A stretch of 64,000 nucleotides of DNA from an uncultured Nitrososphaeraceae archaeon (GCA_963765895.1 CAVXZB010000012.1:17508-81507), one strand, 5' to 3'. Positions 1 through 64,000 are shown, counted from the stretch's first letter. The notes: generated by a model not told the origin, from the sequence alone. A program made the numbers and translations.

Positions 1-13
1 TCCGATCTTGTGG

Positions 14-223
14 TCAGTCATTGTTTCTCTCCTTCTTGCTGCCAAAAAAGCCCTTCTTTTCTGCAATTACCACGAGGCGCTGCGAGATGAGGCCGTTTAC
101 CACCATCTCCATGAGGGTCTTGTCAAGCCTCGTGACCTTGGCTATCTTGCCTACCGACTTCATCCCCCTTGGAATTACGTCAAGCATCATTAAGTGGTTC
201 GAGCTATCGTTCACACATGGCAT
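14..223 (-). CDS. Hypothetical winged-helix-like protein, possibly frameshifted or continuing beyond the window edge
   Basis: LMMLDVIPRGMKSVGKIAKVTRLDK...VNGLISQRLV has HTH/wing spacing; it ends abruptly near the window start. Confidence 0.4.
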   Translation of the reverse strand: MPCVNDSSNHLMMLDVIPRGMKSVGKIAKVTRLDKTLMEMVVNGLISQRLVVIAEKKGFFGSKKERNND

Positions 224-463
224 GACATTATTTTAATAAACACAGCATTTAAGTTATTTGCTGGACTGAGTCCTGTGATAATGCAACGTCCTGTAGAGAA
301 CTATCATGGTCGCGGCGTTCAATATCTTGCCTGAGGATCAGCTTTTTAACCTTTTTTGCGCGCACAAACTCCAGTCCGATATCTAGACGATATTCGTAAG
401 ATTGTGCTATTTCCATTTCCTCCTTGGTATCTCCAAGAGCAAGTACATTAGGATGTTCTAAGC

Positions 464-568
464 AATTCCTGTGCTATTTCAGTTTCAGTCATTGACTATA
501 CTAACAGAGTTGCAACTTTCTTCGCCTATCTTCAATTTGTATTATGCATTACCAAGGTTACTATATGC
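464..568 (-). pseudogene. Fragment of the element-type HTH gene (paralog of 21368-21716)
   Basis: Translates KIEDRRRKVATLLV*SMTETEIAQE; about 105 bp is visibly similar at nucleotide level to 21607-21711. Confidence 0.7.
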
Positions 569-672
569 GATCTACTCTTTTGTGAAGGTTATGTTTACAT
601 ATTTGATGGATTGACATGAAAAAGATCCCTTTAAAGAAAAAGATAATTCATTAATTAATTCATCTAGAACAT

Positions 673-1005
673 ATGAAATGCTCATCTCTAAAACAGCCAT
701 ATGCAGATCTTTTGGCATCAGGAAAAGAGACCATAGAATTGAGAAATTGGAACACCAAATTTAGAGGAAAATTCTTGATACATGCTTCAAAAATATCGAT
801 AAGGGAAGATCGGAATCCTTAGGTATCGATTACAAGAAACTTGTGCAAGAAGCGATAATAGGAAGTGCAATTCTGTATGATGTCAAACAATATAAAAGAA
901 AACTGAACTTGAAAAAGATAGAAATAAGCATTATGCAGATATAAAAAATTTGGTTCCTGCAAATATGGATTTATGATAAAGAATTCCCATAGACTTCGAA
1001 GTTGA
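673..1005 (+). pseudogene. ASCH domain protein, frameshifted
   Basis: MKCSSLKQPYADLLASGKETIELRNWNTKFRGKFLIHASK (GxKxxExR ASCH signature), then a frameshift in an A-run to ...AIIGSAILYDVK. Confidence 0.8.
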
Positions 1006-1140
1006 GTATCCTGTTAGATCGTAGGTAAATCATCTATAATTTGGTCTATTCCTATTATCACGAAATTTACCAATCAATCTTTCTTTATTTTTGAGATTAT
1101 AGGCATTAACTTGAAATATTAGATGAATAGCAAACTCTTT

Positions 1141-1800
1141 TCACCACCATTTGAACCTGTAGAAGCTATATAAACGGCTGATTTACCAGAGTATTTCTAT
1201 AAAGTGGATGACAACAAGTCTTCTAGACGTACTCTAATAGTCATGGTGGTTTTCGATTCAACTGTAGAAGCACTTTACTTTGCAGCTGCTTCTGCAGAGA
1301 GGTCATAATTGCTTAACATTTGAAGTACTTAGTCAGGATGGAGTAATATATAAGCAAAAGATTCCATTTAGATACGTTTGGGAAAGAGTAATCACGCCAA
1401 TTGTAGATTATGCATTAACCAGGGCAAACGATGTAGACCATAAAACGCAAAGCGTTAATTATTAGGCATGGAAGGATATTTAGCTGCCAGAGCTGTTGCT
1501 TTTGATCATCGTATAACCGCATGCATATTAAATGCTGATGTTTTTAATGGTTACTATGCTTCCATATCGGGCTTTCCTAAATCCTTACTAACTGCAATAG
1601 AGTGGTAATTCAAAAGTTGTTAATACACTGCTTTACAATTTGATGGAATCTGATCTAAATGTAAGGTTTAACAAGAGATATGGAAGGTGGACAGCTGGAG
1701 TTAATACACCGTTTAAACTCTACAAAAGTCCAAAATTACACTATAAATATTATACAAACATTAAATGTCCGACACTAGTCCTTGGAGCAGATAAAACGAT
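1141..1800 (+). pseudogene. Alpha/beta hydrolase (FrsA-like), multiply disrupted
   Basis: Pieces across frames: PPFEPVE, FDSTVEALYF, RGHNCLTFE..QDGVIYKQKIPFRYVWERVITPIVDY, GYLAARAVAFDHRITACI, IKCPTLVL. Confidence 0.7.
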
Positions 1801-1927
1801 CTATCAGGATCGGATTCTGATACTACTAAATCGTCGCCGCCATCAGGGTTTGATCTTGCATCCTCATATACTGGAATCATCATCATACAATGTCACACAA
1901 AAGATCCGATCACGAATCATGCGATCC

Positions 1928-2040
1928 TACTTTAACAATATTTTCAACATTTTTGGATATTGTCTTCTCGCCTTAGAAGACTTTGCATACACAAATACAC
2001 ATAGTGGGTCTTCCTTTGTTACTACTATCTTTCGTTAGTG
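1928..2040 (-). pseudogene. Possible N-terminal remnant of a tyrosine integrase
   Basis: EDPLCVFVYAKSSKARRQYPKMLKIL resembles, from memory, N-termini of nitrososphaeral integrases; short. Confidence 0.3.
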
Positions 2041-2331
2041 ATAGCGAATTTAACTCATATTAATAAAGCGTGCAGCAATAAAGGAACAACTTTTTTTGGA
2101 TTCATTATCGGCGATGGCGCTATGAATGTAGTAACAGAACAACTGGTGGGACACAAGATATTGTAAGATGTCTAACAGGAATATCGCGATATTATGATCA
2201 GTGGGGCCCCCTCATTACAATTCAGTTGTGCCTTATAGCCTCAAAGTCCAAATCTTGAATGTGATGCTCATTTTGACAGTATCCTTATTACCTACGCTCT
2301 CTCACATGAGATAGAAAGGTATGAAAGATCG

Positions 2332-3066
2332 ATGAATCTCCGTCAATTAGTTGGTCTTAATAGAAATTGGCATATTGGAACGAGACAAGAAAAAGACAAG
2401 ATATTCGAAGAAGTTATAGGATATGATGATATAAAAAAGGTATTCAGGATGGCTCTAAAGTCAGACGAGCCAATCCATGTATTGTTGGTCGGTGCACCAG
2501 CTAGTGCGAAGACAATCTTCCTTGAAGCACTGATGCATAAGTTGGGTGATAAGCAAGCCTACTTTGCTATTGGAAGTAGTAGTACGAAAGCAGGAGTAGT
2601 CAATATGCTATTCATGAAAGAGCCAAAGTATCTGATGGTCGATGAAATCGACAAAATGTCCGCAAGTGACCAGGCAAGCCTGCTTGGCCTGATGGAAACG
2701 GGTGAGATGGTAGAAACTAAGGTAAATAAAACTAGAAGCATTAAACTGAAGACATGGGTATTTGCCACCGCTAATACAACAACAAGATTATCGAAACCAT
2801 TACTCACAAGATTCATGGTGTTTACTCTTAAACCGTATACATACGAAGATTTCGAAGAAGTAACCGTCCATGTTTTAGGAAGACGATACAACGTAAAGAT
2901 GGACTTGGCTATTGTAATTGCCAGTGCAGTATGGCACAAAATGGGTACACCAAACATAAGGCAATGTTTAAAGATCGCAAAGATGACTAAGAAAAAGGAA
3001 GACGTTGAATGGCTTATCGATACTATGGGAAAGTATCAAGATAGTGGAGAGGATTGGAACGAGTAA
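2332..3066 (+). CDS. Stand-alone AAA+ ATPase (MCM/MoxR-like motor domain)
   Basis: Walker A variant GAPASAKT, Walker B LMVDEIDK, sensor-1 ATAN, arginine finger LLTRF. Confidence 0.85.
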   Translation: MNLRQLVGLNRNWHIGTRQEKDKIFEEVIGYDDIKKVFRMALKSDEPIHVLLVGAPASAKTIFLEALMHKLGDKQAYFAIGSSSTKAGVVNMLFMKEPKYLMVDEIDKMSASDQASLLGLMETGEMVETKVNKTRSIKLKTWVFATANTTTRLSKPLLTRFMVFTLKPYTYEDFEEVTVHVLGRRYNVKMDLAIVIASAVWHKMGTPNIRQCLKIAKMTKKKEDVEWLIDTMGKYQDSGEDWNE

Positions 3067-3715
3067 GGTTACAGTTAGAATCCAAAAAGAATTTTAATTG
3101 GATTCATATAGGGATCTTCAACGATGGTAACAAACTGGGAACACCAAAGATACCAAAGATAGATGAACTAAATATGGCATCAGATTAAACATAAGTCATT
3201 ATCTTTGATCGGTAAAACTGGGCCTGATTATATTGAAGCCAAGAGTTGCCCTTGGAACGGTGAGTCTTCATTAATTGCAGATAGGACCAATGCTCTGACT
3301 GAAGTAAGATTGTCGGCCTCCATAATATGTTAAATGAACAAAGGGTTCGAAGTAGTGAAAGAAGAAAAATCTGATGTATTTACAAAGCGATAAAAAGTAC
3401 CGTAAATTTTTTGGCATAGCCATAGCGTGTCGTGTTATATTAGGTCTAGGCAACCAAATCAAATGGCTTCCATCAATATCAGCAGTGGTTGAGACTTTGT
3501 CTCACCATTGGATTACAGTAAGTTGACTATCTAACAATATTCGTTCAGTTTATTAATTATTCTTATAGTCGTGTAGATATCTCATTGGTGAGTGTAGATC
3601 CAAACACTGGTAGAAGACTGCAATCAGGTCTATCAATTCCAACCCTTCACCAGTTTCTATTAATTCACCAATTTTACTAGGTGTGTGACTAGACTAATTT
3701 CTTTTATCAGGTTTA

Positions 3716-3851
3716 TCATTGTGCATGAATCTTGTATTTATGACTCCTTAACTCCTTCTTGCTATCAAATAGGACATTACAACCATACATTTAGACTCAA
3801 AATCACCTGGATACGTGAATCGCTTTTCTCGATTTGGAGGGATCAAGGCAT
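3716..3851 (-). pseudogene. Small C2H2 zinc-finger protein, disrupted
   Basis: KC/xGCNVLFDSKKELRSHKYKIHAQ* with a frameshift inside the CxxC and a stop after the start codon. Confidence 0.4.
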
Positions 3852-4477
3852 ATTAACATGAAGTTTTAAGCGAACCCTGCCCATAAACAAGATTAATAAA
3901 TCTCAGCTATCTTTTGTCCTCTCTTTTCTTTACTACACCACGGGCGTATCGGAAAGATTCCAGCGACGCTATTGGCCTATCGAATTAGGAATCTCTAATA
4001 TACCAGCCTGGTTTAGTTATTACACCTCAATGTTATCTGTAGAAGCCACAATTTAGCCTCAATTAAGAGAGATGATAATAACTAGAAGATCATGACGCTT
4101 CTAAATAATCCTAATTTATACACAGTATTTGGCGCGCCTCATGAAAGATATGGCTTCTATTATTATTGTCCATATACTCAGTCTATAGATTTGATCTCTC
4201 AATCCAGAAAACCTCTTTAATATGATATATTTCATAACGTTAATAGATGACACTCTTTTCCGATATGACTATAGCTGACTTCAAGAATCGGATATTATGC
4301 GACTTGATAGAATTTACCATGTGATAGAATTAAATACATGTTCACTTCGACTAATGTGCTACTATCCATAAATTTGAGTCAACAGTTTTGTTTGGGCAAT
4401 CAATTCATTACAGGCCTTCCATGGTTAGAGCTCACAATTCTTATATACTATCCATAGTCAAGTTTATGAGATAAAAT

Positions 4478-4735
4478 ATGGCAGATTCAGTAGAAAACTG
4501 GGAATCACTAGTTCAAAAAACTGTCAGATCAAGTGATGGAAACTTAATAGGAAATGTTGATGCAGTGGATGAAAATTCTATATTGGTGTCCACAGAAGGC
4601 GGAAGAACAAGATACAAGATACCAAAACATATTGTACAGGGTTTTGATGGTCATCAAGTATCACTTAATGTACAGAAAACAGAGCTTGAAAGATTCAAGG
4701 GAGCCGAAGCTGAAGGCTTTAGAGAAGTAAAGTAA
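4478..4735 (+). CDS. PRC-barrel/DUF2171-like small protein
   Basis: VRSSDGNLIGNVDAV...YKIPKHIVQGFDGHQVSL pattern; intact 85-aa ORF. Confidence 0.7.
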   Translation: MADSVENWESLVQKTVRSSDGNLIGNVDAVDENSILVSTEGGRTRYKIPKHIVQGFDGHQVSLNVQKTELERFKGAEAEGFREVK

Positions 4736-5216
4736 AATAATGGTAAGAGCAGTAGCCTCTGCTTACTAGCTAATGGACTAATCATTATTTCTTTCATTAT
4801 ATACAATAATAGTATTTCATATGCTTCTTAACAGCTATTGGAGTTTGTAATAGTTTTTCTATCCATGAGATTGTAGTTGAATTTGTGGACTTCGCCTTTC
4901 TACTACCTACTAGCCTCTGCATTAACTTTTCATTAATGAGCCACCTCATAAAATCGCGCAACAGGTAGTTTATTGCACGTCTTTGACCATCCCATAGTTG
5001 TACTATTTTAATTTCCTGTGCGCATTTTGAATTGATGGTCCCAGATCCCAGGAACTCTCGCGAGACATGAGTTTACTGTAGGATTATTTAATTATAGTAA
5101 AGAGTATTGCATAATGTACCTTAATCATATTTACTCATTTCATATCATAGCAAGATTTTACAAATTACAAATAGGATCTACTACAATATATCAATATCTC
5201 TAACTAAATAATTATT

Positions 5217-5438
5217 ATGGAAAAAGGAATAAACCATGAAAGGCTTAGGCTACTCATAATAGCTGTGGCGATTGTAGCAGTTAGTAGTATTGCTATCATC
5301 GAGACTGAGCCAAGAGTTAGTGCGCATACAGACCAACCATTAGTACTCGCGGCACGATCCTGTGTCATATACCAAACTTATCCTGCAACAATGGACTGTT
5401 CATTGGCAATAGGTAAAAGTACATTCAAAGTAGTATAA
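5217..5438 (+). CDS. Small secreted or membrane-anchored hypothetical protein
   Basis: ATG start, N-terminal hydrophobic helix, two Cys. Confidence 0.45.
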   Translation: MEKGINHERLRLLIIAVAIVAVSSIAIIETEPRVSAHTDQPLVLAARSCVIYQTYPATMDCSLAIGKSTFKVV

Positions 5439-5520
5439 CAAATTTTACTTTTGTTGACGCAGAACGCTTCTGTCTGTCAATATCCAAAGGACTAGTGGTT
5501 ATTTATTTTGCAGCGTAATT

Positions 5521-5643
5521 ATGACGACAATCTTTATTCTAGTGCACGGCACCGAAAATGGTGCCTGATGCTGGCGTTTTATAGCTCCCCTTATGAAAGC
5601 TGCAAGACAAGATATCTGCACACTTACACTAGCTGAATTAGGC
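5521..5643 (+). pseudogene. N-terminal fragment of an alpha/beta hydrolase (esterase)
   Basis: MTTIFILVHGTENGA*CWRFIAPLMKAARQDICTLTL matches the LVHGxxxGAWCW motif. Confidence 0.65.
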
Positions 5644-6559
5644 GTAGAAATCTAAAGTCCTATATGATAACGACGAATCCTTGGAATGCAGCTAGATTCA
5701 AGATAGTTAGAATAACTGATGATATCTCAACTGCTGCCTAGTTTCCAGTGCGCGCCTCTTAAAAGACAATATACCTAGTTTCTATCAACATACCGGAGCG
5801 TCATTCTATACGTATGATACCTCAATTTGGAACATGACATGGATACATACCGGCATGGGCACTACCTCTAGAGTCGTCAAAGCCATCAGTGCAGTCATTA
5901 TCATTTTCTGGATTTACGTTATTATTATCATAACTACTAAACATTTCTGACTTTGCATTCGTCTTTCACAGTTCTTGGATATAGTCTTGATCTCATCATT
6001 ATAAAATCTGTCTATCCTTCCTATTTTATTAGAATCATATGTCAATATGCTTACTTTATTAGTACGCATCTTAGTAGCTCCGAATTATCGCACGGGAGCT
6101 TTGTAATCGTATTTTTATGACTTCCAGTCGGAGGATCTGATACTGATGGCTTACAAGGACCAAGAACCAGGACTAGGCTCATGATGCTAATGTCTAGATT
6201 TTTTCGGCGCAGAAAAAATATCGGATTACTATTTATGCAATATTTTTGTATTTTATTTCAGACGTTGAAGGCATTCAATTCTGCATCTACTCCATACGTT
6301 TTTCTTGAAATTACAAATTGGTAAAACAATCAGAGCCTTATTGTTTTACGTGTTTCTGACTTTCTCATGCTAGATCCTGCTTACAGTCAAGAAAATGCAG
6401 CTTCAACTACTAGTACTACTATAGATTCAGGTCCATCGCAACAGGAAACTAATATAACAGACTATAAAACATAATCATCTAGGCATCTTGTTTTGTTTTT
6501 TCTTGACCTATGCAATATTTAATTAAAAGCTTGCTGTATACCACGATGATGATCTCTCA

Positions 6560-7055
6560 ATGGGAGCGCAACAACATTCGAAAGCAGACAAACATCCAAA
6601 CGATTCGAGAGCTGAGATGACAATTATGATGCTCGCCTTCAGACGCTAATCCAAAAGGCAATGTGTTCGGAGGTGTTATATTAAAACATGTAGATCTTAT
6701 TGCAGGTTTATGCGCCAAAAGACATGCTGGTCGTGCCAATATCGTCACGGCAAGTATGGATAGAATGACTTTTTTAAAGCCTATATTCATTGGTAATGCA
6801 CTAATTCTTTCTGCAAGACTAAATTATGTAAAAAGATCTTCTATGGAAGTTGAAGTTACTGTGGAAGCTGAAGATCTAGACGACAGTATGAGAATTCACG
6901 CAGGAACAGCATTTGTTACCATGGTTGCTCTTGATAAATATGGAAAGCCTACAGAAGTTCCAGCACTGATATTGGAAAGAGATGATTATAAAATACGATT
7001 TCAACAAGGTGAAGCAAGAATGATTTCTCGTCTAAAGGAAGCAGGCAGAATGTAA
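6560..7055 (+). pseudogene. Acyl-CoA thioesterase (HotDog fold) with a frameshift near 6634
   Basis: MGAQ...EMTIMML, then a shift to PSDANPKGNVFGGVILKHVD...VTASMDRMTFLKPI...AFVTMVALD..GKP. Confidence 0.85.
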
Positions 7056-7109
7056 TTCAGATACTTTTAGGCTGTTCTTTTCAATTCTATTTATAGTCTG
7101 GTAATTTCA

Positions 7110-7350
7110 AGGTACATCTCCTTCTGCAGCCAAAAATACAATGTCAGAAGGTCTTACCTATGAATCGCCATTATGTTCACTTATCTATGAATGAGGATAC
7201 AGCATTACAGATAGGAAAGTGCAATACCACTTTAAAAAAAGGAAGAAGTGATAATCACTATTTATGCAATTGAAGCATCACTATAATACAGAAATCTCTT
7301 TTTATCAAGCTTCAGATTCAGTATGGCTGAAATTAAAACATCATCCATTT
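7110..7350 (+). pseudogene. C-terminal remnant of RNA 2'-phosphotransferase (Tpt1/KptA family)
   Basis: GTSPSAAKNTMSEGL/PMNRHYVHLS..DTALQIGK...FYQASDSVWL, with frameshifts and stops. Confidence 0.65.
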
Positions 7351-7705
7351 ACCATATGAGAAAAGTATCATAGATGTATTAGAGATTTGGCAATAATCAT
7401 CTACATTGCTTAATTAAGAATTGCTTACGAATGCATCTTCATAAGGATACCTTATGAAAGATTGTTATATTCAAAGCCAGAGTGAAAGCCAAAAAAGTTG
7501 TGTACTGAGGTTATAGAGTTGATTATTATGGTAATCATGAAAACTACAGATTATTTTAATTTCTTAAAATTGCACTAAGGTTTATTATTAAGAAATTAAG
7601 AACCTAATTAAATGTTATCAGTTCTTCAATAACTAGATTTAAAAGCAATGTGAAGAAGACCAAAGACTATAACCCTTATGAGATATTTCGATCATAATAA
7701 AACAA

Positions 7706-8040
7706 ATGTCCAATGTATCAACTGATCGAAACTATACAGACAATACACAATCTGGGGTCGGTGCAACGACGGAAAGGGTAGTGACTCTACAGGGGAACCA
7801 GCTACAAATGAGACAACGGATAGAGATGCAGCATCTAAAATGGCAAATCTACTGGAGGGTTTACAATTTCCGGCAACTAAAGAAGATATAAAAACCATAT
7901 AAATAGAAAATCCCCTACTATGGCAAATAGAATTAATGATATACTAGAAGCTGTTCAAAATCGTCTTGAAGATGGTGTTAAATATGACAGTGTCTATACA
8001 ATAGAGTTAGCTGCAGGGTTAGGTACAGAAAAAAGAATGA
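7706..8040 (+). pseudogene. DUF2795 domain protein, frameshifted
   Basis: MANLLEGLQFPATKEDIK...ILEAVQNRLEDGVKYDSVYTIELAAG across frames. Confidence 0.7.
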
Positions 8041-8231
8041 ATATTTATTGATTATAGTAAATCGTTTATTTTAGGTTCGTAGTGAAAGTTGTAAGTGATA
8101 GCGAGGACGATAATCTTTTGCTTTTATGGAACAAAGGTTATAGTGAGGAGAAATTAGCTCGTATTCTAGTTTTTATATACACTAACTTATCCAAGCGATC
8201 CACCAGCGAATAATGTGTAATGGTCAACAAC

Positions 8232-8727
8232 CTAGGTTTTCTTGTGAAGATAATTCATTTCTTTTCTTAGGACTGGTGATATTAAGATAATACAACCATT
8301 TGAAAATCTGAATAATATTACACATCTAATATTGTAACTTCCTATCCATTTATGCAATGGATCTTCATCCTCAGGCTTGCGACTTTTATCCAAATAGGAA
8401 AGAACATCCTCTCTTGTCATATTAATAAATTTCTTGTTAGTTCCAACTATCCTTGATAATTCTGAAAGAAACTAAATTGTATATCTAACGTAGTTATATC
8501 TTGGATTAATTTCTCTTTTCATTGCTATGATATAGTCACATATTGTCATGGCATTTTCTTTTGATACTCTGTTTCTATCGTTAAGAGCTAATTCAGGGAA
8601 CTTTCTTGTAAAACATTCTGTTGCTAGAGTTATTCTCCTTTCCAGTATTTCATCGTTTAGTACTGCTAGTTCGCCTGTCGTTATTGTGCCAGCTATTGAC
8701 TTTTTAATATCTATAGTCTTTTTAACT
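8232..8727 (-). pseudogene. N-terminal part of a tyrosine recombinase/integrase; catalytic domain missing
   Basis: ENAMTICDYIIAMKREINP...MTREDVLSYLDKSRKPEDEDPLHKWIGSYN...RF/KWLYY; internal stop and frameshift. Confidence 0.55.
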
Positions 8728-8828
8728 TATGGAACACTCCAGTTGTATCAAACTAGTATCTTAATAATACTTTCTATGAGGGAGTATTACTATGCGGTAA
8801 TATTTAATCATACAATATAGTATCATTA

Positions 8829-9614
8829 TTATACAGAACTGAGAAAGTTATCAATTCTAATTTGTAAATCCTTGTTAATTTCAGGGATAGATCTATTTCC
8901 ATTAATTGGAATTAAGCCATATTGTTTTTGCATTCTGAGGAATTCCTTAGCTATCATGCCTTGATATCTCAAAAAAGAATCTAGCATATCTTCAGATAGA
9001 CCAAGATCAGCGCCTGATTCATAGTAATCTAACGACAAATTCTTTTGAAATACTCTATGCATTAATTCACTTGGATGTACATCAAGATAGAATACCAAGT
9101 CTGGTCTAATTGCAAATCCAAACAAATTGTGAGACCATCTTCTGTTTATCCCTCTGACGGCATCCCGGGCCATAAGGGTAAATATGTATCTATCTGCAAG
9201 CACGACATAACCTGAACACAGAGCAGGTACAATCTTATTTTCAAGTTGATCTGCAACATCTGCAGCATAAAATAAACTTAATGTCCTTTTTCCTAAAACG
9301 AAGTTTCTTTTTGCTTCAAGTATCCCAGCTCCTATGAGTTCTGATCGCCTGAGACCAGTATTTAATACAGCATGGCCATCAGCTTCCAATTTAGATGTAA
9401 TCATTGTGATCTGCGTACTTCGTCCTGAAGAATCTGGTCCTTCAATAACAATAAGACGACCTTTCATCTCTTTATCCCCTAAATATGAAATACCCTCTCC
9501 ATAATAGGCTAATTGTTTGTGACCTATGGATTTTAGATTAGTAGAATTAAGGATGCCATGTTTTGTATTTTGCAACAAATGCCGCCTCGGTCTTCTCCTG
9601 TTTTGCCTACCCAA
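8829..9614 (-). CDS. Thymidylate-kinase-like protein with a non-canonical P-loop; candidate polyphosphate kinase subunit
   Basis: EGPDSSGRST P-loop (K to R), VVLADRY, PDLVFYLDV; Arg-rich N-terminus; in a cluster with ppx. Confidence 0.85.
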   Translation of the reverse strand: MGRQNRRRPRRHLLQNTKHGILNSTNLKSIGHKQLAYYGEGISYLGDKEMKGRLIVIEGPDSSGRSTQITMITSKLEADGHAVLNTGLRRSELIGAGILEAKRNFVLGKRTLSLFYAADVADQLENKIVPALCSGYVVLADRYIFTLMARDAVRGINRRWSHNLFGFAIRPDLVFYLDVHPSELMHRVFQKNLSLDYYESGADLGLSEDMLDSFLRYQGMIAKEFLRMQKQYGLIPINGNRSIPEINKDLQIRIDNFLSSV

Positions 9615-9634
9615 TTCAAGTATTCATCTCCATA

Positions 9635-10333
9635 TTATTTTCGTAATTCTTTCAATTGAAATTGATTTCGACGAATTGTGGACTTAAAATGATTTCGTAC
9701 AATTTGTTGTTGTTCTTCTATTCCAAAAGTGCCATCTATGATAATAAATCCTTCGTTCTCAGTCATCGATTCATACTGGTCTATAATTCTACTTTGGAAA
9801 ATTCTATAACTTTCATATTGGTCGTTACTCAAATTCATATCCATTCCTGCTTCATAATATTTTAGTTTAGGTCTACCTGTCAATATTCTTTCGATTGCAA
9901 TATCTATAGGCACTCTAAAGTAAAAAGTCAAGTCAGGCTTTCTTGCATAGTCATAAACTTGTTGTATCCACTTAGAACTACATCCCCTTACAATATCTCT
10001 CGCATATGCGGTATACACATATCTATCTGCTAAGACAATGTAACCCGCACGAAGCAGTGGGAAAATATTTCGTTCGTATCTATCAGCAAAATCAGTTGCA
10101 TGTAATAAGCTAAAAGTTGTTGGCGTTAGTTTACCTTTCTTTTTTCCCTTCGATGTGATTTCTTTGACCATTTCAGATGAATTCCATTCGGTTAAAAATA
10201 CTGGCAGACCTTCGAACCTTAGCCATTTTTCAAGTAACCGAATCTGAGTAGACTTACCAGAGCCATCAATACCTTCAACTACGACAAGCTTACCTTTAAC
10301 TTCGAATTTGTCTTGGGATAAAGAATACTTCAT
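9635..10333 (-). CDS. Thymidylate-kinase-like protein; candidate polyphosphate kinase subunit
   Basis: EGIDGSGKST P-loop, IVLADRY, PDLTFYF; immediately downstream of ppx. Confidence 0.88.
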   Translation of the reverse strand: MKYSLSQDKFEVKGKLVVVEGIDGSGKSTQIRLLEKWLRFEGLPVFLTEWNSSEMVKEITSKGKKKGKLTPTTFSLLHATDFADRYERNIFPLLRAGYIVLADRYVYTAYARDIVRGCSSKWIQQVYDYARKPDLTFYFRVPIDIAIERILTGRPKLKYYEAGMDMNLSNDQYESYRIFQSRIIDQYESMTENEGFIIIDGTFGIEEQQQIVRNHFKSTIRRNQFQLKELRK

Positions 10334-10341
10334 ATCTACAT

Positions 10342-11892
10342 CTACTTTTTGTTATCCCTCATTCTTATCAATGGAACGTTAATATTATGTGAATCAGATA
10401 CCACTTTTTCAAAATAAAGGGAATAATCAATTGAAATGTCAAATGCATTTTCTATTTTCTTGATTGCACCATCTAATAATATATATGGGAAATGTTTTTT
10501 ACTTGTTCCTATATTAATATCAAGTGTAATCTTCTTTTTGCTTAAATCTTGTACATTAACCTTACATCTATTCCTTTGTAGTATACTAATAAGCGTAATA
10601 CAAGCAGCAATTTTTTCAATAGATAGTTTATTTTGAGGTTGCAATATGGATTTATATCTTTCAAATAACCAATTTGCAGTTTTTACCTTTCTAGTATAAA
10701 CTATTGATAGAGCAAGTACCAGCTGCTCACCATGGGTAAGATATTTGAAATCATCATCTATAATCATGTAAAACAGATTGTGTATATTTGTAACATATGG
10801 TAACTCAGATATTTGTTTTAATGCAATAGCAAGTATCTCGTATTCCCTTTCCTTAATTAATCCTGTTGAAAGCAATGATAGCATAAAGTTTTTTCCAGAT
10901 CTTGGCAGTTTTTGTAACTTGCAACTAGACTTGATTGAGTTTTGAATCTGATCTAAACTCTTCGAAAATTTCATAGAGTTTAGATATGATAAAAGAACTC
11001 CTTCTCTCAATCCTTGCGAACTTACAATGATCTTATCAAATCGTAATTCCTGCATTAAAAGATGTATTATACATGAACCTGTTGTGATAGTTTCTGCTCT
11101 ATCCTTACCGATTGCCTCAATATTCGCAAGTTCATGTGGTGTCATTTTAGAGAATTTATTATTAATTAATTCAACTGATTTGTTGTCAATGTGATAATTA
11201 TGGATTTTATTAAGTGCATATTTACTAACTTCTTGATCATATCTAGCTATTGCACGCAGCGTGCCTCCAACCCCGATGAGCGAAGTATCAGGGCTTAAAT
11301 TAAGATCTTTTCTGCTTGGCAGATTTTTAATTATATAATCCTTCATCTTTTCATAATCCTTTTTGTCAAACATAGTATATTGGGAATTTGATATTCCATA
11401 TTTCTGCGATAGCCTTAATACCCCAAATGGTAATGATACAAGTTTCTTGATATTAAAATTTTCTGTGTATACCATTTCCAGACTACCACCACCTAAATCA
11501 AAGAAGAGGGACGTGGGAATACATGTGGAATTTGATGCCCCCATGTAAGAGTATAATGCTTCTTCCTCTTCAGATAGTACCCTGAATTGAAATTCTGTCT
11601 CTTCTTTTAGCTCCTTAAGAAACTTTTCTCTGTTTCCAGCTTCTCTAACTGCACTTGTAGCTACCGGAAGCACATGTCCAATTGATTCAAACTTGATGAT
11701 ATCTCTAAACATTTTTAATGCATTGACTGTTCGCTGAATAGATTTTCTTGCAATATTGCCAGTGGTAACGAGATCATCTCCGGCTTTAACTTTTATACCC
11801 TCTTGAAAGTATGCCTTATAGAGACCTCTTTGTACTTTATAATTCGCTAATTTTATTGAATTATAACCAAGATCTATTATAGATATTTTCAA
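10342..11892 (-). CDS. ppx: Exopolyphosphatase, Ppx/GppA family
   Basis: IIDLGYNSIKL, VATSAVREAGN, LSEEEEA, DLGGGSLE, GVGGTLRA, GLREG. Confidence 0.92.
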   Translation of the reverse strand: MKISIIDLGYNSIKLANYKVQRGLYKAYFQEGIKVKAGDDLVTTGNIARKSIQRTVNALKMFRDIIKFESIGHVLPVATSAVREAGNREKFLKELKEETEFQFRVLSEEEEALYSYMGASNSTCIPTSLFFDLGGGSLEMVYTENFNIKKLVSLPFGVLRLSQKYGISNSQYTMFDKKDYEKMKDYIIKNLPSRKDLNLSPDTSLIGVGGTLRAIARYDQEVSKYALNKIHNYHIDNKSVELINNKFSKMTPHELANIEAIGKDRAETITTGSCIIHLLMQELRFDKIIVSSQGLREGVLLSYLNSMKFSKSLDQIQNSIKSSCKLQKLPRSGKNFMLSLLSTGLIKEREYEILAIALKQISELPYVTNIHNLFYMIIDDDFKYLTHGEQLVLALSIVYTRKVKTANWLFERYKSILQPQNKLSIEKIAACITLISILQRNRCKVNVQDLSKKKITLDINIGTSKKHFPYILLDGAIKKIENAFDISIDYSLYFEKVVSDSHNINVPLIRMRDNKK

Positions 11893-12109
11893 ATCTTAGC
11901 TACCATCCCGCATTATAATAACAACAATAAGATTAAAAAATGTAAGGAAGTTTTTCATTTTATATAAAAGTCTTCGCTCGACCTTATATTTTAGTTAGAT
12001 GTATATAGATCACATAGATTCTATAGCATTAAAAATCCGGCTCCGTATTCATATAATATAGCCTCTTAGCAATTCGAATTTAATATTATAATAGACTATT
12101 ATATTATTT

Positions 12110-12773
12110 GGCCCTGTCCACTTAACGATAAACCTACAGCTTGAAGATGCTCTATCTCCGTTGTGATTATTTAGAAACAGAACATCTTCACCGTATATTG
12201 GCTATAGTCTGTATTTGTACTTTTCAAGTTTGTCTTTTGAGAAGAGTGTCCGAAAGGCTTTCCTGTTTTATCAAGCGAAACCATGTTTCCATCTGGAACT
12301 GGATTCAAAAATACAAACCATAAAGGATATCTTCAAGAAAAAGTATCCGAGTTTATTATCGAGGAAGCCCAAATCAAGGCTGGTTCAGAATTAATTTGGC
12401 TTTGGATCGCTACTGAGACAAAAACAAGGAAATTCTCGCACTAAGCCTATCCGAAGAGAGAAACATGTTCATTGCTGAGAGGTTTATCTCTGGTTTGACT
12501 ATGATTTACAGAAAAACATCCAGTTTCCATAGCTGGGGGTACTTGGTATCCACAGGCATGTCGGTTCCTGAACTTAAAGCATCATATTCATTCACCCTAT
12601 GAGAAAAGCATTATTGAAAGGACAATATAGTATATCAAGGACAGGATAGAATGCTTTGACGACTATTTTCAATGTAGAATAAAAAGTTGTAAATTAAAGC
12701 ATGTGATGAACTGGTTAAATCTGTTTCTTGACTATCACAATAGTGAATTAAAAATGCTTAAGTGAACAGAGCC
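12110..12773 (+). mobile_element. IS6-family insertion sequence with a degenerate transposase
   Basis: Terminal IRs GGCCCTGTCCACTTAA / TTAAGTGAACAGAGCC (14/16 match); 8-bp direct repeat TATTATTT at 12102-12109 and 12774-12781; remnants RNHVSIWNWIQKY, WLWIA, GGTWYPQAC, IIERTI*YIKDRIECFDDYF. Confidence 0.88.
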
Positions 12774-13281
12774 TATTATTTACAAAGCTTTGGTAGACAA
12801 TTAAGTTACAAGGTAAGAAAGATAGATTTAAACTATTGATGCTAAACAAAATTAAATATGCCGCAAGTAAAGTATATGGACATTCAAAATTCGCTAATTC
12901 GCATGATTAGTTCGCACAAGAATGAACAAATGTAAAAGAGAACATTTTTCTTTTATCTAACATGTTTGTTTTTGAAGATAACTTCCTAAATTAAGATCTA
13001 TTTACTATATAACAGTATTACAGCTTATTTACCTCTTCCTGTAACAATTAAGAAATCAAATCTAATCTACAACAAGTTATACAAGACTTGTAGAATAATA
13101 AATGATTTACCATGAGTAATTCTCATACGATCCACTCCCTCCATATCGTGTTCTTCGTAATTTAAATATCCACAATTAAATAATAATGTGATAGATTAGC
13201 GGCATTTCATACTCACTCGGGTAGTGATTGTCTAGAATATCAAGATATAGTTGGAGATAAAACACTTGAATACCGATATAC

Positions 13282-15145
13282 TTGATGTCAGAAAGACCTA
13301 TAGTTTTTTGCGAAATGCTCAGACTACATCTTGTACAGTCTTCAGAGATAACTACGGCCTGTGTCTCTCAAAATTTGTTCAAGCTGGATTATCCATATGG
13401 TGCAATTCGAAGTGATAAGGATTACCTGATTGCCAACACTGTTCATGATATAATGAGCTTGTGCATGAACGGTCCAATCATCGAAAATTGGCAGTACCGA
13501 TTCAAAGGACTATGAAAATCTCACCGAGAAAATAGTCCATGAATCACATGATATACTGAATGAAATTATTAATTATACACTAGATACTACAAATAAAGAA
13601 AACAGATTCGTTCCACATGATTTCAAAGCTCGCGTCAATGAGATCTATCGTGGTCTAATTATAGGAATCAGCAAACGGCTAATGAAGAAGCATGAAAAAC
13701 CTAATAGAATTATAACTGAGATTACAATAACGAATATCAAAGATCATCATGAAGGAAGAATTGATGCCCTACTAGAATATCCTCATGGTTATGGGATACT
13801 TGACTGGAAAACATATGATTTAAGCAAGGCTATTAGCGATCGCGAGAAATGGCAACTAATCGCAAATATTTTACTCGCAAATTATAGATATCGTCAGAAT
13901 GAAGATGATTGGAACAGATATAATTTTTCTTGCATTGTTCACAATACTGGAGCCTATTTTCCTAAACTTGGCATCATCAAGAAAGAAGTGGAGAAAGTTA
14001 AAATTAACAGAAAATTTGCTCATGATGTTCTTTGTTGTAAGTATGTACGTATACAGAGGCAAACATTTTGTCCTGTATGTGACAAGGGTTTAGAAGGAAG
14101 CAAAGAATGTCTTTTCTATCAGCTTGATTCTAGACTAGTCTACTATGGTAAACTACCCGCACAGTACGACAAGATGACAAGGCAATTTTTTGCTAAGCGT
14201 TACGCTATTCTAAAGGAAAGAGCCGAAACCCACTTACATAAACATGTAGCTTCCATGTTGATAGATCGACACGGCGAGGAAGAGGCCTTACGAAGACTAG
14301 AGAGAACTGGAGTAATTTGTGCTAAATATATTTATGATTTTGATGTTGAGGAAAGAGTGATTTTGTCAAGAAATGATGATGACTTTTCGTTGGAGCCTCG
14401 TAGGATTGTAAGAGTTATTGGTATGGAACGAGATAGACCCTTACTTTCGCGTATTAGTGAACAGGCCAAATTTGACACACTTTTTACAATTCATCGGTTA
14501 CCAGATAAGCTTGCTATGCTCGTCGACGAATTTGCTGATTATGGTGGTTTACGGGCCGCTGAAGACATAGCAGCTAGATGATTAAAAGTGAATAAGGATA
14601 TTGATATTGAATTTAGATCTATAATTAATCCAGATGAAGTGATTACTTGGGCAGATCTGAATGGTACCTAAGAAATGGCTGGTCCTAGCTCCTGGTATAA
14701 TGATACAGAGGCTAAGGCCTGCGTCAAGATCTGTTGTGAACTTAGAAGAGTAGCACCTTCCAAGTCAATATCAATTGTAACTAGATACACCGAACAGAGA
14801 CGTACAATAACCAAATATCTTCGGAATTTTGATGTTAACGTAAGAGTGTTGACATCTACTGGAGCGTTGGGAACACAAGCTGATGTAGTTCTTTTTTCCA
14901 TAGTAAGAAACAATCCTGAGAGAATTGTTGGTGCAGTAGGGTCACTTCAAGATCTGAATGTTGCAATCTAAAGATCTAAGGAAAAGTTGATAATTGTTGG
15001 AAATTTCGAAATGATGCTGAATGGTTATTCTAGTTCATACGATATGAACCACCGAATAAAACAGAACTTTTCACGGAAGCTTGCCAACCTAGTTGATAAG
15101 AAATATGGAGATGTTGTACAAGTCTCATCTAGGCTGTCTCACTAA
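13282..15145 (+). pseudogene. Dna2-like fusion: Cas4/RecB-type PD-(D/E)XK nuclease plus SF1 (Upf1-like) helicase C-terminus; internally deleted and disrupted
   Basis: EITI..GRIDAL..ILDWKT, Cys cluster CPVC-x9-C; then HRL, N..EA, ISIVTRYTEQ, ADVVLFSIVR, LNVAI*RSKEKLIIVG; no Walker A/B; frameshift and stops. Confidence 0.75.
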
Positions 15146-15498
15146 GATGATCCACTCAAGCTACCGACCTATATTCGACTTCTCTTACAGCTATGATACC
15201 TACATTTTCTAATCATTCTGGAAATCCAAATTGGCAGTAACTATATTATATCATATTGGTAATCTTCAAGTTGGTATTAGCAGGATTCTAAAACCATGTA
15301 TTTCCATGATTACTGTCATATACTAAGTAAATTGTACATATCTCTAACATATCACGTCGACTATTTCTATCAGCATCAACATTGGGCTTTATTTCAGCTT
15401 GAACAGATGTGCCAATATAATTACAAGGTACTCTGATGTAAGTAGTCAATCGTTACACTGGTCTAGGGTTTATTTTCTCACATTGTTTGGTTTAATTT

Positions 15499-16002
15499 CT
15501 ATATTTTTCTTAAAAGTTTTGGACTCAATAACCAACGTAGTTCGCCTTTCATTGTAGGCATCAAGGATGTTATTTCAATTTTTGCCAAGCCAGATTTTTT
15601 AAGAATTATCCTAGGATCATTATCACCATCATGGTCAAATATCAGATCACCTATCATTTCGCTAAGGTAAGGTTGATGCCCAATGATTAAGAGCGACAAG
15701 TCCGATTTCAATTGTGATAATTTTTTATACAGCTCTAATCTATTGCCTTCAGGTTTTAATTCGCCCCAATCTTCCACTCTATCTTCAATTGCAAATACAT
15801 TAGATACAATAACAGCTGTTTGATGCGCTCTTGTTAGAGGACTAGTAATTATGCGATCGAAATTAATCTTTAATTTCTTTAATGATATCGATATACTTTC
15901 TACCTCTTTTTGACCTGTAGATGTAAGTGGTCTATCAAAGTCCTTACTTCCAGACTGCAATCTTTTTCCTGCCTCACCATGACGAAATAGAAATAACTCC
16001 AT
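15499..16002 (-). CDS. sixA: Phosphohistidine phosphatase SixA
   Basis: LFRHGEA, DFDRPLT, TSPLTRAHQTA, IIGHQPYL. Confidence 0.92.
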   Translation of the reverse strand: MELFLFRHGEAGKRLQSGSKDFDRPLTSTGQKEVESISISLKKLKINFDRIITSPLTRAHQTAVIVSNVFAIEDRVEDWGELKPEGNRLELYKKLSQLKSDLSLLIIGHQPYLSEMIGDLIFDHDGDNDPRIILKKSGLAKIEITSLMPTMKGELRWLLSPKLLRKI

Positions 16003-16578
16003 TTTACGGAATATTGGTACTAAATATTATTTATTATTTAAGATTTAATATTCTGTAATAAATTAATGCGCATTATCAATAACTTTGAGTAAGATAAAAA
16101 TAATTTCAATGTGTTACAATAAAATTTTAGATCGTCCTATTACTCTAGCTCCATAGATTTTGCTAATTTTGTCAAAGAAAATATAGTTTAACTTTGAAAT
16201 TCTACCGGATATAAATAGGTATTGCTAGTATATTTGGCGAAACATAAGCTATCCGCTGACTGTACATAGCAATACATAAAATGTGATCCAATATCAAACA
16301 CTTATTGATTAGGTAGCACTAAAGAAGAGAAACAATCAAATTGTGGTTCAATTCAAATGTAGCAAAAGGCAAAAGTAATACTAACTATAGATATCTCGAC
16401 ACGCCATGCCAACTATTGTACAAATATAAGGTACGATGTCGGCCCAAAATAAGATACTTATCTAAAACATGATATTTCAATCACGAATATAAATTATGTA
16501 ATAAAAGAGTCGGCCATATTTCATAATTTTATGATTTTAATGTATATATTGAATCAAATATTTATGTCTATTGTGATT

Positions 16579-16734
16579 TCAATAAGAATGAACTTCGTTT
16601 TTATGTTCTATTAAATGTTTTTTCTTCTTAAATCTTTGATTACATTTTTCGCATTTGAATGGATTTTCAAATTCTAATAAAAAACGTTCTCTCCGCTGTT
16701 CCAGAGTTTCTTCTTTTATTGGTTTGTCTACCAT
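16579..16734 (-). CDS. 51-aa C2H2 zinc-finger protein (below the ORF-track cutoff)
   Basis: MVDKPIKEETLEQRRERFLLEFENPFKCEKCNQRFKKKKHLIEHKNEVHSY. Confidence 0.75.
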   Translation of the reverse strand: MVDKPIKEETLEQRRERFLLEFENPFKCEKCNQRFKKKKHLIEHKNEVHSY

Positions 16735-17589
16735 TTTCTTATTGTATTATTATCAAATATCAGGTTAATTACTTATCGATAAGATAGTCATGAATACTAC
16801 TATTTAGCTTTACACCACTTAAACCTATATAAAATAGTGGTTTTAGCTGCAAATAATACAACGTATTAAATATTAATAAGTACATCCTTTCCAATAAACC
16901 AAATTTATTGCAAATTCCCTAACTAGGATCTTGCCAACATTTGCAGCTATTCATAATCATATAAAAACTGCTTATTTAGAGTAATATGATTACACATAAG
17001 AGCATACTACCATAATATCAAGTAGCATGTTTAATTTTAGATTCTGTTATACTCCTTTATTTGTTATACTTAGCCAAGGGCAATAATAGCCACAGATGAT
17101 CAAAAATTTATTCTACTTGATTATATATAATTGAAAGCTACAATGAAAATAAGGATGCTAGTAAATTTTAACGCCTTAGATTTAATGTAAAGGAAATCAT
17201 GATATTCATCATGTATCGATCTATTATCTAATTTCTCTCCCGATTTAATTCTATTATATTTCTTTTATATTAGTTAAAGTTATTTCTGATTTAAGATATT
17301 GATCAATGTATCCCATACCAATTCCATTTATATTCTGTAAAGACCGAATTTTCATCCAGCCATCCAACAACTATATTTGTAGCTCACACCAATTCTAGCA
17401 TACTGTGCTTTTGTACACTAGAATTATTATCACTAATCGTTATTAAGAAAGCTTCTTTGGACTAGTATGAAATGACTGTCCCTAACATTTTGTTCTATTT
17501 TTGTCTACATTTGCTATGAATACTAAAAATATAATCATCAAATTAACTTTAATTAAAGTGATCAGTGTAGAAAAGCTAAGGCTACTTTT

Positions 17590-17817
17590 TTAGCCACGGG
17601 CAAGCATGGGAGATATATTGATTTAGTAAAGGGTAGAGTAGATGTTGATTTTGTTGCTCGCTTGGAGCGAAAGAACGACAGTCATACTATTTCAAATAAG
17701 ACATTTGACTTTTCAAAAACTACGGTCCGACAGCTAATTCAAGACGGATATGACGAGAGTAAGGAACAGATGAAAGCAATAGTTGCTAGTTTAAAGAGGG
17801 AATTGTCTGGCACATAG
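17590..17817 (+). pseudogene. C-terminal remnant of a patatin-like phospholipase (DUF3734-like tail)
   Basis: VARLERKNDSHTISNKTFDFSKTTVRQLIQDGYDE with no N-terminal part. Confidence 0.55.
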
Positions 17818-18037
17818 TCACTTTTCAAAAAACTACAATCCCGCGAGCGAAATTGAAAAAATAGTTAGAAAAATTTCAAAGGGACGCTAATTGACCATCA
17901 AAACAAATAGCCAAGCTGTCAATTAACAAGTATAAAAGATTCACAATGCTTATCCAAGACTAGCTCACCATATAAAAATATATAAACAAGCTGGCTAAAA
18001 TCCATGGAAGATATATATCAAATAGTGTTCAATTTCT

Positions 18038-18265
18038 ATGAATAACATGAAGAGCTTTAACGATTGGTGGGGGACTGTTCCAGAAGATCTTCGATATAAG
18101 TCACGTAAGGGAGATGAAGTAAACAAACCATTGCTAAACCAGGTTAACTATGTCCTTTTAAATCTTCATATGGCTGGAAAGCATGATGCAAAGCCAACTC
18201 ATGAAGAGCTAAGAGATTGGCTGCATAGTGGTCAAGTAGATGTCCTTAGAATAAGTGCGAAGTAG
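18038..18265 (+). CDS. Conserved small hypothetical protein
   Basis: Intact ORF with NKPLLNQVNYVLLNLH...HEELRDWLHSGQVD, recalled from thaumarchaeal proteomes. Confidence 0.7.
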   Translation: MNNMKSFNDWWGTVPEDLRYKSRKGDEVNKPLLNQVNYVLLNLHMAGKHDAKPTHEELRDWLHSGQVDVLRISAK

Positions 18266-18526
18266 CAGCAGAAAAAATTTATTAGCGGTTGCACCGGCAA
18301 GATATAGCTTACTATCAGCAATACCGAAGAACAAAATAAAGCATAATGGCATTGGCTTTAATTCTATGCCAATGATGGATCTAATTAGTTAGTTGATAAT
18401 TTTGTTCCTATAAAGTCTGCCTCATAATATGGATTTTACGTATATACTAATGTAGTAGTGCATGAACTTATTTTTGCAAATTGTATAATATATTGACCAT
18501 AACAAAATCAGAAGTTAATTAGGCAA

Positions 18527-18807
18527 ATGTCTATAGAAATAGAATTGATATAATTAACTCAATCTTAAATACTGCCTATGATAACGAAGTAAAACAAATA
18601 GAAATCTTAAATAAAGCAAACATTTCTCAAGTAATATTTAAAGGATATTTACCACTATTGCTAGAGTCTGGTTTAATAGAAATTAGACGACACACTGATA
18701 CTTATAGAACTACTGAAAAAGGAATTCAATTCACAGATATTTACGAGAAAATGAAGGATTTAGTATTATTGAATAATGAAGAGCCCAAAATATATTCAGT
18801 ATTTTGA
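18527..18807 (+). pseudogene. Archaeal winged-helix transcription regulator, start out of frame
   Basis: YRNRIDIINSIL...ILNKANIS...YLPLLLESGLIE...YRTTEKG; the ATG at 18527 is out of frame with the body. Confidence 0.7.
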
Positions 18808-19002
18808 TCAAGATCCATAGAGTCTAAGAGAACCTTAGAATTTTATTATAATGAAATCACTCCAAAGGATATAGACGAGCGTTAATTTTCTGTATTTAAT
18901 ACATTGTTAAGAATACATCATAAGTATAATAAAAGTAATGTGATATTTAATTATATTATATAAATAATATAGAGATTATTCAATTAATGAATAACTTTCT
19001 AT

Positions 19003-19296
19003 ATGACACCAGACAGTTCAATATGCGGCGGGTCTATTGTAAATAAAGAAGTAACAAGGCATTATTGTGAATCTGCTTTAATGACTGCAGTTCATATTCT
19101 GATTTGTCTGACTGAAGGTAGGAGCCCCGAGGACATAGCCAAGGATTTTGGTGGTAATATCGAATTAGTTTGTGTTTGGATAGATTACATAATATGGATT
19201 AACTGGGTTTGTAGAAATACGGTTGACCGAACCTGGGTAGCTTCAGACAGCGGAAGAAGGTGGATTGAAAAATATCATATAATGCTTCACAAATAG
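19003..19296 (+). CDS. Hypothetical protein, winged-helix-like
   Basis: ILICLTEGRSPEDIAKDF...WVASDSGRRWI. Confidence 0.5.
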   Translation: MTPDSSICGGSIVNKEVTRHYCESALMTAVHILICLTEGRSPEDIAKDFGGNIELVCVWIDYIIWINWVCRNTVDRTWVASDSGRRWIEKYHIMLHK

Positions 19297-19427
19297 CCTC
19301 TTCTAGATTTTATTATTGTAAATATATACATTTTGATGCATAAAATCACATAAATCTTAACCGATTGCTTTATACTTCATTAAAAGGCATTTCTTGAATG
19401 CGAAAAGGAGGTAATTTGTAGTCAGAT

Positions 19428-19666
19428 ATGAGCTTGAGATTATCCAATAAAACCCGCAATTACTCTTCATCATCTCCAGTATTCATTTTGTGTGACAAAT
19501 GTTACTGGTGCGCAACATATCTTGATAAGAAAAGAAGACCGACACATTATGACTGTCCACAATGTAAAGCTGGAATTGAGCTGTCCAGCTTTCCTATCAT
19601 GTCCAACGAATCATTTACTTTTATAATGAAAGACGTGGAGTAGAATTACAATTCGGATCCAGATAA
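19428..19666 (+). pseudogene. Small zinc-ribbon protein, frameshifted near the C-terminus
   Basis: FILCDKCYWCATY...CPQC...SSFPIMSNESFTF, then a shift in a T-run to YNERRGVELQF. Confidence 0.6.
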
Positions 19667-19675
19667 CGCTAATTC

Positions 19676-19914
19676 ATGAAGAAATGAGCTGATTTCTAAA
19701 GAGAACGAGAGATGAGCAAGAAAGAGATAGACTAAACCTAGCAATTGTAGCAGCAAACAATCATTATGCTGGGTTGTGTCCTGGAACTGCTAACACATTT
19801 AGGAAAATGCTGGATTTGTCAGAAGTGACATGGAGTAATGTCGTGATTCCGAATACTGGGGAAACTGTATCTCGTAACACAAAACAAACTAGTCTATCGG
19901 ATTTTTTGAAATGA
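19676..19914 (+). repeat. DUF72 3'-end fragment, copy A
   Basis: MKK*..FLKR...DRLNLAIVAANNHYAGLCPGTANTFRKMLDLSEV...KQTSLSDFLK*; similar to the 3' part of 30322-30866. Confidence 0.9.
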
Positions 19915-20017
19915 GATCTAGGTTCAGTTATCCCATACTTATCACATAACACTGAAGATTGTTTTAATTTATAGAATCTCTCAAGAGTTAAATATCCTAA
20001 TAATTTGTTATTATTAC

Positions 20018-20428
20018 ATGTTAGGAGATCTAATAAGTGAATCGAAAGGCAAGATAACAAGTCAAAGAGTATTGGATGTTGAAGGTGGGATACCAAAAAT
20101 AGAAACTTCTTTCTCAGAAACAGGGAACTATAGAGGTGCAGAGACAACTTCTACTATAACATATTGGTCTACTCCTAGATCTGGTGGAGCGATATATGGT
20201 CAAGGTAAAGGGATAGTGATGAGTAAGGATGGACAGGAAATGGCAACCTGGACTGGGCAAGGCATGGGATGATTTACTAACCCAGGAAAGATAAGATTAA
20301 CAGGCTCGTTGTTCTTTAGCACATCTTCGACTGGAAAGCTAGCATTTCTTAACAACTTGGTAGGAGTATTTGAATATGAAACAGATGAGTCAGGAAATAC
20401 GTCATCCAAAGCATGGGAGTGGAAGTGA
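20018..20428 (+). pseudogene. Conserved beta-rich hypothetical protein with one in-frame TGA
   Basis: Frame continues past the TGA at 20270-20272 to ...LAFLNNLVGVFEYETDESGNTSSKAWEWK*. Confidence 0.75.
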
Positions 20429-20482
20429 TTGTTGGCAGCAGAATATCCGAAGCATAAAACTAAACGCTAGATGCATAGTATG

Positions 20483-20761
20483 CTAATAAAATCTTAATTC
20501 TTCCATATTTAACTTGTCTTTAATATTCGTAAAATAATCTACAATTTTATCCCTGTTGTATTTCTGTAATTTTTCAAACCTGGATACGTCATCAAACGTC
20601 TCTTTATCATTTGATACATAATCAAGTCCTTGTTCCAGCACCATATCAAACATTTCTCGATTTGTTAACGCTTGATAAAGATATTGTTTATTTTTTATTT
20701 GAACAGCAGATGAATCTTTTCTGGCTACTGCAAGGGCAATTTCCACAGTGAAGGCAGCCAA
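20483..20761 (-). CDS. Hypothetical protein, possibly 5'-truncated
   Basis: 92-aa ORF with normal composition, co-oriented with its neighbours. Confidence 0.4.
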   Translation of the reverse strand: MAAFTVEIALAVARKDSSAVQIKNKQYLYQALTNREMFDMVLEQGLDYVSNDKETFDDVSRFEKLQKYNRDKIVDYFTNIKDKLNMEELRFY

Positions 20762-20804
20762 TTTAAACAGATCTAGAACGTTAAACCTTGCATCCGATCC
20801 TTTT

Positions 20805-21294
20805 TCATTCTCGTAGGGACATTACAATATTTTTCTGACCTTGTCTGTTTTCTGGCATATAACTACCGAAATACTTCTTATTTAATTTCTTAGTTACTGG
20901 ATCTTGCCAGTAAGCATAGTAGTAAGGACCATGCTGATCATGATGACAGTTGGCTTTTTTACATTTGACATATTCTTTTCTTATCGTTGCATTTCCAGGT
21001 ATTGCCTTGAGTCTACCAGCACAAGCCAAATCTATTGCTTTAACTTTGTTTATGAACTTGGTTGACCTCTCAATTCTTTTCTTAGCATTTGCAAGTACTT
21101 TTTGTAACGAAGTTCGCTTATGTCCAAAAGGAGACTTACTCCAACCAGGCAGCTTCTCATGGTTGTTCTCTTTATAAAACCACGCTAGCTCATTAAAGTG
21201 TGATGCAGGACTAGAAGAGTTGTCATTATGATTATTGTCGTTAGATAGATTATGATAGATTATGATATCTGCCTAAACGCCTTGTATTAGTCAA
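20805..21294 (-). pseudogene. DUF6788-like Cys/His protein frameshifted by a 10-bp tandem duplication
   Basis: EYVKCKKANCHHDQHGPYYYAYW..KKY; removing one GATTATGATA copy near 21248-21267 restores the frame from a TTG at 21294. Confidence 0.65.
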
Positions 21295-21367
21295 CTCTTA
21301 CAATTATTTAGCATATCCTTATGAAGTTACCTTTACTATCATTATTCGTAATTTCTTCCTCAGTTAA

Positions 21368-21716
21368 TTATATTAGATCAACTAGGTATATTACAAAATG
21401 AAATCTAGTCACATATAAACAAGCTAGCGTTAAATTGCAACGTCCTTTGAATATCTCCCATCGTTTCCTCCTGACCTCTTCTATTCCATCAATGCACTGT
21501 TTGTAATAATACGCCAAATCAGACTTTGCTAGATCAAACACAAATCGTTGCGACAACTGTTTTAAAAACTTTGACTTCCCTACTGATAGTTGATTGGTCT
21601 ATCTTTAATTCAAGTGCTATTTCAGTTTCTGTCATTGACTGTGCTAGAGTTCCAACTTTTCTGCATCTATCTTCAATTTTGAAATTATGCGTTACCAAGA
21701 TTGTTATATGCATTGT
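21368..21716 (-). pseudogene. HTH protein of an integrated element (possible terminase small subunit), frameshifted
   Basis: KIEDRCRKV..LAQSMTETEIALELKIDQSTISREVK / SQRFVFDLAKSDLAYYYKQCIDGIEEV. Confidence 0.6.
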
Positions 21717-22051
21717 TCTATTCATGAAAGTTATGTTTATGCATTTTGAGGTAGTGATAATTACTACAATATAATAATATTGGGGAATATCCTATTATCA
21801 CGTATTTTGAACTAATATATTCATATCGCTATCCGATAAACTTATGATATTATCTTTCTGCTCGTCTAAAGCAAAGTCACTTATCTGGACATTAGACTCC
21901 TTTTACATTTCCACTAATTTTTACTAATCTTTTGCCCATTTTCATCCAATTTGATAGATCGATGATGGATTCTACCAACTCCTCTCCCTTATTGGTTAAT
22001 CTATATTCTACCCTTGGAGGGATTTCATTGTATGCTTACTTCTTTCGTAAG

Positions 22052-22282
22052 ATGAATAAATCTCTAGTTATTGCAACGGTTATTGCAACTGTTGCAGTAG
22101 GTATGATAGCGTCAGCAGCAGTAATTGGAGCCATTAGCCAAGTAGCCCATGCGGGGCCAGGAAGTTGTCCGAAGTGCTTCCACCATCATCATCACCATCA
22201 TCATCATCATCATCACCATCATCATCACCATCACGACGGACACCACGGCGGTCATGGCATTTGTCCGCCGAGGTGTGCCTGA
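22052..22282 (+). CDS. Secreted Cys/His-rich peptide with 18 consecutive His
   Basis: 34-aa signal peptide ending VAHA; mature GPGSCPKCF-H18-DGHHGGHGICPPRCA. Confidence 0.75.
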   Translation: MNKSLVIATVIATVAVGMIASAAVIGAISQVAHAGPGSCPKCFHHHHHHHHHHHHHHHHHHDGHHGGHGICPPRCA

Positions 22283-22667
22283 TAGGCAGACCTCCCACCT
22301 ATTTTTTGAAATAACATCAAGTCAAACTGTCTAACCATTTTTTTATAACTTATTTTTGTATTTTGTTGTGAAGTCATGGATGGACGATTATTATATTGAT
22401 GAGTATGAAGTATATTAGATAAGAATCAGATAGGTAATCCTTAACTACCGCATTAACCAAGTCAATGCTCCAATTATGACATTACAAATCCGAATCAGTT
22501 GTAAAGAAGAGTTTGAAGTGTAAGCACTGCGGTATGCCACAAACAGGAGTGTATCTAACGTTAGACGGCAAACAATTCGCATGGGTTGACTCGTGCATTC
22601 CTAACCAAGCACATGAGTTTGTGTAATACAATACTGCTTTTATCCTCGTTTTTTATCTATCCTCTTC

Positions 22668-23051
22668 TTGGACAGATGTAAAGGATTTTGTAAAGAAGAA
22701 GCGTTCTCTGTAAAGAAACTGCTGGTAGATTTTCAATACACGTATTTTATGTCTGAGTTGAAGAGAAAGGTAGCAGTTCACTATGCCAGACCTCCACGTA
22801 TAATCAACAAATACACTTACAAACATAAGCAAGCAGGACTCAAATGCTGTAAGTCATATGAATACATAACTGCTGAACCTATATCATTATCATGTTGTCC
22901 ATGTTATTCATTCCAATATTCTACACAAATACATGATAATAAGCGAGATAGACTGTTGAGAACAACAGGAAGCATTACTAAACAAACAGCACCAGCAAAG
23001 CGTCCTATTCCAATGCATGAGATAATAATATGGCATGAAACTACAACTTAA
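22668..23051 (+). CDS. Cys-rich hypothetical protein (degenerate zinc-binding family)
   Basis: CKGFC...KCCKS...CCPCY. Confidence 0.4.
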   Translation: MDRCKGFCKEEAFSVKKLLVDFQYTYFMSELKRKVAVHYARPPRIINKYTYKHKQAGLKCCKSYEYITAEPISLSCCPCYSFQYSTQIHDNKRDRLLRTTGSITKQTAPAKRPIPMHEIIIWHETTT

Positions 23052-23168
23052 AAGTCACAGATCTGACGAAAGCAACAGACCATAATGACTAATCAGATAT
23101 TTACATTTGTGAATACGACTATGCCAATAGCGATTTACAACAGAATTACTAGCAATTATCATTTCAAA

Positions 23169-23906
23169 TCACAGCACATTCTTTGCAGACTTTTTCTCAT
23201 AGTGATGTAATGCAAGTCTAAAAGCATCGAATATATCGTTGTAGGAAGTTGCCTCCTTGTCTAAAGTTCCTTCCCCTTTCTCCACTGCTGTTCTTAATGA
23301 AGTTATTAGTTTATCAAATTTAGGATTTATTGCAACCAAACCATGATTATCTTCTAAAAGCATTTTAGTATGTAGCAACATCTTTTTGTGCTCTTGAGCA
23401 AAATTAATTGGAATTATAAACATATCATTAGCAGTAGTCCAATCATGATCTGGGAAAGTGTGTTTGTATTCTGCTATTGCTTGATCATAATCTTCCCTTT
23501 CTCCTCGTTGTATCTTTAATGATTTTATGAAGGAAGGATTTGCTGCATCCACGTATATCTTGCTATTCTCTGGTGTAAAGTGAAAGTAATTGGTCAAATT
23601 CCATACGACATTTAACATCTGGTTAAAGTCTGGTCTTTCGAATTGATCTGCATATATTATTTGTATTTGGCCATCGACAAACTGAGTTGCAACAACACCA
23701 AATGCAGAACTACCATAACCTGGATCTAGACCTAAGGACTTCCTAGCAGCGTATGTAGTATTCAGATTACTTTGATTTCGCATATCTTTTGCAGTATCAT
23801 ATTCTACACTATATTTTTGACCAAGTTCTATTGCTTTTTCAATATCTTTGGTATGGAATACGTTTCCTATCTTGCCTAAATATTTACTACAAATATGAAA
23901 ATGCAT
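23169..23906 (-). pseudogene. Terminase large subunit, C-terminal nuclease domain only
   Basis: GNVF..LGLDPGYGSSAFG, IYVDAANPSFI, LDKEATSYNDIFDAFRLAL; ATPase domain absent. Confidence 0.7.
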
Positions 23907-24116
23907 AGGATATGCTTATCATAGGAAAAATACTTATTTTGTAATGAGAATTCCACTGTAGATAACTGTGCTAAGTATTTTGTCAATATCATCTCATTTT
24001 CATTTATTCTCAATCGGTGAAAATATGGATAAAATAGTGATGAATTGGATAATCGTATCTATAATACTCCCGTTATCGTTATTGGATACTGCCAGCTATT
24101 AGAGGGATTAGTAGGT

Positions 24117-24748
24117 ATGGAAGCAAAAGCGAAGATTCTGTTTGTTTTGATTGTAGGCCTAACAATGATAACCTCATCTGTTTTCGCTACTGGATTGTCA
24201 GTGCTAGCGAAAGAGAATGGAGGCGGTGGTGAAGGAGGAGGAGAAAGTTCTGGCTCTGATTCCGGTGGGGATAGTAGTAGCGGCGATAGTAGCGACTCAG
24301 ATAACAGCGGCGGTGGTAGTAATGACAATTCTCCTCATGACGACAAGAACAAGGACAAGATGAGAGGCGATACACAACCAAAACAACAACAAGATGATGG
24401 GCTTGTTCATATCCCTGAACAGGGTTGGGTAGATGGAAAATGGACTGGAGGCTCTGAGGAGATGTTTAACAAGGGCCCGAATGGTGATGGAAAAATTCCA
24501 CCTGGATGTTCTCATGGAGGATGCAGTCCCCTGTCAATGATCAACTGCCACCAAAACAACCTCCAACACTAATACAAGAAATCAACATCATTCTAAACAT
24601 ACACAAAACCTCGCATTCAAGTCATAAGACAGGAATAAGCAGAACTTGCTATGATGCGCTAAAGGTAGCATGGATGGATAAAGTCTATCGTGGTCAGAAC
24701 CAGCAAGTCTATCAATTTCTGAATAGCTGCCTAGGAGTCAAAAGTTAA
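24117..24748 (+). pseudogene. Secreted Gly/Ser/Asp-rich protein, probable frameshift near 24530
   Basis: Signal peptide and low-complexity linker; the overlapping ORF supplies a C-terminal CYDALKVAW...FLNSCLG domain. Confidence 0.55.
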
Positions 24749-24751
24749 TGG

Positions 24752-24880
24752 CTGGAACTCCTAACACATTCAGGAAAATGTTGGATTTGTCAGAAGTGAA
24801 ATGGAATGAGAGTGTTCAAGTCCCCACGGCTGAAGAACTGGTAACACAAAACAAACTATTCTATCAGATTGTTGGAATGA
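24752..24880 (+). repeat. DUF72 3'-end fragment, copy B (shortest)
   Basis: GTPNTFRKMLDLSEVKW...GTAACACAAAACAAACTATTCTATCAGATT...TGA. Confidence 0.88.
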
Positions 24881-25009
24881 GACACAGGGCTCAAATATCG
24901 GGGTATATGACAACGCTGTTGATTCAATTTAGAATATGTTGTCAATTCAAGTGTCTCAATAACGGAATCATCTTCACCAACATAAATGTCATTATCCATT
25001 ACTTCTACA

Positions 25010-25165
25010 GTCATGATTTCTAATCTCTTTGGCTAAGGCTCGATTAAAGTCTTCTAGATGCGTCTTGCTGCCAGCATACGCTGAGTAGTAAGGTGTTGTT
25101 GCTCCAACTAGTGATGTCTCCATGTTGATTGTGCGTCCATTGTCAGCTACACATTGGGCTGCTCA
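25010..25165 (-). pseudogene. Short-chain dehydrogenase fragment
   Basis: NGRTINMETSL...YSAYAGSKTHLEDFNRALAKEI (YxxxK motif). Confidence 0.65.
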
Positions 25166-25384
25166 TTGTATACAAAAAATGCGGCTTTAGCGTTGACAGT
25201 AAACATGATAATTTTGGTATAATAAAGCTTTTTTTAACAATTATCTAACATGGCTTAGAAAATTATTAGTATATTAATTTATAGATTAAACTAGGATCTT
25301 ATTATTAATCCTAATCACAATGTTTTTATCTCTCATTATTGTTGACGGATTTTAGGTATAGCAAAGCAGTATGCCTAATAGTGA

Positions 25385-27016
25385 GTGACCTATGTGGACA
25401 CAATAATACAGTTAGCAGTTTTGATTGGAGGAACATTAGGTCTGGCAATTCCTTTTGGGCTCTATATTGCCAGAATGATTTCCTTCGAAATGAGACCATT
25501 AGAGAAGACACTTGCTAAGGTAGAGAGTGGGTTCTATAAATTAGTTGGAATTGATGCATCGAAACAGATGACATGGAAACAATATTTCTTTGCTTTATTT
25601 TTGACAAACATGATAGTAGTAGTTTTTATTATTTTAATCCTGACGTTGCAGAATTATTTACCGTCACACCAAAACTTCAAAGGGCTATCATTAGATTTGG
25701 CATTTCATACAGCAATTTCATTTGTGACAGATACTAACCTGCAGCACTATGCAGGAGATCAACAACTTTCCAACCTCTCGCAAATGGTTGCCATTACATT
25801 TACCCAGTTTGTGGCTCCTGCTTCTGCGATCGTAGCTGCTTTTGCTTTTATTCGATCATTTATTAGAAAGAATTTTGGCTTAGGAAATTTTTACATAGAC
25901 TTTATACGAGTATTAATAACGCTATTACTTCCTGTAGCAGTAGTTTCATCGTTGGTGTTTATGACAACAGGAGTTCCTCAGACTCTTGATACAACTGTAA
26001 CTACACATACTCTGGAAGGGAATAAGCAGGATATTAGGGTAGGCCCAGTAGCTTCTTTACTAGCTATAAAACAACTCGGTAGCAATGGCGGCGGATTCTA
26101 TGGTGCTAATTCTGCGCATCCGTTTGAAAATCCCACAGGACTTTCAAATATGTATGAAATGTTTTTGATGCTTGTAATTCCTTTGTCGTTTCCAATTGCA
26201 TATGCTAAGCTTATAGGAAAATGGAGAGGGGCGTCGATTTTGGTAGCTATGCTTATATCATTTGGTAGCTTGTTGATAATAGCTTTCACAGCAATTAGTG
26301 GACCATCATTGCTAGAAACTCGATTTGGTAGTTTTGGTAGTGTGTTGTTTAATATTGTATCACTTACTACTAATACAGGAGCTGTAAATTCCTCACTTTT
26401 GGGAATGTCACCAAATGCAGTAACTTCATTGTTACTTGCCATGTTTGTTCAAGCAATTCCTGGAGCTGTTGGAACAGGAATGATGACTATGATTATCTAT
26501 GTTATTTTGACTTTGTTTATAGTAGGTCTAATGGTGGGCAAAACACCAGAGTTTTTAAGTATGAAGATTAGTCCAAGGGTTATAAAATTATCAGTATTCA
26601 TATTTTTGATTCATCCTGTATTAATTTTAATTCCAACTGTAATTGCATTCTCCAGTGGTAATGCTCAGACAATAATGGGAGAAGAAGGAGGAAAACTAAC
26701 TCCATTAGGATTTACTCAAACGTTATATGAATATACCTCAGCAGCAGCTAATAATGGTTCTGATTACTTTGGCACTTCGGCAAATACACCATTTTTTAAT
26801 GTCTCAACCGCAATAGTAATGTTTCTTGGTAGATATGCCCCTTTAGGCCTGATGCTAGCTATAGCAGGTTCATTTACAATAAAAGATAGAAGAGAAGTTA
26901 TAGAACCAATAAAAACGCAAGGACCTTTGTTCATCTCAGTATTGATCGTTATAACCTTCCTGCTCACAGCTCTCACCTTCTTCCCATTCTTAGTTATAGG
27001 ACCGTTTTCAATCTAA
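25385..27016 (+). CDS. kdpA: K+-transporting ATPase subunit A
   Basis: SFVTDTNLQHY, KQLGSNGGGF..ANSAHPFENPT, GLMVGKTPEF, YEYTSAAANNGS. Confidence 0.95.
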   Translation: MTYVDTIIQLAVLIGGTLGLAIPFGLYIARMISFEMRPLEKTLAKVESGFYKLVGIDASKQMTWKQYFFALFLTNMIVVVFIILILTLQNYLPSHQNFKGLSLDLAFHTAISFVTDTNLQHYAGDQQLSNLSQMVAITFTQFVAPASAIVAAFAFIRSFIRKNFGLGNFYIDFIRVLITLLLPVAVVSSLVFMTTGVPQTLDTTVTTHTLEGNKQDIRVGPVASLLAIKQLGSNGGGFYGANSAHPFENPTGLSNMYEMFLMLVIPLSFPIAYAKLIGKWRGASILVAMLISFGSLLIIAFTAISGPSLLETRFGSFGSVLFNIVSLTTNTGAVNSSLLGMSPNAVTSLLLAMFVQAIPGAVGTGMMTMIIYVILTLFIVGLMVGKTPEFLSMKISPRVIKLSVFIFLIHPVLILIPTVIAFSSGNAQTIMGEEGGKLTPLGFTQTLYEYTSAAANNGSDYFGTSANTPFFNVSTAIVMFLGRYAPLGLMLAIAGSFTIKDRREVIEPIKTQGPLFISVLIVITFLLTALTFFPFLVIGPFSI

Positions 27017-29416
27017 TGAATAATATGATATTAATGAAGATATTGAAAGACTTTAAAAAGAAAATAAGCCGGTTCGATAAAAAAGATAATGATATGTCTA
27101 TTTTGAGTAATAACAATAATGATACCAATAACGCTATTAATAAGTAGAGCAATGGAAATGGACATGCCGGTCATAAAATTAAGATTGCATTAGATTCCTT
27201 AAATCCACGAATAATTTTGGATTCACTAACTAAACTTGACCCACGATATCTAGCAAAAAATAATCCGGTCATGTTTACGGTAGAAGCAGGATTTATAGTA
27301 GTCCTTACTATTGCATTGCTTCCAAGTAATATTTCAATAGAATTTGTAAATCAAGGTAAAGCGCTATATTTTCAGACTGCGATAATACTGATTTTAACCG
27401 TCTGGTTTGCAACATTTTCAGAATCATTATCCGAGGCCCAGGCTAGAGCAAGGGTGGATTCTCTTCGTAATCTGGAAAAAGAAGTATCTGCACACAAGAT
27501 TGTAAATAATGAGAAGGAAGTTACTGTAACTTCAACTAGTCTTAATCCAGGAGACGAAGTAATGGTGTATGCAGGTGAAATAATACCTAGAGATGGTCTT
27601 GTAAATGATGGTAAAGCATTTGTAGACGAATCAATGATGACAGGAGAATCAAATCCTGTGTTCAAGGAAGAAGGAGATCATGTAATAGGTGGAACTAGAG
27701 TAGCAAGTGATAAGCTAATAGTAGAAATTACCTCTGAAGCTGGTAGAAGCTTTCTAGATCAGATGGTTAGTCTCATACAGAATGCAACCAGACCAAAGAC
27801 CAAAAATGAAATTGCCTTATCAATGTTACTAGCAGGATTATCTTTAATTTTTATAATGGTAGTTGGAACACTTTTATTCTTTACAGATTTTCTTGGATTA
27901 AAAGCAGATATTGCTACACAAGTGGCTCTACTAGTTGCACTTATGCCTACTACAATTGGTGCGCTACTTCCAGCCATAGGCGTTGCTGGCATAACCAGAC
28001 TAGGAAGGGACAGCATCATCGCAAAATCTGGTAAAGGAATTGAAGCTGCTGGAGATTGCGATGTTTTGATATTAGATAAAACAGGAACAATTACTGAAGG
28101 TAGTAGAAGTGCTGTAGAATTCATACCTATGAACGAATATACTGAAAAAGATATAGGACAAGCAGCTTTCGCAGCGTCTATCCATGATACAACACATGAA
28201 GGCAAATCAATAGTGGATCTTGCAGAAGAGAAAAAGTTTGTTCTGCCTCTTTTAGAAAAAATAATTCCAGCTAGATCCATTCAATTCACTGCTGAAACCA
28301 GATGCAGTGGTATTGAATTTATTGCAAATAAGGATGTTATACTAAATAAGGAGCAAGAAGATGAATTCCGATCATTAGCAAGAGATATCATTGGTAGTAA
28401 TAGTAGTAAGGCTACAAGCAGCAGTGACGGGGATAAAAAGGTAGTTAATCCAACAATAAAAGATATTGAAAGAGATGTAGAACGTGCTAGTAAAAGTAGA
28501 GTCCATGATCTACTAATAAAATTAGAGCAGACAAAAGGTGAAGTAAGAATTCTTAAAGGCGCAGTAGATATGATAATCGACTTTACAGGACCGAATGTAA
28601 ATCAAGCAGAAATAAAATGGAAAGCACAGGAAATTTCTAAGGTTGGTGGAACACCATTGGCAGTATCTATAAATAATGAAGTAATCGGACTTGTAGCTCT
28701 AAAAGATAATCTAAAAGAAAACATTAGAGAGAGACTAAACGAGGTCCGTTCTACTGGGATAACCACAGTGATGATTACCGGAGACAACCAATTGACGGCT
28801 CAAGTCATTGCCAGAGAAGCTGACGTTGATGAAGTAATAGCTGAAGCAAAACCTGCAGACAAACTAACCAGAGTTGAACAAGAGCAACTAAAAGGACATG
28901 TAATAGGTATGGTAGGGGATGGGACTAATGATGCCCCAGCACTTGCTAAAGCTGATGTAGGATTAGCGATGAACAGTGGAACTGCAACCAGCTAAAGAAG
29001 CTGCAAATATGGTGGATTTGGACTCTGACCCTTCTAATATAATGAAAGTTGTAAAACTTGGCAAACAGCTGCTTATGACACGTGGTGCCATTACCACATT
29101 TAGCATTGCTAATGATGCCGCCAAATACTTTGCAATTCTTCCAGCAATGTTTGTAGGAACTACTCCCAAATTACAAATGCTAAATATAATGCATCTTCAC
29201 AGTCCTGAGACGGCCATATTATCTACATTAATATTTAATGCTATAATAATACCCGCCCTAATTCCTATCTCATTGAGAGGAGTCAAGTTCAAGCCAGAGC
29301 CGCCGCAAAAGACATTTATAAGAAATATGTTAATTTATGGTTTAGGTGGGGCTGCGTTACCATTTATAGGTATAAAGGCAATTGATACGCTATTATCTGC
29401 TTTCATTGGTAGGTAA
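27016..29416 (+). pseudogene. kdpB: K+-transporting ATPase subunit B with an in-frame TAG (27145-27147) and a frameshift (about 28984)
   Basis: NPVMF, TGES, PTTIG, DKTGT, MITGDN, GDGTNDAPAL; C-terminal [14 protein letters not shown] lies in another frame. Confidence 0.92.
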
Positions 29417-29440
29417 GTATATAGAAATGAGGATGAAGCA

Positions 29441-29965
29441 ATGAAGCAAACCATAAAAGATGTGTTACAAAGTAATACCATACTGCTACGAGAATTATTT
29501 GATCAAAATATAAAACCTTGTCTAAAAGTCGTAGGACTCATGATTTTAGTAGTCGGAATAGCCTATCCTCTTATTCTAGTGGCAATAGGAGAGTTTGCAT
29601 TACCATATCAGTCCAGCGGTAGTCTTATAACTTTACATGGAAAAGTAGTAGGTTCAAAACTAATTGCTCAAGAGTTAAAATCTCCAAAATTCTTTCATTC
29701 AAGATCTGCCTCAGACTCGGCATCAACTGTTGATCCACACATTACTCCAGAAAATGCTTTTGCACAAATCTCTAATGTAAGTAAAGTAACTGGAATCCCT
29801 CACAATGTTCTCGAAACTTTAATTGATCTTAATATAGAAAGGAATAAAGTAAGTAATGCGTTGGTCTTTGCTCCACAATATGTCAATGTATTGGAAGTAA
29901 ATCTTGACTTGGTGAGACAGTATCCTGAACATTATCATGAATTCTTAATAAATATGGAGAAGTGA
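29441..29965 (+). CDS. kdpC: K+-transporting ATPase subunit C
   Basis: YPL..., GSLI..GKVVGSKLIAQ, SASTVDPHIT, YVNVLEVNLDL. Confidence 0.93.
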   Translation: MKQTIKDVLQSNTILLRELFDQNIKPCLKVVGLMILVVGIAYPLILVAIGEFALPYQSSGSLITLHGKVVGSKLIAQELKSPKFFHSRSASDSASTVDPHITPENAFAQISNVSKVTGIPHNVLETLIDLNIERNKVSNALVFAPQYVNVLEVNLDLVRQYPEHYHEFLINMEK

Positions 29966-29972
29966 GGTCAAA

Positions 29973-30059
29973 CTGGATTCAGTAATCACAATTTTTATCT
30001 CATTCCTTGTTGTATCTTCTGCTACATTAGCCTACTCATTGATGAGAGCAGAAAAGTGA
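29973..30059 (+). CDS. KdpF-like single-TM peptide (28 aa, CTG start)
   Basis: (M)DSVITIFISFLVVSSATLAYSLMRAEK resembles the KdpF C-terminal YxLxxxE pattern; GAGGT lies 4 nt upstream. Confidence 0.55.
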   Translation: MDSVITIFISFLVVSSATLAYSLMRAEK

Positions 30060-30321
30060 CTAATAATGTGAAAAGAACTTACATAGCATTGTTTGCATCT
30101 AATATTTAAAAATATCTATTTTATAATCTTGTATGTATTCCATTAGCTATTAGATATACTATGTTTGTCTACAAACCAACAGATCCACCGGATGCACTAT
30201 AATCTCATTCGTCCATTCATGAGTTGCAGGATTGACAATATCCAAATAGATCATAGTCCATCTTCTACGATTTCTTGCCAAATATTTGTAGAGGCGTATT
30301 AATCTACTCAGGAGGCAAAAA

Positions 30322-30866
30322 TTCGCTTTATTGATACAGTTACCACCTTCGATGGGTATAGTTGAAGGCATGGATGGTCTGAGAGTATTATCATACCTGA
30401 ATTAGATAGAAGATTCAAATATGCTGTAGAAGTTAGAGATAGTTTGTGGTTTCAGGATTTGGCATATAGTTTTTTTGCAAATAACAATATGTGCATGGTC
30501 TGGAGTCAACTCTCAGATATAAGAACTCCTCCAATAGTTACATCAAATTTTATCTACATAAGATTCATTGGCGATAGGACTATACAAGAAAAGGATTTTG
30601 GTAAGATACAAAAAGACAGAGCTTTAGAAATGAAAAAGTGGTCTAGATTTGTAAAAAAAGCCAAAGAAGAGCAGCGGGACAGATTAAACCTAGCGATTGT
30701 AGCAGCAAACAATCATTATGCTGGATTCGGTCCAGGAACTGTTAACACATTCAGGAAAATGTTGGATTTATCAGAAGTGGCATGGGAGAATGTTGAGATT
30801 CCTGATACCGAAATGAGAACATCTGGTAACACAAAACAAACTAGTCTATCAGATTTTTTGAAATGA
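30322..30866 (+). pseudogene. DUF72 (YecE-like) gene, 5'-truncated; copy C (longest)
   Basis: ALLIQLPPS, YAVEVR..W, FIYIRFIG, AANNHYAG; N-terminal half missing; frameshift near 30390. Confidence 0.9.
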
Positions 30867-31141
30867 GTCAGGATCATGGATCATAGCATGTCAAGGAGAT
30901 AGTGCTATAACTAGATTTATTAAGATACGAAGCTTTCTATCCTACTAATCAGACCTCAGACCTAGTTGGTATTTTTGCTTCGGCTTCCTTATGGCATTCG
31001 TATGTCGGTCCTACTTGCAGTGGTTGAAATGACATTGGGGAGGCATGTGCGTAAAAGCAACCATATTACGACTAAATCCTATTTGAACAGTAACTGCCTA
31101 ATTCTACTAACAAATCATGTCAAGTCATTAGACCTGTCTTA

Positions 31142-31500
31142 TTAGTTCGTCCCCCAAGGATTATCTATGACAAATCGCCAAGAACCATCAGACTGTTGAC
31201 GCAGAACGTCCGCAGATTTAGCAGTCATGTTAACAGGATTACCATCAGATCCAGTTCCACTGAATGACCATTCAGTAATTACAAAAGCAAGATCGCTTGC
31301 TTGAAGAACCCTCTTTACCTTTAGATCTAGTTTGCCCTTGAAGTCGATAAAACTACGTAGACTTTGGTGTATACCATCTGGACTTTTTGCAAGTTGTCCT
31401 GGTTGCGACACAAAACACGCATCAGCCTCATAGAGCGTCATAAGAGAATTTTAGATCCCCTGTGTTAATACCTCTAACTACTGAATTGAGCACTTATCCG
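31142..31500 (-). pseudogene. YybH/SnoaL-like (NTF2-fold) protein with a disrupted 5' end
   Basis: MTLYEADA...SADVLRQQSDGSWRFVIDNPWG; N-terminus disrupted. Confidence 0.75.
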
Positions 31501-31720
31501 GATGTCATTATTTTAGACAAAGGGCTTTGTAATAATTGTCACTTTAAAGTTTGTTACGAAAGAGGCCTTTTGATGAATTCAAAAAGATGAGCCGATAGGT
31601 AATGCTTGGAGCGAATCACACACTAAGGGTTGTATGTCTACACCATTTTGGATATACACCATTTGATACTAATACACAAAAACCTACAAAATGGAAGTTC
31701 AGTGTTCGTATTAACAATAA

Positions 31721-32116
31721 TTATTCGCGCCCACCATACATTATTCGGTCTATATGTTCTAAGAGCTCGTCATTTGTTATAGGCTTCGAATAAAACAGTT
31801 AGCAGGAAGTGAAGAAAATATATCAGAATATGACCCATAATACATTTGTCCAGCAGTAAGAAAGCATATTTTCAACTTATCATCACGTTTCTTAATCTCT
31901 CTATAAAAGGAAAAACCATTCATCTCCGGCATCTTTATGTCAAGAATTAATAGATCGTAGAAGTGAGGCTTGAAATTGTCTAGAGCAATGAGAGGATATT
32001 CATATGAATCAACTTTGAATCCATATTGTTCCTATGTTTTCGCTATTGCGGTATTAACATCGGGTTCATCGTCGACTACTAGAATTCTTTTTGACGTTTT
32101 GTTTCACACTTTCCAT
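31721..32116 (-). pseudogene. Response-regulator receiver domain protein
   Basis: RILVVDDEPD, LLILDIKMPEMNG, CFLTA; internal stop and frameshifts. Confidence 0.85.
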
Positions 32117-32201
32117 TTAGTTTCAGAATTGTTCCTTCGTTTCGACATCATCATGGATTATTCGCTTTTAGTCACACAATAAAGAATGATCATTCATTCA
32201 T

Positions 32202-32582
32202 TCATTTTGGATAGAAATCATGTGACTTATCTACTCTGCCAGCATATTCATAAATCAACAATCCGAATCCTACTATTGCAATAACAACAAACACTATTTC
32301 AAAGTCCATAGATGACAGATTTTTCATTTGGGGTGGAGTAGTATAGGGTAGTCTTGCTCCTCCATTTACTTCCTCTTTTACAAATTGTGATCCATAATAT
32401 ATAGCACCAGTAAAACCGATTACTGCCATAACTATACCTAAAACAATAATGGATTTTCCTTTAAAGTTTAGACTATTGCTAGTATTGCTGCTGTCATTTG
32501 ATTCTGATGGACCTTTTTTTCTTCCCAATCTTGTTATGAATCTAATATTACCTAATCCCTCTTCATGAACTGAAAATATCAA
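32202..32582 (-). CDS. Two-TM membrane protein
   Basis: Two hydrophobic helices in a 126-aa ORF. Confidence 0.55.
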   Translation of the reverse strand: MIFSVHEEGLGNIRFITRLGRKKGPSESNDSSNTSNSLNFKGKSIIVLGIVMAVIGFTGAIYYGSQFVKEEVNGGARLPYTTPPQMKNLSSMDFEIVFVVIAIVGFGLLIYEYAGRVDKSHDFYPK

Positions 32583-32650
32583 AATTCTTTATCTATTGAA
32601 CCTTGCTTAACATTGGTAATCAATATGTAATCATCATCATAAACTAAGCT

Positions 32651-32909
32651 AGGATTTTAGAGATGAAAAAATGGACTAGATTTCTAAAGAGAGCCAGAGA
32701 TGATGAAGAACAAAGAGATAGACTAAACCTAGCAATTGTAGCAGTTAATAATCATTATGCTGGATTGGACTGGAACTGCTAGCACATTCAGAAAAATGTT
32801 GGATTTATCAGAAGTGACATGGAATGAGGATGTTCAAGTCCCCAAGATAGAAGGAGCATCTGGTAATACAAAACAAAAATAAACTAGTCTATCAGATTTT
32901 TTGAATTGA
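32651..32909 (+). repeat. DUF72 3'-end fragment, copy D
   Basis: RILEMKKWTRFLKR...DRLNLAIVAVNNHYAG...FRKMLDLSEVTW...TSLSDFLN*. Confidence 0.9.
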
Positions 32910-33163
32910 GATCTATGTTCAACTAAATTGCGTTCAGATGCTCTATACCTTCAGATTATGAGACTATCATTCCGTTATGAAATCTTTGTTTACATCAGTG
33001 TCGTCCGAGTTATTGTATGCATGCACCGGCTAGGGACAACTGATGTCAAAGGCTCCGCATACATCGACCTATTATTGCAAGGACTTTGCTATTATTCCAA
33101 CTAAGAATAACTCGTAACAATATTTCTAAATACAGATATCCAAATAACCGAGAGATACATGAC

Positions 33164-33634
33164 ATGGCCGAGTTGAGTCTCGAAGGCCTATTTGGGATAG
33201 GTGAAGCGATAGGAATTATTGCCACTCTGTTTGTTATATTATACTTTTCAAGAAAACAAATGCAGAGTCTCTCAGTAGACATCCAGACAAAGGTTCTTAA
33301 TGACTTGGATGAGAAGGTTCACAAGATGGCAGAAATCATAATTGAAAAACCATCGATGCAAAATGTCATATATAAACTTGAAAAACCATCAGAAGAGTTA
33401 GCATTTGCGTATTATATCTTGTTTATTTGTTCTCATGCATATTCAATGCGCCAAAGAAAAGTGCTCAATGAAGATGAATGGAAAGGATGGTTGCTGTGGA
33501 TGAGAAACTGCTTTAAATATGGAACTTTGAGCGAACAATGGAAACTAATCCAATCAGAGAGATGGTTCAATCCTGATTTTGAGAATTTCATAAACAAAGA
33601 GGTAGTGGCTAAACCAGAGGCTAAATCGATATAA
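33164..33634 (+). CDS. Hypothetical protein with an N-terminal TM helix
   Basis: Likely start MAELSLEG; TM helix followed by a Trp-rich helical domain. Confidence 0.65.
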   Translation: MAELSLEGLFGIGEAIGIIATLFVILYFSRKQMQSLSVDIQTKVLNDLDEKVHKMAEIIIEKPSMQNVIYKLEKPSEELAFAYYILFICSHAYSMRQRKVLNEDEWKGWLLWMRNCFKYGTLSEQWKLIQSERWFNPDFENFINKEVVAKPEAKSI

Positions 33635-33670
33635 TCTATTTATTATCTGATATGTACTTCAGTATTAGAA

Positions 33671-34771
33671 TTGATCACTAGGCAAGATGTTATAAGTATT
33701 ATTAATAAGTATAACTCAAAAGACATCACTGTTGGGACTATAGGTAGTCATTCTGCATTAGAGATTATGGATGGTGCTAAAGACGAAAATATGAAAACAT
33801 TGTGCATTTGCGAAAAAGGGCGAGAGACTCCATATAAGAGATTTAAACGGATAACTGATGAAATTGTCTTACTGAATAAGTTCTCTGATATAATGAGTAA
33901 AGAGAATCAAAAGAGATTACTACAATCTAATACAATTATTATTGCACATAGAGCATTTACTGCATATTTAGGTTATGACAACATAGAAACCAAATTATAT
34001 GTACCTATATTTGGAAATAGAAGTCTCCTACGTGCTGAAGAACGTAATGCTCATAGGAATCAATATTATCTACTTGAAAAAGCTAGAATTAAACACCCTC
34101 GAATTTACAACAAAGCATCTGATATTGATGGATTAGCAATGGTTAAAATTCAGGAAGCAAAACGAAAATTAGAACGGGCGTTTTTCTTGGTTTCATCATA
34201 TGAGGATTTTAAAAGAAAAAGTAAGAGTAGAGTTGAAAAGGGACTAATCGCGGAAGAAGACATTAATTCTGCAGTTATTGAAGAATATGTAGTTGGTACA
34301 CATTTTAATTTTAACTTCTTTAGTTCTCCATTAAAAGAAGAGACTGAATTTCTAGGTATCGAAAGAAGATTACAAACCAATATTAATGATTTTACTAGCC
34401 TATTGCCAGCTAAACAACAAATGGAAATTGAAATCGAGCCTCAAAATATTGAGGTTGGGCACACTCCAGCGAGTATTCGTGAATCATTATTAGAAAAAGT
34501 ATTCGAAATAGGCGATAGGTTTACTGCTTTTGTGAAACAAGAATATCCTCCTGGGATAATTGGACCATTCTCTTTACAAAGCATAGTAACATTAGAACTT
34601 AATTTAGTAGTTTATGATGTCTCATTAAGAGTTCCAGGAAACCCCATAATGGCAACCACAAGTCCATACACAAAATATTATCATGGTAATACAATGGGCG
34701 TAGGACGAAGAATTGCAATGGAGATCAAAAATGCGATTACAGAAGGAAGGCTTGAAGATATTGTAACATAA
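33671..34771 (+). CDS. purP: PurP-family ATP-grasp protein (FAICAR synthetase-like)
   Basis: IGSHSALEI.DGAKDE, FGNRSLLRAEER, GHTPASIRESLLEK, PPGIIGPFSLQ, MGVGRRIAMEIK. Confidence 0.9.
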   Translation: MITRQDVISIINKYNSKDITVGTIGSHSALEIMDGAKDENMKTLCICEKGRETPYKRFKRITDEIVLLNKFSDIMSKENQKRLLQSNTIIIAHRAFTAYLGYDNIETKLYVPIFGNRSLLRAEERNAHRNQYYLLEKARIKHPRIYNKASDIDGLAMVKIQEAKRKLERAFFLVSSYEDFKRKSKSRVEKGLIAEEDINSAVIEEYVVGTHFNFNFFSSPLKEETEFLGIERRLQTNINDFTSLLPAKQQMEIEIEPQNIEVGHTPASIRESLLEKVFEIGDRFTAFVKQEYPPGIIGPFSLQSIVTLELNLVVYDVSLRVPGNPIMATTSPYTKYYHGNTMGVGRRIAMEIKNAITEGRLEDIVT

Positions 34772-34776
34772 ATTCG

Positions 34777-35208
34777 TCATCTTTCTATCGCCTCCTCAAA
34801 TAAATTCCTTCGTATCCTTATTGGTACATCATAATAAGCAGCTAATGCAATAGAGTCTGAAGCGCGATAATTCCGCAATACTAGGTATTCCTTCCTTCTT
34901 TTGAAATATAAATTTGCCCGTAAAACCGAGCCGCTTTGATATACTTTTACTTCAGTTAGAAGAAGATCTTGCATGACTGCTATCTCTTCTACTAGATTAT
35001 AGATTGTAGGTATTGTATTCTTATCGCCTTCTTGAAACCTTGATATGTGTCTAGCAACTTCACCAGAAAATGCACGCATAGGAAACTCTTTTCCTTCAAA
35101 TGTTTTTAAGATGACGATACCTTCTAGTCCTAGTTGATCTGCAAAACCAACGTAACTTATTTTTACCAGTACATACTCTGCATCTTCTTCTGGAAAGCTG
35201 TCAGGCAT
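34777..35208 (-). CDS. Bifunctional nuclease (DUF151) family protein
   Basis: RASDSIALAAYYDVPI motif. Confidence 0.8.
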   Translation of the reverse strand: MPDSFPEEDAEYVLVKISYVGFADQLGLEGIVILKTFEGKEFPMRAFSGEVARHISRFQEGDKNTIPTIYNLVEEIAVMQDLLLTEVKVYQSGSVLRANLYFKRRKEYLVLRNYRASDSIALAAYYDVPIRIRRNLFEEAIER

Positions 35209-35922
35209 TACAACTGATTATACATTGCTTGGAATTAAAGGTTCTAGTTCATCATAAGTCTTTGCTTCTATCAGAATTGCAGTTCTTGAAAAGATTAAAA
35301 ACATACGGTTCTGCACTTTCGGTGCTCTTGGATGATTTACATTGTTTTGCTGGCGATAGTATTGATAAAAATAGCAGAGTGAATAGACTGGGCCATCGAA
35401 TAGCAACATAGAATCTCCAAGACTATATGACCATTCTCCATAATGGTGTACTGAACTATGTTCAGTCCCAGTTATATCATATATCATTACCTAATTTCTA
35501 GTTTGGTTAAGCCAGCTTTCATCGATATATTACCGCTCCATGTTACTCTTATAAATCGAATAGTCGTAAGACCAATTAGAACAAGAATTGCAACACCGTA
35601 AAGTTCGGGATACTAGATCCTTTGTCTTTACTAGCCCATTCAGCCTACATTAAGCGATGTTATCAGAAAGTAGATTAATAAAAAAAGAGTATGTAATTTA
35701 TCCGAGGCTGAGAACTTATCCTGCTTTCAACCATTCGTATATAATCAAATGGCCAAGAAGTAATGGAATGATATATTTGTGCTTATAAATGCTCTTATGA
35801 TACAATAGATCATAGAGATCGCGTAGGGAAAATTCGATTAAAGTGATATTGTGATATATCGGAAATATGAAAGTATAATGTAAAGTTCAATGAATATGTC
35901 TCAATATATTATTATAAGATCA

Positions 35923-36240
35923 TTAGGACCCTACTCTTTTCATCTTTGAACCACATCTTGGACATGCAGCTTGGTTATGTTTTGTTCCGCAGCTCATACA
36001 ATAATAGCTCAGAGAACTACCACTACCATACCCACCAAACATCGAAGAACCAGACAAACCCATCTTTTTCAATGCCCTTTTTCTCATGTAAAAACTAAGT
36101 AGTATGAATACTGCAATAATGATTGGCAAAGAGAATGGAAATGGTATAAATAACGATATAGCAAGACTGATTCCGAGTGATATTGCTATCCACAATAATT
36201 GTTGTGAAATAAAGTCTTTATTATTACTCAATTCATTCAT
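35923..36240 (-). CDS. Membrane protein with a C-terminal zinc ribbon
   Basis: TM hairpin, then YYCMSCG...CPRCGSK. Confidence 0.75.
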   Translation of the reverse strand: MNELSNNKDFISQQLLWIAISLGISLAISLFIPFPFSLPIIIAVFILLSFYMRKRALKKMGLSGSSMFGGYGSGSSLSYYCMSCGTKHNQAACPRCGSKMKRVGS

Positions 36241-36813
36241 TTACATATAATTATGATACCTTATTTATCTTACGCCAATGATACATCGTTGATATGATGC
36301 TTATTTACAAGCTAATATTTTTTAGAATCATATTCAATTCTTTGTTTTATTTATCCATGTATCTTGAATATATTTGCAGCAGCCTATCTTATTCTCATTA
36401 TTAGATTTATTTAATTTAGATACTCATATTTTATAATCGCTTTGATTTATGACTAACACCTGTGCTGCAATCGATAATCCTACAAATTGTCCTCTATAAA
36501 TAAATGAGATCGCGTAATGTGATAAATAATCTTTCTAGCTTTTTACGTCATATTAATAACAGTATGATAGATTCATATAAGAATTCATATCATCAATGTG
36601 GAGAGTAGGGTACTTTATAATATGTAAAAATTGCTGGAATGAATTTCTGATACTTTCTGATACTTGGAACATAATGATTTTGATTTCAATAGTGATGTTT
36701 TTGATAGGCTTTACTTGAATATTTAATTCATAAGTATATTTCATACTCATTACTATCAAGATACAGGAAGAAGAAAAATTGTCATTTTAAGTTTAGTATC
36801 TGGATGTACGATA

Positions 36814-36856
36814 TACTTGAACACTTAAGTGTTCAAGTAGTTCTACAATTGTAGAA
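36814..36856. promoter_or_regulatory. Two adjacent perfect palindromes (26 bp and 16 bp), candidate operator
   Basis: TACTTGAACACTT|AAGTGTTCAAGTA and TTCTACAA|TTGTAGAA, about 80 bp upstream of the DUF899 pseudogene. Confidence 0.5.
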
Positions 36857-36933
36857 TAGTTATATCGTGATATTGTTATGTAAAGCGTTATCCAATTTTC
36901 ATAAAAGGTAGAAGTAGAGAGGATGACAAAATA

Positions 36934-37643
36934 ATGACACAGTCTTTAGATGTCACCATATTGTTTCCGAGAAGGAGTGTGTTGAATGTCATAAGATCCT
37001 GGTCGAGAATGAAAAGGAGTGCATAATCCTGTGTAGCGGACTTAGCCAGGCAGCGACACGATCTATATTTGGTAGTTGTTAATAAAAAATATATCTTTGG
37101 TGACCAAATGGAAACAAACTCTACCAGAACTTTTTGATGTAAGAAGCCAATTAGTAGTGTATAAATTTATGTTCCATCCAAGCTTTGAGGCAGCGTGTCC
37201 GCACTGTTCCTTTTTGGCTGACAATTTCACCTGTATAAATTGTGCACATGAATCAAAGAGATGTGACCATGATCGCTGTCTCTCGGGCGCCATACGATAA
37301 GCTGGCTGCGTACCGAAAGTGGAGGGCTAGAATTTCAAATGGATGTCTTCTTATAATTCACATTTCAATTTCGACTACAATGTATCCTCATACGTAAATG
37401 GTTAGCCCGGAAAAAGCGTTTTACAATTTCATTACACAAGATCCATATAATTCGGAGCAGGGAGTCAATATTTTAAAGACCCTGCGGATCATGTATTTCA
37501 TACCTAGTCTGCCCTACACACCTGGTATTAATATTCTGAATATAATATACCAATACCTTGATTTAGTTCCTAAGGGACGCGGTGAAGATGGTCACGACTT
37601 CCCACAATTCTGGATGCGCCTCCATGATGAGTATAATATATAA
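36934..37643 (+). pseudogene. DUF899 thioredoxin-like protein
   Basis: LPELFDVRSQLVVYKFMF..CPHCSFLAD, FNFDYNV, YLDLVPKGRGE..WMRLHDEY; several frameshifts. Confidence 0.8.
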
Positions 37644-39194
37644 TGTTAGTATAGATGATTTACGATGAACGAAAAAATAAAGTATAAGCTAATCAAAGTT
37701 ATTAATGTATTTTTAAACTTGTTTATTATTTGAATACTATTTATAGAAACTTGCAATCGACGTAGCTTGGCGCCTCACAGCATATAGGATATCTAACAAG
37801 ATAATCAAGGCCTTGTATCGACAAACAGGCAAGATAAGCTCTAATTAATGCAAATTAGAAAAAAATGACTATTAACATACAATGTCAGAGAATTCCTACA
37901 GTCAATGACGCGAACGGGACGGACTAGAATGGATACTTCATTCATCGGCCTGATAATTATGTAATTGGGATGCATCAGGCACTAAAATATAATTCGCTTT
38001 AGAGCAACTATAAGTTGATCAACTAGGTCATAGGTATACTCAGAGTACTGCCGCAACCTGCAGTGAATTTCTACACTGCAAAGAAGACATTTTTTAGTGA
38101 TAGTCCCGAGATCCGACTTCATAGTATATATGAATCTCATTCATTCTTTTATTATTCTCCGGCCAGCGTTACCATCAGCAAAAAAGTGGTATACTATGAA
38201 ATTTCCATACCATCTTGGTAGTTAGCAATAATAATTTCCCATTACTCCAGATTGGTAATATTAAAAGGTGGGATCTAAAATAATATAAATTATTAGTAGC
38301 TCTTCGTAGCAGCCTGAATTCTTCGGGTTAATTGATACATATTATCATGACATTGACATTCGCAAATTCTTGTTATTTTTGAACCATGAATTGTTTCTAT
38401 TACATTGCCTTCACATAAGCCATGTTCATTTTGCATACACTTTTCCGATTTATACCCCACCAATTAGCTTCTTATGTCTATATTTAATATATACGTGTAT
38501 GTCGAAAACGTTTAGTGAAAATATGGTGGAAGAATGATAAATCTTTCTTATTGCTTATTCCGATACTGTTCCAACCCTATATTTGCCTTCCTTCTGTTCA
38601 CCTATAAAATGCAAAGCACCACATTTTTTACAGTAAATTTAAATATCAAAGTCTATTTTTCCTATTCTGTTTTGACATTATTATTATTATTATTATTCAA
38701 CCTTACTGCTCTTCATTAACTAATCTAATCTTATTATTATTATTATTATTATTTCAACATCTTCTCAAAAGTCTTCAATACCATATTAAATAATATGGTA
38801 ACATAATATTGATGATCCTTACGACAAGACTCTTCTTTCTTTTGCCTTGACAAATACTGCATAGTCAAGCCTTGCTATTGACTGTAATTTCTTTGGTTGG
38901 CGTTACTAAATATGCGTTACTATATTTTACATCATTTCGTCCATCATCTTATTTTACCGTGATCTTTATGTTCCATAATCATTTATCTTGTTCATTGCCT
39001 CGGTATTCATAAAGTAATTTTCTTTAGTAGATATCCATTGCAGTACGAATTTTAATCCATAGTTGCATGATTTGTAACCAGCTTCATATCAGTATATAAT
39101 ACTGTTATGTATATGCGTGTACTATTTGCAAATCCAGATTGTTTGAATTTCGTATTAATCGACTAAACTTGGCATCATATTATGAAGTGATTAG

Positions 39195-40370
<1,176 letters not shown>

Positions 40371-40377
40371 ATTGCGC

Positions 40378-40554
40378 TCAAGACCAGTCCATATAATCTA
40401 TCGTATCGTATTCATTTGTGTGTTTTCTTGAGCACGTATGTGAAGGATTTGCATTCGTAGAAGTTGACTTAAAATCATCAGTACTTCGGTCAGGAACGTA
40501 TAACCCCGGAAATACTTCACCACAAGTTTTGCATTTTAACATAAGCATTGGCAT
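40378..40554 (-). CDS. 58-aa zinc-binding protein (CxxC...CxxxH)
   Basis: MPMLMLKCKTCGEVFPGLYVP...HTCSRKHTNEYDTIDYMDWS; directly upstream of hflX. Confidence 0.7.
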   Translation of the reverse strand: MPMLMLKCKTCGEVFPGLYVPDRSTDDFKSTSTNANPSHTCSRKHTNEYDTIDYMDWS

Positions 40555-41066
40555 TTTATTTATCCATCATCCACATAAGTATGTAATACTTATCTATATA
40601 GACATACTGCTTATCATGAACCGTTGCTTGAACTTCATAGTATTGTCACGGTTATGGATAATTGGATGTTCTTAAGTGGTCATCAGGACAAGCAGTGGCT
40701 GAGGATAATTTTTTGTCTACTCTAATAAATAATGTAGTCTCTATCAAACCTTCTAATTTTTACTTCTAATAATATAGCTCCATTTTTGTTACCTTGCAGA
40801 ATTTCATAAGGATGTACTGTATTCTGATCTCTAAAGAAACAGAGATGTTATTTATCTAGAATAGTATTATATTAATATATACATCAGATATCTTTCCTCT
40901 TTGTTAGGACTCGTATCTTGAGAGAGAGTATCACGAATGCTTTCGATTTTGCTCAAGCATATATTCAGGCGCTTTTGTCTCTTCCTGAGACAGAATTGTT
41001 CTATTAAGAAGTTGAAGGATTAGCCATATTCTATCAGCTAATCAATCAAGTAGCGGTTCTAGGATA

Positions 41067-41870
41067 TCATATTGATGCTGCGGTATTTATTCTCACTTCT
41101 GAAACTTTTACAGAATTGTTATTATCACTGTCATTATTGCCTTGCCCAGATCTACCATAGAATGAAACCTTAATATATTTAGCATCTACTTGTGGGACAA
41201 TGCCATAATTTTCAAATCCGTTATTAGAACCAGAACTAGTTCCTTTAAGAATATCAGTAAATGTTTTACCATCCTTTGAAGTTGATATCATAAAGTTATT
41301 TTCATGTCTATCGCCTTTATCCCATGCAACGTCTAGGCTACACAGTTTCTTTATACTATGTAGATTAAGTTGAAGATACGTTCCAAAGGCTGTTGCGCTC
41401 CATTTTGTTTCTAGATTATTATCTATAGTATTGGTAGGCATGTTTTTATTATTGTCATCATTTATTGTAGGCGCATTAACAGTAACAGATGCAATAGATG
41501 CTGCTTCGCAATTACTGTTGTCACCATAATATGTCGTAATAGGATTGCTGAATGTCATTTGTCCTTCGATTGAAGATAAATTGGTTGTTGTTAGCAATTG
41601 GTTATCAAGCATCTTATTAATATCATTCCTATCATTATCATTTTTATGTTGAGACGAAATACCAGTACTGCAATGCTTCCCCAAACACAATCCTCCAAGA
41701 CACGGATTAGTTGTAAGACATGCTAGGTCTAACCTTTTCTTATTATTATTATTATTAGCATTTACTTCATGACTTTGATTTATTATAATGAATAATGTAA
41801 GGATTAGTAATACCACTAGTTGAAACAGATGGACTACTGAATTGGTTGGCTTATTTTTCATCGACTTCAT
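41067..41870 (-). CDS. Secreted discoidin (F5/8 type C) domain protein
   Basis: Signal/TM helix; IDNNLETKWS, ISTSKDGKTF, AKYIKVS, VSEVRI. Confidence 0.8.
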   Translation of the reverse strand: MKSMKNKPTNSVVHLFQLVVLLILTLFIIINQSHEVNANNNNNKKRLDLACLTTNPCLGGLCLGKHCSTGISSQHKNDNDRNDINKMLDNQLLTTTNLSSIEGQMTFSNPITTYYGDNSNCEAASIASVTVNAPTINDDNNKNMPTNTIDNNLETKWSATAFGTYLQLNLHSIKKLCSLDVAWDKGDRHENNFMISTSKDGKTFTDILKGTSSGSNNGFENYGIVPQVDAKYIKVSFYGRSGQGNNDSDNNNSVKVSEVRINTAASI

Positions 41871-42708
41871 TAAGATATTTGGGATCAGAATATTATTATC
41901 TGCTTTTATAGATTATTTAAGCAAATTGAATTTGTTGCTGCTATAAGTAAATATAATATATAATTTTTTAGATTTTATTTTTCGACAATTCTTTTACTGG
42001 TTTTGTTTCTATATCTAAAATATAACTGAAGTTGATTACTATATATTATGAATATGGAGTAGATCTATCACAAAGTAATATTTAATATTAATAATTTTCG
42101 TAGAAGATAATTCCAGCATGTTATTTGGATATGATAATACTAATATTAGACATTTGATATGGTTTGAATATAAAATTACTAGATTTGTAAGTATAATGAA
42201 AATTCTATGATAATTAAATTATAGTATAAATCTATATTTTATCTTCTAATATTATTGCATATTAAATAGATATATTTTCAGATCACAGATTATAATGCTA
42301 TTAACATATAACAATTTACGAGATTATAGATATATAAAATTTCTGAATAATAATTTTGTTACATTAACAATCTGAAGTTGCATAGTCTTTATTCAAATAT
42401 GTAACTATATTATATTTATTAACGAAACTGTCAGTGAGATAAAGCATCAAATGGTATTAACCTGGAGCAAGTATTACGATCGTTTCCCGATCCTTTTTCT
42501 ATAAAGATACAAATTACATTAAAACTTTTGCATATCGTGATAAATTTTGTATTAAGACTAAGTAATTTATTCAGCTAATTAAGTCATATAAATATCATTA
42601 AATATCACATGCTAAATTTATCACTTTCCGAAAATATTAATAATTATTATGTGAAAGCAAATATGGCAAAGTTATCTTCGATAACTATCGTGTCGCAATA
42701 TGTCCATA

Positions 42709-43998
42709 TTATGGCGTAGTTGGTGCCCGATTAGGCGGCTTAGGAGGTACTGGAGAAGGATTTGGTGGAGGATACGGAATAGATGAAGTTAGAAATAATG
42801 CTGGACGTCCGGCAAGCACAATATTCACCTGTACATGTTTGCCTTCTCTATATACGGTTAATGTAATATTATTGCCCGGAGATTTATTCTGTTCAAGATA
42901 TGATACTAGATCATCAAATCGTGTAATGTTTTTCCCATCGACGGATGTTATTATATCTCCACCATGTTTTTGACCATACTGATCTGTAGTAGACCCTTTA
43001 ATACCAGATTTATCAGCAGAGCCATTCTTTATTATGTTGTCGACTACTACTCCTTTAAGATCAGACGGTAAATTTTTGAATCTTTGAGCCAAATCAGACG
43101 TAAGCGACGTACCTGTAAGTCCAAGATAAGGGTGAGTATAAGTTCCTTTTTCAATCAAGACTGGAATTATTTTTTTTACTGTGTTGGATGAAATTGCAAA
43201 TCCGATTCCAGAAAATCCACCAGTAGATGAAAGAATACCAGTATTTAATCCAATGACATGACCCTTCATATTTAGTAAAGGACCACCAGAATTACCGGGA
43301 TTTATAGCCGCGTCTGTTTGAATTATATCTGATATGGAATATCCATAACTAGGATCTGGAAATAAACGGCCTATCTGACTTACAATACCTGTTGTCATAG
43401 TATTATCCAGACCATATGGATTACCAATAGCTATCACTTGATCACCTACTTCAAGTTCTGATGAATTACCTAATACAATTGGTTTAAAGAGAAAGAGTGA
43501 TGACTTTTGACTACTATTACTGTCTGGACTTATCTTTAGCACTGCCAGATCACTAAAAGGATCTCGACCTGTTACAATGGCACTATATCTATTACCATCA
43601 ATAGATGTCACATCAACTACTTTTGAATTTCCTACAACGTGATTATTGGTAACTATATGTCCCTGTCTATCATAAATAAAACCCGAGCCCAACGCTGTTT
43701 GGTTTTCTCCTCCCGGTTGTTGTGAAGAATTTGGATTTGATATTGGTATCTTACTGGTAACTTGAACTACAGATCCTTCTACTTTTTTGAAAATATCTTT
43801 GATATTAGAAGTGAAATTAGTATTAGAGATATTAGTAGCATTAACTTGAAGATTAGACTGATTTGATATTGGAGATGCAGTGGCGATCTGAAATAAAGAA
43901 GAGTGTGACAATAGTATTGATAATGTTATACTTACTAGTAAGAAAATCATGCCCAAAAACAACTGAAATTTATTTGACTCTTGTTTGGATACACTCAT
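42709..43998 (-). CDS. HtrA/DegP-family serine protease with PDZ domain
   Basis: LGSGFI, TNNHVV, SDLAVLK, QTDAAINPGNSGGPL; PDZ domain; Pro-rich tail. Confidence 0.93.
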   Translation of the reverse strand: MSVSKQESNKFQLFLGMIFLLVSITLSILLSHSSLFQIATASPISNQSNLQVNATNISNTNFTSNIKDIFKKVEGSVVQVTSKIPISNPNSSQQPGGENQTALGSGFIYDRQGHIVTNNHVVGNSKVVDVTSIDGNRYSAIVTGRDPFSDLAVLKISPDSNSSQKSSLFLFKPIVLGNSSELEVGDQVIAIGNPYGLDNTMTTGIVSQIGRLFPDPSYGYSISDIIQTDAAINPGNSGGPLLNMKGHVIGLNTGILSSTGGFSGIGFAISSNTVKKIIPVLIEKGTYTHPYLGLTGTSLTSDLAQRFKNLPSDLKGVVVDNIIKNGSADKSGIKGSTTDQYGQKHGGDIITSVDGKNITRFDDLVSYLEQNKSPGNNITLTVYREGKHVQVNIVLAGRPALFLTSSIPYPPPNPSPVPPKPPNRAPTTP

Positions 43999-45261
43999 TA
44001 ATAAGTCTGAATATTTGAAACAATATATACATTATTATTTTAAAATGTTCTATTGATATGCTTCGCTGCCTATTTTGATCTCTGCACATTTATTATGTAA
44101 ATAGAAAGGTCATTAATTTGGATATTTATGGAATTGCACAATATACATACTATCTTCGATAAATATTATATCTCAATTACAATAATATATATTTTATAGC
44201 GAATCATCATTAGCCATCAGACCAGGTATTATTGTTATTATTGTTATATGAATTGACTAGTTCAGTCGCCATTGATCTTATACTGGTAGTCTGTATAGAC
44301 AAGCACTCGACTAGTATCTAGTTTCGAATGTTGGTCCGATAGATGACTATCCAGTGAAATATCGTACAAATCCTTCATCTCCTCAGATTTCTACTCGCTG
44401 TCTTTATCTATCGCTAAGCCGTCAAAATAAAATGTGCTCTCTGTATCTCGGACTAGAATTTCCAATATGATGTTCAATCCTCTCTAGTCTGTGTGGACAT
44501 TTTCTTCCAAACTTGTGAAAGATATAGATAGACCATTTTGAAGTTGTAGTCATATCTACTACCCATTCTTGTTGGCGATGAATATGATATTGCCAATCGA
44601 CTTTTTATTGTATAACTAATTTGACAAGACAGATGGGTAATTAGTTGATCATGTTCATACATCATGGGAAGTCAGTTCTTCTATCGAATGTGGAGATCTA
44701 GATTATCGCACTCCAATGCAGTATAGAAATAACATATTCGTGAGTTAATATGGTGATGTTAATTATAGCGAGTCTGAAATCATCTTGAATGAGATCAGAT
44801 TGGGGCCTGTCGCTTAACTTTAGACGACTTAGTGGTGTAAACACGAAATTGTTTTAATTATCTGTAATGCCTATTACGTCTTCTGTTATAAAAGTTAAAA
44901 TCGAAAAGGCCAATTGCCCCAAAGGCGGTCAGTGCAATTACCGCTTCTGCAATAGCAACCGATATCTTCACACTCATAATCCACTACGTAGTTCGATCCG
45001 ACATTTTTATCTATTAGTAAGAATACACAATTAACATCCTGAAGAGCTTTATTCCTTTCTCAGACGACGGCTAACACTTTTTCAATTTATTTCGATAAGT
45101 TAGCGGAATCTTAATTAGTTAAGTGTTATACAAAAAAATTGGCTAATTGAGAATATATAGTTATGTATTGATTTTTATTTGGAAAAAACAGGTTATTTAA
45201 TCTAATTATTCTAAATTTATACCTCACAGATAATTATCTAAATAATAAAAAATGAGAGGGA

Positions 45262-45399
45262 TCACTTACCTATCTTAAACATTTTTGTTCCACAGACAGT
45301 ACAAATTCCCTGCGTTGCAGGCTTGCCGTTTTTCATCGTGATCTTTTTCTCATCATTCATTGACCTTTTTGATTTGCATTTAACGCAATATGCTTCCAT
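45262..45399 (-). CDS. DUF5679-type 45-aa zinc-ribbon protein
   Basis: MEAYCVKCKSKR...MKNGKPATQGICTVCGTKMFKIG. Confidence 0.85.
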   Translation of the reverse strand: MEAYCVKCKSKRSMNDEKKITMKNGKPATQGICTVCGTKMFKIGK

Positions 45400-45562
45400 G
45401 ATAATGCAAATGATTAAGCGAGATAAAAAAGAAGCGGTGTATAAAATGATTGTCTGAAAGAATAGTGATACTTACTCATCTTAATTTCTTATGTACAAAT
45501 GATATTTTAGATAATTTATTGTAATAAGGGGCCATTGATTTATAGTTTTCGTCATTACATAT

Positions 45563-45919
45563 TTAGTTATTCCTATTTCCTACTACTTTGAACTTGTAAT
45601 GTTTAAAGACTTCACGGTAATGACGAACATAGCTCTCTGCTACGTCATGGGTTGAGAATGAACATCTAATACCATCAATTGCGATCTTTTTATCGTGCAA
45701 ATCCAAGACTTCGATCACATAAGATTTCGGCAATTTTTTGGCATTTCTTAAGACTATAGATACACTAATTAGTAAGAATAAAATAGTAGACAGAATGATT
45801 AAAGCATATTCAAATCCCTTACCAAAGTTTATGAAATAAGTAATTAGATTATTATCAATCCATTTATAAGTAATATTTAGAACCTCCAATAGAGCAGTTA
45901 TAATAAAATTCAATATCAT
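45563..45919 (-). CDS. Hypothetical membrane protein
   Basis: 118-aa ORF with a TM helix. Confidence 0.5.
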   Translation of the reverse strand: MILNFIITALLEVLNITYKWIDNNLITYFINFGKGFEYALIILSTILFLLISVSIVLRNAKKLPKSYVIEVLDLHDKKIAIDGIRCSFSTHDVAESYVRHYREVFKHYKFKVVGNRNN

Positions 45920-46203
45920 TATTACGTATTTATTAAATACGTACTTATTACTATACTTTCCCTTCTATATATAAGTCCTCTACTTAAAAACACAAAATAT
46001 ATTATAAATATATGAAATCTTATTCATTTTCTTATTTTTGGAATTAAAGTCATTACTGTAAAGTGTGTTGATCCGATCAATAACCTTAATTGCTAAAGCT
46101 TATTTAAACACGGAGAGGGATTAGTCATTGTATGTTTTTAAAAATCAGTAATTTGAGTATATTAGTTTCGGCGTCATTCATTGCCTTTAATTACATCTAA
46201 CAG

Positions 46204-46980
46204 CTAACCCATTCGAACAATTTGAATAAGACTATCAAAGTTATACTTTGTTGGTTTTTGTTTATACAATCTCAATATTTGAATAATTTCATTTTTTGGT
46301 ATGTTTAGTAGATCATTTATTCGTCTGGCAATCACACCGTTAAGTAATAATGCCTGAGTTGCGGAGGTTACATTAGATATCTTTCTGAGATTACTAGAGC
46401 TCTCAAAATCAATAATATTCACATCATCATGTTCGGAAATTAGTACATGACGATCAAGACGACTCAGCTCTCCATGATCCAAATGTATTTTATCGAGATC
46501 ATAACATTTCTTTAAGACAGTAACAACTATGTCGCGAACTTTATATGTGGAAAGATTCTGTTGTTGTCGAATCCAATCTATTATAGTTAAGCCATCTATA
46601 AATTCCATAATAATAAAATTCTCGGTATATGCGAATAAACTAGGGCCAATGCCAATCGAGTTTGCAATCGTATGTAATAATACTTCTCTTCTCATATCTT
46701 TTCTGTCAGCATCTGTTCTTCTTATCTTGCAAGCATAGATCTTATCCTCTATTTCTACCTTGACTACAAGACCCACACAACCTTTACCTACAATATTCGT
46801 TCTACCAATTTTCGTTCTTCCGCCAAATAAGATGGTATTAATCCCAAGGGAGCGTATTTCATTCAAACGGATAGTATAATCTTCAATGCTAAAATTAGGA
46901 TAACAAATAATTGTAGCTAGTTCTGACGGAGTTATGCTAATTTTATTAGATTGTAAGTCTTTCTGTAGTGGTAAGTGCAT
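46204..46980 (-). CDS. Archaeal Ser/Thr protein kinase (RIO/Bud32-like)
   Basis: VGKGCVGLV, IIMEFIDG, LDHGELSR, IIDFES. Confidence 0.85.
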   Translation of the reverse strand: MHLPLQKDLQSNKISITPSELATIICYPNFSIEDYTIRLNEIRSLGINTILFGGRTKIGRTNIVGKGCVGLVVKVEIEDKIYACKIRRTDADRKDMRREVLLHTIANSIGIGPSLFAYTENFIIMEFIDGLTIIDWIRQQQNLSTYKVRDIVVTVLKKCYDLDKIHLDHGELSRLDRHVLISEHDDVNIIDFESSSNLRKISNVTSATQALLLNGVIARRINDLLNIPKNEIIQILRLYKQKPTKYNFDSLIQIVRMG

Positions 46981-48301
46981 TAATTGCTTCCCTTATTATT
47001 CCGTTTAATCTAAATTCATTAGCAGTATACACACGTAGTGTTTGTTGAACATCTTTTTTTAATCCACTACTAATTCCGGTGCTTTCAATTTTTTTAGAAA
47101 CCAGCATTTTTATATAATCTTTTGCGCTTATTATATTTCTTTTAATTAACGCTGTTACTCTCATCTGTTTATTGATCCATATAAGATTACTTATTTTACT
47201 ATTCTTTGAAATAAAATTGATAGTTTCTTTTTTTCTAAAAACCTCTGGACCCATCTTCTCAGTGTATGGCGATAAGAAAATGGATTCTAATAAGAATATA
47301 AATGCAGCAGATCTTTTTTCATCTGTAATACAAGTGCTCTTTATTACTTTAAAACCGACAAGTTCTAACTGTTTGGATAAAGCATCAAGACTTCTCTTTA
47401 ATTGACCCCAAATAATATCTGGACTCCTCGGATTGTGCCCAAATTCCATCACCAATAAATTTGGATAAATCTCCTCGTGAGGTCTGGCATATCTCTTTTC
47501 TTTTATGAAAAATTCTAAAGATGGTTTCTGTAAAAATCTTCTGGCAGCAAGTACAAATTTCCCGACACTCTCGTTAGAAATTGCTGATCCTAGGTTTCTT
47601 CTAGAATCCACCGGATCAATTATAACAAGAGGACTTGCAAAGGTCTTTATTATATCTTCATCCACCCTATTAATGGAATATACATTCCCTTCTTTCTTAA
47701 TATCAGATATAGCTTGTAATAATGATGGAAGTGAACAATATTTTAAAATTAGCACTTCAATGACATATCCACTAAAACCATTCGTCGCGATTTCTGCTCC
47801 ATATACATTGATAGATTTGAGCATTCTTTTCAAAAGTCTAATATGTCTTATCATTTCATTATTTAGATTGTCTTTAACATATTCTGTATGGAATGGAGAT
47901 CTGTCAGCAGCACTTTTCCAATTTCCCATCTTTACATTATAACAAGGTACAATATTAATCCTGACCCCTTTAATGAAAGCTTCAACATACGGATGATCAG
48001 AATATCGCATATATGGTCGGTATCTTCGTAAAGATTCTATGCCTATTCGTTTGCCTAAACTTTCAAATTCTTCAGTATCAACAGATTCATCGATTTTCAC
48101 GAAAATATCTATGTCCGTATCTCCCTTTAACCACGTTCCCTTTGCAAATGATCCACCAAATGTCACTTCAATTATTTTTGAGGATCGATAATTGCTAACA
48201 AGATCTCTTGCCTCATTAGCTATTCTAGATATCCTTTTTACTTCTGCTAATGATGGTTCACAATATTGTAATGCTTTATTTAGTATAGTATTTATGCTCA
48301 T
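46946..48301 (-). CDS. cca: CCA-adding enzyme (class I)
   Basis: GGSFAKGTWL..DIDIF, HPYVE, SAADRSPFH, VYGAE..GFSGY, DPVD..RN. Confidence 0.95.
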   Translation of the reverse strand: MSINTILNKALQYCEPSLAEVKRISRIANEARDLVSNYRSSKIIEVTFGGSFAKGTWLKGDTDIDIFVKIDESVDTEEFESLGKRIGIESLRRYRPYMRYSDHPYVEAFIKGVRINIVPCYNVKMGNWKSAADRSPFHTEYVKDNLNNEMIRHIRLLKRMLKSINVYGAEIATNGFSGYVIEVLILKYCSLPSLLQAISDIKKEGNVYSINRVDEDIIKTFASPLVIIDPVDSRRNLGSAISNESVGKFVLAARRFLQKPSLEFFIKEKRYARPHEEIYPNLLVMEFGHNPRSPDIIWGQLKRSLDALSKQLELVGFKVIKSTCITDEKRSAAFIFLLESIFLSPYTEKMGPEVFRKKETINFISKNSKISNLIWINKQMRVTALIKRNIISAKDYIKMLVSKKIESTGISSGLKKDVQQTLRVYTANEFRLNGIIREAINALTTTERLTI

Positions 48302-48849
48302 TTTGCATCTACTGTAAAAATATTTGAATAAATTGGACCAGACTTGCTAATAATACTTTGTTTTAATTGTAATCTTGTAATGATGTCAGATCCAAATGTG
48401 TGTCCATTATACTTTGACAACATATTTTTTAGATCCAAGCTCCTAGTTCTAATTCGAAACAGTGTCAAATGTGGCATAAACTCTTTATCTGGTTTAAAAC
48501 CGATATCCAATATTCTTGATATTATCCTGTCACTAAGACTAATTAGCTGTTGTCCGCCTGTTTTATCCACACCTACCCATACAATTCTAGGAGAATACAA
48601 ATTTGGAAATACTCCGATATTTACGTATGTTATATTAATAGGTTTGAAGTATAAGTCTGCTAACCGAGTTCTAATATTCTCAATATTTTTTGAATCTATC
48701 TCTCCCAAGAAAATGATAGTAAAATGGAAGTTATCATTTCTCACTGGTCTGATTATTTGCTGACTCCATCGATTTTCAGTGATTAACTCATTTTGCAACC
48801 TATCAAGCAGATATGTATTAGATATATCTAATGCAATAAAGGCACGCAT
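48298..48849 (-). CDS. thpR: RNA 2',3'-cyclic phosphodiesterase
   Basis: MRAFIAL and two HxT motifs (HFT, PHLT). Confidence 0.9.
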   Translation of the reverse strand: MRAFIALDISNTYLLDRLQNELITENRWSQQIIRPVRNDNFHFTIIFLGEIDSKNIENIRTRLADLYFKPINITYVNIGVFPNLYSPRIVWVGVDKTGGQQLISLSDRIISRILDIGFKPDKEFMPHLTLFRIRTRSLDLKNMLSKYNGHTFGSDIITRLQLKQSIISKSGPIYSNIFTVDAK

Positions 48850-49011
48850 ACTATTATTTATCTAGGATTATTCAACCAAAATTAATTGAAACTGTTCCGA
48901 TTCTTATTGAACTATGTATGTGATTTATTCGACCTCAAGAGCGTTTATTTACTTGACATTGAGTAAGGCATTGCTAAGTAACATTCTTCTTATTTTTTAT
49001 AAATCATAAAA

Positions 49012-49974
49012 TTAAGAGAAGATCTTTATTACATCTGCAAATCTTTTTCTTAGGCTTACTATACTCGTGTTTCCGGCTAGTGCCATCCGTCCTTGACTTA
49101 CTTTTTCTCCTTCTTTGATACAGGCTGCATATAATACAGCGACCGCTAATGCATTAGGATCCTTTCCAAAAGATATGGGGTCTTTTTTCACCATGCTCAA
49201 CATTTCAAGAGCCTTTCTATATGACTTCTCAGAGACATTTGCATTATTTGCTGTTCTTGACAAATAGTTACCACAATCTACTAAAGGCAGATTTTGGATC
49301 TTAAGATGTCTCAAAAGTAGACGATAACATTTACCTGCAAATACCTTATCAGTATTTGCAGCTTTAGCTATCTCTTCAAGTGTTCTTAATATACTAAGTT
49401 CTCTACAAGCTGCATAAATACAGGCAACAATCATAGCTTCTATAGATCTTCCCTTAATCAGTTTTTTAGTAAGAGCTTTACGATAATAATATGCTGCCTT
49501 TTCTGTTACTGCGTCAGTTAGAGAAAGTTTATCTTTAATTCTTGACAATAATGCAAATGCATTTTTTAGGTTTCTTGTATAGGCCCTGCTGTTAAAGTTA
49601 GAAATTTTATTCCATTTCTGTAATCTACGTATTTTGCTCATCTGTTCTGGACTTATGATGGCACCGGCTGCATCCGTATGCGAATCAGAAATGTAAGTGG
49701 ATAAACCTCTATCATGAATAGCAAGTGAAGTAGGCATTCCACTTCTCTCTTTACCCCTTAATGCTTCAGCTGTATATGCACGCCATTCTTTTTCTAACGA
49801 CTCAATGTTTTCTTGTATTACTACGCCGCAGTTACTACAAACAATTTCTCCGGCCTCTGCGTCAAAAATAGTTAAGGTACTATTGCATAGAGAACATTCA
49901 ACACCGCTATTGCGTTCTGCTTCTCTATTCTGATAATCTTTTTGTGCATAATTGGATGATAACATAAAAAACAT
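49012..49974 (-). CDS. tfb: Transcription initiation factor IIB paralog
   Basis: Zn ribbon CSLC..GEIVCSNCG, EWRAY, HDRGLST, KGRSI, two cyclin repeats. Confidence 0.92.
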   Translation of the reverse strand: MFFMLSSNYAQKDYQNREAERNSGVECSLCNSTLTIFDAEAGEIVCSNCGVVIQENIESLEKEWRAYTAEALRGKERSGMPTSLAIHDRGLSTYISDSHTDAAGAIISPEQMSKIRRLQKWNKISNFNSRAYTRNLKNAFALLSRIKDKLSLTDAVTEKAAYYYRKALTKKLIKGRSIEAMIVACIYAACRELSILRTLEEIAKAANTDKVFAGKCYRLLLRHLKIQNLPLVDCGNYLSRTANNANVSEKSYRKALEMLSMVKKDPISFGKDPNALAVAVLYAACIKEGEKVSQGRMALAGNTSIVSLRKRFADVIKIFS

Positions 49975-50550
49975 AAAACATAGAAAACCCTATAAAAAGC
50001 ATGTTTATTTATGGTTAGAAAAGCACCAATTGTACACACTTGTTGTACGATTAAACTATAAATTTATTATACTATAATTTATATAATATTCGGATTAACA
50101 AACAGTTTCTAATTATATTAATAAAAAATGAGATAAATTATAGAGATTTTCCATTTTGTCCTTGTTTTTTAGTCGCTTCTAAAGACTGATCTACGTTATT
50201 GCATCTTTAACAGAATAGATCTATCTTCAGTTTGTTTTGTTAAGATCATATTCCACATCATGATCTATGAAATCATATAACCGTGAGTTATCATTTTAAA
50301 GTTATAAATGAGCTTTGTTTTAGAATTTACAACGTATAAAAATTTTATGGATGAGGCAATTAACAATAAGATAACACAATTTAACATAAATACTAAAATA
50401 TTAGAAATGAAGCTGATATTTATGCAATAACGTAAAGTCATTTGTAATGTGTATGCATATTGTAATAATTGATTTAATATAAGTAGTCAAATTAAATATG
50501 TGAATAAAAGATCAATCAGACTTAATATATTGAATTATGTATAGTGAGCT

Positions 50551-52261
50551 ATGAATAAAGATATTTCGTATGCTATTAATTATCATGAGGCAACGAATCA
50601 TTCCGAAATTAGTCTAATGACTTCAAGGTATCGCTTAGATTGGAATAATCGTCCTATGCCTTTTAAAGTGTATACTGATAATTTATTTACGTATAATCTT
50701 CCAACAGATTTTCCTATACCAACCCTGAACGCCATCACGTCTATTTGCAATAGATATTACAATCACAATTCTGGAATTACAAGCGATTCAAATGTGCTTC
50801 GTAATGGTAATATAACTTTAAAAGACTTGTCAGAAATCCTATTTTTTTCGGCCGGAATTACTCGGGAGATGAGATATAATTATGGTACTTACTATATGCG
50901 TGCAGCTTCTGCTACTGGTGCGCTTTATCCTATAGAATTATATATCGTTTGTCGAGATCTCTCACCAAATTTAAAAGCAGGAGTGTACCATTTTTGCCCT
51001 GCAGAATTTAACCTTACCGAAATTCGTAGTGGTGATTATCTGACTCAATTGTCTGCAGCTACTGGAAATAATTCAAACATTTTAAATTCTCAAATTTCCA
51101 TTATATTTACATCGTTTGCTTGGAGAAACGCATGGAAATATCAAGCAAGATCTTATCGCCATTGGTATTGGGACTCTGGTGTAATAGCTGCAAATCTTCT
51201 TGCAGTAACCACTTCGATGAGGCTTTCTGCTGAACTGGTAATGGGGTTTGTAGATGATGCACTCAATAATCTTCTTCGATTGGAGAAACAAAAAGAAGCA
51301 ACAATAGTGATGGCTCGCTATTAATACAAGATCATCATTAGAGAAAGTTGAAATTAAAGATACTAAAAAAGTGGAAGAAATACAGCGTATTCCTAATTTG
51401 CCTGTCTTAAAAGTTGTCCCATTATCAAAAAGTGGGGAAATAGATTATTTTGAAATTTGGAGACTACATCAAGCCTCTAAGCTAGACAACAAAAATGAAG
51501 TAAAAGAATGGGTTAATAGTTATGACCACAATACAGACGAAACGGTATGGAAGGCATCTGATATGAAACGTGAGTCATCATATAATAATATCAAGATTTC
51601 CAGTGAACATTCATCATTTAAGGAATCCATATCGTCTAATTACCGTGTAGCAGGTTTAGGTGAAACCATACTAAGAAGAGGTTCAACACGCAGGTTTACT
51701 GTGGCCCCTATTCCATTCTCTATATTATCTGTCATACTATCTTGTGTAACTACAAGAACACCTATGGATTTTCTTAGAAAAGGAGACACATTAATAGACA
51801 TCTATTTAATAGCTAATGGGATAGATAACTTAGCACGAGGAGGGTATTTCTTTAATAGTAAATTGAATAGTTTGGAAGTACTGAAAAAACATGTTTCAAG
51901 GGAGATGTCTGGATATCTTTGTCTAGGTCAATCTCTTTTTAGCGATGCTAGTGCAGTTCTATTTCTGATGTGCAACTTAAAAAATATACTTGACATTTTG
52001 GGTAATAGAGGATATAGAGCCGCACAATTTGAAGCTGGAGTGATAGCTGGAAAAATATATCTGTCAGCATATGCTCAAGGTATAGGAGCATCAGGATCAA
52101 CTTTTTTTGATGAGGCAGTAACCGAATTTTTCTCTCCACATGCAGAAAATAAGAATTCAATGATTGCGATCGGAATTGGTAGGCCTGATTATAAAGCGAA
52201 GGCAGGAAAAGTATTGCCTGTTAAGTTGACTAGAGAACAGCTATTGGTTGGCAATGTATAA
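50551..52261 (+). pseudogene. Two-domain SagB/ThcOx-family nitroreductase with a frameshift near 51313
   Basis: RAASATGALYPIELY, WKYQARSYR; second domain RRGSTRRF, RGYRAAQFEAG; the two ORFs join with one indel. Confidence 0.85.
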
Positions 52262-52485
52262 TTAAGATGCCAAAAAGGGATTCCATCATATTAGCATTCT
52301 ATAAAATATTAACATTTTTCTGACCATTACTAGGACAATCTGAATTGTCCAAAGCTGTTCGTTTATCAACTGTGACAAATCTTTTACAAGTAAAACCCTC
52401 ATTCATTAATATCATATTCACTCGTGCTTTTTGCCTCTAACTACTAAAATAAAGAAATTATATGATCTCATCATATTACTAAACT

Positions 52486-53433
52486 GGCTGTGTAGAAACC
52501 ATCTCATACAGTCAAAGCTTTGTAAGAGTATAATACCAATAGTCTATTGAAAGAATCAATGTACGTCAGACTTGCAGGTACGATGTTCCGTGTTTTGAAG
52601 CATGCAAGGATTCCTCTATTTTCTAACAGGAAAAGTAATCACATATTTACAATATGGCAGCACATAGTTCTAGTTGCTATACGACAGTATGAAGGTAAGA
52701 GTTATAGAATGTTTGTCGAGTGGTTAATTGAAGCCTATTACCTAAGGTCATTTCTACGGTTGTCACGTATTCCTCATTTTACAACATTGCAAAAGTTTAC
52801 AGATAGAATCAATAATTCATTGCTTGAAAAGATAATTTCGTCATTCATTGTAATTAGTGGTACCAAGCATATCTTTGCAGGAATAGATTCAACAGGATTT
52901 AAGATAACTCATGCATCACAATATTATACTGATCGAACAGAATTGAGAAGAAAATATGCGAAATTATCTATTGGAGTAGATGTATTACAACAAATCATAT
53001 GTACAATTAAGATAAGACGAGCTCCAACAAGGCATGATAATGTAGATTTCAGGCCAATTATAACAAGGACATCAAATATTCTTCCATTATCTGTAGTTAC
53101 AGCTGATAAGGGTTACGATAGTGAAGATAATCACCTTCTCGTAAGAGAGGACTTACATGCATTCAGTATTATTCCTGCTCGATATGAACATGTACCGATG
53201 TGGAGAACACATGGTAAGTACAGAAAGCAGATGAAGCGTGGTTACTCCAAATTGCTGTACAATCAACGAAACAAAGATGAAACCATAATATCAGTTATAA
53301 AACGACTATTTGGAGAGAATCTTATGTCTAGATTGACTAGAATGCAGAACAGAGAGTTATCATTTAGATGTATCACCTACAATATGCATAGACTGACTAA
53401 TCTTGTAATATTGATGATGTTTTCTACATAGTC
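52486..53433 (+). mobile_element. IS5-family insertion sequence
   Basis: IRs GGCTGTGTAGAAACCATC / GATGTTTTCTACATAGTC (15/18 match); no TSD visible. Confidence 0.85.
52547..53431 (+). CDS. IS5-family DDE transposase (intact)
   Basis: PHFTTLQKF, GIDSTG, HD, ADKGYDSE, YNQRNKDETIISVIKRLFG. Confidence 0.92.
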   Translation: MKESMYVRLAGTMFRVLKHARIPLFSNRKSNHIFTIWQHIVLVAIRQYEGKSYRMFVEWLIEAYYLRSFLRLSRIPHFTTLQKFTDRINNSLLEKIISSFIVISGTKHIFAGIDSTGFKITHASQYYTDRTELRRKYAKLSIGVDVLQQIICTIKIRRAPTRHDNVDFRPIITRTSNILPLSVVTADKGYDSEDNHLLVREDLHAFSIIPARYEHVPMWRTHGKYRKQMKRGYSKLLYNQRNKDETIISVIKRLFGENLMSRLTRMQNRELSFRCITYNMHRLTNLVILMMFST

Positions 53434-54118
53434 GGAACAAGGAAAGGTGCACGTAGGAAGTAAAGCAATAACCTCTTACAGATTTACCGAATCAGGATAT
53501 TTGCTAGCATGGAATATAGAAAGTTTTAACATAAAGCAAAGAGAGATAGCAAATAACCAAATATACAGAGTTCTGCAACGAAATGCCAGCTATGGTCAAT
53601 CATCCTATTATGTCCTCGGTTCGCTCGAGTACAGGAAATATAAGGAAAGAGGAGTGTTTGATGAATTATTTACAAGTATTTTGCGAGACACAATCTCCCA
53701 CTCGAACAGACAAATAAATACAATAAGAGATCTTATCACAGGTAGTCCTTTACCTAACTTTAATGATGAAAATAATGCAAAAGTTTACTTGGAAATCTGG
53801 CATGAAGCGTTCAACGAGTTACCAAATGAGGAAACTAGAAATTGTTGTCTATATTGGCTAAAACTAGGAATAGAGCAGCTAATGGAGACTAAGCCTCCAA
53901 AGAATATTAAAGCCTTTGAGGAACGAAGGTTTGATTTACGAAGCAATTACGATACGCTCGCATTGGAAGGAATATGTTCAAATTGTCACCTTCCATCAGC
54001 ACTATCGATAAATATATTAGAATATATGAACAGAATAAATTTTTCAGCAGAGAAAATTATCATTAATAAATGCACAGTATGTGATCAGAATTGCTCGATA
54101 CAACTCCCTATGCTTTGA
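53434..54118 (+). pseudogene. 5'-truncated paralog of 54242-55393
   Basis: The open frame starts at the IS end; YRFTESGYLLAWNIE aligns with YKHTIFGLLIAWIIE; C-terminal CSNC..CTVC. Confidence 0.65.
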
Positions 54119-54241
54119 GATAACCCTTATTTCAAACTCATCGCACTGTTTGGGAACACATTAATAACGTAACCTTTAATCTAAAGAGTTTCAATAACAT
54201 TTTATTTTGCTGCTTATTATATAACTAACGACTCAATAACT

Positions 54242-55393
54242 GTGAAAGAGTTACGAAGCATAAGCTCAATCTTTAGAAGAAATGAAAATGGAGAGTATGA
54301 CCAAAGTGCTCTACTTTATCGAGACATCTTATGTTATCCTGTTAAAATAGCCAGTATGGATGATGATAACGATACTGTTAAAAATGTTAGCAATAATGCT
54401 AAATCTGTTAACTTTACCAGATGGACGATTGTTACATGGTTAAGATCTAATCATAGCATATATGTGATTAGATATAAAGAGAAACCTTTGGGTTCTCCCT
54501 ATGTCGAACTTATGAGTATACAGAATACTATAAGGAGAAATTTAGATAGACTAGTCGAACTCGAATTATTGCAAATAGCCGGGGAAGGAAAGATTCAGAC
54601 AGGAACCGGCACTACGCCTATTTATAAACATACAATATTTGGGCTCCTCATAGCATGGATCATCGAGTTGCAAAATATTTATGATACAGAGATAAGCGAT
54701 TTAGAGGAGGATCAGAGAAGAAGAAAAATTGCTACCGATGAGATATATGATATACTTCAAGGTATATTAAAAAAGGGATACAGATGTGCCCCAACAACTC
54801 TCTTAGTGTATTCTAAATTCCTTGAAATCTGTAAGGAACAAAAACTATTCGGCAACCTAATCCAGTTAATGAATTCGATACTTCTTTCAGAGGACGATAT
54901 GATCACAATGGAAAATTTCATACACAGACTAATGGAATTTGATTTTAAGTCTGAAAATAGTAAACTACTGTTTCGACTTATCTTATGGAATGGTACATTA
55001 AATTCTCTTGATGAGCGTACAAGAAATGTCTTTCTGCATAATGCTAAGTTGGATATAGAAAGAAAAGTAGTAGAAGGGCTGAAAAATCTTAGAGGTTATG
55101 AGAGTCTAATGCTAAAAGCTTTAGAATATCCGAAAATCCAGGTTATTCTTGAATGTAATTGTAATTGTAAACAGTGTCGGTCGTATATCCTTAGAATGCT
55201 GGATGTTCGCAAGTACAAGATCAGGATGATATTAGCGAATATAGATTCCTCGAAGTTATCTGGTGTGGCGCTTCAAATCTACAAATTGGAGATGGACAAA
55301 GTTTGCTCTAATATAGATCCTTCCATACTGCCAGAAAAATGTCCTGCCTGTAACACATATAATTCGCTAAAAATGCCTTTCTTTACCAACTGA
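54242..55393 (+). CDS. Hypothetical protein with a wHTH-like N-terminus and C-terminal zinc ribbon
   Basis: IRRNLDRLVELELLQ...YKHT..G; CKQC...CPAC. Confidence 0.7.
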   Translation: MKELRSISSIFRRNENGEYDQSALLYRDILCYPVKIASMDDDNDTVKNVSNNAKSVNFTRWTIVTWLRSNHSIYVIRYKEKPLGSPYVELMSIQNTIRRNLDRLVELELLQIAGEGKIQTGTGTTPIYKHTIFGLLIAWIIELQNIYDTEISDLEEDQRRRKIATDEIYDILQGILKKGYRCAPTTLLVYSKFLEICKEQKLFGNLIQLMNSILLSEDDMITMENFIHRLMEFDFKSENSKLLFRLILWNGTLNSLDERTRNVFLHNAKLDIERKVVEGLKNLRGYESLMLKALEYPKIQVILECNCNCKQCRSYILRMLDVRKYKIRMILANIDSSKLSGVALQIYKLEMDKVCSNIDPSILPEKCPACNTYNSLKMPFFTN

Positions 55394-55703
55394 TATTAGC
55401 GTAACTATAATATTTGAGATGATTTGCTCAACGATGGTTTTAATAATCATTATTTATAATAGATGATCGATAGGAATTTGCGTTAGTTGATGCGCAGTTT
55501 GATTTTTAGTGTTTAATGCATTCTCAATAGTATTATTTATTCCTAAAACCGTATTGCCTAAGCGAATTGCAAGACAATATTCCGTTAGATGAATATAGTC
55601 GTATATTACCAATACCATATAGTTAGATTGACGCCTCTCTCGTAGCTGCGACAGACGCTTGTTGAGAAATTGTATATATTCCTTGAATCACTAAGATTAT
55701 TAG

Positions 55704-56705
55704 GTGTTGAACGAAATCCTTAATGTATCGAATGTAAGGAAGTATTTTCATGTTAAAAAGAGTCTTAGAGATTCCTTCCATCTGCACGGCGATGCTCAAT
55801 ATGTTAAAGCCGTTGACGATGTAAGCTTTAACATAAATAAGGGTGAGGTATTGGTTATTGCTGGAGAATCGGGTTCTGGCAAGAGTACATTGGCTCGATT
55901 AATACTTCGAGCTATCGAACCAGATAGTGGTTCCATATCCTTTGAAGGGCACGATATTACAAAAAAACGGGGAAAAGAACTAAAAAATTTTAGGACGAAA
56001 ATTCAAATGGTACAGCAGGATCCTTATACTTCCATTGACCCACGTTGGAGAGTGATGGATATCGTGTCAGAACCACTTGCTATCCATCATCTATATTTCT
56101 CAAAGAAGGAACGGGAAGATAAAGTAATTAAAGCATTAGAAAATGTAAGATTAGAACCCGCGTCTGAAATATCGAATATGTTTCCACATATGCTCTCTGG
56201 GGGTCAAAGACAGAGAGTCGCTCTAGCCAGGGCTCTTGTAATAAATCCAAAAATAATTGTAGCCGATGAACCTGTCTCGATGCTTGATATATCTGTCAGG
56301 GCAGAAATATTGCAATTGATGAAAGCCTTAAAGGATAAATTACAAATTTCATATATCTACATTACTCATGATCTTTCTACGTCCAGATATATAGGTGATA
56401 ATATCGCTATTATGTATGCTGGCAAAATAGTAGAAACCGGGCCAATCAACCAAATATTATTGAATCCACTTCATCCATACACCCAGGCATTGATCGATGC
56501 AGTTTCTGAACCTGAACCAAACAACTTGCAAAAAGAAAAAATAATTCGTTTAAAACATGGGGCCTCTAAAACCTATGTTGGTTGTCGATTTTGTCAATCC
56601 TGTCTTTATTCTATGGACAAATGCTCGGAGGATCCTATCCTGGAACAAAAAGAGACTAACCATTTAGTTTCCTGTTTTTTATATCCTAAGTTGATCCAAC
56701 AATAG
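55704..56705 (+). CDS. Oligopeptide/dipeptide ABC transporter ATP-binding subunit (OppF/DppF type)
   Basis: GESGSGKST, LSGGQRQR, VADEPVSMLD, HPYTQAL, C-terminal Cys cluster. Confidence 0.93.
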   Translation: MLNEILNVSNVRKYFHVKKSLRDSFHLHGDAQYVKAVDDVSFNINKGEVLVIAGESGSGKSTLARLILRAIEPDSGSISFEGHDITKKRGKELKNFRTKIQMVQQDPYTSIDPRWRVMDIVSEPLAIHHLYFSKKEREDKVIKALENVRLEPASEISNMFPHMLSGGQRQRVALARALVINPKIIVADEPVSMLDISVRAEILQLMKALKDKLQISYIYITHDLSTSRYIGDNIAIMYAGKIVETGPINQILLNPLHPYTQALIDAVSEPEPNNLQKEKIIRLKHGASKTYVGCRFCQSCLYSMDKCSEDPILEQKETNHLVSCFLYPKLIQQ

Positions 56706-57654
56706 TCGATTGACTCTCATTTGTGAAAAAGTTGCGAGGTATTCATTTTCCTAATCGATTGGAATAATGGAGGTGGAATTGCGGATTCTATTATGACAAA
56801 TAACCAGTACGATCGAAGCCTGACTTCAGACAGGTATTTGCGCAAGACAACGTAATAGATTGGATTGGTTGGTCAGTTGTATACACTCTACGATTTAATG
56901 ATAAATATTTCTTAACTTTGAATCAGAAATTAATACTAATTCCAGTCATAATTAACCAAACTAAACGATGTACTAAAATACTCGTTGTCTTTTTATCTCC
57001 AGTCAGAGGTGTTATAAGATCCTTTTTTACAACTACAGATTTTCTTTGTCCTAACTTTAGTCTAGGCGTAAATAATGATTTTAATTAAAATCAAAAAGGA
57101 GTTGAATTCATAAAATTTCTAGCTGCTGATATGAACTGAATGTACTAGATGTTATTCCGTAGATTTGAATTTACTAATGTCGCCATGTTAAGTGCAATGT
57201 ATTCTCAAATTAAAAACTCCCAAACTTAAATAGTCTAGTAATTATTAAACAATGGCGAATTTTTTTGCCTGCAGTACTACATTTGATCTTTGAATTTCAA
57301 GAGCGTAGAGCCTCCAATGAGATCACAAATTTGCAAAATAAGACCCGGTTAAAGTTTATTATATCTAACATTAGTCTCCCTGCCTCTTCCTAAACATTTT
57401 TGAACATAAATTGCATGGCCTAACCCCAGAAGACTATGTTCTCAACTCGTCTCCCTGGGAAATCTCAAATAATGAGAGTATTAATGCATCATTCTATACC
57501 ATAAGAAATGCCCCTGGGCTAAATAAAACCAAGCATCGAGATAGTCTATTATCTTAAGAGACACTAGATCTGAAACCTTATTTCTATGTTCGGGATGATC
57601 CAAGATTACGTACTAACATAATTCTTAAGAAGAATCATATGATGTCTAGAATGT

Positions 57655-58959
57655 ATGCAACGGGCTAATGATATTAAAACTCCAATTAATGTAGACAAGG
57701 AGATAACAATCAGAGGCTGGGTACATAGATTACGTAAACAAAAGGAAAAGACTTTTTTGCTTATCCGAGATGATCGGGGCGGAGTCATTCAATGTGTATT
57801 TCCAACTCGACAGGTAACACATCTAACCATCGAGTCCTCTGTTGAAGTTACCGGTATATTGATAGCAGATGATAGAGCGCCAGAAGGTGGCTATGAAATC
57901 AGAGGTAATAGTTTAATAGTTATTAATATTGCTGACTCCGATTTTCCCATAGGAGAATACCAGAGTGCTGAATTATTGCTTGACAATAGGCATTTAGCAC
58001 TAAGGACTCGAAGAATGATTGAAATTGCAAAAATCAGGTCCACAATCTTAAAGTTTGCCCGCCAGTTTTTTATAGAAAATGATTGGATGGAAGTAACTCC
58101 CCCAATCATAGTGAAAGGTGCGGTAGAGGGCGGTTCTACACTTTTTAAACTGAGGTACTTTAATGAAGAGGCATACCTTTCACAGAGTGCACAGCTCTAT
58201 CTCGAGGCGTTAATCTTCTCCTTGGGTCCGGTATGGAGCCTTACTCCTTCGTTCAGAGCAGAAAAATCAAGAACAGTAAGGCATCTTGCAGAATTTTCAC
58301 ATCTAGAAGCAGAAGCGCCATTGGCAAGCCTTGAAGATATTTTACGAGTTGAGGAACGACTGATAACCTATATAATTCACAATACTATTAGAGAAAGATC
58401 TGACTCCCTTATCTTTCTAAAGAGAGATGTTACTAATCTAAAGGACGTCAGAGTTCCGTTTGATAGAATTTCTTATTACGAGGCAATTGATACACTCCAA
58501 TCAAGGGATTTCAGAGTAGTAGACGCGAAGGGAAACAAAAGACCTATTAGAATAGGCGATGATCTTAATATTGACTCAGAACGTGAACTGACAAAATCCA
58601 CCTTAAATCCACTTTTTGTTAGTGGCTATCCTATCCGGATAAAGCCCTTCTATGTTAAGGAGGATGAGCAAAATAGGGGAATTGGACTCAGTGCTGATTT
58701 ATTAGCTCCTGGAGGTTTTGGAGAAATTGCTAGTGGGGGAATGAGGGAAGATGATATCTCATCTATTAAAAAAAGAATGAAGATTGAGGGACTTGATCCA
58801 TCATCATATGACTGGTATATAGACCTGAGAAGATTTGGTTCGGTACCCCATGGTGGTTTCGGACTAGGTATCGAACGTTTAGTGAGATGGTTAGTCGATA
58901 TTGAGGACATAAAGGATACAGTGTTATTTCCTAGAACAATGTCTAGAATTATACCATAG
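57655..58959 (+). CDS. asnS: Asparagine--tRNA ligase
   Basis: EGGSTLF, YLSQSAQLYLE, SFRAEKSRT.RHL.EF, PHGGFGLGIER (AsnRS-type rather than AspRS-type motifs). Confidence 0.82.
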   Translation: MQRANDIKTPINVDKEITIRGWVHRLRKQKEKTFLLIRDDRGGVIQCVFPTRQVTHLTIESSVEVTGILIADDRAPEGGYEIRGNSLIVINIADSDFPIGEYQSAELLLDNRHLALRTRRMIEIAKIRSTILKFARQFFIENDWMEVTPPIIVKGAVEGGSTLFKLRYFNEEAYLSQSAQLYLEALIFSLGPVWSLTPSFRAEKSRTVRHLAEFSHLEAEAPLASLEDILRVEERLITYIIHNTIRERSDSLIFLKRDVTNLKDVRVPFDRISYYEAIDTLQSRDFRVVDAKGNKRPIRIGDDLNIDSERELTKSTLNPLFVSGYPIRIKPFYVKEDEQNRGIGLSADLLAPGGFGEIASGGMREDDISSIKKRMKIEGLDPSSYDWYIDLRRFGSVPHGGFGLGIERLVRWLVDIEDIKDTVLFPRTMSRIIP

Positions 58960-60251
58960 TGTAATTTCTGAAAGAATGGACTATGGTCAAGATTATTACA
59001 TTAAATCACACCTGATTGTTTAATCTTCAGACTATAAGTATGAATACATTGTATTAAAGAATAGCATCTACTTTATCTGAAAATCTCATTTTAGTAGAAA
59101 CAAATTACTCCGTATAGTATGTTAGCTCAAAACAAGATAGAAAGCGCAAAATCAAAGACCAGATGAATTTTGCTAATTTGATTAGACTATACATTTGTTT
59201 GTATACTGTGACTCAGCTCAGTCGAATTTTGTTAATGAATTGTACTAGAATCGCATGTGTATTCGAATACAATCATACATGTACAGTATATGACCTTTTT
59301 TTATAATATATTATTTCCTAAACTGTTATGTTATGAATATGTATGAGAATAAGATTAATTTGTGAACGTATATCTGAGAGATGATTTTACCTAAAGTTCA
59401 GTTTGAGTAGACATTTGCGGTAAAATTAATGACTGCTTTCGAGATATGGTTCTGATAGGATTTAGCCGCATCCCAGTTATTAGACAAATTAAAAATATCC
59501 CTCTTAATTTATGAATAATATGGGAATACAATCAGAATCACCTATTAGATACAACTTGGAATAAAAAATGTTAAAGACTTGCCAGGACAACAAATATACC
59601 AAAGTCTATTCTATTAAGCACTCTTTGTTTTCAAAGCAAATATGGTGTTTTAATTGTAATAGTATGAGGAATGTTTGTATACATGATTCATGTCCAGAAC
59701 ATTGTGATCTATGCTTTAGGATAAAGAAGATAAAAGATGCTAATGACCATGAACTAACTTAAGTATAGCTCGTTTCTTGACTGATTAGATATGCGATTGC
59801 GGCAATGCGTCCAACGATATATTTCTTCAACCGATATCGCATGATATCTAAATTTATCTTTTATACATTCAACATTTTCGTATCTAATAGCCGGTATCCA
59901 CAAAGATTTCCTCTAGAGGTGCATTTTGCCCTCCTCTACAAAATAAAGAGAATAGGGCGTGTAAAGTACAATGCATGTTTGTGGTTTACAAAATGTATGA
60001 CAACTTGTAGGAAGTGCTTAATGAAAATTTCAGTGTTTGATTTAAAACAAATGGTGCTCTTGACTTTATGAACTAATTGTAGTGGATCATCACACATCTC
60101 GTTCTAAGTAGTGTATGCTAGTGCCATCGGAATTATGGAATCAACTTTTTTAGAAATGTGACACTATTTAAGAAAACATAGATACATTCGCAAGTCCAAT
60201 CTCTAAAACGGCAATAGGTCTAAATCATTGCAGAATTGATCCGGCGGATCC

Positions 60252-61083
60252 CTAATCCGCTGATAGATCCCAATAATTAGCGTCTTTAAATTCCTCTTTA
60301 CTCTTACCTAACATCTTCCACTCTCTGAATGATTTAGAATAGAGTTTTACATTCTTTATTCCAGCTAATTTGAGCGCATAATATGTCAAGCCAGATAAGG
60401 TTCCAGCACTCCCACAGTATGTGATAAATTCAGAATCGACTGACATTCCTCTATTTTCAATTAATCTTCTTATCTCTTCTGGTTTACGCAGTATGTTCGT
60501 ATCAGATCTTAACATAGCATATGGTAGGCTTTTGGCATTTGGTATATGCTCTGTCAGAAAATTTAATCGCTCTCTTGTATCTATCAAAAACTTATCTTCT
60601 TGTTCTTTTGCCAAATCGACATATGAGGCATCTGCCTGAATTTCGTGGTTGATAAGTAATGTATGTTCTGTTTTTGCAAAGGTATTATTTTTTGACTCAG
60701 TTTCTAATCCCATACTTTTCCATTGGCTAAAGGTCATCTCGAGTAGTGCAGTATTAGCGTGGCCTACGTACTGAAATGTCCAAGCTACACAGCAGCCAAT
60801 GCGCCGAATGTATCATCATAAATCACTACTGGCATAGTGTCGGTGATGCCCAAATTTTCTAAAATATCTACGATTCCCGACGGGTCTTTTTCTAATATTT
60901 GTGAGAATGGCAATGATGCCGCACTCTTAATATGACCCTGAAGATATTCGTCGAGCTTCCGAACATCTACAATCCTTACAGCATTCTCTAAAATTAACGC
61001 TCGTACTGTGTCTGTATCACAGATTACAGGGATCCCGATATGGTACTAACGCTCGTACTGCTATCACGTTTCTTGGTATTCAT
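60252..61083 (-). pseudogene. Two-domain rhodanese/sulfurtransferase, frameshifted twice
   Basis: IVDVR..EY..GHI, VVIYDD, HIPNAK, TYCGS, KLYSKSFREW; indel near 60793 and a 14-bp insertion at 61047-61060. Confidence 0.85.
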
Positions 61084-61117
61084 ATACATCATATTCCGTG
61101 GCTTAGTTCTTAGAATA

Positions 61118-62953
61118 TTATGCCGCACATTCTCCTCTGGCTGTCTTTGCAGAGAATCTTATATCGCTACCATAGTCCTTATAGGATTCAGGATCCTGTT
61201 CTACTGGGTCTAATTGTGCTACTGGCGATAGCAAAACCTTTATATCATCAACGCCTTTGACGCTTCCAGTCCCAATTCCATTTACGATCTTAGAGATCCA
61301 TTGCCTTAATGTTTCAGTCCCGGATTTTTCATGTTTATATATCTCGATTATTTTTCCAAGTATATTAATCACACGTTTTGCCGGAACACGCATTATTGTC
61401 TTTCCCAATTCGCCCCGTTCTCCTGTATTCCCTGAGAATAACATCGTATACGTAGGTGCCATTGAGTTGTTAATCCTTGAAGCTCCACCAAAGAATCCGA
61501 TTGTGGCGACCTCATGCTGCCCGCACGAGTTGGGGCATCCACTGATCTTAATTGTGGAATCCCTAAGATCGTCATCAATATCATGTTGTGACTCCAAAAA
61601 TTTGTACTCTATTTCCTTAGCCAATCGATGAGAATTTGTAATCGCCAAGTTACATGAAGTAGTTCCAGTACATCCAACCGCGGACGCAATAGTTAACGCG
61701 CCAGGGTTTGTTAATCCTGCAGTCGCAATCCTAGCGTAGAAATTATACAAGTCTTTCTCATTTATGTATCTAATTGCAAAATTTTGCTCCGGCGTGTTCC
61801 GTGCAGTTCCTTCTACCGAGAAGTCACGAATAGCTCCAGATAAAACTCTTAGTTGATTCGCAGTGATATCTCCGGCGCCTAATGTTACAAAGGCCGTGAA
61901 ATACCCTTGCTGTTTTTGAGAGACGACATTCGTGTGCATCCATCTCTCGTATGGATCTCCTCTTAATGTGTTCTGTATATCCAAAACAGGCAATTTCAGA
62001 TATCTCTGAGCCTTAGACATTTCCTTTTGTTCATTCTCTATATGAAAACGAAATAACTCCAAAGTGGAGTTAGCAATGGTCATTTCCACTATGGATCGTT
62101 CTTTGATTACCATTCTTTGAAACGTATCCCAACCTGTTTCGTTAACAAAATATCGCATCCGATTTCTGGCCATGTTTTCACGGTTTCCGTATCTATCAAA
62201 TAACCTAATGGTAGCTAAACAAGTTGCAAGCAGCCTATCTTCAGATGTGAAATCTTCCAATAGGTGCCCCAAAAATGAAGCAGCGCCCAAGCCTCCACCA
62301 AGATATACTCGAAAACCTTTTACACCATCATCATTAATCATTGGTACCAGACCAATATCTGCAATTCTTACTAACCCATGGTCAGCGCAACAGGAAAAAT
62401 TAATTTTGAATTTACGTGGAAGATTTTGACATGCTGGGTTGCGAAGAAAAAATTGAGCAATTGCTTTAGAATATGGAGTCGGATCAAACTCCTCCTTTGC
62501 ACACACACCCGCAAAATGGCTGCACATAACATTTCTGACCGTATTACCACAAGCCTCCCGCGTAGTTAGGCCGACATCAACAAGACCTCGCATCACTTCA
62601 CTAACATCTTCAAGTTGAACCCAATGTAGTTGGATATTCTGACGAGTAGATACATGAGCGGAGCCTATTGAGAAAGCCTCAGATAATCCTGCTATTTTTT
62701 CGAGCTGATCTGGAGTAATCTCTCCACTTGGAATCTTAATTCTTATCATACTGTAGCCCATTTGTAGTCTAGAGCCATAAGCACCATGTTGCAATCGGAA
62801 TCGACGAAAATCGTCGTCAGATAGACTATGCCGTCTGTACAACTTAACTTTTTGAGCAAAATTGTCGGTTTCCTCTTTTTTCCCCCATTTGATGTGAGAT
62901 CTCGTAAACAAATTGCTATCAAATTTAGAGTCTGGAGCGACATTATTACTCAT
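61118..62953 (-). CDS. Ferredoxin-dependent sulfite/nitrite reductase (siroheme), probably assimilatory sulfite reductase
   Basis: STRQNIQLH, NLPRKFK, CTGTTSCNLA, ISGCPNSCG; co-oriented with the rhodanese gene. Confidence 0.9.
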   Translation of the reverse strand: MSNNVAPDSKFDSNLFTRSHIKWGKKEETDNFAQKVKLYRRHSLSDDDFRRFRLQHGAYGSRLQMGYSMIRIKIPSGEITPDQLEKIAGLSEAFSIGSAHVSTRQNIQLHWVQLEDVSEVMRGLVDVGLTTREACGNTVRNVMCSHFAGVCAKEEFDPTPYSKAIAQFFLRNPACQNLPRKFKINFSCCADHGLVRIADIGLVPMINDDGVKGFRVYLGGGLGAASFLGHLLEDFTSEDRLLATCLATIRLFDRYGNRENMARNRMRYFVNETGWDTFQRMVIKERSIVEMTIANSTLELFRFHIENEQKEMSKAQRYLKLPVLDIQNTLRGDPYERWMHTNVVSQKQQGYFTAFVTLGAGDITANQLRVLSGAIRDFSVEGTARNTPEQNFAIRYINEKDLYNFYARIATAGLTNPGALTIASAVGCTGTTSCNLAITNSHRLAKEIEYKFLESQHDIDDDLRDSTIKISGCPNSCGQHEVATIGFFGGASRINNSMAPTYTMLFSGNTGERGELGKTIMRVPAKRVINILGKIIEIYKHEKSGTETLRQWISKIVNGIGTGSVKGVDDIKVLLSPVAQLDPVEQDPESYKDYGSDIRFSAKTARGECAA

Positions 62954-63627
62954 GATAACTTAATTCTATTTGAAACAATATATTGTTTATGGAGTTCCAA
63001 ATAACCAAGACTTATGCAAGTGCCTGTCCAGCATAATGACTATGGCTATTTAACTGGCAATATATAAGGTCAAGGATCGTTTTACCAAACTAGCAATAAT
63101 TGGACTATTAGTTTCTAGTAAATCGCTTGCGTAATTCCCGTAGTCATCTGATTATCGCCATACAAAGACAACTTGAGTTTATAAACGGTATTCTATTAAT
63201 CGTATTCTAAACATTTAAGAATTTTTAGAATCCTTGGAATTACACAAATTCGTGAAGATTTTCATATTGATGTATTGCCAAACCTGCTTCCGATAAAAAC
63301 TTGAAACACATTCTGCATATAACCTATTTATAGTACATTGGAATGAGGTCATAATACCAATTAATCAAGCTCAAGGGATAACGACTTCTGATACCTAATT
63401 TTCCTTAACTTTTAGCCTAGTACGACTATCAGAGGAAATAGTTACCAAGGTTTGATAAATAATATCTGAAAAGAATTGTTGTCACAGAACAAATAGGATC
63501 TTCTTTGTGCAACACATTCGAAATTCTCGTTTGTTGCACAATAACTCCAAACAAAGACCCGGTCAAAAATAAAAAATCATCTAGTACGTAAATTTCGGAT
63601 AAGTCAGATTCGAGGTGTATAAATACC

Positions 63628-64000
63628 TCATGAAAGATCAATCGCGAAGCGTAACGATCTGTGCCTTTTATAATCATCAAGTACAATCTTAGCCAATTTT
63701 TTAGTTATATCAGTCACACTCAATAAACCAGTGATTCGATTGTCGTCTTCTAAAACTACAAGATGCTTAATCCTATTTTTAGTCATGATCCTTGATGCAG
63801 TATCAACTGAGTCATAGGACATTACAGTGATAAGTGGTGTCGACATTATTTCTTCTACTAGGATTTTATTCGAACTAAAATTTTCAAGGCAGACCCGCTT
63901 GATTATATCGCGTTCAGTAATTATGCCGAAGGGAAAAATTGCATTTTTGTGTCAATTACTATGACTGAACCTACTTTTTTCTTTATCATTAGATTTGCTA
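63628..64000 (-). CDS. CBS-pair protein, partial at the window edge, apparent frameshift near 63950
   Basis: KKVGSVIV / FGIITERDI...IMSTPLITV...IKHLVV..GLLSVTDI. Confidence 0.75.

Follow-up and report, generated by a model that had tools for sequence, protein, structure and literature searches.

Soil Nitrososphaeraceae possess large and plastic genomes, and how they acquire accessory traits is poorly known. One such trait, the kdp potassium pump, is found here in a 64-kb window (the whole stretch of 64,000 nucleotides that was analysed), where it lies among several truncated pieces of a DUF72 gene. The question is whether these pieces took part in the gain of the blocks that they separate, or are only decaying paralogs. 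If DUF72 copies anchor block exchange, they would mark variable regions of Nitrososphaeraceae genomes, and strain-level gene flux in metagenomes could be traced by tail counts together with the presence or absence of tail-bounded blocks. If they are only decaying paralogs, the locus represents ordinary genome erosion, and its main use would be to caution that DUF72 fragments disrupt assemblies and lead to inflated gene counts in MAGs of this clade.

The initial annotation had reported four co-oriented, 3′-anchored DUF72 pieces without an intact gene, and this was borne out by repeat search, tblastn, and nucleotide profiles: the window contains four 3′ pieces, all on the plus strand, and no intact copy. 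The pieces were recovered as direct copies by an exact-seed repeat search (families D1, D3, D4, D5, and D13), and tblastn with P0015, a full-length relative of 285 aa, aligned copy A with query residues 212–285 (E = 2e-24), B with 241–267 (E = 9e-6), C with 105–285 (E = 6e-82), and D with 202–284 (E = 2e-19). Nucleotide profiles (nhmmer) run over the 64 kb gave exactly four matches for the tail (E from 5e-28 to 4e-84) and one for the body. No coding 5′ piece of DUF72 was detected in the window by tblastn, blastn, or nucleotide profiles. The four pieces and a promoter relic are given below, with L numbers denoting related loci.

19676..19922, plus strand: copy A, the last ~75 DUF72 codons and ~15 nt of 3′ flank; groups with L005, L009, and L014
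24752..24884, plus strand: copy B, the last ~45 codons, frameshifted; 5′ junction within ~6 nt of the L063 and L010b junctions
30307 (or about 30319)..30875, plus strand: copy C, codons ~100–285 (about two thirds) of DUF72; groups with L001, L002, L003, and L006
32638..32916, plus strand: copy D, the last ~85 codons; variable end closest to L011, L008, and copy B
17865..17962, plus strand: relic of DUF72 promoter and 5′ leader (TATA-box region), coding start absent; 90-nt blastn match at 75–89% identity

Stops or frameshifts are present in all four copies, none of which retains the complete ORF of ~285 codons: A carries one stop and a 1-nt gap close to its 5′ end, B one frameshift, C one frameshift and one stop, and D one frameshift and an inserted stop. 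Their pairwise likeness is 65–92%, i.e., they differ by 8–35%. The Pfam DUF72 profile (PF01904, YecE/TM1631-like) matched C at 29.4 bits against a cut-off of 25.3 (profile positions 122–217); A, B, and D alone gave no Pfam match, their homology being nonetheless established by tblastn and nhmmer. Full-length relatives match the same profile with E-values of 1e-45 to 1e-52, and P0015 matches TM1631 (PDB 1vpq) with E = 2e-20. The earlier description of all copies as mere tails is correct for A, B, and D and fails for C, which spans ~190 of ~285 codons, and the 5′ ends of A and D, thought to lie within about 12 bp of each other, are really ~25 nt apart, with B beginning ~105–130 nt further 3′. 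A shared flank behind the stop does exist over roughly 15 nt, and because it is also present behind the intact genes of relatives, it is the DUF72 gene's own 3′ flank and not the end of an element. At 1.7 kb upstream of A, the promoter relic is matched by the upstream regions of five of the six full-length relatives queried by blastn (L002, L004, L007, L008, and L011), that of L001 giving no match there.

The pieces do separate unrelated blocks, as had been proposed, and the features lying between and beyond them are as follows.

19922..20466, plus strand: small gene X, frameshifted; homologues directly behind DUF72, convergent, in L028, L034, L057, and L076
20486..20821, minus strand: small gene W; homologues of 74–81% DNA identity 1.5–2.1 kb behind the DUF72 copies of L006 and L017
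21932..22282, plus strand: secreted peptide containing 18 consecutive His; its signal-peptide region is also found close to the DUF72 pieces of L005 and L055
23169..23906, minus strand: terminase large subunit relic, RNaseH-like nuclease domain only; assigned with very high confidence (Terminase_3C/6C clusters)
24488..24745, plus strand: gene relic, 46% identity to L010 4252–4413
24995..25162, minus strand: short-chain dehydrogenase (SDR) fragment (adh_short_C2, E = 1.5e-5)
25385..29965, plus strand: kdpA, kdpB, and kdpC; kdpB split into two ORFs overlapping at 28976–28995
31707..32136, minus strand: response-regulator receiver relic; homologues behind DUF72 pieces in L015 and L043
32202..32582, minus strand: predicted membrane protein, no relatives among the fetched loci
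33671..34771, plus strand: purP, formate-dependent AICAR formyltransferase type; start of intact core genes

The virus-like remnant claimed for the A–B interval is present as the terminase nuclease relic at 23169..23906, which is a provirus remnant; it gave no Pfam or PHROGs match, and L042 has a homologous fragment 9.5 kb behind its DUF72. Small ORFs of HTH or zinc-finger (zinc-ribbon) type occur in the same interval, and the relic that precedes B has a homologue of 363 aa upstream of the B-like tail of L010. The B–C interval contains kdpABC and the C–D interval native neighbours. The stretch from 12 to 33 kb is crowded with fragments (a helicase piece, the SDR piece, the split kdpB, and truncated SnoaL and receiver genes), and the kdp potassium pump is apparently already decaying. 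In none of 80 related loci did the fetched flank of DUF72 contain purP, so a DUF72 gene beside purP does not represent a conserved target site.

Not every block is foreign to its DUF72 piece. The C–D block, with SnoaL and then a response regulator, had been taken as cargo; its start turned out to be the conserved neighbourhood of relatives' intact DUF72 genes.

30876..31495, unstranded: conserved DNA downstream of C, with a truncated SnoaL-like gene inside it (31142–31441, minus strand); 92–100% identical behind the intact DUF72 of L002

Behind the stop, C and L002 are 93.7% identical over 630 nt, and sliding identity between the two runs at 72–92% upstream of about −190 and then at 92–100% up to +630, the last ~170 nt of C falling within this second stretch. 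Because L002 carries an intact gene together with the matching downstream flank, the proximal C–D block is not an insert, and C is the remnant of a resident DUF72 copy whose proximal downstream block is its native neighbourhood. The first ~100 codons of this copy were lost at the point where it adjoins the kdp block.

One scan of related genomes, with the C-terminal 89 aa as query and 5′ pieces hence under-sampled among the loci, returned 170 DUF72 relatives, and 80 loci were kept. Close relatives carry six (SMAG_U3953), five (SMAG_U3842), and four (bin1032) loci, counts that may include strain variants binned together, as these genomes are fragmented MAGs. A tree of the last ~230 nt, with good support for one clade only and 13 of 20 inner branches unresolved, placed C with L001, L002, L003, and L006 (support 95/95), A with L005, L009, and L014 (85/89), and B and D outside both groups. 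The window pieces are pseudogene relics from at least three groups of a multi-copy family. Within this family, mosaic pairs were found (L004–L011, L004–L007, and L001–L006), with bodies 87–97% alike, tails 72–88% alike, and diverged or unrelated flanks, the change points falling at −190 to −120, inside the conserved 3′ block. Upstream DNA shares nothing across 22 copies beyond the promoter region of ~95 nt, and downstream flanks belong to few families that are shuffled among copies, so that the DNA directly behind DUF72 in relatives is a variable slot.

Homologous recombination among DUF72 copies together with deletional decay is, tentatively, the best reading of these observations. The region from 17.9 to 32.9 kb would be accessory DNA, decaying and prone to recombination, built around a DUF72 family (YecE-like, TIM-barrel) that is multi-copy in soil Nitrososphaeraceae. 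Its copies would recombine homologously and undergo gene conversion, and crossovers in their best-conserved 3′ block (roughly codons 226–255) would join gene bodies to different units of a tail plus its downstream block; a block with a DUF72 3′ fragment could enter by a single crossover or unequal exchange, leaving an extra tail in direct orientation, and later deletions would wear away the 5′ parts. No dedicated integrase would be required, and A may pair with the promoter relic upstream of it. The analysis shows the copies and their groups, the mosaic identity profiles, the native flank of C, the lack of integrases, the excess of tails, and the deletion-made tails of relatives; that insertion took place through homologous crossover is our inference, as is the sequence of events. 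Some points favour insertion at the 3′ end, namely the change points in the 3′ block, the succession of gene, cargo, and tail in L067, and the excess of tail-only pieces. In L067, a distant genome, a full gene is followed by 3.5 kb of cargo and then by a repeat of 105–130 nt extending past the stop, this tail being a copy of the neighbouring gene's own end and flank. Second tails stand in direct orientation in four of the five other loci that have one. Among public short ORFs, the C-terminal 120 aa found 1066 matches vs. 359 for the N-terminal 120 aa, and on contigs of 10 kb or more there were 31 tail vs. 18 head ORFs among the best 120 listed of each; this excess could alternatively come from faster loss of promoter-bearing heads. 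Against recombination counts that neither a circular or donor molecule nor, for the junctions of A, B, and D, an empty site was seen.

Decay alone, a possible though rather doubtful alternative, would start from a local cluster of complete, co-oriented DUF72 paralogs, each beside neighbours of its own, that lost their 5′ parts by independent deletions and insertions, the tails having no part in the gain of blocks. Tails of relatives were indeed formed by plain deletion: L010b and L017 have internal deletions, and the two tails of L043, abutting head to head, are as one would expect from a single deletion across a divergent pair such as that of L008, with L014 also among the deletion-made relics. 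Decay would likewise accommodate window copies from different groups with intact members elsewhere, the two thirds of the gene and native flank retained by C, the promoter relic upstream of A, the scattered 5′ ends of tails, and the many gene fragments between 12 and 33 kb. However, the 3′ end is kept in all four window pieces and the 5′ end alone in none, tail-only ORFs exceed head-only ORFs, and 10 of 12 tail 5′ ends fall within the last ~340 nt of the ~870-nt gene, while the L067 tail copies its neighbour's end and flank. Moreover, no second DUF72 copy was found in close relatives having 5–10 kb of flank, and a tandem paralog cluster is therefore not the usual state.

Serial site-specific integration is unlikely. 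It would have one or more tyrosine-recombinase elements target the DUF72 3′ region and bring a replacement end, each arrival displacing a tail, with the integrases and most element genes decayed since. Such events would yield co-oriented, 3′-anchored pieces and an excess of tails, and Thaumarchaeota offer a precedent in integration at protein-gene 3′ ends and in tandem arrays (PMC6563490). The terminase relic and the small HTH or zinc-ribbon genes of the A–B interval point the same way; together with the integrase genes that L003 (a fragment), L009, and L046 carry no more than 10 kb from DUF72, this provirus relic keeps integrase models alive. In addition, the junctions of B, L063, and L010b coincide within ~6 nt at an imperfect palindrome, which hints at a site-specific break unexplained by homologous recombination alone. 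Nevertheless, Pfam (25 longer ORFs and 61 stop-to-stop ORFs, about 12–35 kb), PHROGs, and tblastn gave no integrase match in 12–33.7 kb, covering all three intervals; the sole tblastn match to two related integrases, at 8304–8657, lies outside the array. The intervals of L010 and L067 likewise contained no integrase, and the surroundings of the L046 and L009 integrases showed no att-like repeat, nor did L042. The four copies have no short identical core in common, their longest exact matches (14–33 nt; 18–27 nt between neighbouring copies) lying at different positions, and in six intact copies the synonymous sites of the supposed core are conserved no better than the remainder of the gene. Repeats of 130–570 bp that are 65–92% alike and unequal at their 5′ ends are unlike short identical att cores, the median of which is 17 bp in the thaumarchaeal elements surveyed (PMC6563490). 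Furthermore, the array has no full gene at its left end, where only the 90-nt promoter relic lies upstream of A, and the first 630 nt of the C–D block are native flank. The proposed targeting of the DUF72 3′ region by an integrase is not supported, as neither an integrase nor a shared core nor common 5′ ends were found; supported are the real, co-oriented, 3′-anchored pieces that separate unrelated blocks, the terminase relic, the variable slot behind DUF72, the L067 arrangement, and the excess of tails.

An integron-like cassette array was considered as well and rejected, as no integrase was found and the tail folds gave no attC-type hairpin signal: the single-strand DNA folds of the four tails were no better than 200 shuffles (z from −0.64 to +1.27). 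Repeat search detected no inverted repeats within the four tails, and Rfam at gathering score had no match in the whole window.

A bolder proposal, and a quite improbable one, is that the conserved 3′ block of DUF72 serves soil ammonia-oxidising archaea as the portable recombination site of a gene-capture system, which would build integrase-free cassette arrays and shuttle accessory genes (kdp, regulators, and defence genes) between strains. Tail-bearing blocks would be excised and re-inserted at any DUF72 copy by host homologous recombination or by a site-specific activity so far unrecognised, which may cut at the imperfect palindrome of the three junctions. Finally, an assembly artefact (collapsed or chimeric repeats from a mixed population) is highly improbable even though many related contigs begin or end within DUF72 and the gene does break assemblies, because the copies, only 65–92% alike, are too diverged, their flanks are unique, core genes are intact in the same window, and the C ORF recurs at 99% identity on an independent 19.6-kb contig (P0031).

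How do these pieces compare with known systems? In the survey of thaumarchaeal integrated elements, 14 of 68 elements reside in the 3′ ends of protein genes, tandem arrays are described, and the elements carry integrases or casposases, with att/TSD sites of median 17 bp and mostly under 26 bp (PMC6563490). The suggestion that the present route is undescribed in ammonia-oxidising archaea was therefore too strong. The survey's list of targets does not include DUF72, and neither DUF72 nor YecE is mentioned in its main text or four supplements (PMC6563490). The elements of that survey resemble our locus in host phylum, in direct repeats of protein-gene 3′ ends, in the arrays that re-use of one site can form, and in the inclusion of proviruses, and differ from it in that the locus has no integrase, diverged repeats of 130–570 bp, varying 5′ ends, and one "cargo" that is partly native (PMC6563490). 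Integron cassette arrays share the unrelated, promoter-less blocks and a site recurring in one orientation, but the recurring unit here is the end of a coding gene instead of an attC hairpin, and no integron integrase is present. In bacteria, tandem genomic islands at tRNA or protein-gene ends leave displaced gene fragments, and the co-oriented gene-end fragments, common gene-end boundary, and partition of unrelated blocks are alike; such arrays have an intact target gene at one end and an integrase, present or former, beside the att site of each island, neither of which was seen here. Two general concepts also come close: dispersed paralogs may undergo concerted evolution or gene conversion, and flexible genomic islands may be bounded by repeated genes. 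Conversion alone would not normally be expected to leave so marked an excess of 3′ relics, all in one orientation. The locus and its relatives resemble these systems in highly identical bodies beside unrelated flanks, in mosaic profiles that change within the best-conserved stretch, and, as in flexible islands, in neighbours that are variable accessory and defence genes.

Four methods (a repeat search, translation, nucleotide profiles, and tblastn queried with a full-length relative) agree that the window contains four pieces of DUF72 genes (YecE-like family), all on the + strand, and no intact copy; this part of the initial annotation therefore stands.

DUF72 pieces in the window
19676-19922, +, copy A, last ~75 codons
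24752-24884, +, copy B, last ~45 codons
about 30307-30875, +, copy C, codons ~100-285
32638-32916, +, copy D, last ~85 codons

Full-length DUF72 proteins in this lineage are 285-291 residues long, and comparison with them shows that the C-terminal stretch common to A-D belongs to the normal protein. The description of the pieces as mere tails holds for A, B and D and fails for C, which is two thirds of the gene and the only one of the four that reaches the Pfam DUF72 cut-off. The starts of A and D, which had been thought nearly coincident, are actually ~25 nt apart. Stops or frameshifts are present in all four, and identity among them ranges from 65 to 92%, varying by segment. A relic of a DUF72 promoter region (~90 nt, 17865-17962) is found 1.7 kb upstream of A, with no coding start following it; the 1.7 kb in between are filled with small + strand ORFs, including a Sso10a-family winged-helix gene (18523-18804). 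The DUF72 pieces aside, no paralogy was found between the intervals A-B, B-C and C-D.

A genome scan with the C-terminal 89 residues of copy C confirmed 170 DUF72 relatives (best identity 85%), all from Nitrososphaeraceae or related MAGs, and 80 of these loci (L numbers) were kept. Close relatives have several loci each (six in SMAG_U3953, five in SMAG_U3842, four in bin1032), some of which may be strain variants since the genomes are MAGs, and these loci are a mixture of intact genes and internal fragments. Pieces truncated at the 5' end occur inside contigs in L003, L005, L013, L014, L043 and L055, and in other genera in L034 and L039; 3'-truncated or internally deleted ones occur in L063, L012, L017 and L010b (a piece in L010), 5' pieces being under-sampled because the query was C-terminal. 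Upstream, 22 copies share a promoter region of ~95 nt and nothing beyond it, and downstream, gene bodies that are 92-93% alike are yet followed by unrelated DNA from stop +15 onward. The loosely shared flank reported behind the four stops is real, at ~15 nt, and it also follows intact genes in relatives; it is the gene's own 3' flank and not an element end. Among the genes that neighbour DUF72 in relatives are restriction-modification, Hma/DISARM-like and McrBC genes, and DUF72 itself matched none of the PADLOC defence families. In the window, a probable decayed defence gene is the superfamily-1 helicase (AAA_12) fragment at 14672-14968, whose best PADLOC match is Mokosh MkoA. Synteny of DUF72 with HtrA, HflX or TFIIB genes was considered and rejected, as orientations and identities disagree and the genes are therefore probably paralogues.

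Some of the DNA around the pieces has counterparts beside DUF72 elsewhere. Behind A, gene X (19922..20466) recurs behind DUF72 in L028, L034, L057 and L076, and gene W (20486..20821) in L006 and L017, while the zinc-ribbon gene upstream of A has its counterpart behind DUF72 in L029. The 630 nt behind C, including a SnoaL-like gene, are 93.7% identical to the flank of the intact DUF72 gene in L002, and a receiver relic (31707-32136) matches receiver genes behind the pieces in L015 and L043; this downstream-flank family followed by receiver genes is common to C, L002, L004, L006, L011 and L058. From these comparisons the C-D block, which had been counted as cargo, is native at least in its first part and to that extent not cargo. 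The core gene behind D, purP (33671..34771), is preceded by a 196-aa ORF (33044-33631); in none of the 80 loci does the flank that was fetched contain purP, and none of these loci has kdp genes. The kdpABC operon of the window is complete except for a frameshift in kdpB, which splits this gene at 28976-28995 into two overlapping ORFs (profile positions 19-389 and onward, and 538-674). Small secreted proteins with an unusual composition are encoded at 21932-22282 (with an 18-His run) and 24045-24572 (rich in Gly, Ser and Asp). The signal region of the first has relatives close to DUF72 fragments of L005 and L055, and a His/Gly-rich peptide like it is encoded in L010, between the DUF72 pieces there.

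In a phylogeny of the terminal ~230 nt, C groups with L001, L002, L003 and L006 (support 95/95) and A with L005, L009 and L014 (85/89). An unresolved grade contains B and D together with L007, L008 and L011 (13 of the 20 inner branches being unresolved). The four pieces are thus not recent local duplicates of one another. Copy C is also a mosaic relative to L002: counted from the stop, identity is 72-92% up to about -190 and 92-100% over the stretch that runs from that point to +630. The opposite pattern is seen in the pairs L004-L011, L004-L007 and L001-L006, with bodies 87-97% alike, tails 72-88% and flanks diverged or unrelated. The change points lie between -190 and -120, where the DNA of the gene is most conserved, and such a pattern would be the expected outcome of homologous exchange between diverged copies. 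Our best reading, which we hold tentatively, is a multi-copy DUF72 family set in a hypervariable neighbourhood of accessory and defence genes and shaped by homologous recombination, gene conversion and deletion. Recombination and conversion at the conserved 3' block would shuffle units of tail plus downstream block, sometimes adding an extra tail, and later deletions would erode the copies. That the pieces are former paralogues decayed purely by deletion is a rather unlikely, though serious, alternative.

In L010b codons 1-64 are joined to codons 242-285, and three independent junctions, the right end of this deletion (L010 5617), the 5' end of B (24752) and the 3' end of the L063 piece (10138), coincide within ~6 nt at an imperfect palindrome. 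The DUF72 tail of L043 is abutted by the inverted tail of a distant DUF72 type, an arrangement that a single deletion seems to explain if it spanned a divergent pair such as the one in L008; in L008 (8199-10273) paralogues with 30% protein identity stand head to head with a promoter region of ~300 nt in common. An insertion-like case is found in the distant relative L067, where behind a full gene lie 3.5 kb that encode a membrane protein and two secreted paralogues but no integrase; next comes a repeat of 105-130 nt that copies the end of that gene and its flank (85% identity). Second tails are present in five of the 80 loci, direct in L010, L033, L052 and L067 and inverted in L043. L055 has a perfect 41-nt tandem duplication (9936-10017) across the junction of foreign DNA with its DUF72 tail. 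Tails are also in excess among proteins of 30-155 residues, 1066 matching the C-terminal 120 residues of the 285-aa relative P0015 versus 359 the N-terminal 120, and on contigs of at least 10 kb the numbers are 31 versus 18 among the best 120 listed per search. The sampled tail ORFs have varied 5' ends, many with a frameshift within the tail as well. Truncation at contig edges should hit both gene ends equally, and an alternative cause of the excess is faster loss of promoter-bearing heads.

Serial integration driven by an integrase, as initially proposed with the DUF72 3' region as target, we consider improbable; several of its predictions fail, and this specific mechanism is not demonstrated. 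No integrase was found at 12-33.7 kb, either by Pfam and PHROGs profiles or by tblastn queries with two integrases from relatives. The sole integrase-like piece of the window, an N-terminal (SAM-like) fragment at 8304-8657 (-), is outside the array and directly adjoins a dTMP kinase gene (8829-9614, -) at its 3' end. An exopolyphosphatase gene comes after this kinase gene and its tandem paralogue (38% identical), and the three genes share the - strand (8829-11892). Positions 1-8830, with an MCM/AAA+ ATPase-like gene (2239-3063) and the integrase fragment, may be the remnant of an integrated element. The window contains no tRNA genes as candidate targets and no Rfam families at gathering score. 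Six intact relatives show no extra synonymous-site conservation in the supposed DUF72 core (synonymous-codon identity 0.57-0.79 versus 0.59-0.86 elsewhere), and attC-like folding of the tails is not better than that of shuffles. Consensus scans of 19-33.5 kb, which are unsuited to archaea, showed no enrichment, with 61 promoter matches versus 58.2 expected and 2 terminator-like sites versus 7.5 expected. The idea that A and D bound a single 13-kb insert was rejected as well, given the distance between their 5' ends, outer flanks that share nothing and variable ends from different groups.

In favour of mobile DNA, L009, L046 and, as a fragment, L003 have integrases no more than 10 kb from DUF72, and a terminase large-subunit nuclease relic in the A-B block has a homologous fragment 9.5 kb behind DUF72 in L042. 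Viral DNA has therefore arrived close to DUF72 repeatedly, but these cases do not show a target-site relation. Comparison of the DUF72 end with DNA near the L046 and L009 integrases or along L042 gave only chance matches of 8-11 nt, and PHROGs found, integrases aside, nothing viral in the DNA behind or before DUF72 in L042, L046, L009 and L003. Window positions 709-984 match DNA behind DUF72 in L042. An insertion sequence with a DDE transposase (52547-53431) has an 83% identical DNA copy in L043 (bin1032) and fragments in L063, and long ATT/TTA triplet runs inside or beside - strand genes (38660-39672, 41607-41763) are probably poly-Asn-coding tracts.

An assembly artefact is highly implausible; at 65-92% identity, A-D are neither chance matches nor likely assembly collapses.

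The literature listing for DUF72 with integration in archaea showed nothing relevant, the passages matched for DUF72 with Nitrososphaera concern DUF726 instead, and a generic search on island arrays gave nothing specific. According to section 6 of PMC6563490, published thaumarchaeal att sites have a median length of 17 bp; the longest exact matches between copies A-D are 14-33 nt, at positions that differ, without a common exact core.
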